A stretch of 64,000 nucleotides of DNA, filler included, from Sphacelaria rigidula (Eukaryota), in NCBI GenBank assembly GCA_964200075.2. It is 4 parts of 4 records of this genome, joined end to end, with 100 filler letters (N's around TTAATTAATTAA, not from the genome) between each part and the next. Parts side by side here need not be neighbours in the genome. Positions count along the whole stretch, not along the records: positions 16,042 to 31,968 come from CAXNAA020001547.1; 3 more parts are not named here. The stretch is one strand, 5' to 3'. The translations under genes were made by a program, and so were the position numbers. Numbering within the stretch: the first letter of the stretch is position 1; every line of letters starts with the position of its first letter. Below the pieces are notes generated by a model that searched no databases, had not been told where the DNA came from, and worked only from the letters and a program-made list of their open reading frames with translations. Shown piece after piece: positions 1 through 64,000 of the stretch.

Positions 1-151
1 GAGATCCCGCGACAAACCCCACCCCTCAGATTCTCAGCGATACACACTCTGCATGATCCCAAACGAAGGATTCGAAGCGCGATACGCATCCTGTCTGGCA
101 TGCCGTGCCCGTTTCCTTCGAAATCTCCGCGTCGCGACTAGAAGGGTGGGA

Positions 152-779
152 TGTGACAAGAGGACCCCCGACTGATGGCCTTCTCACACGCCCATCCCAT
201 AATTTAGGGCACTGAAGGGTAATAATACGTTGTCTGGGTATAATGATCGTTGTGACGGCTTTATAGATGGGTCCGTTACGAAGTTAGAGGGCAGACTCGG
301 CCGACGTGAGGATTGAATAACAAGTTCTTCACTTGAGATGGACCGAAATATACCCAAGCATCGCACTCAATCTACTATTTCGAAGCACTCGTAAAAGGGT
401 TTGGCCGTTGTATTTGGGCAGGTTGCATCACCAAGGTTCCTCGGCAATGTTCCTCATGAAGAGGACTGAAGGCAATAGTATGCACGAGACAGTTGCAACA
501 AAAGCTTGTCTCGTCCGTATTGTCGTGTATGTCACGGCCCGTATCTCGCTGCGACCTTCCCGTTTGCAAACACAAACAGCGTACAGGCGAACTCTAGTAC
601 ACCCGCTCGTTCCGTGGCGTATCTGCACATCGCCCCTGAAAAGTAGCGCTTGAAGATACCTTAAGTGCAGGTGCTTCCGCGAGACGAAAAAACATGATAA
701 TAACCGCACATCACCCACCCCGCCTCTCCCTACATATACATATATATAAATATATATAAATAACCCCACCTGTATCACA
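152..779 (+). mobile_element. Putative 3' LTR of an LTR retrotransposon whose body lies upstream of the window
   Basis: Purine-rich GAAGGGTGGGA (141-151) directly precedes TGTGA (152), and a matching TCACA ends at 779. No second copy seen, so boundaries are inferred. Confidence 0.45.
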
Positions 780-1152
780 CCTCACAGTCGTTCCCTCAAG
801 GTGGAGGATCACAGCAATCGGATGCGAATGCAGAGGAGTTCACGGAGGTGAGTAGGAACCAGCCTTGCTCCAGTTACTGGATGCACACTCGCTGGAGCGG
901 GCTTGCACAGTCTTGAACTTTGAGATGAACGTATTGTAATTGTCTTCCGGGTCGGCCTCCTTCAGACTTCCGGTATTTCATTCGAGACGACAAACGCGTG
1001 GTTTGTGAAAACAAACTACCTCGCCCCTCTCGAGCGGTACAGCAGGGTCTGCCTGTACTGTATCGAGTCGCTAGTGAGGCCGCTCCTTTTAACAGACAAG
1101 CATCAAACCCTGAAAATGTTGCTCACCTCCCACATATAGGGTTAACTCAAAG

Positions 1153-1245
1153 TGAAATAAAATATTTTCGCGGCAGTCGGGATTATGGCCGTGCGTTTGA
1201 AAATCGCCCCTGGGAAAACATCGAGGACCCACCTGAAATCAGGGC
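1153..1245. repeat. Diverged copy of the MITE-like family at 39514-39696
   Basis: GATTATGGCCGTGCGTT...GAGGACCCACCTGAAATCAGG aligns by eye to the reverse complement of 39520-39605. Confidence 0.6.
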
Positions 1246-3748
1246 AAGGACTATCGAATGGGGCATGCGCTGTATGACTGTGCTGCAGCACAATAACACT
1301 CATGGTCTGTCTCGTGTGTTGTAGGTGTCGCTGCGCTGTGGCGTCTTCAGGCCTTTGTGGAGACGGTCTGATCTCCGCCGGAAGTGCCTGATTTGCTGAA
1401 ATTATTGTCGACACGCAGTGCTCTCTACACACAGTTGAAACTTTCATAGGGGGTTGGCTGTTTCGTCTCGAGTCGAAGGAATAAGGCTCTCCCCAAACCC
1501 ATCACCTTCCCCCTCAGATGGGGTTCGTAAAATATCTCTGGAGGGATTCGAAAAGTCTGGTGGGCTTTGCGGGGTTCGTAAACTATCTGCCTCTGCTCCT
1601 TGCCCGCTCTGTCCCGATGACTTTAGGCATGGGAAAAATACAGAGGAGCTTTCTACCTTCATTTTTGCATTTTGTTTTCGTGTTTTTAGTGGATTTTTGG
1701 GGAGAAACGAACGTTTCTCTAAGTCCTTATCTCGATGTTTTGGCTCAATTTTTAGAATTATGACTTGAAACTTGGCACGGAGAACCATAAAAGTGTTGCG
1801 AATAAAAAACAAGTGGGACTTCATTTTTTAAGTTTTTGTCGTAGAGGTTAGGTTGTTCTCGTGAACAAATGGTCTTCACCATACTAGAACGCCCTAAACC
1901 TGTGAAAAAAATAGTTGAAGAACTGACCTTTTGCTGGACCACACTCTTGATTTGCCGCGCCCTTGTTCTGTTGTCATCGTCCTTTTCTGCCCTACATCGT
2001 TCGCCGGATATCCCGCCCAGCGCTGTGTGATTTCTTGTTGTAGACCCTTGCGGACAGTTGACAATTGCATCTTATTGGACAGGTCGGACAGTTGATATTA
2101 TATCTTATTGGACAGATCCAATCACGCCGCTTTTATCTATGGCGAAAGCGACTATACCCTTTCTCCTTGCAGGACGTTGCACTTGTGTGCCGCTGCTGTG
2201 TTAACAGCGCGGTGTCTTCTCATCCTTGACACTGACTGCTTTAGCGCTTTCGTTCACCGCTTACAACCACGCTTACTTTTTCGGTGCGACAATTGCGTAG
2301 TCGCGACTGCCGCAGTAGTAGTTGTGATAGTAGCGACCGCCGTTCCAGCGTTCGGAGGACTGTAGTGCACACTATTTGTTCTTCCGCGCGACAATCTGCA
2401 CAAACACAATTAACAAATTCGGTGATATACGTCTCTCATCGCCCCTCTCATCAGATTTCTATCACACCTCAGCCCCGCTTCTACATTTTTCGCTGGGTGA
2501 GCACTACGTGGTCAACGTTTCACCTTTGGGTCGTGCATTCCACGACGCACTTTTCATCTTTCGTGCGTGTACTGGTGGATATATTTTTTTTCTTTCGCGC
2601 GGATACTACATACACAGTTTATTTTCCCTTTTGGCCTTGCACTGAGTGTTTCACTTTTTCCTCTTTGATGCTCCACTACCTGGATCGCTTTACGATTTCT
2701 TGATTTCTTGTTCAAAATTTCGTATCCCCCTGTAGTCGTTTCAGCTTGGCGCCTGATCTGCACCAACAATTAGTGCTTCAGTCGGCTGCTACAGCTGTCT
2801 TCTCTTGGACTCCTGCACTTGAGTTCACTATTTCGCACCTTTGCCGCCGCACTTTCTTATTCTCTTTCTGTATTGAATTTCACAGATATTTGCACATCGC
2901 CTCCCTTTTAGCAACGGGTTTTACACTGGTATTGGTGCCTACTTCCGCGGTCTCGAGTGGTGTTTTTCTACACCTCCTGTGTGCGGTTTTCAATTTGCAC
3001 CACTGAAATACCCATCTCCAGCGTGTGCCTGGCCACTACGTATCCCTGTCATATTTGACGTGTACAGTGCGCCCGTCGGACATCTGTCCGGGTGTCTGTC
3101 TTCTTTCACAGTCGCCTCATTGTTAGCTTTTGCTCTTGCACCAAACCTCTCGTGCGAGAACTGTTGGGTTTATCTGTAAATTTGTTCCCTTGAGACTATT
3201 TACATCAGTGTCACCCCCCTACTCCCCCATACACAGTCTCCTCTACAGGTGTCTTATTCCCGCCGCAGTTCCTCCCTTTTCGGCGTTTAATAATCTCCAC
3301 CTTTTTGCTCTGCTGTCTGCCTTTTTGGTACCTGGAATTGCCGAGATTAAGCTAATTGTTAGTATCACAGCAGTCTACTCTAGTTTCGTGTACCTCCGTT
3401 TATAAAATTCTGGAGGCTTTACTGCTTCTTTTTCTCTCGGTACTTACAATCTCCTGCCGAGTCTACACTACCTGCTATTCTTATACTAGATCTATTGTAC
3501 TCTGGTGTATGGCGTCCATTTCTACCTCTTCAATTTAATATGGCGCAGCCGCAGAAAATACATCTCCCCTCGGCCCTGCCTCCTTACAAATCTTTACGCC
3601 GTCAGCGTTTGCTTTCATCAATTCCTTCAAATCCCTTCACTCTCACATTCCCTGTACACGAAGAAGTGAAATCCGGCAGAGCTTCGGCCCTCCACTCTGG
3701 CGACTACACATCTCAGGACTTGGCTGCTAGTGGCGACCGCGACCACCA

Positions 3749-4113
3749 TTTATCCAAGACTTCCAACATGATCGTCGAGTCGCCACGCGCTCGCTCTGTT
3801 ACGAAACGCACACTGTCCAAGACTCCCCACATGATCGACGAGACGCTACGCGCTCGCTCTGTCGCGGACCGACCACTGTCCAAGGCTTCCGATATGATCG
3901 ACGACACGCTACGCGCTCGCTTTATCGCGGACCGACCACTGTCCAAGACTTCCGACATGATCGACGAGACGCTACGCGCTCGCTCTGTTGTGAAACGCAC
4001 ACCCTCTCGGAGTTCCAACATGTCGGACGAGTCGCCACGTGTTGCCACCGTCGTGAAACGCAAACCGCTTCAGGCTCCTACCGCGGCTATTGACTCACCC
4101 CGCGCTCGCGGTG
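3749..4113 (+). repeat. 63-bp (21-aa) tandem repeat, ~5-6 copies, in the 5' ORF of element A
   Basis: Units SKTSNMIVESPRARSVTKRTL / SKTPHMIDETLRARSVADRPL / SKASDMIDDTLRARFIADRPL / SKTSDMIDETLRARSVVKRTP, then two degenerate copies. Confidence 0.9.
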
Positions 4114-6321
4114 TTGATGAACGGCATCCGTTCATGCCTTCCGACGTTTCGGTACGTCGCACAAAGATTATGATGCCTTACAGCGCCCGCGGCGATAGGA
4201 CATGTATCGTGAGAACACTTCTGTTCACCAGCCCCCGCGGCGAACATCCTCCTCGCGTCTTGGCCGCTCCGAAGAGCCGTCCACAGGGTACCTACCGGTT
4301 CTTGAGCACTTGCTTCGTTCATCACCGGCCGTGATTTCTGACGGTCCGGCGACAACTGCCCTTTCACAAGCGCTTGCGGCCGCGTTTCACACAGCCGTTC
4401 AACATTCAACGTCCTCAGATCATGTTCACTTTGACAGTAATGTGAATCATCAGGCCTCTATACCAGCGGTTGCAGCCCATGATGACGAACGTTCAACCTC
4501 AGATGTTCCCCTTGATTTGGATATGGATGGTGATGCCACTGTCCACCGTGGTGATCATACCACTCATGTTCATGATGTACGTGCATTACTATCGGGATTA
4601 TCATCGACTACGGGATCCTCACGACCTAAATCTGCGGATCGGACCCATGTGAATACACGATTGCCCATGGATGACGCGTTGATTGACATCCCGGCATCGT
4701 TGCGAGACCGGCGCAGCACTAACCGTGCCCTTCCGCCCTACCCTGATGCTGCCACTGTACGTGCGGTGGAACGACAAATTGCAGATGTCCGTCGATACCT
4801 GCGATCTGCTTCAACCATTGCTCACACTCAGGGTCCGTCGACCACCGCTCCTATCGCGGCCGCTCCAGCTCCCGCAGCCGCCGACATCGACACGGATGCA
4901 GAAAGCACCGGTGTCACGCCCCACGCTCCCAGCGCGGCGGCGACTGCCGCTCCCGCCGCGACGGCTGTGGATGATACCCCCATCACTTCGCCGCAGGCTC
5001 CTACTGCCACGGACTCGGCTCCGGCGCATGCCCCTGGGTCTATCACGGACGACCGCCCCCTGTTGGGCATCGAGCATTGCCCGCCGGGCCTCCTACCCCG
5101 ACTCTGGTTGCGTGGTCCACGCTCCGATCAGGTGCAAATCTTAGCGGATTACGAAGCTATGCAACAGGACACGCGCTCTGCACCACCCTCACCCCACCAG
5201 ACGGCGGATGACGCTGCCAATCGTCTCCTTCTTGACGACCTCTCAGCACGCCTAACGCGCCAACATCAGGCCGTTGACTCGGCGACCAGCAGACAACACG
5301 CAGCCTAGGAGACCCTGAACGAGCGTCTCGCTGCCTTTGAAAAGATGCGCGACACCATTCACCGTGAACAAGACCGCCTGTGCTAATACACCGCGGCCAC
5401 GGCCACCGCCACCTCGGCCCTCCAACCCTTGGAACGGGAGAGACACCTTCCTCTTCTAAGGACCACGCCGACCGTGTCAGCGCCTGCACTTACCCCTGCA
5501 CATCCAGACTCTGCGGAGAACCGTCGGCCCTCGCGCCCATCTACCGCTACCGCTTCTACGGCTTCGCCTACGCGCACCCCGCAGGTCCCTCGGGCTTCGG
5601 CGCCCCCTGCCCCCACACCTGGGCTGCACCCTCAGGGCAGCGAACGCTGTTGACTTCCTTGGACGCTACGCCAACGTTCAGGGAAGTATAACCGCAACAA
5701 TGTTCTCAGCGCCTCTGAGCACGCTTGGCGCTCACTAACTCTGCCCGTCAATAGTGTGATCGTCACCTTCCTTCAGCAAGGAGGACAGCTCCCGCGCAGC
5801 GACCCTGGAGCTCCTCACTATCGAACAAATCGTGCCCTATCTCACGATTGGTACCGGGGACAGTCGCCATGCTTATGAGATCGCCGTCGCCGCCCTCTTC
5901 GCCGCTATGCGGGCAACCCACAACACGCTGCCACCCGACGATGATGGGGCCTGGACCACACTCCACCCCCCTCGCCACCGTCGTGGTGATGACGACTCTG
6001 ACGACGACCAACCCGACGCCGCACCACGCCTTGGTCACGGGGCCCACCGCAATACCAACAACGATCGCCTTACAACCAGGGGCAGCCACAAACGGTCAAC
6101 CAGGTTCATTGACTACTAGACATCGTCAATACCCCTCGACGAGATCCATGCGGCCCTCACCGGCCGTCAGGCAAGTGACGCCTCCTTTAGTAGCTGCGTC
6201 TGCTCGCCTATTAGGTCTCACGGATGGTGATAGTGACAATTTGGCTCGCCCATTGTCTTCCAACTCGGCTTGGTCACTAGCTGCCGCCGCCGCCGCCAAA
6301 CAATAAGCTGCCGGAGATAAA

Positions 6322-7849
6322 ATGAATTCCGATACTTGTAGAGAAGCGTCTCGTGTCGCTGCCATAAAGCGAGAGTACTTACAGATGGATTTTAAGAAAC
6401 TCTTGCATATCAAAATCATGCGTGCTGCAGACAATGACGACTCTGGCCAGTCTACGTCTGCTCTCATTCCCTCAATGCGTCGAACCATGCGCAACATCCT
6501 TGAGTTGGCCGATGCAACTGCTCAACAACGTTTCGAATACTCTGACTGGGTTGATGGATGACAAACACCGCTTCATACACGGGTGGCCACTGGGGTGCCT
6601 GTAACCTCAAATTCGGACGTTACAGACCTTGTGCAACGTCTGTAACGTCCATATTTGAGGTTACAAGTACCCCAGTGGCCACCCGTGTAAGGCTTTGCAC
6701 CGCTCAATCAGCCGTCGCTCCCCTGACGTTGTTGCCTCTTTGACGCAGATTCTCGACTCCTTCTTCGCCGCAAAGGATCAAGATTGTGCCGGCGGACAAA
6801 CAGCGCCGCTATTATTCAGCAATTTGGAAAGGCGTTTCATAGGTTCTTTTGATAAGTCTGATCAGGCAGGCGCCATCAAGTGCCTCAGTTCCTTCGCCGT
6901 GGCAACAGACGTGCCCTTTGCTGACCACGTCCGCGAATTCAAGCTATTGCTGTCAAATGTGACCGGTACCGGGCGACAGAATGGCCCTAGTAATGCTATG
7001 TGTCAAACATACGTTCGCAATAGTATCGCTCAGCAATTTCCGACGCTGATGCCGTCTTTGTTTCCGGGCGCTTTGACGCACAAAGAGGTGCCTTACGCCT
7101 CCATGGACGCGATGTGGACTGCGTTCGTAGATCAAGAACATAATTTGACGCCTGCCATCCGTGGCACACAGTGTTCTTCTGGGTCTTCGCAGACCCTGCG
7201 TGCCGCATCCGCGAGTACCTCCGGATCTCGTGGACGCCCTCACACTTTGTCCAGGAATACTTGGACACCCAACTCTGTCGGTGGATCGGTCATGTCTGTT
7301 CATAGCAAAAAAGACCCGTTTCGTGCAAGCTTCGACGCTTGGCCTTTTTCGGCAGACACTTTTGATGACGTTTATGTCATTTCCACAACCGCTTTCATCA
7401 CCGATGACCCACATTTGTGGACCCCCTTGTTTTCGCCTTCGGCTCGCAAGGATATTATTCGTCGCCATGTTAACACATGCATCAACTGCAATGGTACTGG
7501 CCACAGTATGCGTGACTGCCCTGAACCTTGCATCAATATTTTTTCGCTCATGAACCCTGAACTTCAAAGCAACAGGCAGGCGTGGCGCCGATGGCAAAAA
7601 CGCATGCGCGAGTATTGTCCACCTTCTCGCCACCATCGCCAACCTTATCACAATCAAAGCGACTCTCGCTCAAATCGGGACCGCCGCCACACCACCAACA
7701 CCGTCTCAGGTACTCGCCATAGAGATTGTTCTTTCCGCCCTTCTCAGTCTTCGCATGGTCATCACCATCGAACGGGGCCGACTCACGACAACTCAAACCC
7801 CAATACCAGAAACCCTGGTTCTTTCATGACGGATCGCAACGACCCATGA
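6322..7849 (+). pseudogene. gag: Gag-like core of element A with CX2CX4HX4C zinc knuckle (disrupted)
   Basis: CINCNGTGHSMRDC. WVDG and QFPTLMP blocks align with element C gag (WVDGW, QYPSLMP). Contains stops and frameshifts. Confidence 0.8.
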
Positions 7850-8799
7850 CACTCCGACGACGGCGTGAAGTCTTCGGCGCCGCCGACAGCAGAACCGAAG
7901 ACGCATCCAACACACACTCGGGGGACGAAACGTTCTCACCCAACACTATGTAGGAGATGTGATGACGGCCGTTCTTCTCGACCCCCGTCTTTATCTTCAC
8001 ACACACGGCGTAACCGTTGTGTTGACTCACAAACCAGCTCTATGCTTGGCTCCAGAATTGGTCCTCCGGAACTAAGTATAAATCTGAGGTGTGGGAAGAC
8101 CGACCGCGGACCTTTGAGGCACAGGCTTCCCTCAACGACCACACGCACCAGTTGTAGCAGACTTCCTTCGACTGGTTCTGGTGTTGATGGCTCGAAACTG
8201 ACCACTTCAAACCCTTCGACTCCTACCCAGCCTGATCGTAGTCGTTTTTCGCGCCACTCTTCTGCCGCGAAACTACCCCGACATACAGCGGACAACACTC
8301 GTCCCCTTTCACATTAAGCAGTACTGTTTGTACCGAGTCTGCCAGCGGATAGACCACAAGGTTCGGCCTAGCATGCCCCGATGCTGACAACATCACCTCA
8401 ACTGGACGCAGTTGCAGTTTCCCAAGAAGTCATGGAAGTTCCCAGCCATTTGTCACGGCATGAGAGGAAACCTCGTCGTCATGCCCCCAAGAAAGCGCGA
8501 GTATTGACACGCCCCCCTCCCGTCAGCGGAAAACTCCGACCTCATTCTCCCCCAAACGCGGCGACTTTGAGCTCGATGACATTGCCAGCATTTAAGAGGA
8601 ATCCAAATCGGACCTTCCAGACGGTACCACATCCTCCACCCATGACCCCCGTAACACTTCGCAGCAATCTCTATTCAATGATGACCCTGGTACTTCCACG
8701 GCAGTCATCTACGAGATTGATCAAAATCCTGATTCACGCTGCCCTTCATGATCAGATCAGACCCCCGCGGATCACCCGCCATCCGTTTTTACGGACAGT

Positions 8800-11700
8800 T
8801 CATTTAGTCCTGACCAATTTACGTTATCTGAATATGGCCCTGACCTTGTTGGTGGTAAGGTGTCCGTTGATCCTGCCACCTTCACAACTCGCGTAGCATT
8901 ACACTGCGGCCCTTACGCCACCGCGCGCGCCAAGTGCATCTCGTTGTTAGACAGCGGTAGTCCACAGACATTCATCAAATAGTCCATGGGGAATCATATG
9001 AAGCAGACTAGCGCTGCTTCCGATGTCTGCGGAATCATCACCCAACCTCGCGTTTGGGGCGGTTTCGGCGACTCCAAAACATCCTTGACGACACGAAAAT
9101 CTGTTCGCCTTAGTGCACAATATTGCCACAATGAGACACGTTCGGCTAGTCTCGCAGCCTGGGCTTACACCGTCCCTGATAGCACCATGCATCATGCTCT
9201 CCTTCTTAGCAGAGATAGCTACATGCGGTTCGACCAACGTACGTACCGCACCCTCCAACCATTATCGCCTCAGTCGGCGCCTCGTGGAGAATTCCAACTA
9301 GAACACTTTGGTACTCAATGGCGCCTTAGCCTACACAAAGAATGAGCAGGCTACGGGAGCGACTTACCACCTTCGGTACAATGACAGTTCTGGCGTCACC
9401 CTTTCCGATGAGCCTCAACTCTTAGAAGTTTCGCTTGTTCGCCGCAACGGTATGCCTGCCCTCACCGGCCACTACCTTGCGGAACTGCTGCCTAAAGTTG
9501 GCGCGCCCGCTGACACTGAGCATTTTGTCTCGGACGGCGAACAACTCCTGCCTCTCACAGGCCATGCTAATCTGGAATCTGGCGCCTCCTCTTATGCACA
9601 TTCCTCTGGATACCTGTGTAGCCGGCCCTCCGGCGCCTGATCCCACGCCGCCGACTGATGGTTTTGTTCACTGCGTTGATGAGCCATACTTCAATCTATC
9701 CGCCTCACCCCCGACTCGGATTTCTGTGGTGGAATCCGACCGCCCCCCTGCTGAACCTCCTGATGGAATGCTTCAACGCTTATCGGTCGAGTCTCGGGAA
9801 CAGTTCCTGCAAATGTGGCACCAACTTCCACCCCATTTGCGTGATATCCATTTTGACCTACATGGTCCGGGCTGGGAGCTCGCCGTCATCCAAGAGCTAC
9901 AAGATCTTCTCCTCGAATATCAGGACAGATTTTCACGATCCAAGACGGATCTCGGGCATTGTAAAACATTGCTATTCGAGATCACTCTGCAACCTGGCGT
10001 TTCGCCAATCTCATCTCGACCATATCGAACGAATCCTCTCCTCACCAAAAACGTCAATGCTATTTTGGATGCATACTTATGAGCTGGTCTGATTCAACAC
10101 TCGTCTTCGCCATGGGCCTCACCACTCGTGGTTGTCCCCAAAAAAGATGGCAACATACGCATCACCGTGAATTACAAACGGCTGAATCGCGTCCCTGTCG
10201 TGGGAAAACTCCCCATACCTCGCATCGACGGAGTCTTCGAATCCTCTCGGCGAAGGAAAAATATTCAGCACTTTTGATCTTGCATCTGGATTTTTCCAAA
10301 ATGCAATTCACCCCGATACAGTTTCCTTGACGGCGTTCTGTACATCTTCAGGGCTTTATGAATGGCTTCGTATGCCACAAGGCGCTGCCACCGCACCTGG
10401 CTGTTTTTAACGCCTCATGCAACGCGTTACTGACGGTCTCGAGCATGTTATCATGTATCTGGACGATGCTATCGCTTTTGATGCCTTTCCCAAGGCGCAT
10501 GTTTGCACTCTACGGGAATACCTCTCCCGCTTGCGCACACACGACAGTGATCCGACCCATCACAGATTTATTGAAGAAAAACGTCCGGTTTGCCTTCACT
10601 AAAGACATGGAAGCCACCGTCCGCGAACTGCTCAAAACTCTGACCGAAAAACCGGTTCCTTGTTTTCCGAATTGGGATGCGGTACAAGACGGCTCACGTC
10701 TTTTCCAACTACACACCGATGCTAGCACAGATGGGTTCGGCGCCGTTTTCAATCTGCCTCGACTGGATGGCTCTGTCCGACCTTTCTCGTACATTAGCCG
10801 CGTAACCCTCCCGAATGAGGCAACTGGAGTCCACTCGAACTAGAAGGCGGAGTCATAACCTGGGCTATCAAACGGCTTCGACAGTACTTGTTTCACGTGC
10901 CTTTCCACATCTATACAGATCACGGAGCTCTTGAACAACTCGCCAAGGCTGGAGAACGTAACCCCCGCGTGCAACGGTGGCTGGAGTTCTTGACTGCTTA
11001 CCAGTACACAGTTAAACACCGTCCGGGAAAATCAAACGGCAATGCTGACCTTATTTCGCGATTGCCTCTACCCCCTGCAGCGGTAGATTTCAGTCCCGCT
11101 TGCCGCTTGACTGAACCTGACGAACCAGGCGTCTACCCAATTCGGCGTTTTTCTACGCCCATCTACGCCGTTGACCTGCAATGCCCTGAAACAGGTCTGC
11201 ACATGTGGGGGCGCCGCCCTCTGCCCCCTGATGCAGTTTTGGATGGCTTAGCGCCCACAGCTGATTTTTCCGACTTCCACACTTTCGGCCCTCGCGCAAA
11301 CATCTCGGCGCCGCCACCACCAACTGTTCACCTCACCTCCGACACCATACGCTCTCGGTCGGCAGCTCGTGCAAATTCTTCGCGTGCTGTGATGCCACCA
11401 CCGCCGCCGGCCGCTTCTAGCAATGCGTCGCCACCGCCGCCTCGTGCCCCCACGGGCCGTACCACGCCTCCAAAACCCGGCCGCGTGTCCAATGTTGTAC
11501 CAACACCGCCCGCACCCCTTGTGCGCCCAACGCGCCGATTGTGTTCACCAGTTCGCGCTACCCCCACGCCGCCTTCTGGGAATCTCCCAGCACCTGCGCC
11601 ACTGACTCGTGCTACACATGCGTCAGATCCGCCCCTGGATCAAGATGTTGACGTCGGCACCCCTGCTTCTTTACCTGTGCCACCCCCTCCTGAGCCACCA

Positions 11701-13964
11701 TGTTTGGTTGGCTCTCCGGCGGAAGGACAACTTCGAGAATTTCTCGCTAGCTACTCTTACCGCAATTGGGCTCGCGACCAACAACAGGAACCGCTCTGTC
11801 CTGCGATAATGCGGTTCTTACGGCTTAACTGCCCCACCCCTTTCCCGGCTGAAATCCTGACTCCCGTGGGCATTCTACCCGCCCCCACCGCCTCTGACGT
11901 GCTCGAGCTGGCACGCAAAGGTACTATCTTCGCGACGGACGACGACGCTCATTTGCTTGTTCGCCGATTCCACTCAAATTTGGACACGGCTGCCACAGTA
12001 ACCACTGCCACTTCGGCACAAATGCGTCTTAACGCTCCTATCCGCATCTATGTCCCCATCATGATGCGTCCAATGGTCATGAAAGGCTGTCACTCTGATT
12101 TGTCCCGCCACTTGGGCGTCACGCGCACGTTAGCGCTCCTTGAACGCTTTCATTGGTGGATCGGCATGGAAACATCCACGCGTTATTGGGTCCGACAATG
12201 TTTCAAATGGCAGGCTCGCCAAACCTCTCCACAGACTGTATGATGGCCGGTGATTTCCATGGAGCTTCCAAACGCTCCTGGTCACTTCGTATCGTTTGAC
12301 TACTTCGGCCCTTTACCCCCAACTGACCGTGGTAATACCTACATTCTACTTTTCACAGAGCGCTTCAGCCGTCACGCGGCTATGTATGCTGTTACTGTTA
12401 GCAATTTCACTGCTACCGGCACCGCGGACATCCTCGTCCATGACTGCATTAAGCACTCTGGCTTCCCGAAACGGCTCCTCTCCGACAATGGTCAACAATT
12501 TTGCTCCGAACTCTCGGATGCTTTGTACAAGCTCCTAGCCATTCGCAAAATTGCCACGAGCGCGTACCACCCCAACGGTAACGAGCGCGTATAGTAACGG
12601 TGAGACTGAACGTGTGAACCACACGATGGCTCAAATGCTATCCATGGTCGTAAACGACCGACAAAATGACTGGGACCTTCACCTTTCGCATGTCATGCTG
12701 TCTTACAACAATTCGGTTAACGCGGCTACGGGCCTCTCGCCCAACGAACTGCATCTTGGACGCTACCCTCGTCTGCCCATCACCGGTTTCGAAAGACGTA
12801 CCTTCGATGGTCACCAAGATCTGGACCAGGATCAGCTGTCCTACCACGACCTCGCCCGCGCTCGTCAGCGCAAGGCTTTCACTTTGGTGCGCGAACAACA
12901 CGATATCAACGCCTCACGCCTTGAAAGATCCAATACCGCCCTCTACAACTTGATGCACAAACGCCCTACTTGGAAAATCGGCAATTGGGTCTGAATCTAC
13001 AACCGTTTGTCCACCATCCGTCAAGGCGCTGACCGCACTGCCCAGGCAACAGTCTTGAAGACGAAACTGTCCGTCAATTGGACGGGTCCGTTCAAAATTC
13101 TCGTAGTCGGACCCTCGCCGACATCTCCTGACGGCAAGCCCGTTGGCGACAAACTCCTCTACCTCGATTTCACTTGTGACCTTCAGGGGCACGATGCTAA
13201 ATCTCGCGTCTCTGTGCAAGCCTTGCACGAACCCGCATGATACTACTGACATGCCTCAATACTTGCCTGCAGGTCTCTCCCAATACGTGCTCAACAGCTA
13301 CTCGACAAGATCTCCACCGTACCACGTTACCACCGATGGCATGACTGAAAAACCTCTCCGCTTGGCCGTGTCCCACATTTTCGGCCACCAAATCGCTCGA
13401 GGTCCTGGCGGCAAAATTCCCATTATGTACAAGACCCACTGACAAGGTCTTCGGCGTGCGTCTTGGGAACGCGAGTCCGACCTTCAATTGCACCGTCGTG
13501 CTATCCTTCTCTATTGGACACAATCCCCACAGCAACAGCTCGCTGACAACAAGGGATATCGCAACATGAGACGCCGCGCCGCAGCCCGCGAACTCCACCG
13601 CGACAAAGGACTACGTTTTGTAGCCGATGGTTACGAATTCGTACCCATCAAACAATGGGACGAAAGGATTCGCGCAAAACAAGAACCGCTCCCTAAAGGT
13701 GCCTACTTGTGGTATAAGGGCAGCGATTACCTCTGGTGGCTAGGTCAGATCCACTCCGTCGATACCCTCGCGACCGACACGTACATCGCGCGTTTCCTCG
13801 ACGATCCTGGACCCGTTCAGCTCAAGCTTCGCCCCGATTTATACACGACCAGCCCCTCCGCACCCCGCGGCTCCTGGTGCCTACAACGCTTCAAATCACA
13901 CGGGCTACGCCGAGATCTTCAGCGCAATATCGATCGTACACACGACATCAATGCACCATCTTAA
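8800..13964 (+). pseudogene. pol: Pol of element A; several stops and frameshifts and a deletion in the RT C-terminus near 10545
   Basis: PR, RT, RH and IN motifs present. LSRLRTH runs directly into VIRPITDLLKK, lacking the LLGH...LSYYR segment present in element C. Confidence 0.92.
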
Positions 13965-14565
13965 GTCCTATCTCTTTGCACTCCCATTATTGCGATTTTC
14001 CTCTCTCCTCCCAGTTTAGTTCTGGTACTTCCCTTGTCCCCACTCAGGTACGCTCTGCTCTTCACTGCTTCACCTATGATGGCTCTCCTATCGCGGCTCT
14101 TCTCTGCCTCATCAACCCCTTCGACGACTTCTGCTGGACCCCTCTCGCCCCCTTCCATTGGCCCCTACGCTGCCACCACCTTGTCTGGCTGGCACTCAAC
14201 CCTATTCGGGTCCTAGAACTTTTGTCTTCCTGCTTGAGAATACCACTGTGTCCTTTGCGAGGTTTTCCTTTGCTTCTTATCTAGCTGGCGCGTCAAAGCA
14301 TTGTGTGCTTTATCCGTTTGTTCGCTAGCTCGCAGCAGCATTGTGTGCTCCTGCGCAGTAAACCGCAATTGCGTACTTGCGATTTTTAAGGCACCTTTGG
14401 GCTTTCTTCTTTGAGGTGTGGGAGGATCGGGCACCGGGCTGGTCCTTGCCCTCTTGTTTTTTTTCGCTTTGTCTCCTCATGACTTGATGGGTGAGACAAG
14501 CCTCAATTTTAGTTGCTCTTGAGATTTCATCGCAACTCGAATAGAGGTTCGTGTGGGTGGGTGAG

Positions 14566-14940
14566 TGTAATGAGGAAGAAAGATAGAGAAGCGTTATTTG
14601 TTCCCACGTGGACAGGTTGGCTCACAGATCCTTCGATCTGTCCACGGAAATGCTCCCTCAGCTCTAGGGAAGGTCGATGTACAAACTACGTCCTGGGAAG
14701 ATTGGTGTACAGACTGGTGTACCCTAGCTGGGGAAGAATAGTGTAGAGATTGGTGTGCCCTAGTCGCGGGGAGGCGAAACGCCTTCCCGGGCCGAGTTCA
14801 AAAATAGGTTGCGCTACCGTGCCTCACGCACACTGGCACACTGTTGAGCTACCCTTCGAGCCGGACCATCTCCTCCTACTGCTTAGCTTTGGTGAGAACA
14901 GTGTGCTGGGCGATCAGGGGAATAACCAGTGAGAGTTACA
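14566..14940 (+). mobile_element. Putative 3' LTR of element A (375 bp)
   Basis: G-rich tract GTGTGGGTGGGTGAG (14551-14565), then TGTAA...TTACA terminal inverted repeat, ~600 bp downstream of the pol stop. Confidence 0.65.
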
Positions 14941-14949
14941 ACATATCAA

Positions 14950-15052
14950 GCCTTTGAGCTCCCTTCATTTGTCTGCTGCTGTGACCAACAGTCACGTGAA
15001 TCTTTTGAGCTGCCTTTCTTTGTTTGCTACTGTGACCAACAGTCACGAGAAC
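14950..15052. repeat. Two-copy ~50-bp tandem repeat, each copy with a GTGAC-CAACA-GTCAC hairpin
   Basis: TTTGAGCT...CTGTGACCAACAGTCACG occurs twice. Confidence 0.8.
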
Positions 15053-15359
15053 CTGCACGTGTGAAACACATAAGCACAGCTTGTTTTACTCGGACATATT
15101 GTATCTCGTGCATCTTCCAAGCTTACAGTGCATTGATATATCAAGGAAGGTGTGTGGATTCTGTCCATACCTCTCCCCATTACAGATTCGAAATTTCGGC
15201 AAAACCAAGATAATGCCCCAAGTCCAGGACAAAAATGAGACTTCAGCTACTCACGTGATGTATCATGTCCGTGTGTGCAGAAGGTCTTCCTGAAATTTTA
15301 GCTCAAGACTCGTCGAATTAGGCCGTGTGCGCAGCATTTTGCGTGAAGCCTCGGCATCC

Positions 15360-15440
15360 TGATAATTCAGCGATGGGAGACTCCAATTATGGAGGTCACG
15401 AGTTCGAATCCCGACAGATTTTCTGTTTTTTTCTCATCCG
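15360..15440 (+). mobile_element. Degenerate tRNA-derived (SINE-like) head
   Basis: B-box GAGTTCGAATCCC near 15400 with a weak A-box-like sequence upstream. No cloverleaf seen. Confidence 0.35.
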
Positions 15441-15941
15441 TCATATATCATGCAGTACATGTTTTTTCATTTTTTTCTTCACCGGCGGTGCCGTGTGTTA
15501 CCAGGTTGGTCTGCACTTCACAGTGATATGCTTACATCGGGCTCATTCGAGAAACTGGCGAAGCTGTGATGTGAGCAACTTTTGGCAGCTTTTAAGCTGT
15601 CCTAGTTTGTCGTGCAATTACGGCCGAGCGTTCGAACTCGGCCCCCGACCGAAATTGAGGACTTGTTAAAAACCACGTGAAGGACAAATCGTGGAACGTG
15701 TCCTGTTTCATCGTACCGTAGCAAAAACACATGCCCTTACGCCCTCTCTGATGTGCTGAAGCTGTCATCAAACTGTGGGCGTAACCTTTGGGAACACGGT
15801 TTTTGGATTGCCTGAGCTGCGATATTGTCGTTGTGTTTGTCTCCGCAGAAAATAATATTAGTCGGCACGCAGTAACAGGCGATCCTAATTTTTGGGGTTG
15901 AAACATAAAATGAGGTTGAAGTCCATTTTCTCCATTGCAGG

Positions 15942-16041
15942 NNNNNNNNNNNNNNNNNNNNNNNNNNNNNNNNNNNNNNNNNNNNTTAATTAATTAANNN
16001 NNNNNNNNNNNNNNNNNNNNNNNNNNNNNNNNNNNNNNNNN
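15942..16041. other. Artificial contig spacer
   Basis: N44 + TTAATTAATTAA (stops in all six frames) + N44. Confidence 0.98.
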
Positions 16042-16071
16042 CGGGTTCGAGAGATCGAGCTAATGTGACGG

Positions 16072-16073
<2 letters not shown>

Positions 16074-16119
<46 letters not shown>
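16074..16119 (+). repeat. (TAA)n microsatellite
   Basis: About 14 tandem TAA units. Confidence 0.9.
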
Positions 16120-16127
16120 GAGTATCA

Positions 16128-16232
16128 CTTGGGTATGGCCTCAATACTCTACTCAAGGTTTGGGTAGATTGAGTACGACCTCAAATATTCTACTCAAATT
16201 TTGGGTAGGTTGAATACGGCCTCAAATACTTC
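16128..16232. repeat. ~41-bp tandem repeat, ~2.5 copies, with internal hairpin
   Basis: Recurring CCTCAA(A)TA-TCTACTCAA-NNN-TTGGGTAG. Confidence 0.7.
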
Positions 16233-16913
16233 ACACAAAAAATTGAATAACAGTATATGACTGTTCGAAAATCCCGAGTATTGAGTATACCCTACTCGAC
16301 CTGCCCTCGAAATGTTTTTCAAATCTAGACCACACAAAGTCGGCCAGCTGAGAGCTACGCCAAAGGCAATACCAAGCTTTGCTACGCGCCATGTACTTCG
16401 TGATCAGCGTGTGAACAGTTTCTAGGTCAGGCATGATATTCGCCTTTGTGACGCTCACCTCACTTTTTTCCCGCGTGCTTCTTGAAATTTGTCTAGACCC
16501 CAACGTGACCCCTTCAACTGGTAACAAGTACTGTACTGGCACCTGTAAAGTTGGATTAGCCTTTCCCGGAAAACAGTCCCCCGCCACATAGCCCGATATC
16601 TTCGGTCGATACCCTTAGATGTGAGGTGGAGCAACCCGTTCGATCACACACCCTCATTAGGTTCTGATCAGCATAAACAACTAGCGAACCGCCTCCAACA
16701 ATGTTTTCGTGAGGTTGAGAGTAGAGCGCTGATTGAAAGTGGATTTTATCATTCGCTTCAACTGACCAATTTTTATTCCGTGTGTGTCTTTCTTTGCCTG
16801 TATCACTGGCATGTTCTTATAGCCGCACGTCGATATCAAACTCAGGAATATTAAGGGCTCCAGTGGCAAGCTAAAGCTACTACAGAACGCACATCGGGTC
16901 TCTTTTCGGAACT

Positions 16914-17183
16914 TGTGACGCCGGCCAGAAGAAGAACTGGTGGATCACTGCTGGTGAGGGACTCCCCAGTCTCACTGGTCTCATTTTCAGTTGTGAGCCT
17001 TTACAACATCTCATTATCAGTAGTGCTCTTCTTGTAGGCACAGCCTCTTAGACGCGCAGGGTATCATCCCCGTGTCCCCGGTCATTATCCAGAATCCTCC
17101 CAGAATCCTCCAGAATCCCCGTGCCCCCAGTCATTATCCCGGTCACCACTACCAACTCAACGTAACGGCGTATTTCTGTCACA
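16914..17183 (-). repeat. 3' LTR of element B
   Basis: Direct repeat of 22194-22460, adjacent to the PPT. Confidence 0.95.
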
Positions 17184-17257
17184 GCACCCCCGAAGCGCGT
17201 TGGACGAAAATCGATCAACAAGCTTCACACATAAAAAACGCCAAAGCGATGAGTAAG

Positions 17258-20200
17258 TCACAACTGAACACTAAACTCACGCGTAATGCGAGCAGCAACG
17301 GCACGAGTCACGCGCAATTCACGCAACTCCTCCGTGAGAAATTCCGGGGCGGCCTCAAAAATATCCTTGAAAGGCTCCCTCATATGTTCCTCAACTTCGG
17401 AACCAACCCAGTCGACCGACACGATCAACGAACGATCGTCTGCTTCTACCACTTGGATAATACCAGCCATCTGAATTGCCCCTGATCAAAAGCGTGCTGG
17501 AACATGTTCTTAACGTCAGCCGTAAAATTAAGCTGCGAGTCTGCAGAAAAACACAAACGAGCTACATGGGCGGTTTGCACACGACCCAAAACAATGTTCT
17601 GAATCTCAAACACGTGCGGGTGGTGAGCACCTACCACTCTCCACGGACCAGTCCAGGTCGCCATCAACGTGGGCTCAACCCCCGGACGACGCACGCGTGC
17701 ATACAAGACACAGTCGGCCATCTCAAAATTCGGCAGTACCAGCCCCGACGAGGACCCCTCATGTCCACGCGCACGTTCAGTGGCAATACGCTCCTGCACT
17801 TGAACGTGGAAACGTTCTTGCAAGTCCAAGACTCCTTGCAATGCACACTCAATTTAAGCACCATCCAAGACATTACAATTCCATTCTCCCGCCGACGAAG
17901 ACGCCAACACCGAGAAAGACGTCCGAGGTGGACGACCAAACATGACGTGGTACGGCGGACTATCGTGACGACGACGATACGTTGTATTGAGCTCCCACTG
18001 CACCGCAGGCAACACGTCCACCCACTCGGAAACCGCTCTACGCTGCTGCTCAAGAAGAATAGAGCGAACAACACGAACTACTTATTTGACCATGCGTTCG
18101 CACGTGCCGTTAGACCACGGAGAATACGCTACCACAAACTGGTGGTCAACGTGCAAAGCCTCTCGCAATCGGACCAAGATCGCATTCTTGAAATGCGTGG
18201 TGGTATCACTTACCCACACACGCAGCACCCCCAAAGTTTTGCATCAATATAGTAAAGATGCAGCAGTCGATTCAGCAGTACACACTGCTACTGGTTTCAG
18301 AGACACGAAGTTGCTCAAATCATCCGTGATTACCAAAATGTTTCGAAACCCAGCATCCTCCGACAAACGATGGGGAGCTAGCGGGCCACTCTCGCCCACG
18401 TACAAGAAGTAAAAAATAAACGACTTTATTCGGCATGGTCCCATGGACCGTTTCACCGAGCGGGCGGGGAACAACACTGCCCGCCCTCGAGTCAGCACAG
18501 TGAAGACACTGGCGCACAAATTTGCGCACATGAGTTTCTATCCTCTGCCAGACATAAAACGCTTGCAAGCGCACGAGCGTCGCAGTCACACCACGATGCC
18601 CGGCGTCGCGCATATGCGCGAAAATCATCCGACGTACCTGCAACTGCTTGCCAGAACTCGGAATCCACAAAATGCTTCGACCACGCACACATGCACACGA
18701 AACAGATCTTCATTGTCCAAGATGGTAGTGCCAACGTCCGACTTGAAAGGTTGCACATCCGCATCTTCGGCCCCAAGGTATTTTCGTTGCGCTTTGTGGA
18801 CAAGAAATTTGGATGGCATCGAGTCATCAGGTTCACACGGACCATACACAGCCACAGCGCGCATAGGCAAAGGCGGAATATTCACCCAACGCGAAAGCAA
18901 GTCACCCTACGCGTTACGGTCACCCGAAATATGGCAAATCGAGAAACAATACTGGCCAAGAACACCTTTCAAACCCTCCAAACGTTGTGCCAACCCCTTC
19001 GACACAGACGCAACGCACGCTTGCGGGTTGAAAATATACACGAGATTTCGGTAATCCGTGAAAATGTGCACGCCATCTCACAGAAGATGCTCGCAACGAC
19101 GAAAAGTGTCCACGATAGAAAAACTTTCCTTGTCAGTTGTGGCCTAACGCAACTGCAAACCCTTGAAACCGCTGAGGAAAACCAGCGGTTCATGCGCCAT
19201 ATCCTCGACCGGCAAGCGTCGTTGCATTTCAATTTTAGGCACCTGCGTGACAAAACTACCCCAACGGCACTCAGATACATGCAGAAACATCAACACCTGA
19301 CAATCAGGACGATGATGGAACAGCGTCACGGCGTGAGCCACCAGATCCTTCGCTGCCGCGCACGCCTGCAGCCTGCCCCCCGTCCACGATGCAGGCGGAA
19401 TAGCCCGTTTTTATGCAACACACTTCGTCCGCCTCGCAGCACCCGCCACAAGTTCTTCGAGGAAAAAAATGCAAGGGAGGTACGGTTTCTGCCATACGCG
19501 GCAACGAGGTACGCAACCAAGTCATGGCCTGCAGGAATTGCATGAGTTCTGCGGCCGTCTCCGGGCAGTGCATGTTAGACAAGCCTCGCAATCTGACAGG
19601 GTCATGAGATACGCGTCCGTGTGAGTACACTTTCCCAAACCACACGAGTTCACTGGCGAAGAATGTGCACTTGTGCGCAGCCGCAAACAAACCGAAACTT
19701 TCTAAACGAGCCAAGGTATCATCAAGCGTGTCTTGAAGTTCGTCTTCCGTGTCCGCAAAAAACAACACATCATCCACCCATATCTTGCATTTTTAGCTGA
19801 CGAGCAGTTCTGTCATGATGCCTTGAAAATATGCCGTGGTATTCAGCACGCCTTGCGGCACTCGCTTTGGAGTAACCAAGCCAAACGAAGTCGTGAGTGT
19901 GAAAACCTCCTGCGCCTCCTCCACGAACGGCATCTGTCAGTAACCTTGGAGGAAGTCCAACTTACCAAAAAACGAGTGCTTAACAGATCATGCATGTCCG
20001 ACTCTTGGTTGGATTTCACACCCGGCGACTTCTCAACCTGCTCATTCACTGCCTTGTAGTCGCTTACTAGACGAAACGAGTCTTTCTTCGGAACCGCCAT
20101 AGCCGGACTGGACCACACCACCTGCAAGTTCCGGAACACCAACCCGAGCGCCAAAAGAGCCGCCAAGCACGATGCCAACCAACTCGACTTCACCAGATCG

Positions 20201-21849
20201 TACCGCCGCTGCTTTGTCTTCACCGCGGACGCCCCAGGTTTTAGCTGAACACGCATGGGCTCCGCGCGCGCAGGGGGATCACCCCGCAGCGCATGACGAA
20301 ACGCGTTGACGCGGCGATGCAATATGCCACGCAGACGCTCCGCTTTTGGGACGCTGAGGCCTTTCGCCACAGCATCCGTCACGCTCTCCTCCAGCGCGAC
20401 CTTCCGAGCGGACTCCTCTTTCGCCGGATCCATAAACATCTCCGGGCGGCGCTCCACCAAGCGTTTGACCGCCGCATCCCGCTCCTCGGTCACTTGCCCC
20501 CTAGCCTCCTGAAAAGCATCTACCGACAAGCTCACGCGATGACTGCCCAAAATGGCGGGCGTCTCCACGTGTGGACCATGCGGAGACATCCGCGCCTTCA
20601 TGAAGTCCCACAACCGCGCATACGGGTCGACTCTAAGGTCCTGAAGCGTCAGCAACCCCAGAAGAATGACACCATCCGACCCTGGCATGATCGCGAACGA
20701 GATCGGAGGCAACGGCGTCGGCCCCCAGGAAGTCGTGAAAGTCAGCTGTAGCGGAACAGTACGCTCTGTGACGGAAACATCCTGACCCGACGCGGTGACG
20801 GCCTGCCGCGCCCCGAGCGAAAACGGGATGCGCAGCGGCACATCCGGGAGAAGACGCTCCAACATCTTTACAATCTGCACCGACAGACTCACATGACTCG
20901 TGAAGTGGGCGCCAGAATCCAACACAGCCCAAACCGCAATGGCTCCACGCTCCCATTGATTTGGAGGATACAGCTCCGCAGGAACGTACTTGTCCGCAAA
21001 CTCTACTAGCACTCTATTCGCCGACCGATGCGCCGCTAATCCCACTTGACGCCACGGCTGCGTAGGCTGCGTAGGCTGCGCAGGCTGTGCACGTGAAGAC
21101 GCCCCGACAGATTCAAACGGCACCGCCGTCGGGCACGACCCCCAGCCAGCAGACCAAGAATTTGGCGAAACTCCGACCAGCGCATCAGCAGGCGTTGCGT
21201 CTGGCGCTGCTGCCGGTGTCGTCACCAGCGCCACCACCGGCGCCGGCGCAGTGTTCGACACTGTAGAAATTGGTTCCACCTGCACCGCGCGTTGTGGAGC
21301 AGCAGCACCTATGTCGGCGCCGGACCCAGAACGAGACTCATGCTGACGCCGCTGCTCCTGCTGCTGCTCTGCTGCTGCTGCTGCTGAGGACTCGCCTGCG
21401 ACTCTCCACCGCCGGAGGATCCGCCGCCGCCACCACGCCGATCTCCTCGTCCTTTGCCCTTGTGGACGATGCTGATGGCGCGTGGCATGAGACTGCCCAG
21501 ACTTTCCACCGGAAGACGTTGGGCAATCGCGCGCAAAATGGCCGACCTGGCCACAACGGTGGCAAGTGCTCGCCGCATGCCCAGCATGCTTCTTGATTGC
21601 CGCAATCATTTCCGGCGGGGTGGTTGTGCTCTTACCATGTTCCACACGAACATACACTCTTTTCATATGCCTCGGCACCTGTTGAGCCATCGACACTACC
21701 TGATGTCGCACTGCACCCTCTGCGTTAGCGTGCTTCACACGCTTACTGTACTCCACGTACTTGGTATAGAAAGTGCGAGATGTACTCTCGGAGTACATAT
21801 GCCCGTGTTGGTGAGGTCGCACCTCTTCCCGCATGACCACGGGCATCAC
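17258..21849 (-). pseudogene. gag-pol of element B, frameshifted
   Basis: ORF fragments 19843-21849 (gag, PR, RT N-terminus), 19304-19777, 19144-19341, 18320-18688, 17446-17841 (WTGPWRV) and 17258-17470. Confidence 0.9.
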
Positions 21850-22193
21850 GCTGGACGCACTACGTGAGCCGATCGCTAAAGCTGCAGCTGGCTACCTGCG
21901 AACCTTTCGCAGGCCAGCGGATCTTCGCGAATTGCACACTTCACCCTTGCTTCGTCGCCGCACCACACAGCCGTAGAAGCCTCCAAACTCCCGCTGCACG
22001 CAACTTCAGCAAGTTTCCAGTCTGTATCAATCACAGGCCAGCCGCTATCTGTAGCTGCCATCAGCTTGAGCCTCCTCCACGCGTCCGTGATGCTTCAGGT
22101 TGTCCCCAGCTACCGGACTCCTCCGCCAAAAGTCTTCCAGCAGGTTCTACTAGCTAATAGCCCTAGCTCTAGCACTAAGACTATTATCGATAT

Positions 22194-22460
22194 TGTGACG
22201 CCAGCCAGAAGAAGAGCTGGTGGATCACTGCTGTTGAGGGGCTCCCCAGTCTCACTGGCCTCAGTTTCAGTTGTCAGCTTTTACAACATCTCATTATCAG
22301 GAGTGCTCTTGTAGGCACAGCCTCTTCGACGCGCAGGGTATCATCCCCGTGTCCCCGGTCATTATCCAGAATCCTCCCAGAATCTTCCAGAATCCCCGTG
22401 CCCCCAGTCATTGCCCGGATCATCACTACCAACCCAACGTAACGACGTATTTTTGTCACA
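22194..22460 (-). repeat. 5' LTR of element B
   Basis: Direct repeat of 16914-17183. Confidence 0.95.
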
Positions 22461-22811
22461 AACTGAAACAACCCATTGGCTAATTGACCGCTCTTCACTC
22501 TCAACCGTATCCGCTACTCTCAATCTCATGAAAGCGTTGTTAAAAGTTCAAAGTCAAGAATTACGTGAGAAAACCGGGACATGCGGAAAACAAGAACCAT
22601 TTCAGTCGCGCACAGACGCCGCGAACTCACCTACAGCTAGCAATAGAAGGTTCAGAGCTTGAATCCCTTCCTCAACGTATTGATCCTTCGCGTAGTGGAT
22701 GACTTTTGCGTCATCCAGTACACAACAAAAAACCACCCTCTCAAAAAAAAGACGACAATTAAGAAAATAACGACAGAAGGAGAAAATAACTTCAAAGCCT
22801 ACTTGATGTTA

Positions 22812-22945
22812 ATATATATATATATTTCCTCACACTTTGAACCCCTCCCCTTCCTCGGGATGAGTCCGTGGTCTCCAGGGAACAACCCATCTCTCCCCCG
22901 GTACGTGCCTTTCATTTTGGTCTCGCGGATTGGGTCAGCACGCGT
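22812..22945 (-). mobile_element. SINE-like 3' fragment with (TA)n tail
   Basis: Minus-strand GTGCTGACCCAATCCGCGAGACCAAAATGAAAGGCACGTACCG aligns to the SINE core at ~38535-38590. Confidence 0.5.
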
Positions 22946-22949
22946 GCGC

Positions 22950-25900
22950 CGTGCATACCTAAATTTGGATCTCAAGTTTGTGGGCAAGGTCAAGCCTCTC
23001 TTGCGTTTCTAGTGGGATCAGACGTAGGTCTGTCGTGTAGTCAACTACGGCAATCCTTAACAACCGTGATGAGCGATATTCTGTCAATCTGTGATAATCA
23101 ATTCGTCGACCTGCAGTCTAGCACATGGGTCGACGGATGGCTCCGTCCACTACACCGAGCACTCGAAGGTGCCCTCGACTTTAGTACTCCACAAGCTACG
23201 CAGTTGTCTACGATGTTTGACACTCACTTCGACCAAGTCGCTCGTAACCTCATGCTCGGTACACGCGGATATAAGGCTTTCACGTCACTACTCAGATTGA
23301 TCAGTTCATCCCTTGATACAAGCTATGAAGGTGAATCAATTGAACGCCTTTTCACCTTCAAGGTACCGGTGGATACGCCATTCGACCAGTATCTCAAGGA
23401 ATTCCGTACGTTGATTTCTGTTATGGTTGACGGGGGTCGTGAGCTCGCCCCCACGGAAGAGATGGTGATGAGTATTTTCCATTCCAATATGGGACGACAG
23501 TATCCTAGCCTGATGCCGACTGTATTTATGGGTGAGAATGCAACCGTTTCAGTTCCAACCCCTGACCTCGATAGTATGTGGAGGCAGTTTGATGGATTGC
23601 GGTCAAACCGGACTCCGGCGATAGATGTGACGGATGCGAAGCAAAATGGCACCCCTGCAAGCGGTGGCACTGCCAAGGCTTCCGTCACTCCACCGTCTTT
23701 CGGTAGCTGCACCTACTGTGTCACGATCGCAGCCGACACGCCCCAAAGCGCGCCAGCTTGCGTGGATTCCTGGGTCCATGTCCACTACTGGTGAGGTCAT
23801 GTTCACAGCTCCTTTACAACACCCTGACGCGTTTGCCAGTCAATTCCCCAGTTGGCCCTTTGCGGCCGAAATTTGGCCTGAGGCTTTTCAAGTTAGCACT
23901 TCCATGAGCAACTCGGATCCCCCCCTCTGGGCTCGGGGCGTAGACCTTAACCTAAGGTCTGAATTGATTCGCAACTGTAAACACCGCTGTCTAAACTGTG
24001 GTATTTGGTTCGACGAACAGACGGGATACTCTGCGGACGGTCGCGTTCCGATGCACTCCATGCGCAACTGTGAAGAACCTTTCACGAACGCATTTGGTGT
24101 ACTTAACCCGATGTTCCTTGACCCACAATATTCACACTATTGGTGGACTTGGCAAGCGCGTATGCGTTCTTACCGTCGCCCTCAATCTGGCGACGGTCGC
24201 ATTTCACACCAACGTCCAAGGCGCGGGAATCGCCACTATGGTAGCGAATCCCGCGCACCCAACAACCAGTACCAACAACCCTACTATCAGACTCAGCAAG
24301 CCAACGCTGGCCGCTCGAGCCTGCCCCCCCTCCTCCTGGCGCTTTTCATCCGCAAATGCAGACTCAGTCACAAGATGTTCGCCAACCGCTCACAGCGTGA
24401 AATGCCGCACCAGCTGAACTCCGCCAGGAAGAGAACCGTTCCTCCACTGATGCTAAACGCACCACCTGACGGTGTTTTGGAAATGTAGAAATCCCCGCGT
24501 TTCCGAATAGAAAGTGGTGGGGTAACCCCGAGTGTGCGACAGCTGACTTCACAAAGCTGTCGCCCTCTACATGTTCTAATTAGACTCCGCGTCTATTCCC
24601 CATTGTCCGCCACAGGCCCACATTAGGGAACCAACAATTGACGGCAACACGCCGCGGAAGTGCCCCCCCTTTTTCTTTCGCTCGGCCAGTAAACACACAT
24701 CACAACACTGAATCAATGTCGTACGGCACAGGTTCAGGTTTGTGGTGCGGGTACACTGGGCTCGATCAGACTGTCATGATGGGTTTCATGGCAGCAGAAT
24801 CCCGTGCATCATTACATGACTCTCAACTGCGCAACGACCAACCCCAGTGTTTCAGTTCTAGGGCTGATCACCTAGTTTTACCTCCAAGTGGTATTAATCA
24901 TAGCCAGTTGGACCCTTTCTCCCCGCGGGATCGGCAGTCATGTAGTGTAACACCTCTCGCCTCCGAAACAGGTACATCTTTTGTCGCGGTAGCTGTTACC
25001 CCCGCAACGGTCCATTGCGGGACAAAACAATCAAGGCCACACACCAGCCCCCAAGCATGCTTAGGTGCCAAGCCGACCCCTCTTACACCCACAAACGAAA
25101 TAACGTCGGTGCTCGGTCCCCTTTTATTTGGTGAGCGTAATTTTTCGAGCACGGAGCGCAACCGTGTCGAACCCTGGCTTTCCGTCGCTCAGCGGGTTGG
25201 GAAGGAACCCCAAGTAACAGCGCGGGTGGAGCGCCACGAGCGTAGCCAAAGGCGGACTGTCCTTGACCAATTCCCAATAGCCCCCGGAGCAGCCAAACCG
25301 TTGGTGCGCTATACGCGTCATCCTCGGCGGGCTTCTCCAGAGGACCCTGTAAATAACCCTGAACATACAGTTGCATCCGTCCGCCGAAATCGTGAACGGG
25401 TGTGGGTTTTGTCAGATGAAAGCAATTCTGTCGATCAGGCCGGTGTTTCCCAGATTTCGAACAGATCAACACTGCTCCCTGTCGACCCCTCACACACTAT
25501 GTTAGAACCCACTATAGCGTTGTCATCTGTTGGGTTACATACCTCGCTGCCAATTGGGCGTTCGCTTCCTTGTCATGAAACCCCCCCGTCTAGTTCGTCA
25601 TCACAAGGGAAACGTGGCATAGTGACCGACGAGCCGTCCACGCTTGACTGCTCGTCCCCTATTTTACTAACGTCGTCCCCCACTGAGACGGGTAGCGAAT
25701 TGACTACTGTAGCCAACTCGCCTTCACCCTTTGACGAAACGTCCCCTTGTTTGTCTCCACTTCATGCTGTACCTTCGCCAGCTTCGCAAACAGGCGCTTC
25801 GCCACTTGTTGCGGCCGACCGAGGCATGTCAAACCAACCCCATCAGTTGTCGCGGCCAGCCACGACAACTACCCTTCCCAGGCATCATCCATCCCTTACA

Positions 25901-28900
25901 GTATACGAAATTCAACACTCGACCGATCCTCCAACAATTGCGACCGACACTCCGTGCTCCAACCCACCTGCGGACAGATATCTTGCTCCAAAGGATCACC
26001 AACGTGTGTATTTCAGCACAACCGCTCACAATCACAAGCACGGGTTGTCCACAGATTTCTTGCCAGAATTTGGACCGGATCTAGTCAGCGGTACTGCAGT
26101 CATGGATGATGCCTCCTTCAAAAAGAAGATAGGTGTACATAGTGGAATGCACGCAACATGCCCTTTATTAGCTGTTGCGTTGCCCGATTCAGGCTCGCCT
26201 CAAACGTTCATCACCACCAGCTGCTGGCAACAAATGATCAACGCGGGGGCTGCGGATGCACATTGCGTTTCTACGGTTCCCCCTCGTGTTCTCGGCGGGT
26301 TTGGTGTTTCCCCTTCACTTACGGTTAATCGATCAGTGAAACTTAGTGTGCAATTTCTCGATGACACGGGTCCGACTGCGCGATTATCTGTATGGTGCCC
26401 GATGGTTCATTGTCGGTTGATGTTTTACTGGGGCGGGGTAGTTGGCTACGGTTTTCCACTCATACGTACACGTCAGACACACCTGTTCCGCATCATCCCA
26501 AGACTGGCAGGTTGAAATTGGGATATCACGACACTGCTTCGGGGGCGCATGCCTATGTCGATGATCCAACACAAACAGGTGATTCCTTCCGACTATACTA
26601 TGTGGTGACAACGTAACCTCCTTATCCCTTGAACCCCAACTCACACATGTGAACCTTGTGAGACGGAATGGACCCCCTGCCCTCACTGGGTAATACTTGG
26701 TCGAACTCATCAAACGCGATAAACCGGCTGATGATATAAGCACCTTCGATCAGACCAAAGTATTCGTCCACGAAGGTAGATAGTCCATTCCTCTCACGTC
26801 CTCTGCATGTTTCGATTTACTCCCCGGGCAGTTGTTGGGTTTTGCTCAGGCGCCCCTGCTACGGACAGGCTTGTCAAACGTGCGTCTGGCAACCGAACGG
26901 AAAATGCCACCAGACACCTCGATCAACGCGGACTCTCCGCCGTTCGACAAACCTCGCCCGATGGTAGTGAACGATGCGTCTAACGCACCTGACCCAAACC
27001 CCTCAACTGCATTGCTAGATAGATTATCGCCAGAGCAACGTGTTAGTTTCCAACGTTTGTGGGACGATATCCCCCCACATTTGCGACACATTGCTTTTGA
27101 TCTATTTGGTGAGGGTTGGACCACCACGGTGATCGATAGGCTCCGCGCCATTTTGATAAGATATTATGAACGATTTTACACAGCGCCCCTAGATCTCGGC
27201 CGCTGCACCACTACACCGTTCAAAATCAAAATTTCTGATGGAACGCCACCTATCGCTACTTGTCCGTACCGTACAAACCCCCTTTTAGCGGATACAATTC
27301 GTAATCCTCGACGGATACTTATCCGCCGGTTAATACCGCACTCAACGTCCCCGTGGGCCTCGCCGCTTGTAGTCGTCCGGAAGAAGAACGGTAAGATCAG
27401 ACTGGCGGTCAATTACCAACGATTGAACGCAGTCACCAAAATCGCACGTCTGCCTCTTCCCCGGATAGATGAAATCATTGACTCTCTCGGCGGGGGTAAA
27501 GTATTTTCGAACTTTGACATGCAGTCCAGCTACCACCAACTTGTGATGGATCCGCAATCTATAAAACTGGCGGCGTTTTGTACACAGTCAGGCCTGTGTG
27601 AATGGTTGGTGACACCACAAGGTGCCGCCGGCGCCCCCGGGGCATTTCAACGTGTGATGAAAGCACCCCTTCCGAACATATCGAATACTTGGCATCCTTC
27701 TTCGCTCGCTTCGAACAACACAACTTGAAACATGCCCCGTCTAAATCCCGCATTGGAGCGACTAGCATCGAACTCCTGGGCCACTGTATCACTCCTGAAG
27801 GTCGTAGTCCAAACCTCAACAAGGTTGCCGCGCATACAGATATGACCATGCCACGGGATACATCCCAACTGCGCTCCCTGCTGGGCGGTTTGAGCTACTA
27901 CCGACAGTACTTGCCGAACCTAGCCCAAACCCTCAAACCTCTCACCTTCCTTCTAAAAAAAGGAGTGAAATTCACGTTCACCTCGGAAATGGAGAAAATA
28001 GTACGTCAAGTACTTGACACCCTGTCGCGACCACGAATCTTGGTTTTCCCAGACTGGTCGGCCGCTGAAAAGGGTTCACGTCCATTCCGACTTCACACGG
28101 ATTCCTCCAAAACTGGGTTTGGCTGCATGTTGGAGCAGGACCAACCAGATGCTAATATTCGCCCCATTGTATACTTGAGTCGAACCACCTACCCAAACGA
28201 ACAAAACTGGTCGGTCATGGAGCAAGAGGCCGGTGCGATTGTTTGGGGAGTTCGACGTCTCCGTCAGTACTTGTATGACATTCCGTTCGTGATTTATACA
28301 GATCACAAGTCTTTGGAAAACCTCGCCAAAATGGTGGAACACAACGCCCGGGTCCAACGCTGGTTTGAAATCCTGTCCTCTTACAACTTCACCCTGAAGT
28401 ATCGAACAGGACCTCAAAACGCAAACGCTGACTTTCTGTCTCGCTTGCCCATCCCGGCCCAACCCATCGACAGCTCCGCCTTGGGACACATCAGGGATCC
28501 CACCGAAGACATTGTATATTTCATTAGCAGAAACGATCATAGCGGTATCTACTCACCTCTATCACTGAACAACAACTCGTCACTTGGCATGGATGGGCTG
28601 ACGACTACAGCTCACGCTTCTGTACTAGGCAGTATGCCACTTCAATCGTTGTGTTCGGTTTGGAGTGGAGCTAGCACAAACCGGAGCGGGTATGATCAAT
28701 TTCGTGCAACTGGTCATCGTATGGCTTGTGCTTCAGATATAGAACCGTCTTCGTCCTTCCGGTTCAGGTGCGAAATCTCATCTCGAGTAGAACCGGGGGG
28801 CGACGGGCCGCCGAAACGGCCGCCACCCTGGCGGCCGCTGGCCTGGGCCTTCCTATCCCAAGTCCCATCCCGGTGCCCGATAGTTTCCTTGCACCCCCTC

Positions 28901-31900
28901 ACCCACCGCGGCGCAAGGCCCCCAAAAGATCGACTCCATCCACGGCATCCCTTCCTACCATATCCGAAGCTTCGGCTTCGCCCCCCTTCCCCGGTGATGA
29001 TGCGCCCACTGATGCCTCATCATCCGATGCGCTAGTCGACGTAGGATTTGAAGACAATGTTCCGCTTGAAAGTACACTGACTGATTCCCCCGCGCATGAT
29101 CCAAATATCCCCGATTCGAGTCAACATCACCGTGACACGAACCCATTCATTTTGGAATACCCGTCGGATGGTGTATTTGAGGAACGTTTGACCCTTCTCT
29201 CCCATGCCGATTGGGCCAGAGAAAAACAAGCTGAACCTGCTTGTAGAGCAGCTATGCAGTATCTATCCAAAGATTGTCCGTCTCCTTTTCCAGCGACCGG
29301 ATTCCTCTTGCCCGTTGGGAACCACAAAGCCCCCACACAGGATGAAATTACTGAACTATCGCTGAAAGGCATGCTTTATACGGATGATGATGGTGTCGTT
29401 CTCTTGGTTCGTCGGCCCACAGCGCCCCTTCGTGTGGGTAAACCTACCAGTAAACGCGCCTGCTTGTTAGGTGATGACCCCACACGAATTTATGTGCCGG
29501 TGCTGCTGCGCCCGTGGGTTCTCCATGAGTGTCATTCGCAAGCATCGACACATCTAGGAGTTGCTCGGACCTCCCAGATGGCTGAGCGTTTTTATTGGTG
29601 GATTTGTATGGACCAGTGTGTACGTTGGTGGGTAAGGCATTGTCTTTTGTGTCAGGCGCGAAAAACCTCACGTCAGACAGTTCGTTGGCCGATTGTTTCC
29701 ATGCCCCTCCCAAACGGGCCTGGTGAAGTAGTTTCGTGGGACTATTTTGGCCCCTTGCCCCTGACGGATAGTTGTCATGAGTATATTTTGTTGTTCACAG
29801 ATAGATTTAGTCGACATGCGGTGATGCACGCCGTCGCGGCCAGTAGCTATGACGCGGAAGTTACCGCCAACATTCTTGTATACACGTATATTCCGCACTG
29901 GGGTGTGCCCAAACGATTGTTATCCGATAACGGCCCGCACTTTGCCGGCAAGCTTTCTGCCGCGATCAGTAACATCCTGGGTGCCCATCGTATTTTTACA
30001 AGCTCATACCATCCATCCACAAACGGTGGGACCGAACGAGCGAACCATACGATGGCTCAAATGCTTACAACGATGACCAACGAACGAAAAACGGACTGGG
30101 ACTTGCATTTGCCCCTCATTCAGATGAACTACAACAATTTAGTCAATACCGCAAGAGGATTCGCTCCCAATGAAGTTCATATTGGTCGTATGCCCAGATT
30201 GCCACTTACTGTGTTCGAACGGAAACCTTACCGGGGCCATCGGAGTTTGAATAGGGATATCGCGGAGTACCATATTTCTGTTAGTAATCGTCTTCGTCTA
30301 GCGTATGAGGTAGTACGCGAGCAAAACCAGATTTACGCAGCGAAAGTAGCCAGGGCAAACACTGTGTTGGATGATGCGGTCAACAATCGTCCGGTGTGGA
30401 AAGTAGATCAATGGACATGGGTGTACAATGATGTGAAGACTGTAACTCAGGGGGTTAGCTCCAATAAGTCGTCGTTGGATAAGGTGTTAATGCCGAAACT
30501 ATCCTTGAATTGGACTGGCCCCTGGAAGATCTTGGCGGTTGGGCCCTGTGATGCCGCACCCGACAATAGTCCGGTAGGCGAGAAACTTTTGTATTTGGAT
30601 TTTCCCACTGATGAACCTGGCATCAAACCCAAAAGCCGAGTATCGATGTTGAGGTGTAAACCGTGTCTGCCCCCGCATGATGCATCTGACATGCCCAGGC
30701 AATTGCCAATGGGTCTCAGTCAGTACGTGTTGACCAACTATGCGGCCAAAGTCCCCCATATCACATGACGGTTGAGATGCCAACGGGCCTCTTGAGCGAG
30801 TAGTGGTAGATCGCATCTCGGGCCATCAATTAGTCCGAGGTCGAGGAGGTGAAATAGCGGTTATGTACCAGACTCATTGGAAGGGTATCATGCGTGTTAC
30901 ATGGGAGCGTGAAGTTGACTTACGTCACTTTCGTCGGGAAATATTGCTGTACTGGGTAGGAGATGCCGTCCAACACCGCCCGTTGAATAAGAGATATAGG
31001 TCGATGCGCAAGAGAGCTGCCGCTCGGGAACTGGCACGAGAGCACTCGGCGTGGTTTGTTGTAGCAGGATACAGCCTTCTCTCGCGTTCACAATACTTGC
31101 AGTCTTTTCATAGACAACGCCTGCCGAAGGGAGCATATTTTTGGTGTAAGGCTTTGGATTCCCTGTGGTGGTTGGGTAAGATTCATTTGGTCGATCCTGC
31201 ATCTGATAACTCCTACTTTATTCGTTTCCTCGATGACCCGAGCCCCCTTAAGATGTGCTTGGATGATGCGTACTACACCGAGGAGCCGACCGCTCGGAGG
31301 GGATCCTGGTGCCTCCAACGACACGATCAAGGCGAAGTCGACACAGGCGTTCTACGGAACACGGACACCGCTTGGGATGCAGATGACTCATGATGCCGCA
31401 TCCGAGTCTGCTCCCCCAATCACCTTGCGTAGTGTACCACGTTCCAGTCGCTTGTCTTGCACCGTAACGTCGTTGGCAAACCATATGTCCCCCCCACCCA
31501 TTCATTTGTTTTCGTACTGATAAGCCCCGTATTTGTAGTGATTGTATGTTGTGTTTCGTATTTGGCATTTGATATTTGGTTTACATATATATTTTCTTGT
31601 GTATTGTTTCTTTTTTGGCTTCGGACCCTGATACTGTGTTTTGTTTTGTTTTTGCCTTGGCGTCATTTCGTTTGGCTTTGTTTTTGTCTTTGTTCTGTTT
31701 TTGTTTTCCCTTTTTCTTTTCTTTTCCTCTCGCGTCGTGCTTTGTGTTCGATTTTTTCTTGTGTTCAATGTCCAATGAGTAACTCTTGGTTATTTCTGGG
31801 TTCATCTGGCAAAGTACAAGTGATGACCGTTCCATTCCTGACCCCCGAGTCTGAAGCCTTGAACCTCCGTCCTCCGCGCCGTACATTCACGACCATTCGA

Positions 31901-31968
31901 GTGATGCTACGGTAGGGGTACAGAAATAATTTCTGAGATTTAAATTGTTAGGAGCCCCTTATCTCATC
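22950..31968 (+). mobile_element. Decayed Ty3/Gypsy retrotransposon C, same lineage as A; LTRs not visible, 3' end cut by the gap
   Basis: Gag 22950-24488, DSGSPQTF ~26185, RT SPWASPLVVVRKKNG, RNase H LHTDSS/YTDH, integrase HLGV..CLLC/WDYFGP/SDNG/TERAN, chromo- and Tudor-like C-terminus ending at 31393. Confidence 0.93.
26000..31393 (+). pseudogene. pol: Pol of element C; RT YxDD segment deleted near 27660
   Basis: GAFQRVM joins directly to the APSEHIEYL segment, with the region equivalent to A's TDGLEHVIMYLDD missing. Several stops and frameshifts. Confidence 0.9.
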
Positions 31969-32068
31969 NNNNNNNNNNNNNNNNNNNNNNNNNNNNNNNN
32001 NNNNNNNNNNNNTTAATTAATTAANNNNNNNNNNNNNNNNNNNNNNNNNNNNNNNNNNNNNNNNNNNN
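31969..32068. other. Artificial contig spacer
   Basis: N44-TTAATTAATTAA-N44. Confidence 0.98.
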
Positions 32069-32269
32069 CGTGGTGTGTTCGGCGAGTCGTATGAAGGGTG
32101 ACCTGCATCCTGCTAAAATTGTTCGACCCAAAGCCTACTGATTATCTTGCATTTGGATGACAGCCTGCAATGAGTTGCTTCATCTTCTGGTACCGCAACT
32201 TTCAGAGACAACCACGGCTTATACACAGCCTCATGGGTCTCACCATTCAAACACTACGTTGTACGAATA

Positions 32270-32470
32270 TCCCAATTGTGCAGGGTTGAGGTTCTTCCAC
32301 GCCGCACGACATGATCTAGCTCGACTACCATCATGGTTACCGCAAAAAAAAGGCAAGCGCGCAAAAACAAATCGGTGACCTGGTTGTCTAGCTTACGCAG
32401 TGAGTGGCGTGTTTTACAGCGTCATCGCCAACCGACGCTAACCCCGTCGGGGACTGTTGGGGAGGGGGTG
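32270..32470. repeat. Dispersed repeat, second copy at 48105-48312
   Basis: Shares CATGATCTAGCTCGACTACCATCATGGTTACCG and TACGCAGTGAGTGGCGTGTTTTACAGCG with the second copy. Confidence 0.85.
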
Positions 32471-33400
32471 GGCTATTCGCGGCATCACTCCATTCAAACA
32501 AGGCAAGCCTGAGTATAGTACTCGATATAACTCACCACACTTGCACAGATGAAATCCTGTGCCATTTTGAGTAAATATGCAATGGATTTCGAAATACTGT
32601 ATGCTGCTCGGTTTGAATGAAGGAAATGTACATGGTTAAGCCTGTACGCACAAAAAAAACAACCCCCAAGGATGGCTGAATGTTGCACGAGAAGTCAAAT
32701 AGACTTAAAATGAGCGTTAAACCGCAACGCTTATCGCAGTGACGTTGCTCAAAGTATATCCACGGACTGGATAGAAGTAGCCGCTGGCTCCAAGCTTACT
32801 ATCAATGCGGCTGGAAAACTATACCGTGTCCTAGGTACGGCAACCCAACAGTCGATCTACCTCCTTTATCTGCACCAAATACGACACCATGAGCTACCGT
32901 ATTCCAGGACGAGATGCCGTGAATGCGCCGCTTTCATTGGTTTCACAGCTGTTATCGTTCAAGGAGTGATGCGTGTGTATATTTTGTGCATAGCACATGC
33001 AACAAAGGAAAAAGCATGTGGCCCTTTCACAATTCGAAACACCACGCCCTTTCATATTGATATTACCCGTCAAGCACGAAACGTACCCAAGACGTCCAAC
33101 GATCAGTACTCGCAAGTTACCTGGCAATTCTGACGGAATTAGACGCTAGTTTTTTTACATACAAATGTCCATACTCCCCGTTCAAAAGAGTACACTACCA
33201 CAGTGTAATAGAGCACAACTGAAAACAAAATGCAGAATACGTACATCACAACCTGACACAGTCCTTGCCCTCCCTCCCCACTCCCCCCTCTTTCACGATC
33301 CACTCAACATCAAGGAAAACTCTTGAACTCTCATGAATTCCGAAGTATAAAGGCTCTATCAAAGTCGCCGCCATGCTATCGGCTGACACGTCTGGCTATG

Positions 33401-36400
33401 CTAGTACCACGGATTTTTGTCGTAGGGCTCGGTATCTTCGTAGCACGACTCGAACGCAGTTTCCACGTATTCTCGTGCCTGATTGACCATCCATGAAGCA
33501 AAAGCAGACGGGGAGGGTGGGTCGAAACGGGTGTGATATGAAGAAGGTTCAAGCAGGTGCACCGCTGGACTGCGAATGGAGCACCGAACGCAGAGATCGT
33601 GAACGGACAAAATACAACAGAAGAAACAAGCGTAATTATTCGCTTCAAGTTTGCAGGACGTTTTACGACTTATCCTCTACTACCACACCCATACGTTGGC
33701 TCACTGCTTGCTCCCCGGCCCCCCCATGTTGCCGTGTCCATAATTCAACAGGAAAAACATAAACCACATGATGAGTATCATGCATCAGCTCGAAAAAAAA
33801 AGGCAGCTCACCCGGTCTGCGCACTTCGGGTTCATCTTGAGCGAGAGCTCCGCCCTCCGCTTTACGCAGGATTGCTGACCGTTCGCCCACTTGATATTGC
33901 CCCGCTTCCATTCCTCCATCATATTGCACTCTCCGCTTGTATTCGACGCTCGAACCTTATTTTTTTAATATAGGAGCATGATCATGTTGCGTGGATTGGA
34001 TCGGAGGTAAGATGGACACGATAACGTGAGTGAGCCGACGAGGCGGGTAGCCACGGTATACGTGTTGCATGGAAAAAAGGGTCCTCGTTCATCACAGGGT
34101 ATACGTACACTTTTGACATGCTTCGTAAGGTATGACATGTGACATCAATGCTCAGAAACATTGTCGTGATGGGTGATCAAATTGTGATTGCTCACAAAAA
34201 TGAAACACGGCCGATCGGAGGGCTTTATGCTCGGGATAAACTAGCCGTCAGACCACGCTATGGGCGTCTCGTACAGGAGGGTCATCGTCAACCAACAGTC
34301 ATGGAAACGGGTGCAGACGGTGCACGTACCTCGCTGCACGCGTGGTGCAAGCAGTTGTCCCAGTTGATCTTGATCCTGCATTGGTCAAACGCATGAATGA
34401 GCTCGTGAGCTAAGGTGTGGTTGACCATTTTCTGGCTCATCTCCTTGTCCTCGCACAGCACTATCTGCAGGGGTGGCCACCACGCGGTTTCGTGAGAGCC
34501 ATGCCCACGTGTACGAAATGATTCATCAGTTTCCCCCCAAAGCAAAAAATATATGAAATGAAGAGGAAACACTTCACAAGCGCGAGGGGGAACGAGTGGG
34601 TAAGGATAAATATTGAGCAGCATCGGGCAAAAAGGACGAGATGGGGTATATTTGAACTCGGCGAACGTTCTTGAAAAGTATCATACGACGACGACAGTGA
34701 GAGAAACGATCTCAACTACCGAGAGGCAATCTGCGAGACACACGGGGGAAAACGTAAGCTGACTACTCTTCGGTGAAACATACACACGAGAAGCCAACGG
34801 CACCTTGCTCCATAATATAAATGAAACCACACGCACCGTTGTGTTATTACTTCTCGCGTTTCTGCGGCTGGCGGCACGTGAAAAAGAGCAACACCTGTGC
34901 TTTGCCTTTGGTACGCTTGTTGCACATACAGTAGTCGGAAGTAGGACACGATACCTTGGCAAAACATCGATGATGGAAAACACACGAAAGCATACTGACG
35001 ACCGTGTCCACCGTGTTCCCCTTCCGCGTTACCCCCCTCCCCCGCCTCCTCTTCCCCGCAAGCAATACTCTGGTTCCTCATATCTCGCATTCAGTCCAAA
35101 ACATGATAAAGCACAGCTCAAAAGTACACCTAGATGTGGACGCCAAAGTACGTGCAGGCATAACGGACACCTGTGCATGAATACGTCGAATAAATTGGAG
35201 ACGAGACGAGTATTTGATTGATTGATTGTCGCACTTGAACTGACCCCCCAGGGGTCCAGTCGTGGTCTCATGATAGACGTACTCAAGAAAAACGGAATAC
35301 AAACACGCTTTAAGGGGAAAAAAAAAAGAAACAGAAAACAACAGTATGTCAAAGGAAAGTGGTTCGCAAGTGACGGTGCGTGGGCGGCTCCGAAACGCTC
35401 ACACCTGTAAAGACGAATCTCCGGAACTCTAGTAACCGATAAGGTCCGGTAGGAAGAGCTCAGTGTAACAGAGGCACCGAACCACTATAATAGGCCTACA
35501 CTCGGCAAGCTCTGTCTACTGCCCACCACCCCGGCTCACCGCCAACCCTTGCCCTCAATATCAAGGGAGAGAATACGGCTCGCTTTGGAGAACCTTCGGG
35601 AAGCCCTATTTACGGAAGAGTATTCATTTTAGCCCTTGATGGCGGGCAGGCAGGCGGGTGCGCGGGGGAGCTTGTCTGTGCTGTACATAGAAAAAGATAC
35701 GAGATGAACTCCACTTGCCTCTGGCGAAGGCTTCCCATCTCGGTCTTTCATCCCGGGGTTCCAGCCTCCTGACACGCTCAAGTCGTCCCCGCACGGTCGG
35801 CAGACGAAAGCTTCTCGGGGTAGGTAGCATCCCAGCTCTGCCATTTTTTCCCTCAAAAATATTACCTTGCCACCTGTGTGGATGCGTATTGTGTTGTGTG
35901 CGAGGTTGTGGCGGCCAGAAGAGTTGAGATTGAGATTTCAACTGCGGCCGTGAAGACAGCAGTTAGCATCGTGAAGTAGATCCAGAATTATGCTGCAGGT
36001 TCCTTGTACATTGTGCATGCCGCTCCAGCTTTCACTTTAGAGCACAGTGGAGTAGGTCGACAATTTTTCGAAACGATTGATGCCTTTGCATCCTGTTTGT
36101 ACAACATGTAATATACGGGGCAGCTGCGTCTGTGCCGTTCAGCAGGTGACGGGCAATAACACCCCCTAACGCAACGCACCCCTCCCACACCCGACTTTTT
36201 AAATACCCACGTCGCCAAGTTCGGGTCGGTAGATACATATCGTTGACACTTTTCAGGCACACTGGGTGTTTTTTGGGGGGGGGAAGGGTCTGGCTCGCAA
36301 GACAACGAATCTCGAGAAAGCTGGCAGATGAGTGCTGGAGCCTTGTAGTTCCTCACCCACCGTGCGACTGGTCAGACTTCAAACTTTTGGGAAGATGGCA

Positions 36401-36727
36401 CAGGCAGGGCAGTACTCAGTATGAGCACCATGAACGGCCTGTGCAACTTCACAAACGTATTGTAGCGCAACAACTGGATCCTTGCCGCGCTTTTTGACCC
36501 ATAGGATGCCATCATCTCAGAAACTGCTGCTACCGATAGCACTCTACTCGAGTACCGCACCGATACTCACAACGGTCCAAACTCTCGTGCGCCTTCTTCA
36601 GGCATTTTGTGAACGCTGGACCCGGCTTGTCGCCGTCAGATTTCTCCGGAAATGGAAGCAAAGGCGGTTCCCCGCTGTTACTGCTCTCGGCATTAGCATT
36701 GCCATGATTGCTAAGCCCGCCCGTCAT
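33401..36727 (-). CDS. ATP23: Mitochondrial inner-membrane metalloprotease ATP23 (peptidase M76); exons 36727-36571, 35873-35719, 34464-34330, 33955-33812, 33478-33401; 222 aa
   Basis: TLAHELIHAFDQCR (HEXXH), HHACSEVRA..SGEC, CVKRRAELS..NPKC, FESCYEDTEPY. Splice phases are compatible and total 669 nt. Start codon is inferred. Confidence 0.93.
35214..35345 (-). mobile_element. Retroposon-like 3' fragment with (CAAT)n tail, in ATP23 intron 2
   Basis: GATTGATTGATTGTCGCACTT...GGTCCAG.CGTGGTC.CATGAT.GACG is repeated at 40035-40130. Confidence 0.7.
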
Positions 36728-37192
36728 CGCAAATCACTCCGCACGAGGACTGATTCACCACCTGGCGCCATCAAAGCCACATCGTACCTGTAGCAATCTC
36801 CTCGTTTTTCGTCACAACCATAGTTCAATCTCTCAGACCCGCGGTCCAAAAGCAGAGAGCCTAGCGCAACCGTATCGCCACGAAACGACGAAACTATAAA
36901 CTTCAGAGGGAAAAAACGAACCGGAAATCAATGATCTGGTGATAAGGTCACTGAAAAAGTAGGGAAACTGACGGAATCCTCGTGGAATCCCATGTCCTGT
37001 GTCGACGTGAAACGGATTATGACCAAACTTTGCTACGTAAACCTCAACAAGTAGCACATCGTGGTCCTTCAGCCCAATTGCATACACCAACCCCGCCGTT
37101 GCTGTTCCAGTAAGCCTGCAGGCGTGTTAAGACAGTACAGGCAGACAGGGATTGAAAATCTGCAGGAGAAGAAAAAATTGCGCCCGAATAGC
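36728..37192. promoter_or_regulatory. Probable bidirectional promoter between ATP23 and purD
   Basis: 465 bp separate the two divergent inferred start codons. Confidence 0.5.
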
Positions 37193-40100
37193 ATGAAGGC
37201 CATATTCGCAGGGAAAGCCCATCCAGGTGCTGTGGGCGCAGCACGACGCCTGCTTGCGAGCGGACTCGCTGTGGTGACCGTCAACTCGCCTGCGACGCAT
37301 CATGCCCTCCAGGAAGCTGGGGTCGCGCACCAGGATGTGAGCCTAGTGTATTTACTGTTTGCATGGGTAATGTATGGCGAAAGCGATGATCCTGCACAGT
37401 ACAGCGCAGTACAGTCTATCAATGGATTGGGATCAGTGGTGGTACTGTGGCTCTTGCGTTTTGTACCGGTGGAAGAAAACTGCGCATGTTTGAAATTGAA
37501 CTTTGAAATTTTTGCAATTGCGGGTGCATGTGTCGGATTGTTGTTGGCGCGCTGCAAGGCGCCCCATGCTAGGGGGGTATTTGATGCATTAGTCAAATGG
37601 CAAAATGGAGGGTAGGGTGTCTAAAGTCATCACCTTAGTACTTCATCACTTTGTTGGGTTTCTTGCGACATCTATGAAGGCAGAGAGATGTCCCAGCGCA
37701 CGACATTTTTTGCCATACTGGGAGAAAGTCAATTCCCGGCTGCCAGGGCACCCTGATCATACGTGGTACCTACACCTGTACGGGTACGAGGTTTTCTGGA
37801 TAGGCTGTACCCATTCACCTATTTCAGTAGCGCTGATGAAGGGAAACTAATGGCAAGGATCGAAGCAGCAATCAAGCCGTGTCTTGGTTCGTACTCAATA
37901 TTCTAGGCGCCGCCTTGGTGAACACATCAAGCTGGGTATCGCGGAGGAACATTAATCACGACCCTGCCGTGGATTGTTTACGCAGTACTTATACAGCATA
38001 AGCCGCAATCCGTTGGCTGCGCACTTCGCCACGGAACAGTAGTTTCGATGACAATTCCGTGGATGATGAGGGGACACACCTTTTTGAGGCACGCAAGCGT
38101 GGCACATTCGAGGACACGTGAAAATGTGGAAATCTCCAGGACCTAAGCGGAGGAACCGTGGAACAATGAGCCGTACAATTGAACTAGTGATTGAGATCGT
38201 AACCCAAATCTTGATTTATCTACCCTGATACATCCGGGATATGTCACGTCGACAGCACCTAAAATTGGGCTTACTCACCACAAATAGCGGTATCTCAAAT
38301 TAAACAATTTTCACGCGAAGCGCGATTATGGCCGAGCGTTTAATAGCGGGCACTACTATTAGCCGGTCGCCCCGGTGGCTCAGTCGGTAACCTCGAAACC
38401 CCCTGAGGGTTGGGTCGTGGATTCAAATCTCGGAGTGATATGGGATTTTTTCTCACACAATGCCCAACAGTCGTGGAGAGCGACCATGTCGTGGGTACAC
38501 AAAAGTCGAGTTGATGGTCGACAAGGGGAAGGAAGTACTGAACCCCTCTCGCGATAAAAAATAAAGGCAAACACCGCAGAAGGAAGATGGAGAACTAAAA
38601 CAAATAACAATGAAGAACCTCCTGTGTTGGCCTTCTTCCTGTGTGACCCCGGGTGGTGCGCCCACATGGACCGAAAGCTGTAGACCGGCGCCGAGAATAG
38701 AAGGGGCGGCAACACACATACACACTACGCCCATACATGAGGGTAGACTTTTGTAGTGAAATGTGAAATTCAACCAGAGGCCCTTCCGTAAGGAATTGTA
38801 GTACGTAAGGAATTGGCGGAATCTAGCGCCAATGAAATGCGGCCGTTGTGGTGAATTACGTAATGAAAAAAGCTTGTGATTGGCTCGTAGACTTGAGTCA
38901 CACCTGCAGTGAAGTACTTACTACAGTACATGGTCACGCCGGGACGGATAGAGCAGCAGTAGAGAGATGAAGTAGAAAGCAGACATGCAGACAGCGAGTG
39001 GTACATTGCCGCTGCGGGGGTCATTGCGATGCTTTGTATCGGCATATCCCCATCTTGGTATGGCCGGTGTCAGCAGCACCGGCCGTCATGCTACCGGATC
39101 CAATCAGTACCCTGGCGGTGCAGTATATTCGCACTGTGCGGCGGGTTACTCCTTTCATCGGAGCACGGGGTTTGTTTGACCCAGCCGGTCGAGCGGGGTG
39201 TACCGACGCTGGTGGTGTGTCTTTACCCAGCCATGTTTGGTATCCCGCAAATGATGAGTGTGAGCAACGCCGTCTTCGTTTTACGGAAAACGAAAAAGTG
39301 AACAACACCGCAAAAATTTCGACAGTCAGAGTGTAAACAGCACTGCGTCCCGTCTGACACCATTCTACAGCAACGAACTCACACAGCAGCTCAGGCAATC
39401 CCGATCAAACCGTCTTCGCAAGATCTAAACACACCACAGAAGAGTGGTAGCTGCAGCACATGAGAGGACGTGAGTGGCTCCAGTACAATGGAACAGGACA
39501 TGTTCTATGCTCTAGTTCTTCGCCTGATTTTCATGGGTCCTCAGTTTTTGCCCGGTGCCCATTTTGAACGCTCGGCCATAATCGCGCTTCGCGCAAATAA
39601 TTTAATGCACTACAAATGCATCCCATGTATGAGTCCTGTGCCTAAAATCGGCACCCGGCAAAAATTGGGAGCCCGTTCAAAATGAGGGGAAGAACTGAAG
39701 CATGGGACATGTCCTGCTTCACTGTACTCCAGCACAAACACACTCATGCCCTCTCATGTGCTGTAGCTGTCACTGCGCTGTGGTGTCTTTCGGACCCTTA
39801 CGAAGACGGTTTGGACTCCGCTGGGACTGCCTGAGTTGCTTCATTGCCGTTGTGTTCGTCTCAATGGAAGATAATAATGTTAATCGTCAGGTAGTGCTGT
39901 CTACACACTGTTGTTGGAAACTTCATGGTGTGTTGGCTGTTTCGTCTTCCGTCAAACGAACAAGACGCTTCCCACACCCATCACCTCTATGTTGTACTTG
40001 TCGCTGTGCTGTTGTGCATTTGAATGCTCTGATTTGATTGATTGATTGTCGCACTTTAACCGACCCCTTAATGGTCCAGCCGTGGTCGCATGATGGACGC

Positions 40101-43100
40101 ACCCAAGAGGCGCAAAACGGAAACACTCGCTGAAGAAAAGAAGGAACATAATAACGTCAAACGAAACGACATAGTAAACTACTTTATAACAATAAAAATA
40201 ATGAAGTCAACAAGAGCAAAGCAAAGAAAGAAATGACTGACCTAAAACAAGAAAGAAGGAAGATAAGAGGAAAGAAAAGAGCAAAAAAAGATGGGAAAAA
40301 ATAATTTAGAGAGGAAAAAACCCAAGGGATTCAGGGCAGCAGAGTAGATACAGACACACCAGTGGGATTCAGGGCCACTCAGTACATGATCAACAACCGA
40401 TATGAGCAGACAGGGTTGCTCTACGACACGAAAACGGTGTGATACGCGCTGGAGGGTGCCTGAACACTTGTTTTGCTGCCGTGTTCCGGTCTGTACACAA
40501 TTGGGGTGGGACCAAAGTGCTTTCTATACAAAGTTGAGCCATGACTGTGCAGCTGTTCCTTGTGCCTTCTTTGGTACTTCCGTCGTAGTGGGGTGCTGTG
40601 ATCAGGGCAGACACGGAAGGCGGGAGCGTGCAGGTTGCGACAAACAAACTGAGCCAGCACGGAGCTGCTGTATCCTCAACGATTGATCGTCGCAGCTGTC
40701 TGTCTCGCAGCGGCGCAACTTGTGAGCCAATCAAAGCCACTTTGCAACTCATATGCATCTCAAAGCTCTCATGTAATCAGTGTAAGGCCCCCTCATTTTC
40801 GTGCTTTGAAACGCTCTGAGGGCCTGTCTCAGCACTTTTCTTTTCAATCGAAAAAATGAGGCGGTGGAATCGATCTGAGCGAATATTTCTCGTTTTAATG
40901 CGGTTGGGTTCAGATGGATTTTCAAGCTTTCGATAAAAAAAAAAACAGTGAAATTCGTGAAACGGTACATGGTCACTCGTGTACAGTAGTACAGGCAGTC
41001 TGTACTGTTTGCATTGCTTGCAAGTAAGGTGTCTTGAGTGCGTGTGTGCGCGTGTCGTGCAGGAGGATAAAAGGGAGAAGCGGACAACGTGCAGTGCAGA
41101 CAGCCCAGGACTATCAGTTCTCTCTGCTTACAGTATGACGTGAAAAGAACTTGAGCAACGTGCAGCTTTGTACTGCCTGCATTGTCCATGAGCGTGCACG
41201 CAACTCGGTTGCCCACCGTTCAACGTAGTTCCGTCCCTGATGCCTACCATGAGAGAAGATGCGCAAGTTTTCGCCAAGAAAAAATAAACAAAGCACACCC
41301 AACTACTGTAGTGTATCGATCCCTGTGCTCAACTCGTTCTCTATGCTGCAGGGTTGCGGTGGTAGCCAAGAAGGAGTTGGATGGAGTTTGCATGGTCCTG
41401 TGTACAGGTGTTATTTGGCGTGGTGGTCTGTAAGATAGGAGTCAAGTGCCGCTTCGTCCCTTTCGACCGCATGTTTTCAATCGAAAAGGATTGTTTTTAC
41501 CTCGTTGCATTCTTCTCCGCGCGCCGCTACTTATAATTTTGAGTTGAAGCCTTCAAGGAACATAAATGCGGTGGACCTATCAGATCGGCCAAAACAAATT
41601 CGACCGCTCTTTTTCGATCGAAAAAAAAGTGCAAAGACTCGCCCTGATGGACCCAAAAAGGTTGCAACTCATATTTATTGTCCCCATCTGTGAGAGGTAT
41701 GCCTAAAATTGCGCGATATCTAGATATCATACAATATGTTGTATCCTTCGATACGATCGATCGATTGATTCATTGTATGGTTGTCACATTTTAATTAATC
41801 TCCCAGGTAGTCATGATCCAGTCGTAGCCAGTATCCACATGATAGGCGTACCCGAAACAAGGAAAAAAGTGAACACTAATTGAAGAAAAAGGAGAAAAAG
41901 CAGAGAAGGTAGAGATCGACCAACACGAGGAAAACAAGAATGAAGACATAATATATATATGTAGAGAGAGAGAGAGAGAGAGAGGGACGGAGAGAAATGA
42001 CCGGCCTCTGCCACATGGTTCCGGTGGAAAAGGTAGTCTTGCGCATAAACCATACCCATACCCAGCCGTGGAAAAACCAAAGACCGTGAGAAAATATTGC
42101 AACTCATCTACTACGACCTCACTATTTGGGTGTGAAACCTCCCATCCATGGACTCTACGGAAGCATGGCACCAAACTGCTCCGGCATACACCGGCAGGGA
42201 AGAACATACCCATGGAGAGAAATATGGGGAATTAAAGAGGGGAGAAGGGGACAACAGAAGTGGTGAAGCCCAAAGGATTCGGGGCAGCACAGTAGATACA
42301 GACACACACGAGGGAGCACCGCAAAACCACCGACCAAGGACGCAATCAACAACCGATAGGGGCAGACGGGATTCCGATTGGCGGCTCTTGACGCAGCAGC
42401 CTCTCGTTTGTGACGGCGGTCCGATTCTGGTTTGTCTTCGCGTCGCCACGTGTCCTCGAACGATTCGGCTCCTTTTTCGACTTCAACGTGCCATTGACCC
42501 AAGTTCTTCGCCACAGTGACCAAATCGTGTGCATCATTAACTTCCACACCGTAGACCGTATATCGCGGTATACGCACGATATATCGCGCGGTATGCAAGA
42601 TGCAATAGGTGCAGCTTCATGTGTGAAAACCAGGTTGATCCTAGGTTCAAGACGTCTCGGCGAAGCTTAGAGGCGAATGACCCGATGTCGTGTGACATCA
42701 CGCGATATGATACATCAGATATCGTATCCATGTCGCGTTTTTTTTACAATATCGGACATCGTATCCCACTGATTTTTTTCTCGATGCCCATCACAAAAAT
42801 TTTACCCGTTCGAACCTTCCCCCTTCACCCCCGGGTCAGACGCTTCGTCATATACAGATACCCACCATTGAGGAGCAAAGAACGCATCTGCGGTACAACC
42901 ACACGACATGTGCGTATACAGCAGGCAACCGGCTATGATCGGGTCAGTTGTGCACATTACAAAAGTAGCACACCCGGGGTAAAAGTATCCAACCATCTAT
43001 GTGCAGTGATCAATTGTAGCAATGACTCCAGCCTTGTACAAACGTCCATTTGCTTTGTTTTCGGTTCCTTCGTGCAGTACATCTTGACACTCACCATAGT

Positions 43101-46100
43101 CACGTCATGTACCATGGCATCCGGAGTCGCAAAACCCCTGTTATACTGTACTGTACTGTACTGTACTGTACTACACTGTACTACACTATACCGTGTTGTA
43201 CAAGGCACGATGCATGACAATGATGGCTGTATGATGAAGAGCTCCGTCCTCCAAACTTGCGACGCGCACGAATCATGCTCTTTGTGATGCACGCTGCATG
43301 CAGCCTCTGGTCACATGTAAATAAAATGGACTGTGTTATGTCCTCTACACGCGTAGACACATGTGCAGTAAGTAGCCGTAACTGGTTTGACTCCACTGCT
43401 GTATGTAGCCGTTGATGAGAGGAGAGCATCTGCATTGACGGCAGCATCATACTGTACCACACCGACTACACTGAAGTACGTATGGATCCTGTGCAGTGCA
43501 CCACCCAACTATGCCTGACGTACGCTAAATACTGCCTCGGAAGGTACCGTTGGTGCAGAAGCGCTAGCTGAACGCAAACCAACTGTGGTTCATGAAAATG
43601 ATATACACAGTGTAAAGAAGTGCTTTGGCTTCAAAAATATGTCACATGGTGACAGGGGTTTCTCGTGCGCTGAAATCTAGTGGTATACATCCGCACAAAC
43701 CCTCCGGTGTCTATACAGACAGGTGTGTTTCTGTCGGATCAATTTCGACAAAAAAAAAACACTCGCTGTCCACACGTGTTCATTCAAACCTTCTCGCGGC
43801 GAATACGTTTCATCCCTCTCGGCGCCCGTGCTTGTTGTTCCAAGCATTTGTCCTCTGACAGTCTCGAGAGCTCTTGGAGAAAAATGATCTGTTTGCAAGC
43901 GCAGATGAACGCCAGCTAGACATGGGCGTGCTCAACGGAAATGTATCAGGTCTTTAGCGTGTGCTCACAGGATGGAGTTCGTCGCAACCGTCAAGTGGCC
44001 GATGTCATGCCGCTAAACAAGGAAAAATACTGACCAACCTGAGCGGGAGCAAAAAACTCAGCTCAATCTCTCTCAGACACGCAGGACATGAGATGATTGA
44101 ATGCAATTTGTTATCGTCGCCCGTCCTTGTCCAATGCCCGCATCTCTTATCCCTGGGGATCCTTGGTACGCGGTATCGTTTTCGTCCTCTTTTCGTTTGC
44201 GGGCAACACTTGAGCATGGTTTCTTCAGGGGGAACTTGTAAAAGTTACGAGCAAAATAAGCTCATATTTCTCGTCACTTGATCTCTTACGAGCGGGCCCG
44301 TGCTGTATTTCGAAGAGGCGGGGGAAAGAGGGGGAAATAGTGTGCAATATTTCCCTCAATTTGTGTGGTATTGCACGCCTACCTTGGGTAGTCGTTGCTG
44401 GGTGCGACCATTCAAATTTTTGAGATTTCGCGCCCTTGTTGTCATGTCCGAGGCCAGGATGTGAAAGCTTGTGTAGTGTCTTATAATGCAAGATTATGGG
44501 TGAAGTTGGCAGTGCGCGCGCGAGTTGTCCTTATGTTGTGGTCTATCAAGTACACCAGTTAAGTGCGTTGTAAATACAACCTCATCAGACTGTGCGATCA
44601 TACTAAACGAACACGAATACACGCATATACATGAGGCTACACATGAACAAGGTATCTCGTAAGCACATTAGTATACGGTCACACAGTTCAGCAAACCTAT
44701 CGATCATATGGTAACAGTGCGCTAGCTCGCCAGAACAGCGGAGAAGCACGATAGCTATACTGTACAGTACAGCATCGTTCGCAAATCATGGATAAGATTT
44801 TTTGTCCTCAAACCCAACCTTTGTACACCAGCGACACTTCCATGTTGCACACGTGAAAGCATCCATGGAGTCAAGATGTTACACGTTCAGAACCAAACCT
44901 GAACCGCGCGGCGGATGATCTGGGTGTTTACAGACAATGCTTGTACCGACTTGTGTGCTCTGTGGTATATGTCGTACTGCTAAGCAGAGGATGCCGTCTT
45001 ACCTCTGTACCACTGATGATGATTCATGTAACAGACGGGGTCGTGCGATTCGCGAGAGGTCGGAAGTGGGTAGGCAATTGTGGAGACCAGCCATGAAAAT
45101 TACTTTTTCTTCGTTGGAGTGAAAGTGTTTCTCGTGGGTGTGAAGATGTCCGCCTTGGTGAACGGTGCGAACTTCACGTCACCCATATCCCTTTCGTAGA
45201 CTGCATCATCCCTTCGCCAACCGTCTACGAATTCGTGTTTGCGGGCGATTGACCCGTGCACTCGCATTTGTGCCCCTGGGCGGACACGGTGAGGTAGTCG
45301 CCGTGGTACCGCACCGTCGATGCTTCCGTGCATGGGCTATGACAAGTGCCTACACACTTCTCGTTCCTTATCGCCATCATCCACACCATTGGCAAAAAAG
45401 TGTCGTGAGAAAAAAAAAAGCGAAAAAAGGAAAGGAGCGACCTTGCCCATTCAGGTAGGTTCGTAAGCTTTTGCTGGGTCTTTTTTGCTACTCGTTATTG
45501 ATCAGTCTCATCGGCATGCCGGGATGTGAAATGCCCCTTGCGTGTTTACCTCGTCCTCTCACTCGTTTCGAACTTCTTTGTTCCCTCATGTCTACGTAGG
45601 ACTCCGGGCGTCCCAGCGTCATGGGGCTCCTGGCGGGCGCGGAAGATGCCGGTGTTTCGGTCGTTGTTGGGGGCCTCGGGGACGTAGAGGGGAGCATCGG
45701 CGCGGAAACCAGCACGCATGCCCTCATCAGGTATGTCGAGTTCGACCCCTTCACGTTGGGTGTTATTTAGCTGCCTGTTTTGCTGCTTGAGAGTGGAAGG
45801 AGGAGGAAGCAAAGATATGGAACATCGCACTTCACCATGAACAGTGACACACGATGACCTCGGTCGCCTATACGCTTCGCGCAAGAGTACCAACCACCGA
45901 AGGCGGGTGCCAATGACGTCCTCTTTGGGTCTTTCGCGCACATTTGGCGCACTCACTGCAGAACACACGAAGATTAGCAAAAAAAAAGAAGCGATGTACC
46001 AAAAAGACATGCTGTGTTCGTCGTGATCAAAGTTGAATGGATTGTTTCCAACCCTACACCATGAAATGAAAAACGAAATCTGTGCAGGGCGGCAGCCGTT

Positions 46101-47578
46101 CAGCACAACCGAATAGCCGTCGTTGTGGATCCGGAAGACCTATCCATGCTCGCCTCGGGGTCTCCGGCAGGCGGCGGCGTCATGCTCTCCTCCCTCGGCC
46201 GCCGATCGCTTGCGGTGAAGGCCCTGCGTGCCACCTCGGAAGCCGACAGCCGCATCGCAGCCGCACTGGCCCAAGAAGCAGCAGAAGACCCTGCTGTAGC
46301 GAGTGCCGCAACGACGGGCGCCGTGAAGGTCCTGGTAATCGGATCGGGCGGGCGCGAGCACGCTATCGCAACGAAGCTCGCCTCTTCTCCTCGCGTGACT
46401 CACGTCTACGCCGCCCCCGGGAATGGCGGAACGGGTGCGGCGTCCGGCGAAAAAGATGGTGCTTCCAAGATTTCCAATGTTGATGGCGGCGTGTTGTCGG
46501 TGTCGGATCACGCGTCGATCGTGGAGTTCGTTAAGGAAAACGGCGTTTCACTCGTGGCAGTCGGGCCGGAGGTGCCCCTGGTGGAGGGCGTCGCGGACGC
46601 ACTAACCGCGGCGGGTATCGCATGCTTCGGCCCCTCGAAAGCGGCCGCACGCCTGGAAGCTTCGAAGGCGTGGTCGAAAGATTTCATGGCGCGCAACGGC
46701 ATCCGAACCGCCCAGTTCGCGACGTTTTCGGACTTCGACGAGGCGTGCGCTCACGTCAAGGCGGTGGAGTATCCGGTCGTCGTCAAGGCTTCCGGGCTCG
46801 CGGCCGGGAAGGGAGTCTTGATGCCCACCTCAAAGGAGGAGGCGTTGGCCTGTTTGGAGACGGCCATGGTGAAGAAGGAGTTCGGCGATGCGGGAGCGGA
46901 AGTCGTCGTCGAGGAGTTCTTGGAAGGCGAAGAGGTGCGAGGCGAGAACATCAGAAAGCCAAGTCTTCTCGCAGTGATTCTTGTTTCGGTTCAAGTGTGT
47001 GGTGTCGTAGCCGAGGTGTACTTTCTCGAGGGCAGGCAACGCCTCTGTTGTGCTCATCTTTACCACAAAACCTGGCCAGATCCTCTCCTCGTGTCGGCTA
47101 GATTATTTATCCCTGCGCCCCCGCGCATCCACGCCCGTTTATCCCTTACACCTGAGACACTGCGCACAAATAATGATCATTTACCAGTTTGGGTCTCAGC
47201 AACCGTTTTGATCTCTCGTCGTTCCGTTCGAAATTTGTGCGCACACATGGACACACACGCACATGCACGCAAAAGGTTTCTATCCTGGCAATCTGCGACG
47301 GCAAGACGGCTGTGTGCATGCCCGGAGCGCAGGACCACAAGCGGGCACTCGACGGTGATCATGGCCTCAACACCGGGGGTATGGGCGCCTACGCGCCAGC
47401 CCCGTGCCTCACCCCGCGCCTCGCCCGCGAGTGCGCCGAGATATGCCAAGCTACCGTGACGGCTATGGGCAAAGAGGGATCTCCCTTTGTAGGAGTCTTG
47501 TTCGCTGGTTTCATGCTGACCAAAGACGGGCCGGTCACTCTGGAGTTCAATGTTCGAATGGGGGACCCTGAGACTCAG
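37193..47578 (+). CDS. purD: Phosphoribosylamine-glycine ligase (GARS) with N-terminal MGS-like domain, 3'-partial; exons 37193-37336, 45600-45730, 46088-46934, 47276-47578
   Basis: KVLVIGSGGREHA, APGNGG, VGPEVPL, LEASKAWSKDFM, VVKASGLAAGKGV, QDHKR..DGDHGLNTGGMGAY, EFNVRMGDPETQ. GT-AG phases are compatible. Exons 1-2 are less certain than 3-4. The C-terminal domain is lost at the gap. Confidence 0.9.
38361..38724 (+). mobile_element. tRNA-derived SINE in purD intron 1
   Basis: A-box TGGCTCAGTCGG (~38376), B-box-like GGATTCAAATC (~38419), ~290-nt body and (CA)-rich tail. Confidence 0.75.
39514..39696. mobile_element. MITE-like element, 183 bp
   Basis: Imperfect TIRs AGTTCTTCGCCTGATTTT / AAAATGAGGGGAAGAACT. 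Inner inverted pair TTTTTGCCCGGTGCCCATTTT / AAAATCGGCACCCGGCAAAAA. Partial copies at 1153, 15615 and 38298. Confidence 0.7.
40033..40415 (-). mobile_element. Retroposon (LINE/SINE) 3' fragment with (CAAT)n tail
   Basis: Tail shared with 35214-35345. Inner part 40320-40412 shared with 42268-42370. Confidence 0.65.
41790..42500 (-). mobile_element. Probable non-LTR retroposon 3' fragment
   Basis: Shares CCCAA.GGATTC.GGGCAGCA.AGTAGATACAGACACAC and CAACAACCGATA with 40320-40412. Internal (TA)n(GA)n. Boundaries approximate. Confidence 0.5.
43144..43190. repeat. (TACTG)n microsatellite
   Basis: Tandem TACTG units decaying to TACAC. Confidence 0.85.
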
Positions 47579-47993
47579 GTAGTCTACGTACGGGTACACA
47601 ACAAAGTTCAATGAGAAGTGTGGGTAATGTTTCCGTTGACCGTGAGGGGGTAGACGGAGAGGTAAGGAAGGACAGTATATCTTGGCACCATAAAAGGCGG
47701 TGCGAATCCAACCTCATGGTTGTCGAAATTTCATACCTTGGGCAATAGATTACGTTGTCATTAAATGTAGTGCGTACAGCATCGACTACTGCGTCTATTG
47801 TAGACGAAAGATTCCATACTGTACGCAGTATAATTTCCGGCAATGTAGTCGTTGTCCGAGGTGTGAAAAAAAAATCTGACATTTTCTGTCTGCACGTGAG
47901 CTGTAGGTATTCTCCCCCCCCCCCCTCCTTGGCCCGTCCCGTCTGGAATGGGATGAGTTGTAACTGGTCAAATAACTAAGGCAAGGAAGAAAT

Positions 47994-48093
47994 NNNNNNN
48001 NNNNNNNNNNNNNNNNNNNNNNNNNNNNNNNNNNNNNTTAATTAATTAANNNNNNNNNNNNNNNNNNNNNNNNNNNNNNNNNNNNNNNNNNNN
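47994..48093. other. Artificial contig spacer
   Basis: N44-TTAATTAATTAA-N44. Confidence 0.98.
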
Positions 48094-48104
48094 AGTACGA
48101 TCAT

Positions 48105-48312
48105 CCCCATTGTGCGGAGTTGAGGTTCTCTCACGCCGCGCAACATGATCTAGCTCGACTACCATCATGGTTACCGGAAAAAAAAACGCAAGCGCGCCCA
48201 AAAAACGGGAACCAGGGGGCCGGGGGTACGCAGTGAGTGGCGTGTTTTACAGCGCCATCCCAAACTGACGCCAACCCCAGCGGGGGTCCGCCAAGGGAAG
48301 GGGGGAGGGGGG
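48105..48312. repeat. Dispersed repeat, second copy at 32270-32470
   Basis: Near-identical ~30-nt blocks shared with 32270-32470. Confidence 0.85.
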
Positions 48313-48713
48313 GTACTCATTTGTTGCTTGCTTTAGTCGCTGGGCCATTGACCACGCATCCCTTTCGAAACGGAGCACCGTACGGGAGATATATATATAT
48401 ATATATATGTGTGTGTACACGTGTTTTTTCATCTATGTCTGTTTGGTATGGTGTGGTACGGTATTGGAAAGTGCCATGTCATGGTCTTGCAGGTGACGAA
48501 TCGTGCAGCGTACACAGGTGCCACCAAGAGTATAATAGCCGTATACACACACCAGCAACCGCCGAGGGATGGGGCATTGAAGAGCTGGGGCTGCTCCGAT
48601 GTTGAGTGAACGCGATGTCAAGGATACCAGAGTGACTACTAGCCTCCTCGTACCCCCCTGCCGCCTCCGCCCTCCCCGCTTCTCCACCCCGGCACCCACA
48701 TAATTCGCAGGGA

Positions 48714-51700
48714 ATGGATGACTTTGATGATTTCGGAGAGTTTAGCACCAGCCCAGGTACGAATAGAGGTGCAGCCGCAGGTCAAGATGGCGTCGCGGTT
48801 GGAGGGGAACAGGTTGACGAAAGCGGCCACAAAGGCGAGGATATCGTCACGGCAATGTCCAGCACTACTCCCAGTCCTGCACGCCGTCGGCGCCGCCAGA
48901 GCGAGGGCGGAATTAAGAGTCCCCTTGGCAGGAGCATTACAAGTGCGTGTGTGCGTGTGTCTATCTGGGTTTGTATTTTTGCGAATACTGAAAAAATAGA
49001 ACCAGAGTCGTTCTGTTCCCTTTTTTGTTCGTGGGAGCGTTTTCGCTTGGTTTGTTCGATAGCAACTACAGTAGTGGGATCATTGTAGGTGTGTGAGGTG
49101 TGCTTATTTGCCTGCGTTTTTTCTTCTTTTCCGAAATTGATGCTTTTGCTGCCCTTGTTACCCTCGAGTTTGTGTGTGTGTGTCGGTTCGCGTGGGGGCG
49201 CGCTTTGTGTACCGAATGAGCTTGGAGATTTGCTTGGTTGATTATTGCATTAAAGACGCGTGTGTTATGAGCGGAGGGGGAGTGTACTTATGATCATGCA
49301 TGCCATAGTCATGAGACCATTGACCATGAGCGGAGGGGGGAGGGAGTGGTGTTTCATTTGTGTCTTTTTTTGTTGCCGTCATGTGACAATATGCGGCAAT
49401 GTTTCATCAGTTTTATTCTTTTTGTTGGCAGCAGTACGTAGTTTGTATGATGGTTCCGATACAAGCATTCCTTTCCATTATAAAGCAAGCAGGTGTGGGT
49501 TTTCGATTCGCGTCGATTGAAGGTCTTTTGTTTGGTCTCAAACGTTATGATTTTGGCTACGCTGAGAGTGCCTTCGGTATATCATCAAATGCGGCGGGGT
49601 ATTCATAGGAGACCCACATCTATTCGGCGGCAGACGGATTCGTACCTTGGGTCAAAAATCAGGTTGCCTTTTGGGGAAAGCTGCCTTGTCATTGCCATAT
49701 TCCAGAATGCAACGTTGTCCCTTGCACATGCGCTAACACTTTGCTGAGCTTCATCCCCCCCCCCCCCCCTCCCATATCCCATTCGGCAACATAGATTTTT
49801 TATTTTGCACGTCTCTGCCGGGGTTCCCGCCCTTTCTTTCATTGCGCTGTTTTTTCCCCATGTTCTCTCGGTGAATAAGAACGAGATGGAAAAGTGGTGG
49901 TTGGCCTTTTCCCCCCTTATCTTGCGAGCTTTGACTCCAACTCTGGTCCGTCCAGTCCGTCAGTCCTCATCAACATTTGTAGTACACCCTCCACTGGCTT
50001 TTCCCCGTGTGTCTGACTACTTTGATACTGCCTTGTGGTGTAGTGCCCAGTGCGCTCATGATATATCGATATCCCTAACGCGGCCACCATTTTCGACTCA
50101 ACCTACCCTGCCTCCCACCCAATTCACCCCGTCCGCATTTTGTGGTCACGTACTTCGATGCGTGTGCTCAGTGTACTCTAAGAACGTGGCCAAGGATGCC
50201 TCCGCCACCGCCACAGACGCCCCCGCTACCACCGACTCGCCGCCGCCGGCGGCTGAAGCCCCATGTTTCAGTCCGGCATCTGAATTCGACACCGACTGTG
50301 AAGAACACACGGCCAACCATCTCAACGCTAGCATCAACGGCGCTGGTGTTCCCAGGAGCGGCATCGGCTTTGCTGCTAGCGCGGCCGCCGCTACTGCGGA
50401 CAACCCCGACCGGTCGTTCTCGGTGAGAGGCCATGGTTGTTGATATTTACCCGATCATGCTCCGACTTCCTGTGTGAGTATTAGTTTTTGTGTGTGTTTT
50501 GTTTCTCAATTTTTCATCCAGGTGTACGTTGTTGATTTGATACATGACTTCAAAACGAAACCCGTCGAAGGTCGTCGCTGGACCCTCCCGAAAGGCACGG
50601 CCGAAGGAATGTTGTCGGAGCGATAGGGCTACAGCGCAGTATTGTGTGTGATTGAATTCGTCGGTATTGCTTGGTGCTTTTGGTTTGTTTCCCCGGTATT
50701 CACTGTCTGTTCGCCACGCGGAAAGTATCCATTACTCTGTACGAGGTGTTTTGCCCTGATTTTTTTTTTCTCTTTTCTGTCGCTCATGGCAAAGTTTTTT
50801 TATTTCACGTTGCCCCGGCCAACGAATAACCTCATCAGGCAAACTTTCAGTAGTTCCTTCTTGCTGTGCTTGTCGAACCATTTCGGCACTAGAGACTATG
50901 ATGGCAACTGTGTCCTTGTGGCGGCCTTCGTTATCGATACGTGTTGTGGAGCCCCACCCATTCCGTGGGGGGTAACGGTTCCATCGCTGAGACCCCTTTC
51001 TTGTATTCCCCTGACCTCTGAAGCACCGTGATATGTCAATCGGTACCGAGCCCGCTTGGAAGTCGTGTAGCGGGCCGGACTGTCCATAGACACGCAACCG
51101 AAGGGCTGAAGCGAGCGACCCGTTACAACTTGAAAAAGTTTCTCTGTAAGAGAGGAGTACGAAAAGGTCATGTCCAGCCTGGAATGGCGCATCAAAGAGC
51201 TGAAACGCTTCTGTACAGCTGGTGGCCCCGGGAAAGTCAAGGGGTTTTCACCTATCCTTTCGCTGTTTCGTTTACATGATGTCGTCTCAGATCAACTCGA
51301 GAGCAGTCCACGATATTTCGGATTCCGACTCTTCCATGTCACTCACGGGAACCTTTAGCTCCCCCGCCGGGCTCCGATCTCCCGACGTGTCTGAGACGCT
51401 TGGGCGCAAGGAAAGTGAAGTGGCCTCAACAGCAGTTGCCGTGCAGCACCAGCAGGAGGAGGAGGAGGAAGAGGGGGAGGTGGATCAGCAGAATCAGCAG
51501 CAGGAAGAACAAGACGACAGGTAGGTTTCATGCACATGTGCATCGGAGCAGGTCGCTAGCCACAGATCAAACGATCTGATTGTTGGTGTGCGCGTGAATA
51601 TAGTGACATCTAAGTTGTGAGTTTCAACAATAAATGACGACCAGGGTATTGATGAGCATATGGAGCAACGGACGTAACGCAGAACAGCCGCAAAAGTTCG

Positions 51701-54700
51701 TCATCCGCCGACATATCGTGAACCGAAGACGTAGATGTCTTTCATTTGCCCAAATCGTGGACAACTTGAACGAAATATGATCGCTGTGAGAGCCTGCGAT
51801 CTTGCCGAAGTGCCCATGTGATTCGCACAGTGCACGGCTCGGCCGCTGTGCGAAGCGGTGCGTTTTCTAAAGGTGAGTGTTACCGGACTTGGCTGTTCCT
51901 CTTCTCGCGCTTGTCCTGGGTACAATAGGTTGTACTCGCAGGGGGATCGCCGCAAAAGCTTGGTGGGCCTTGAAAATGTTTGGCCCAAACTTACCACAAG
52001 CTCTCTGTAGACACCTGACACCAATGTCTTGATTAACGCCCGTTCTCCACCTGGCTGCTGTTACACTTCAAGTGCATTGGTAGCCATTGTCTTATACCCT
52101 CGCGTCCCGTCTGCTGTAAGCGGCCCGCCATCAGGATATCTCTGAATCGCGTACAAATCCATACAACTTTCTTACCGCTAAAGCTCTGTTTCACTACGTA
52201 AATTTGTCCATGGATGCGTCACCGCTGACAAAACCACCGCGGGGCATGACCTTTGATGGGCCACATCTTCGCCTTCATATGGAAGGTCAGGAGCTTGCGA
52301 TGATTGCGCCAAATGGTGCACCCTTGTGTGGAAACGTGTTTCACTGCATTTGACGGCACGGACGAACGGTGACCGAAAATTGGGCGTGACTTGGCTTTGA
52401 AGAGGTTAGGTTGAAGTGCAAGGTTTCATTTTTACGCGGAAACCAGGTGTCAGATACCTCCTCTCCCACCCGTCCCCTTCCCAACGCACACCCGTAATAA
52501 GTGTCTCAACGTGTGATGAAATCGGAAGTTCTGGTCAACTTGCTATGATGAGTGTACGACTTGTTTTCGGTTCACGGTCGATGGATGTAGCGGTAGTGTG
52601 GTGGTGTACTTGTACTGCGTACACCAACGACTTGCCAACAACGGGCAGTGATCTAACGCTCCTTGTGGGAAATAACCGGAACATGCAAGTGTGCACATCC
52701 ATTTGGGACCGTGGCATCCAATTGTCTCGAGCCAATCTGAACCCGCTGGCAGTATTAGTGCACATCGCAGAGGTGATCAGTGAATGCCCAGCCCGAGCAT
52801 GGAAGGACACCGGGAGGGCTCGGGTGTATATTTGTGTTTGTTACCAGAAGAATGTGATCTGTGCAAGAAGGTTCTTTTCGACCAAAGGGGCCTCTATTAA
52901 GACCCAAGATCCTGGCGTCACGTGCTCCGGAGTATATTCGAAGTGCAGTCAAACTTCCCATCTCCTTTTTTGACGGTGTTAGGGCGGAACCGGATGAGTC
53001 TGTTGAGCTGGCGTACACGCTGAACGGATCATCCCTAAGGGAGTCCGCTTCCACCCCTGGTGCAGGACGGCTTTCGACTGGCTCTTTCATGGATATCATG
53101 AGCGAGGTATGTGGGATATAGCACAAACAAAACGTATGAAGAACATTTTTGTTTTTCGGAGAAAAAATGATTGGATTCTAAAACATTCCGTTTCGATCGA
53201 AATTTTTCGTGCGTCAGTTTTGAAACGACAACAAGACTACTAGCCAAGAAAAAGTGAACTGTGAAAGTGCGCTCCACTCCGCCATATGGGATATATAACA
53301 CAAACAAAACGTCTAAAAAAACATTTTTGTTTCTCGGAGAGGAGTCTTGGATACTCAAACATGCCGTTTCGACAGAAAAATTTCGTGCGTCAGTTTTAAA
53401 ATGACACCGAGACTACTAGGTAAGAAGAAGTGAAACGTGAAAGTGCACTCCACTCCGCCCAGAGAAGAAATTATAACTGATTCTCTTGATGGATGCCATA
53501 AGCGATTTACGTTTCCTCACGATGCTCACTGTCCTGTCCATGGATGTCTCTTTGGTTGTCGTAAATTTTTCGGTATTTGAATCACATGGGCTTGTTGCTA
53601 TTGCTGCTGTTGCCTCATGCATAGGTATCCGAGTTCGAAGAGGAGGTGATGTCCGAGGCACAGGCAGAAGTGCCCGCCAAGAAGCCAGTCGGCGATCAAG
53701 GTGGGTATCGTTCGGAAGGAGACTCAGTCGGTGGGACCGTGTGGTTACTAAAATGTTCCTGTGAAAAATTGATTCCTCGACGGACACTCGTGGGAATTTG
53801 CCTCTCCTATGTGGTGGTTGTGGTTTTCATGTCACCCGTCCCGTCTTATGAGCGTCTTCCTTCGATCTTTGAACGAGAAGAGGCCGGTGGTCGGAGTAAC
53901 GTTTTTTGCCTGCTAGCGGTGAAGGTGTACATTATTTTCCCACGTATCTTACACGTGTGCTGGGAGCCCAAGTTATCAAGTTTCACAGGAGAGCTTCCCG
54001 TGAGTTTCTGAACTTTGCTTCGAAGTCATCCAACGGTTGTGTGGACCCCCACCATTTTGACGACTCTTTTGTCACGGCTTAACTTCAAGTAGCTTTTTGG
54101 TCGGAGCCGAGATCCGAACCCGAGAACTTCTGCTCATGGAGCATATGAGTTATCTCATGGTGTCGCCAATGTGAAAAGGTGATTCCTTGACTGGCACTTT
54201 GGGGATTTTTTCCCTTCATGTGGTGGTTTCCACAATACATTGATATACATTTCATCACATCCGTTCACACATGTTCTTACGCCGCACGGTGTACGCATGG
54301 ATCTATCCCAACACCTCCCTGAATAACACGCTGAGCTCAGGAGTCATTGGGCGCCAATAATTAGTCGCTTGAGGATGTTGTACTTCGTCACTTACAGTTA
54401 TGGGTGCGCCTGATCCCTCAAAATGGGCAAAAAAAAGTGTCCCGACCGAAATCGTCAACAGACACGAACAGACCGACTTTTGCGGCTTGTCCAGGCTCGT
54501 TGGGTGAAATGTGCCTTACGTCATCTGAAGAGAACCCATGAATCCAAAATTCATATCGAGAAAAAGCGGATTGCATTCCACAACCAGAACCCTACCGTGG
54601 CTGTCACTGGCATTCTAGCGTATCGCAAGCGCGGGCGAAAAGCGACGCAGTGGCATGCAATATATGAAGAACAACAACGGAAATCATGGTGTGAGGGGAA

Positions 54701-57700
54701 AGTGAATGTGCCGGGGAGACAGAAGCAAACGCAAGGCAGCAGACGCTTGGACGCTGTGAACCCCGTTTTGCGTCGTAGCCCATGTCTCGTCATCCCAGCG
54801 GTCGCAGTTTCGCACGTAGCATGCGAAATACTCTGGTTAGGTGTTGGCGAATGATGTCTATCGCTTTGGTCACACTAAAAACATGTCAGACGCCGCCGCT
54901 AACCTTGCGCAGTCGCTCCCAAGGGGTCCGTAAAAAGAGGACGCTGAACCGACTTTTGGAGGGGATGCGGATCGAAATTGGGCCAACATTATGTGCCCAA
55001 CATGCGACAGAGCCACATGTACTGATGGACTTCAACGAGGACGTCCCTTGTACAGACGAGTGAAGTACAAACAGTCGCCGGGTGTGTGATGTGGGCTAGA
55101 CGGATGTTAGTCCACCACCTTGTCAGGTTGTGAGGAGCTCAATTCATCGGATGCCATCATTCCGCAATTTTTGGCGGATGAAAGACTCGCCTTGTGCAAG
55201 TGTATTTGTTATTACGTGGACATGACTTTTCGTTTCATGAACATGACATTATTCGGACTCCAAAGATATTTGTGTTCCAAGAGGAAATGGAAACAGACCG
55301 TCGTGCGTCGCCCACCAGTGCCGATTATAACAGACGCGTGTCTTAGGAAGGATGGGTCCACTGACAAATACGAATGGGGCTTTGGCGCCATGTGGCTTCA
55401 TCAAAAGTGAGGGGTAAATGTCTCGCAGGCACAGCCCATGGGGGGTCGGTCGAAGGTTCAAATTCCACACCTGCCGAACATTCCACACATCAGATGTATC
55501 AACCATCTGCACTATCAATAGTCATTCATGGGTGTAATCTATTCTGAGGCCGTCGGACAGGGGTGAGGTTTTCGCGCATAGTGGAAACCGGCGAGGGTTG
55601 GAGGCGCTTGCTCGCGCTCATAGCCCAAACCGTTTCCGCAAGTACTCATCGCCAAGGCCATCGATTGGGATACGATTTCTTGTATCATCTGTGCCAAGGC
55701 GACAGCTACAACTTGACCCGGTATTCATTTTAATCTCACTAGGATACGAGGGTTATAACGAATTAAGTGGCAAAAAACATGTTTTTTTTTTGCGATCTTC
55801 ACGATCGCCATAACGTTTTTGGTCACACACTTACGTCAGATTGTAGCTTGGACAGATACACGCCGGTGAAAAGCCGAGGTACACCGTGGTTCGTAGTCCG
55901 GGACAAGATGAGAGGGAAATCGTGAAGTGGAAAGCCTACTCAAATTACAAGTACTTTGGGTGATTTAAGGAATTCATTGTCAGGGGATGAACGAGATACT
56001 GCGATCTCTTCGTGTTTTTGGTCGGTGACGCTTTTTTTGCCCTTTTGGGGGGTCAGGCGCACCCATAATAGTGCAATGCCGCGTTTTCCACGGCGGCTGT
56101 TGTTTGTAGTGCAAGCATTACATCCTGTTCGCACCGATTTGTGTAATGTCATGGTCGTGGATGAAGACATGGAGCGAGGGTGGATTGAGACGGTAGGGGT
56201 GTCCATTACCCATGCGAACAACTTGAGAGCGGTACATCTCCCGTGCAGAATTTGTCACCCGCGAAAGATTTGACGATATGAAAAAACACTTCGGACCGCG
56301 AAGCATGTGGGGATCGGGTTTACCTTTCCATTTCTTTCCCTCATGATTATCTTGGAATATACTGTACATGTTATCTAAAGGTATATACACAAAATTACCA
56401 CGAACACTCACTTCTGCCCCCAGCACCCTGGCGCCCTTGCGCCACTGTGTTACCGTAGCGAAGACGGCGGAGGTTCCACGTCGACTAAACGCCTCTCTAC
56501 ACGATTTTCCGTCGTGTGTCGGTAATGCACGTGGTTTGGTTCACACTTGGGCCTGACCAGTATTTAACAGTTTGTATCGGACGGGTCAGCCGTGGATGTG
56601 GGGGATGGTGATCCGTGTCGGACTATTCGAACCTTGAGCGTGAGAGCAGGTCTACGATGCGGTATTCGATCCCAAAACGGGGAAGGACGGTCCTGTGTGG
56701 TGGGGGATGTATGTTTGCGTAACAACTCGAGGATTCTGATCATTACCGCGAAGTCGGGTGCGTCGGATATATTTGTGCTGTGTGTGCATGACATGTGTGG
56801 TTGAAGCCATGACATTCAGGGTCCGTGCAACCAACGCGTGTCCATCGTTTTGTGTATTTCAGGCAATGACGACAAACATGGCACAGTGTCGCCAACCGAT
56901 CACGTGGATGGTGACCTGTGGTCGCCCCTCCGCCCCACGAGCAAGAGCTCGGTCGCGGAGGCCAAAGAAGAAGTTGAGGAGGATGGGGGAGACGACGACC
57001 ATACCGTAGAGCTTCGCGACATGAGCGAGCTCGAGGGCATGGACGAACCAGAGCCTGCGTGGAAATCTGTGTTGGCTCAGGTATTCATCTATCGATGCAT
57101 AAAGATACGAAATGTTCATTGAATTTTGTGAGCTCTTGGATTGTGGAGGTCTTGCCCCCCCCCCCCCATTTTTTTCTGTTCTTTAAGAGGCCTGCATTTC
57201 GAGAGTTGTCCAGGGTACTCATGTCTTGCTTGCTGCCTTACTCATTCGTAGCGCGGATGTGGCGCTTTTTGGTGCCTGTCTTGCCTCACGTCTTCGCGCG
57301 TACGCACGTCCTTATATCATCACTATTTTTGACATGTTTCTCGGTATTGGTGTTTCTTCCGTGATTGCCACTTCGATGTTTTGTTGTTGTCGCCGCTCCC
57401 ATCTCTGCCGATAGGAAACTTCACATGTCATTATGCTTTGCTGTTTCATCGGATGCTGCTTCCCTCGCACTAGTTCACGCTCACGGCTTCTGTTGTATGA
57501 TTTCGTCTGGTCACAGTCCCGCGCTTGTTGGAAAATGTCGTTTGTAGGCGTATAGTAGATGGATACCGAACGGTCATGGGTGTTCGGTATGTGTGTTGCG
57601 AAAAAAAAACAGTCTTAGCCTATAGTTGTGCAGCAGCCTTGAGCCGTGCTTGCGAGAGAAGGGTGTACGTTATTGAAATTTATATACGTGTATTGTGGAA

Positions 57701-60700
57701 TTTTCTGCTGTGTGTGCCGACATGTTCGTCGTCATATGCACAGCAGGTGCGATCGCCGCTTTTCTATTGCGGCTGTTTTTAGACGGCAACATGTCACCTG
57801 CTACGGCCTATGCACGAACAACTTTGACGCGAGGCATATGCATGGGAACGTCCTTTTTTCATGCAGGCACTACTGTATATTTACCTCCGAAAATGTTCAG
57901 ACCCCCCCCCCCAACAAAAAAGGAAAGGAAGGAAAGAGCGTTCCTCTTGCACAAAAACAAAACATGGTGTAAATTTCTCACTATTGCAATATCCGTTTTT
58001 TTCTTTCTATCTAGTTTCCTCGCTTTAGCAGTCGGAGTATCGTGCGCTCTTTCATGGATGACACGGACGGTACTGTTCTATCCCTCTGTCACTTGCGTCT
58101 CTCCCTCGACCCCTATCTTTGTTTTCTAAGGTCCAAGACGACATTTCGGACGGCTTCCGCCTCGCCACGGTTACCGAGGAAACGGAAGGCTATCCAGATG
58201 AAACCTCTACGGACATCGCGGCCGAGTCGGGCGTCGCCTCTACCGCCACCGGCAAGTCTAACCGAGACAGCACCGCCACGGTGGCGCTTCCAATGGACTT
58301 TTCTGACCTTGTGAAGGAGGACGACCTGGAACACCTAAGCGACAAGAGCAGAGGCGATGGTGGAAGGCGCAGCAGCAGCAATACCGGCAGGCGCAGCAGC
58401 CGAAGCAAGAAAATCAAGCGAGAAAGCGATGGTGTGTGTGGGGAGGAGGATGGGTTGGGTAGTGGGGCGCGGTGGGTATTAATCATTGATCTTAAGGGTC
58501 TACATATCGTGCTTTGGTGATTGGTTTTGTCGGGAATATTTGACGTTTTTGTTGGGATTCGTCTTAGCGCCCCTCTGTTGGTTGTCGTGGCATTTGTTTC
58601 CATCCGTGGTGTTTTGCTACCCGCTGTCTGCGCTGATAGGTCCTTCCTGTCGGCACCGGCAAGTCTCTTGAGGTCTCCATCTTCGAGTCTGTCGAATCGA
58701 GGCAGCCCGAAAACTTGACCGAGCAGCGCAAGCTTTTGTAAAGCTTTTGTACTCTCCTCTTTCCTCTGCCGCTCATTCCTACTGCGATTTTTTTTTGTTT
58801 TTTTTTTCATTCGTGCCTTTCCTCGGTCGCTGCATTAAATTCGTTCAGTATCGTCCATTGCAAGTGTCGACATGGATGTAGATGAAACAGAGGATATTCC
58901 TGTCGTACGTGCGTCATCAGCTCGACGCCGTTCTTCTGCTTCCTCCGGAGGCATTGTCTCTGCTGCTGCTTCGAGAAGTGCCGGGGGACCTTTGATCAAA
59001 AGAGCCCCCTCGCTGCCGCTGTCGCTGCCGCTCCCGCCGCGGGCGCCTGGGGGCGGCGCGGGGTCTCGGCGGCGCGCTTCGGTTTCGGGCGGTATCGGTC
59101 GGGTCCGCGAAACTATCACGGCCGACGGAGATCAGGCGGAAAGTCATGGTGAGGACGCTTCCGCTGACTCCGCTGCCGACTCGGCCGCCGGATCTTCGAT
59201 TGCTGTGACAGCGGCCGATGATTCGAGCGGGGACAACACCTCAGCAGCGGCACCTTTGACAGACCCTTCCGATCTCGTCAATTCGGACAAGTTGGATCAC
59301 GACGACGACGGAGACAGTGGTGGCGATCACAGACACGGGAGCATCAGCGGGAGCAGCAGCGAGAGCAAGCGAGAGAGGGAAGGTGTGTTTGTGTGTGTTT
59401 GTGTGTGTGGCGGGGGGCGAGGGGCGGGGGAGAGGAGCGCATGGGGCAGAGCGCGGTTGATCGTGAGAGCCTGGGATTGGCGTTCCGAAGGTTGATATCT
59501 TCAGGGGGGCTTGGCGGTTTTGCGGCAGTCAATTTCGCCCCCCCCCCTCGCGCATCGTTTTTGTAGGGAGCGCTTTTGAAACCGGTAGTATCCTGCCCTA
59601 ATGGGTCATGCGGTTGGTGCCACGGCTCTAGGTTGCGGCAAAGCCCATCTTCATCAACCGGTCCGTTCAATCTTGACAGCCCGAAGGCTGGACCGAGCAA
59701 CAAATGTCTCATTTTATCTTCGTTGTCAGGGGTGGTACATTTTTCAGTTGCTCCCCCACCCTCATTTTTGTGTGTCTAACATTGATATCTTCCTCGTTGT
59801 GCCGTATGCAGCTTTGAAGTACTCTCAAAGTTTTCCTCAGGTGACCGCAGTGGCTATAAGTGTACGCAGATATCTTGTAGGTAGCGTACTCCCCCCTCTC
59901 TCCCCCCCTTTTTATGAGAAATAGGGTGTTCTAAAAGGGAGTACGCAGCTCGGCCGAAATCTCCGGTGTCCTGTAATAGTCAGTGTATTACCTGAATGTC
60001 TGACTCGGGTCCTGTTTTTGTCCGTAGACAGTACCAAAACAAGGTACGCACTTTGTCACTTCGAGTGCACTACGGTAAGGTGTTCCCAACCACTCGAGTC
60101 ATTTTCAAATGATATGTGAATCCACCTGCGGAGGCTCAGTTGCTCAAACTCAGAGTACCTCCCGCTCCCCTCCCGTTTTGGGCTGAACTAAATATGCAGG
60201 GAGGGTTACCGAACCTCCGAGATAAGTCACCCCCTCCTCTCTGACCTCTAGGCTCTTCGCGTACGCAAGTTCTTATTTTGTGCTCTGGCCGCTATTTTTT
60301 AACGTTCCCAGCTTTGCCGAGTGGAAGTGTTCACGTGGACGGGGACAATCCAGAGGATATTCCTCCCACTCACGCACCATCAGCGCGCCGGCGTTCGTCT
60401 ACTTCATCGGGAACCGTTGCTTCTGCCGTAGCCTCAAGCAGCGTCGGGGGGAACTCGGCACACAAGATGCCCTCGCTGCCCCTGCCGTTGCCACCACGCG
60501 CGCCTGCCGGCGGCGCGGGGTCCCGACGCCGCGCGTCGGTCTCGACCGGCGTTGTCGGCATCGCCGGAGATACCACCGGGGGTGGGGAGCGCTTTGCCCT
60601 GGAAGCCATGATTAGCGCCCGGCGGCGTGCCTCTTTTGCAGCTCGGCCGTCCGCCATGGTCGTGGGTGGTCTCGAGTGGCGTGGCGGCAGCCACCGCAAG

Positions 60701-62266
60701 CGCGCTAGCGAAGACGGTGCTAGCCCCTCGTCGACCACGGGCGGCGTTCGCAACCTGCGCCGGCGCCTATCTGGCAGCTCTCCTGGCGATGATGTGGTGT
60801 CTTCGCCGGCGGGAAGAACTGAAGCTGCCGCCCAGCAGCCCGTGGGGCTCGACGCGGGTGGTGTCACTGCTGTTGAACGGCGGGACAATGATGATGATGA
60901 CGGTGCAGGCGCGATGGATGCTGTGCTGGGCTCGGAAGAGACTCCTTCGACGGGTGGCGTGGTGAAGGAGAAGGCGGCGACTGCGGCGCAGGAGGAGGAC
61001 GAGGAGGACGTAACGGACATGTCGGCCGCGCCTATTCTCGGCATGACGATTCAGGTGAGGGAGGTTCTGTATGGATGTGGTTTCAGGTTTTCTTCGTGTG
61101 CATGAGGTTGTTTCTTGTTTTCGTTGCACTTGATGTCAGCCGGTGCTAGGTAGGTGGTGCGCCTGCCGTGGCGGGTATGCTGGCGAAGGTACGACACTGC
61201 CGAGAGAGAAGCGCCACTTCAACGTGCAAGCACCGACTTCATGCAAGGAACACGAGATTGTACGGTAGTTCACGTCATTTTGGAGTGCCTTGAGACTGTT
61301 ATCCTGTTTAAAAGTGATGTCACAAGCCGCTGAGTAATCTCCAGCGGCTGTTTGTGATGGTCCCACTCTGTATCTTTCCCCATCTGCTTCACATGGTCAA
61401 GCTTCATACGAGTACTCTTCCGTCGTGGTGCTGTGGTTGTGGTCGACACCTTTTTCAACGTCGAAACGCGTGATGATAGGTTATTTCGTGTGACGTGGTG
61501 TCTTGGTGCAATTTTGCACGGTTAGGACGAATCATCACGGGTTCAAATCACCAAATCCACGATTTCTTCGGCCTGATTGTCCAAAAGGGAGAAGAAAGTT
61601 GACCGCTGGTCCAAGGGGTATCCACGCAACTTTTGCGCCACTCCACGTGTCTGGGCTGCCTTTACCTGGGTTGCAACGCTGAAAACAAAGCCTAGGGGTT
61701 TGTTGATTCGTACGATTCGAATCAATTAGACTAAAACCAAGTAATTTCCAGATGAATCATTGATTTGTCCGATCCTGACTGGCACCCTAATCAGGTTGTT
61801 TTCCTCAACAACCGTTCTCGCTGGTGGCCTCCCCTTTTGCCCTCATTGTTTTCCGATCGACGGTAGGAGCTGATTGCCTTCGTGGCCCCCGACTTGACTA
61901 CCCCTGAGGGACAAACCATCGATACTTCCGTGGTATCCATTGGAGATGGCGAGGACATGGCCGAGATGCCTGACGACTGCGTTGATGGAATGGCGACCAC
62001 CCTCGATGCCGCGGCCGCAGAGATGGAGGTGCGGTGTAGAGAAAGCACAGTGCAGTAGGGACTCTCACAGTGCGGCTTCCGGAATCACGGTTTGTCATCA
62101 TTCTTCATTTGAAATCGCTCGACATGAAATCTGGTTGTCCTTGGGCTGGCAATCCATCACGCTGCACTACTGTTGACAGCCTGTGCCGGGGTACCTTGAG
62201 TCTGGGGTGACGCTTGTAGGCTGTACGCTCCTCACTCTTGGTGCTTTGTTTAGATCGTTCGACTGC

Positions 62267-62305
<39 letters not shown>

Positions 62306-63142
62306 CGTTTTGTTCACGGTGGCGTTGTGGCTTACTTCAAGGCCGGTTTTGATCGGGTGGCCGCGGAGAGTTTTGTGTGCAAATATACTTCAGTCTACCG
62401 GGAACCCCCTAAGGCTTGAGCCCAAAATATACGCACAAGAATAGCGACATCAGCGAGGTATAGTTGAAGTCCTCCGTGTTTTCTTCGTCAAGGAGGTTAT
62501 TGCGTTGGTGATCGAATGATTCTACGTGACATATTGTTGCCCTCGGACGTTTTGTCGTGGCCATGCTCGATTCGTTTTGCTCAAGGTACAGATAATGGTA
62601 GACATGGCCATGTACTTTACCGGTGCGCGAGGGTTTGTGTATTTTTGCTCAGTACAGTGCGCACGATATCACACACGTCCGCTCTGTACGTATCCCCTGC
62701 CCTCGGCGTTTTGTGTGTGTGTTGTCGTATCTCGCATCAGAGCGCGATTTCGGTGGCGATCGAGGAGGCATTCGTTGTGCAGCAGACAGTGTGGCAGCAC
62801 GCGCGGGCCTGTCCCGTGCTGGGGGAGATCGACAATGCCATCTCACGCGGAGACACTTCAAACGAAGGTACTGTACCACTCTGTTCCGAAATATAAGGAT
62901 GATATGGATGTGCTGCTCAATAACCCCCGCAAGTTTTTTTTTTGAAACGATTGTTTGCATCGTTTTCGGGGTCATTCAGCGAGACTGTCAGAACCGTTTT
63001 TTATTTCTCAACATGACACCCAACATGTGCCCACAGCAGCATCCGAAGCAGAGGCACTCAGAGCTCGAAAAGAAAAATCTCCGGTAAACTGTCGTCCTAT
63101 AGTCTGTTCACGATGTCCGTTGCTGGAGGCACTGCTGGGAGG
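48714..63142 (+). CDS. Large acidic Ser/Ala-rich protein of unknown function, 3'-partial; exons 48714-48942, 50172-50422, 51291-51520, 52983-53106, 53625-53700, 56863-57080, 58131-58431, 58849-59382, 60312-61054, 61867-62028, 62741-62867, 63037-63142 (or -63083)
   Basis: Twelve exons with AG/GT sites chain in compatible phases without stops. Starts MDDFDDFGEFS. No recognised folded domain. Confidence 0.75.
53112..53460. repeat. Two-copy ~175-bp intronic tandem duplication
   Basis: TGGGATATA..CACAAACAAAACGT...TTTCGTGCGTCAGTTTT...GTGAAAGTGC.CTCCACTCCGCC occurs twice. Confidence 0.9.
54095..54170 (-). mobile_element. Degenerate tRNA-like SINE head
   Basis: Minus-strand B-box-like GGGTTCGGATCTC. 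Confidence 0.3.
62268..62304. repeat. (GT)n microsatellite
   Basis: About 18 GT units. Confidence 0.95.
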
Positions 63143-64000
63143 GTAAGCAGAAATAATCTGAACGAAAATGAGAGATGGGCTTTGGTTCACGAGCTCCTCG
63201 ATCAGCGATGCCGGCAAAAGCGGCAAGCTGGCCCATGGCGACATTAAGCGAGTCGCGCACAGCAGTTCGGTTGCCCGAGCAAGCAAGCTTCAGCCGTGTG
63301 AAAACTGTGTTTAAACTGTGTGTAGATCATCCTCCAATCACTGTTGCATCGTTTTGAGGGTGTTTTTACGGCGCACACTCGATCTAGGGGCAGAATCACC
63401 AAATCTCCCTTGTACTTCGGCGTTTCCGAATATCCCTTATCTTTCGGAACAAAGTGGTATGAGAGTTGATGTATTCGAGGGGTTCTTATACCAAAAGCCC
63501 ATCATGCCTATGAATTAGGTAGTGCCGCTTTAGAAGCCGGTCTGCGAACCGCGAAAGAAGCAACGGCAATTTACACCACCATCCGCTACACGTCTGGTAG
63601 ACAATTCATGTCTATCGGTAATTTGCTCACGGATCAAGCGGTACTATGGTACGGTAACGGCGCCCGAGTTGCAGGGAGGTTGCCTTCTCTTTCGCCCTCC
63701 TCAGCGAGTTGTTTATCCTCCACTTTCTTCAGGCACACACACACCTTCACTGCTGAAAAACTGGGGCCTGGAAGGGTCTACGCGTTTTATTCTCTTTTTT
63801 ATTGTTCTACGGCACGTGCTTGAACGTCAACGTCACAATCACCGCGCAAATAGTTGGTGTTGGGGAAGGGCATCTAGACCATCAAAAATATACACGACGG
63901 AGGGGGGGGGGGGGGGGGGGGTTTCCGGGGGTACCCCGGCGGAAAAGGGGGGGGGGGGGGGGGGGGGTTTTTGGGTGGGGCGCGGGGGGGGGTTGGAAAA

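Follow-up and report, generated by a model that had tools for sequence, protein, structure and literature searches.

A putative tandem of chromodomain and Tudor-like barrel at the C-terminus of Pol in Ty3/Gypsy retrotransposons of Sphacelaria rigidula

Introduction

What is encoded behind the integrase of a Ty3/Gypsy retrotransposon in the brown alga Sphacelaria rigidula, and does it work for the element? Fusions of integrase and chromodomain are a known targeting device (PMC3059260; PMC11541908), and fusions of transposable elements to reader domains mainly involve Chromo and PHD (bioRxiv 2021.11.30.470311). The DNA analyzed here, the window, is a stretch of 64,000 nucleotides (assembly GCA_964200075.2) in which four contigs are joined via N spacers. 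Element A lies on the first contig and element C on the second. A sequence-only reading proposed that both end in a chromodomain, a Tudor/PWWP-like domain and an RGSWCLQR motif, that the linkers had diverged, and that the tail was under purifying selection.

Layout of the elements and their tails

Positions 30776-31393 (+) hold all of the peptides quoted in that reading in a single frame, directly after a Ty3/Gypsy Pol and collinear with A. The observation is confirmed. The segment is the C-terminal 205 or so amino acids of Pol of a brown-algal Ty3/Gypsy retrotransposon. RGSWCLQR-tail motifs occur elsewhere in the window in element A only. The features are as follows.

22841..24488, +, gag-like frames of element C; likeness to the zf-CCHC ORF of A (6659-7849) judged by eye
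26060..28384, +, protease region, reverse transcriptase (RT) and RNase H of element C, spread over several frames
29494..30015, +, H2C2 and rve core of the element C integrase (Pfam E 1e-13 and 2e-7)
30391..30690, +, integrase C-terminal GPY/F-type domain of element C (WTGPWKI)
30791..30961, +, putative chromodomain of element C, tail residues 6-62 (Pfam Chromo, Chp1 model match, column counts)
30962..31108, +, helical Arg-rich linker of element C, residues 63-111 (predicted helix 72-89; omega 0.35)
31109..31330, +, predicted Tudor-like beta-barrel of element C, residues 112-185 (PHF19 profile, Foldseek, omega 0.235)
about 31298-31324, +, GSWCLQ strand inside the barrel (strand 178-183 in the model)
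31391..31393, +, Pol stop codon of element C, where most of the printed copies in both families also end
31394..31898, +, non-coding 3' region shared by the C family, whose homology ends at 31898
13356..13964, +, homologous tail of element A on the other contig, with an in-chromodomain stop at 13440-13442

The Pol order of protease, RT, RNase H and integrase, followed by the tail, is that of Ty3/Gypsy (Metaviridae). A GPY/F motif is present after the integrase core of both elements, WTGPWKI in C and WTGPFKI in A. Between RT and integrase only RT_RNaseH families were found, with no additional archaeal-type RNase H, the trait that defines Chronos of oomycetes (PMC5348765). Both elements are broken. 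The tail of C is out of frame with its integrase ORF (break near 30750-30776), and A has the stop codon within its chromodomain. No LTR pair of A or C was found in the window, where the 3' region of C is interrupted at 31898 and the contig then ends. The interrupting sequence (31899-31968) is a different repeat that is present also in locus L166. Other copies of the C family continue past this point for at least 900 bases.

Copy families

A and C are decayed members of two families of at least about 150 copies each. In the 244 Mb genome, there are at least 151 matches to the tail of C (1,166 candidates, 150 scored; 68-91% identity) and at least 150 to that of A (1,081 candidates, 150 scored; 70-93% identity). 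Of 100 fetched copies, 92 span integrase core to tail. Core and tail share one frame in 62 of the 92 and are stop-free in 19. In both families, the end of the tail most often lies 1134 nt from the integrase core. Given the in-frame copies and this shared modal spacing, the tail is the C-terminus of Pol.

The two tails are collinear, with 50% amino acid identity over 175 aligned codons; elsewhere A and C are 59% identical in the integrase core and 50% in RT. The linker was said to have diverged strongly. This holds for its sequence (38% amino acid identity) but not for its length, which the spacing shows to be held, and it is constrained (omega 0.35). The chromodomain contains an RGRGG hairpin. 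Throughout loci L034-L060, the subfamily of A itself, this reads RGPGG; sister subfamilies retain RGRGG. The closest named protein is from Sphacelaria rigidula (88%), and further named relatives are found in Ectocarpus and Nemacystus and, by cluster, in Pylaiella. Contigs of three runs also cover the tail. The RNA origin of these runs is only guessed, so they are silent on expression.

Selection on the tail

The tail is under purifying selection, as had been proposed. A codon model was applied to 41 copies, hand-picked across the clades of a 94-copy tree. It gave omegas, which include post-insertion decay, of 0.22 for the chromodomain, 0.35 for the linker and 0.235 for the barrel. The whole tail gave 0.265 and the integrase core 0.278, against 1.74 and 2.05 when the tail was read in shifted frames. 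An omega of 1 was rejected (2dlnL 216, 271 and 563; kappa taken from a grid). Tail and integrase core are equally constrained, which shows the tail to be a working part of Pol but does not show it to be special.

For A and C themselves, no pairwise omega is given because synonymous sites are saturated (pS 0.76, pN 0.36). Their tail DNA is 58% identical (49+/-1% when shuffled). A 400-base stretch further downstream (+100..+500) is 51.5% identical (51.2+/-1.7% when shuffled), so the tail is better conserved than its non-coding neighbor.

It is extremely unlikely that the tail is a functionless passenger and the likeness of A to C a matter of descent only. Both window copies are broken and young pairs have a raised omega of 0.3-0.4, as a passenger might. 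Against this, omega falls to 0.12-0.13 between subfamilies, flanking DNA is at chance identity, and the selection tests refute it. These omegas come from non-independent pairs binned on integrase-core pS (0.38 in young pairs); bins on the tail's own pS were dropped as biased. In-frame stops also argue against a passenger, with 42 in 17,574 codons of the tail versus 452 and 764 in the shifted frames, a difference that is partly ascertainment because the copies were chosen by protein likeness.

Phylogeny and origin

The presence of the tail was mapped onto an RT phylogeny. The RT-RNase H search behind it was independent of the tail (120 of 803 hits listed), and the quick maximum-likelihood tree held 128 RT rows, with no Ec32 reference sequence and no labelled chromovirus among them. 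Both families, A and C, belong to a clade of 64 rows with an SH-aLRT support of 92, or of 99 once two long-branch sisters are included. The tail is confined to this clade, and no protein of the tree outside it had a tail-profile score. Sixteen clade proteins extend 170 amino acids or more past GPY/F. All of these have at least a partial chromodomain and 14 have the barrel; the two without it are automated gene models. Three Pols with Pfam Chromo fall outside the tail-bearing clade. The tail had been taken to define a family rather than a one-off capture. Conservation at the family level stands, but the two are not alternatives, as the pattern fits one old, vertically inherited capture. The best reading is that the tail was captured once and inherited with RT.

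A 49-row subclade that holds all NADAR-bearing Pols adjoins the A and C families, which branch outside it. Five of the six NADAR Pols that run far enough carry the full tail of chromodomain, linker and Tudor-like barrel. NADAR was not found in A or C, either in the window or in the copy loci. Thus, the tail may predate the gain of NADAR, or NADAR may have been lost. Genome-wide there are two NADAR matches on one contig, and the strong one has no RT in 3.4 kb. This sole strong match of the genome (locus L101, G000:C4) is in a host gene or a contaminant contig.

If Sphacelariales lie outside the crown radiation, the tail would be older than 160 My, the figure given for that radiation (bioRxiv 2025.12.07.692804). 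The sister Pol P0359 (metagenome; RT 47%) is collinear by eye over 165 columns in residues 1085-1290, to the final Trp. Its tail was not accepted as a homologue. Its score by itself is 18.2, when shuffled sequences go up to 17.7 and unrelated C-termini score 17-26; it is a lead only.

Predicted folds and aromatic cages

An AlphaFold2 model of the whole tail, made with 111 sequences, has a pLDDT of 91 and a pTM of 0.79. It begins with three strands and a helix, followed by a long helix and then by a barrel whose last strand is WCLQRH. Pfam Chromo matches 21 of the 111 homologues (best E 5e-6), and residues 6-62 align with the Chp1 chromodomain (Z 7.0, rmsd 1.7, 53 aligned). Residues 112-185 find the PHF19 Tudor by profile (E 0.006), and PHF19/PHF1 head the Foldseek list (E 0.0055, 31-33% identity). 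Folded alone, the barrel has a pLDDT of 89. Its best VIA match is the SH3-like domain of F-plasmid TraI (Z 6.7, rmsd 3.4, 76 aligned), followed by Spindlin-4 (5.9), AGDP3 Agenet (5.6), RDM15 Tudor (5.5), PHF19 (5.3) and a PWWP barrel (5.2). TraI is tied with the Spindlin and Tudor domains within about 1 Z. A five-stranded SH3-like barrel of the PHF1/PHF19 Tudor class is present in the model, as a fold class only (Z 5.3, rmsd 2.5, 56 aligned). None of the fold matches reaches Z 8 or E 0.001, and every row of an Atlas search with the barrel was under 0.9. A library-wide profile search gave 2,190 hits and no donor; the profile included integrase columns, so these hits are not tail counts. The assignment of the predicted barrel stops at "Tudor-like SH3 barrel".

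The definition of a PWWP domain includes a C-terminal helical bundle. Of the proposed Tudor/PWWP-like domain, the Tudor-like fold is retained and PWWP fits less well, as the motif reads L-W-W-L without Pro and only short helices follow the barrel before Pol ends. The RGSWCLQR motif had been placed as a separate unit after the Tudor domain, and in the model it is instead the last strand of the barrel. Its core is conserved, with S-W-C-L in 96-98% of the 111 homologues, but its first Arg is kept in 46% and its last in 18%. An origin of the barrel by duplication of the GPY/F domain in the element itself was also considered and found no support (hhalign probability 2%).

Judged by their alignment columns, both domains appear to have kept only about half of the aromatic residues of the canonical cage. 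The three cage positions of the chromodomain are aromatic in 2%, 89% and 4% of the 111 homologues. The central Trp is kept, and Leu is found at the first and third positions. The second and third positions were mapped on WKGY/WKGW of MPP8/Polycomb, and the first was placed partly by the usual cage pattern. With the three-residue cage incomplete, the domain is not type I (HP1-like, ECR-1). It fits the type II pattern, in which the first and usually the third cage aromatics are missing (PMC3059260). In contrast, another Gypsy lineage of the genome (loci L126-L147, related to element B) retains F/W/F at these positions.

The cage of the PHF1 Tudor consists of W41, Y47, F65 and F71, and loss of the W41 position abolishes binding (PMC7492083). 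The barrel keeps two of these four, W132 (95%) and F151 (93%), and D153 (97%) is also kept. The other two positions (126 and 157) hold a small residue and Pro, the fourth being mapped by count beyond the aligned stretch. Other aromatics of the barrel, W123, Y124, W131, Y147, Y167 and W178, are 90-98% conserved. At ten positions a basic residue is conserved in 75% of rows or more, with three sparsely defined columns excluded, and R75, R78, R84 and R88 of the linker are conserved.

Two rival roles could be imagined. The tail could act as an additional integrase domain of SH3 type would, binding nucleic acid or giving structural support to the intasome or particle rather than targeting chromatin. 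The incomplete cages and conserved basic residues would suit this, as would the structural tie of the barrel with nucleic-acid-associated SH3/KOW folds (TraI, Spt5) and the presence of Pfam SH3_VIII-1_N in 14 of 111 members. Sequence-aware searches nevertheless put the PHF19/PHF1 Tudor first, the barrel has no detectable likeness to GPY/F, and it lies behind a chromodomain, where targeting domains are known. We consider this role somewhat unlikely. The tail could also be a true methyl-mark reader with a pocket rebuilt from the six conserved aromatics, or lying between the domains, for a brown-algal repressive mark of the H3K79me2/H4K20me type. A pTM of 0.79 suggests that the domains pack together, H3K79me2 and H4K20me3 are repressive, and H3K79me2 covers transposable elements (PMC12477816; PMC13076208). 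Many of the candidate aromatics may be core residues, however, and the canonical pocket positions, 126 and 157, carry small residues or Pro. We consider such a reader unlikely.

Comparison with known elements

Four Gypsy lineages are described in Ectocarpus, three with chromodomains, including the NADAR-bearing lineage IV, and Gypsy-10 with a Tudor domain, which was called the first transposable element with one; they are reported as unrelated to chromoviruses (PMC12477816). Lineage IV (e.g., Gypsy-12_Ec32; Dinatale et al., 2025, PMC12477816) shares the RT clade and the C-terminal chromodomain with A and C. It has NADAR at the Pol N-terminus, whereas A and C lack NADAR and are NADAR-less relatives. 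The text of that paper, excluding figures and FASTA supplements, gives lineage IV a chromodomain only and no lineage both domains (PMC12477816).

Gypsy-10_Ec32 likewise has a brown-algal Ty3/Gypsy integrase ending in a Tudor-type barrel, and is a separate lineage in the paper (PMC12477816). The Sphacelaria rigidula genome holds a second Tudor-Gypsy (PF21743; 76 matches among 150 scored). Its integrase is 22-26% like that of the A/C clade and the tails have no profile similarity. This lineage is probably the counterpart of Gypsy-10. The published Tudor-Gypsy thus appears to be a lineage different from the A/C clade, whose Tudor-like barrel appears to be derived independently.

Loci L104-L122 (e.g., L118:1483-1929, -) belong to this second, distant Gypsy lineage, which ends in a PTM/DIR17-type Tudor after a conserved 60-aa stretch that is chromo-like by eye. 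The Tudor type of Gypsy-10_Ec32, cd20401, is the PTM-like Tudor. A chromodomain before the Tudor of this second lineage was not established. There was no Pfam Chromo or PDB hit, Atlas Chromo scored 0.85-0.87, and hhalign gave under 1% in a test that is weak, as it also failed to link two accepted chromodomain sets. If the 60-aa stretch folds as a chromodomain, this tail would be a convergent chromo and Tudor tandem.

Plant chromoviruses with type II chromodomains (Tekay, Reina, Galadriel) show the same loss of the first and third cage aromatics; unlike the A/C tail, they are not described with a second barrel in the available text (PMC3059260). Since the Ectocarpus lineages are reported as unrelated to chromoviruses, the type II pattern would be convergent. 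ECR and ECR-like elements are also brown-algal fusions of Gypsy integrase and chromodomain, but of a different lineage, with a single chromodomain and all three cage aromatics (PMC11541908; bioRxiv 2025.12.07.692804). Outside of retrotransposons, the PHF1/PHF19 Tudor is the best sequence and Foldseek match to the barrel (31-35% identity over about 50 residues). The positions of PHF1 Y47, F65 and D67 are W, F and D in the barrel, and those of W41 and F71 are non-aromatic. The barrel differs by an extra N-terminal strand and helix and by the extra C-terminal GSWCLQ strand. This likeness probably reflects fold class and not a donor.

A literature search, with most subscription papers and Repbase outside its scope, found no account of an integrase with chromodomain and Tudor in tandem. 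Earlier work covers the lineage and its chromodomain; the tandem with a Tudor-like barrel and eroded cages appears to be undescribed. In an abundant clade that reaches from Ectocarpales to Sphacelaria, this would mean that a Tudor domain was captured a second time, independently, and that the targeting module has two domains.

A proposed role for the tail

We put forward, at even chances, that the tail is a non-canonical chromatin tether for the intasome, acting through basic surfaces and a Tudor half pocket. The predicted order at the integrase C-terminus is GPY/F domain, chromodomain, basic helix and Tudor-like barrel, and the tail would stay on integrase after Pol processing. It would then tether the intasome to chromatin and bias insertion of the element. 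The Arg surfaces (RGRGG hairpin and linker helix) could contact nucleosomal DNA or the histone core, with a contribution from the half pocket of W132, F151 and D153. Classic reading of H3K9me3/H3K27me3 would not be the mode, as these marks are absent or scarce in brown algae. In Ectocarpus, H3K9 and H3K27 methylation are absent, and the repressive marks are H3K79me2 and H4K20me3 (PMC12477816).

A tether is favored by the fusion to Pol, selection, restriction to one clade, the folds, the cage columns, the known targeting fusions and the absence of H3K9/H3K27 methylation. Several points stand against it. Because loss of the W41 position abolishes PHF1 binding, a reader role may be gone altogether. 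The fold matches fall short of Z 8 and E 0.001, with TraI the best VIA match of the barrel. Three further species of the group were found to have H3K9me1 or me3 (PMC13076208), and one A subfamily has RGPGG. The assembly consists of 27,214 contigs and is too fragmented for mapping insertion targets.

The incomplete methyl-lysine pockets may point to an unusual choice of insertion site. With a predicted well-folded tail of 205 amino acids, the clade offers a candidate for how transposons reach safe sites without the usual silencing marks. A broader idea, which we regard as quite unlikely, is that bivalent chromo and Tudor tails were built at least twice, from unrelated Tudor donors, with pockets remodelled for a feature of genomes that lack DNA, H3K27 and most H3K9 methylation. 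That feature might be H3K79me2 or H4K20me nucleosomes, in which case the tail would represent a reader of a new type and could serve directly as a probe for brown-algal heterochromatin.

Other features of the window

Upstream of the coding region of A is a 63-bp tandem repeat of about 6 units (3753-4130), and at the start of its gag-like ORF is a 56-bp inverted repeat (6576-6689) that is 91% complementary with a 2-nt loop. A host purine-synthesis gene exon is present at 46065-47459, with GARS domains and a weak AICARFT/IMPCHase match before them. Element B (16914-22460, -) is a different Gypsy with 271-bp LTRs that are 92% identical, TG...CA ends and a 4-bp target duplication. It ends in a single chromodomain-like segment, and the element matches locus L146. 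Element B is a candidate ECR or ECR-like element.
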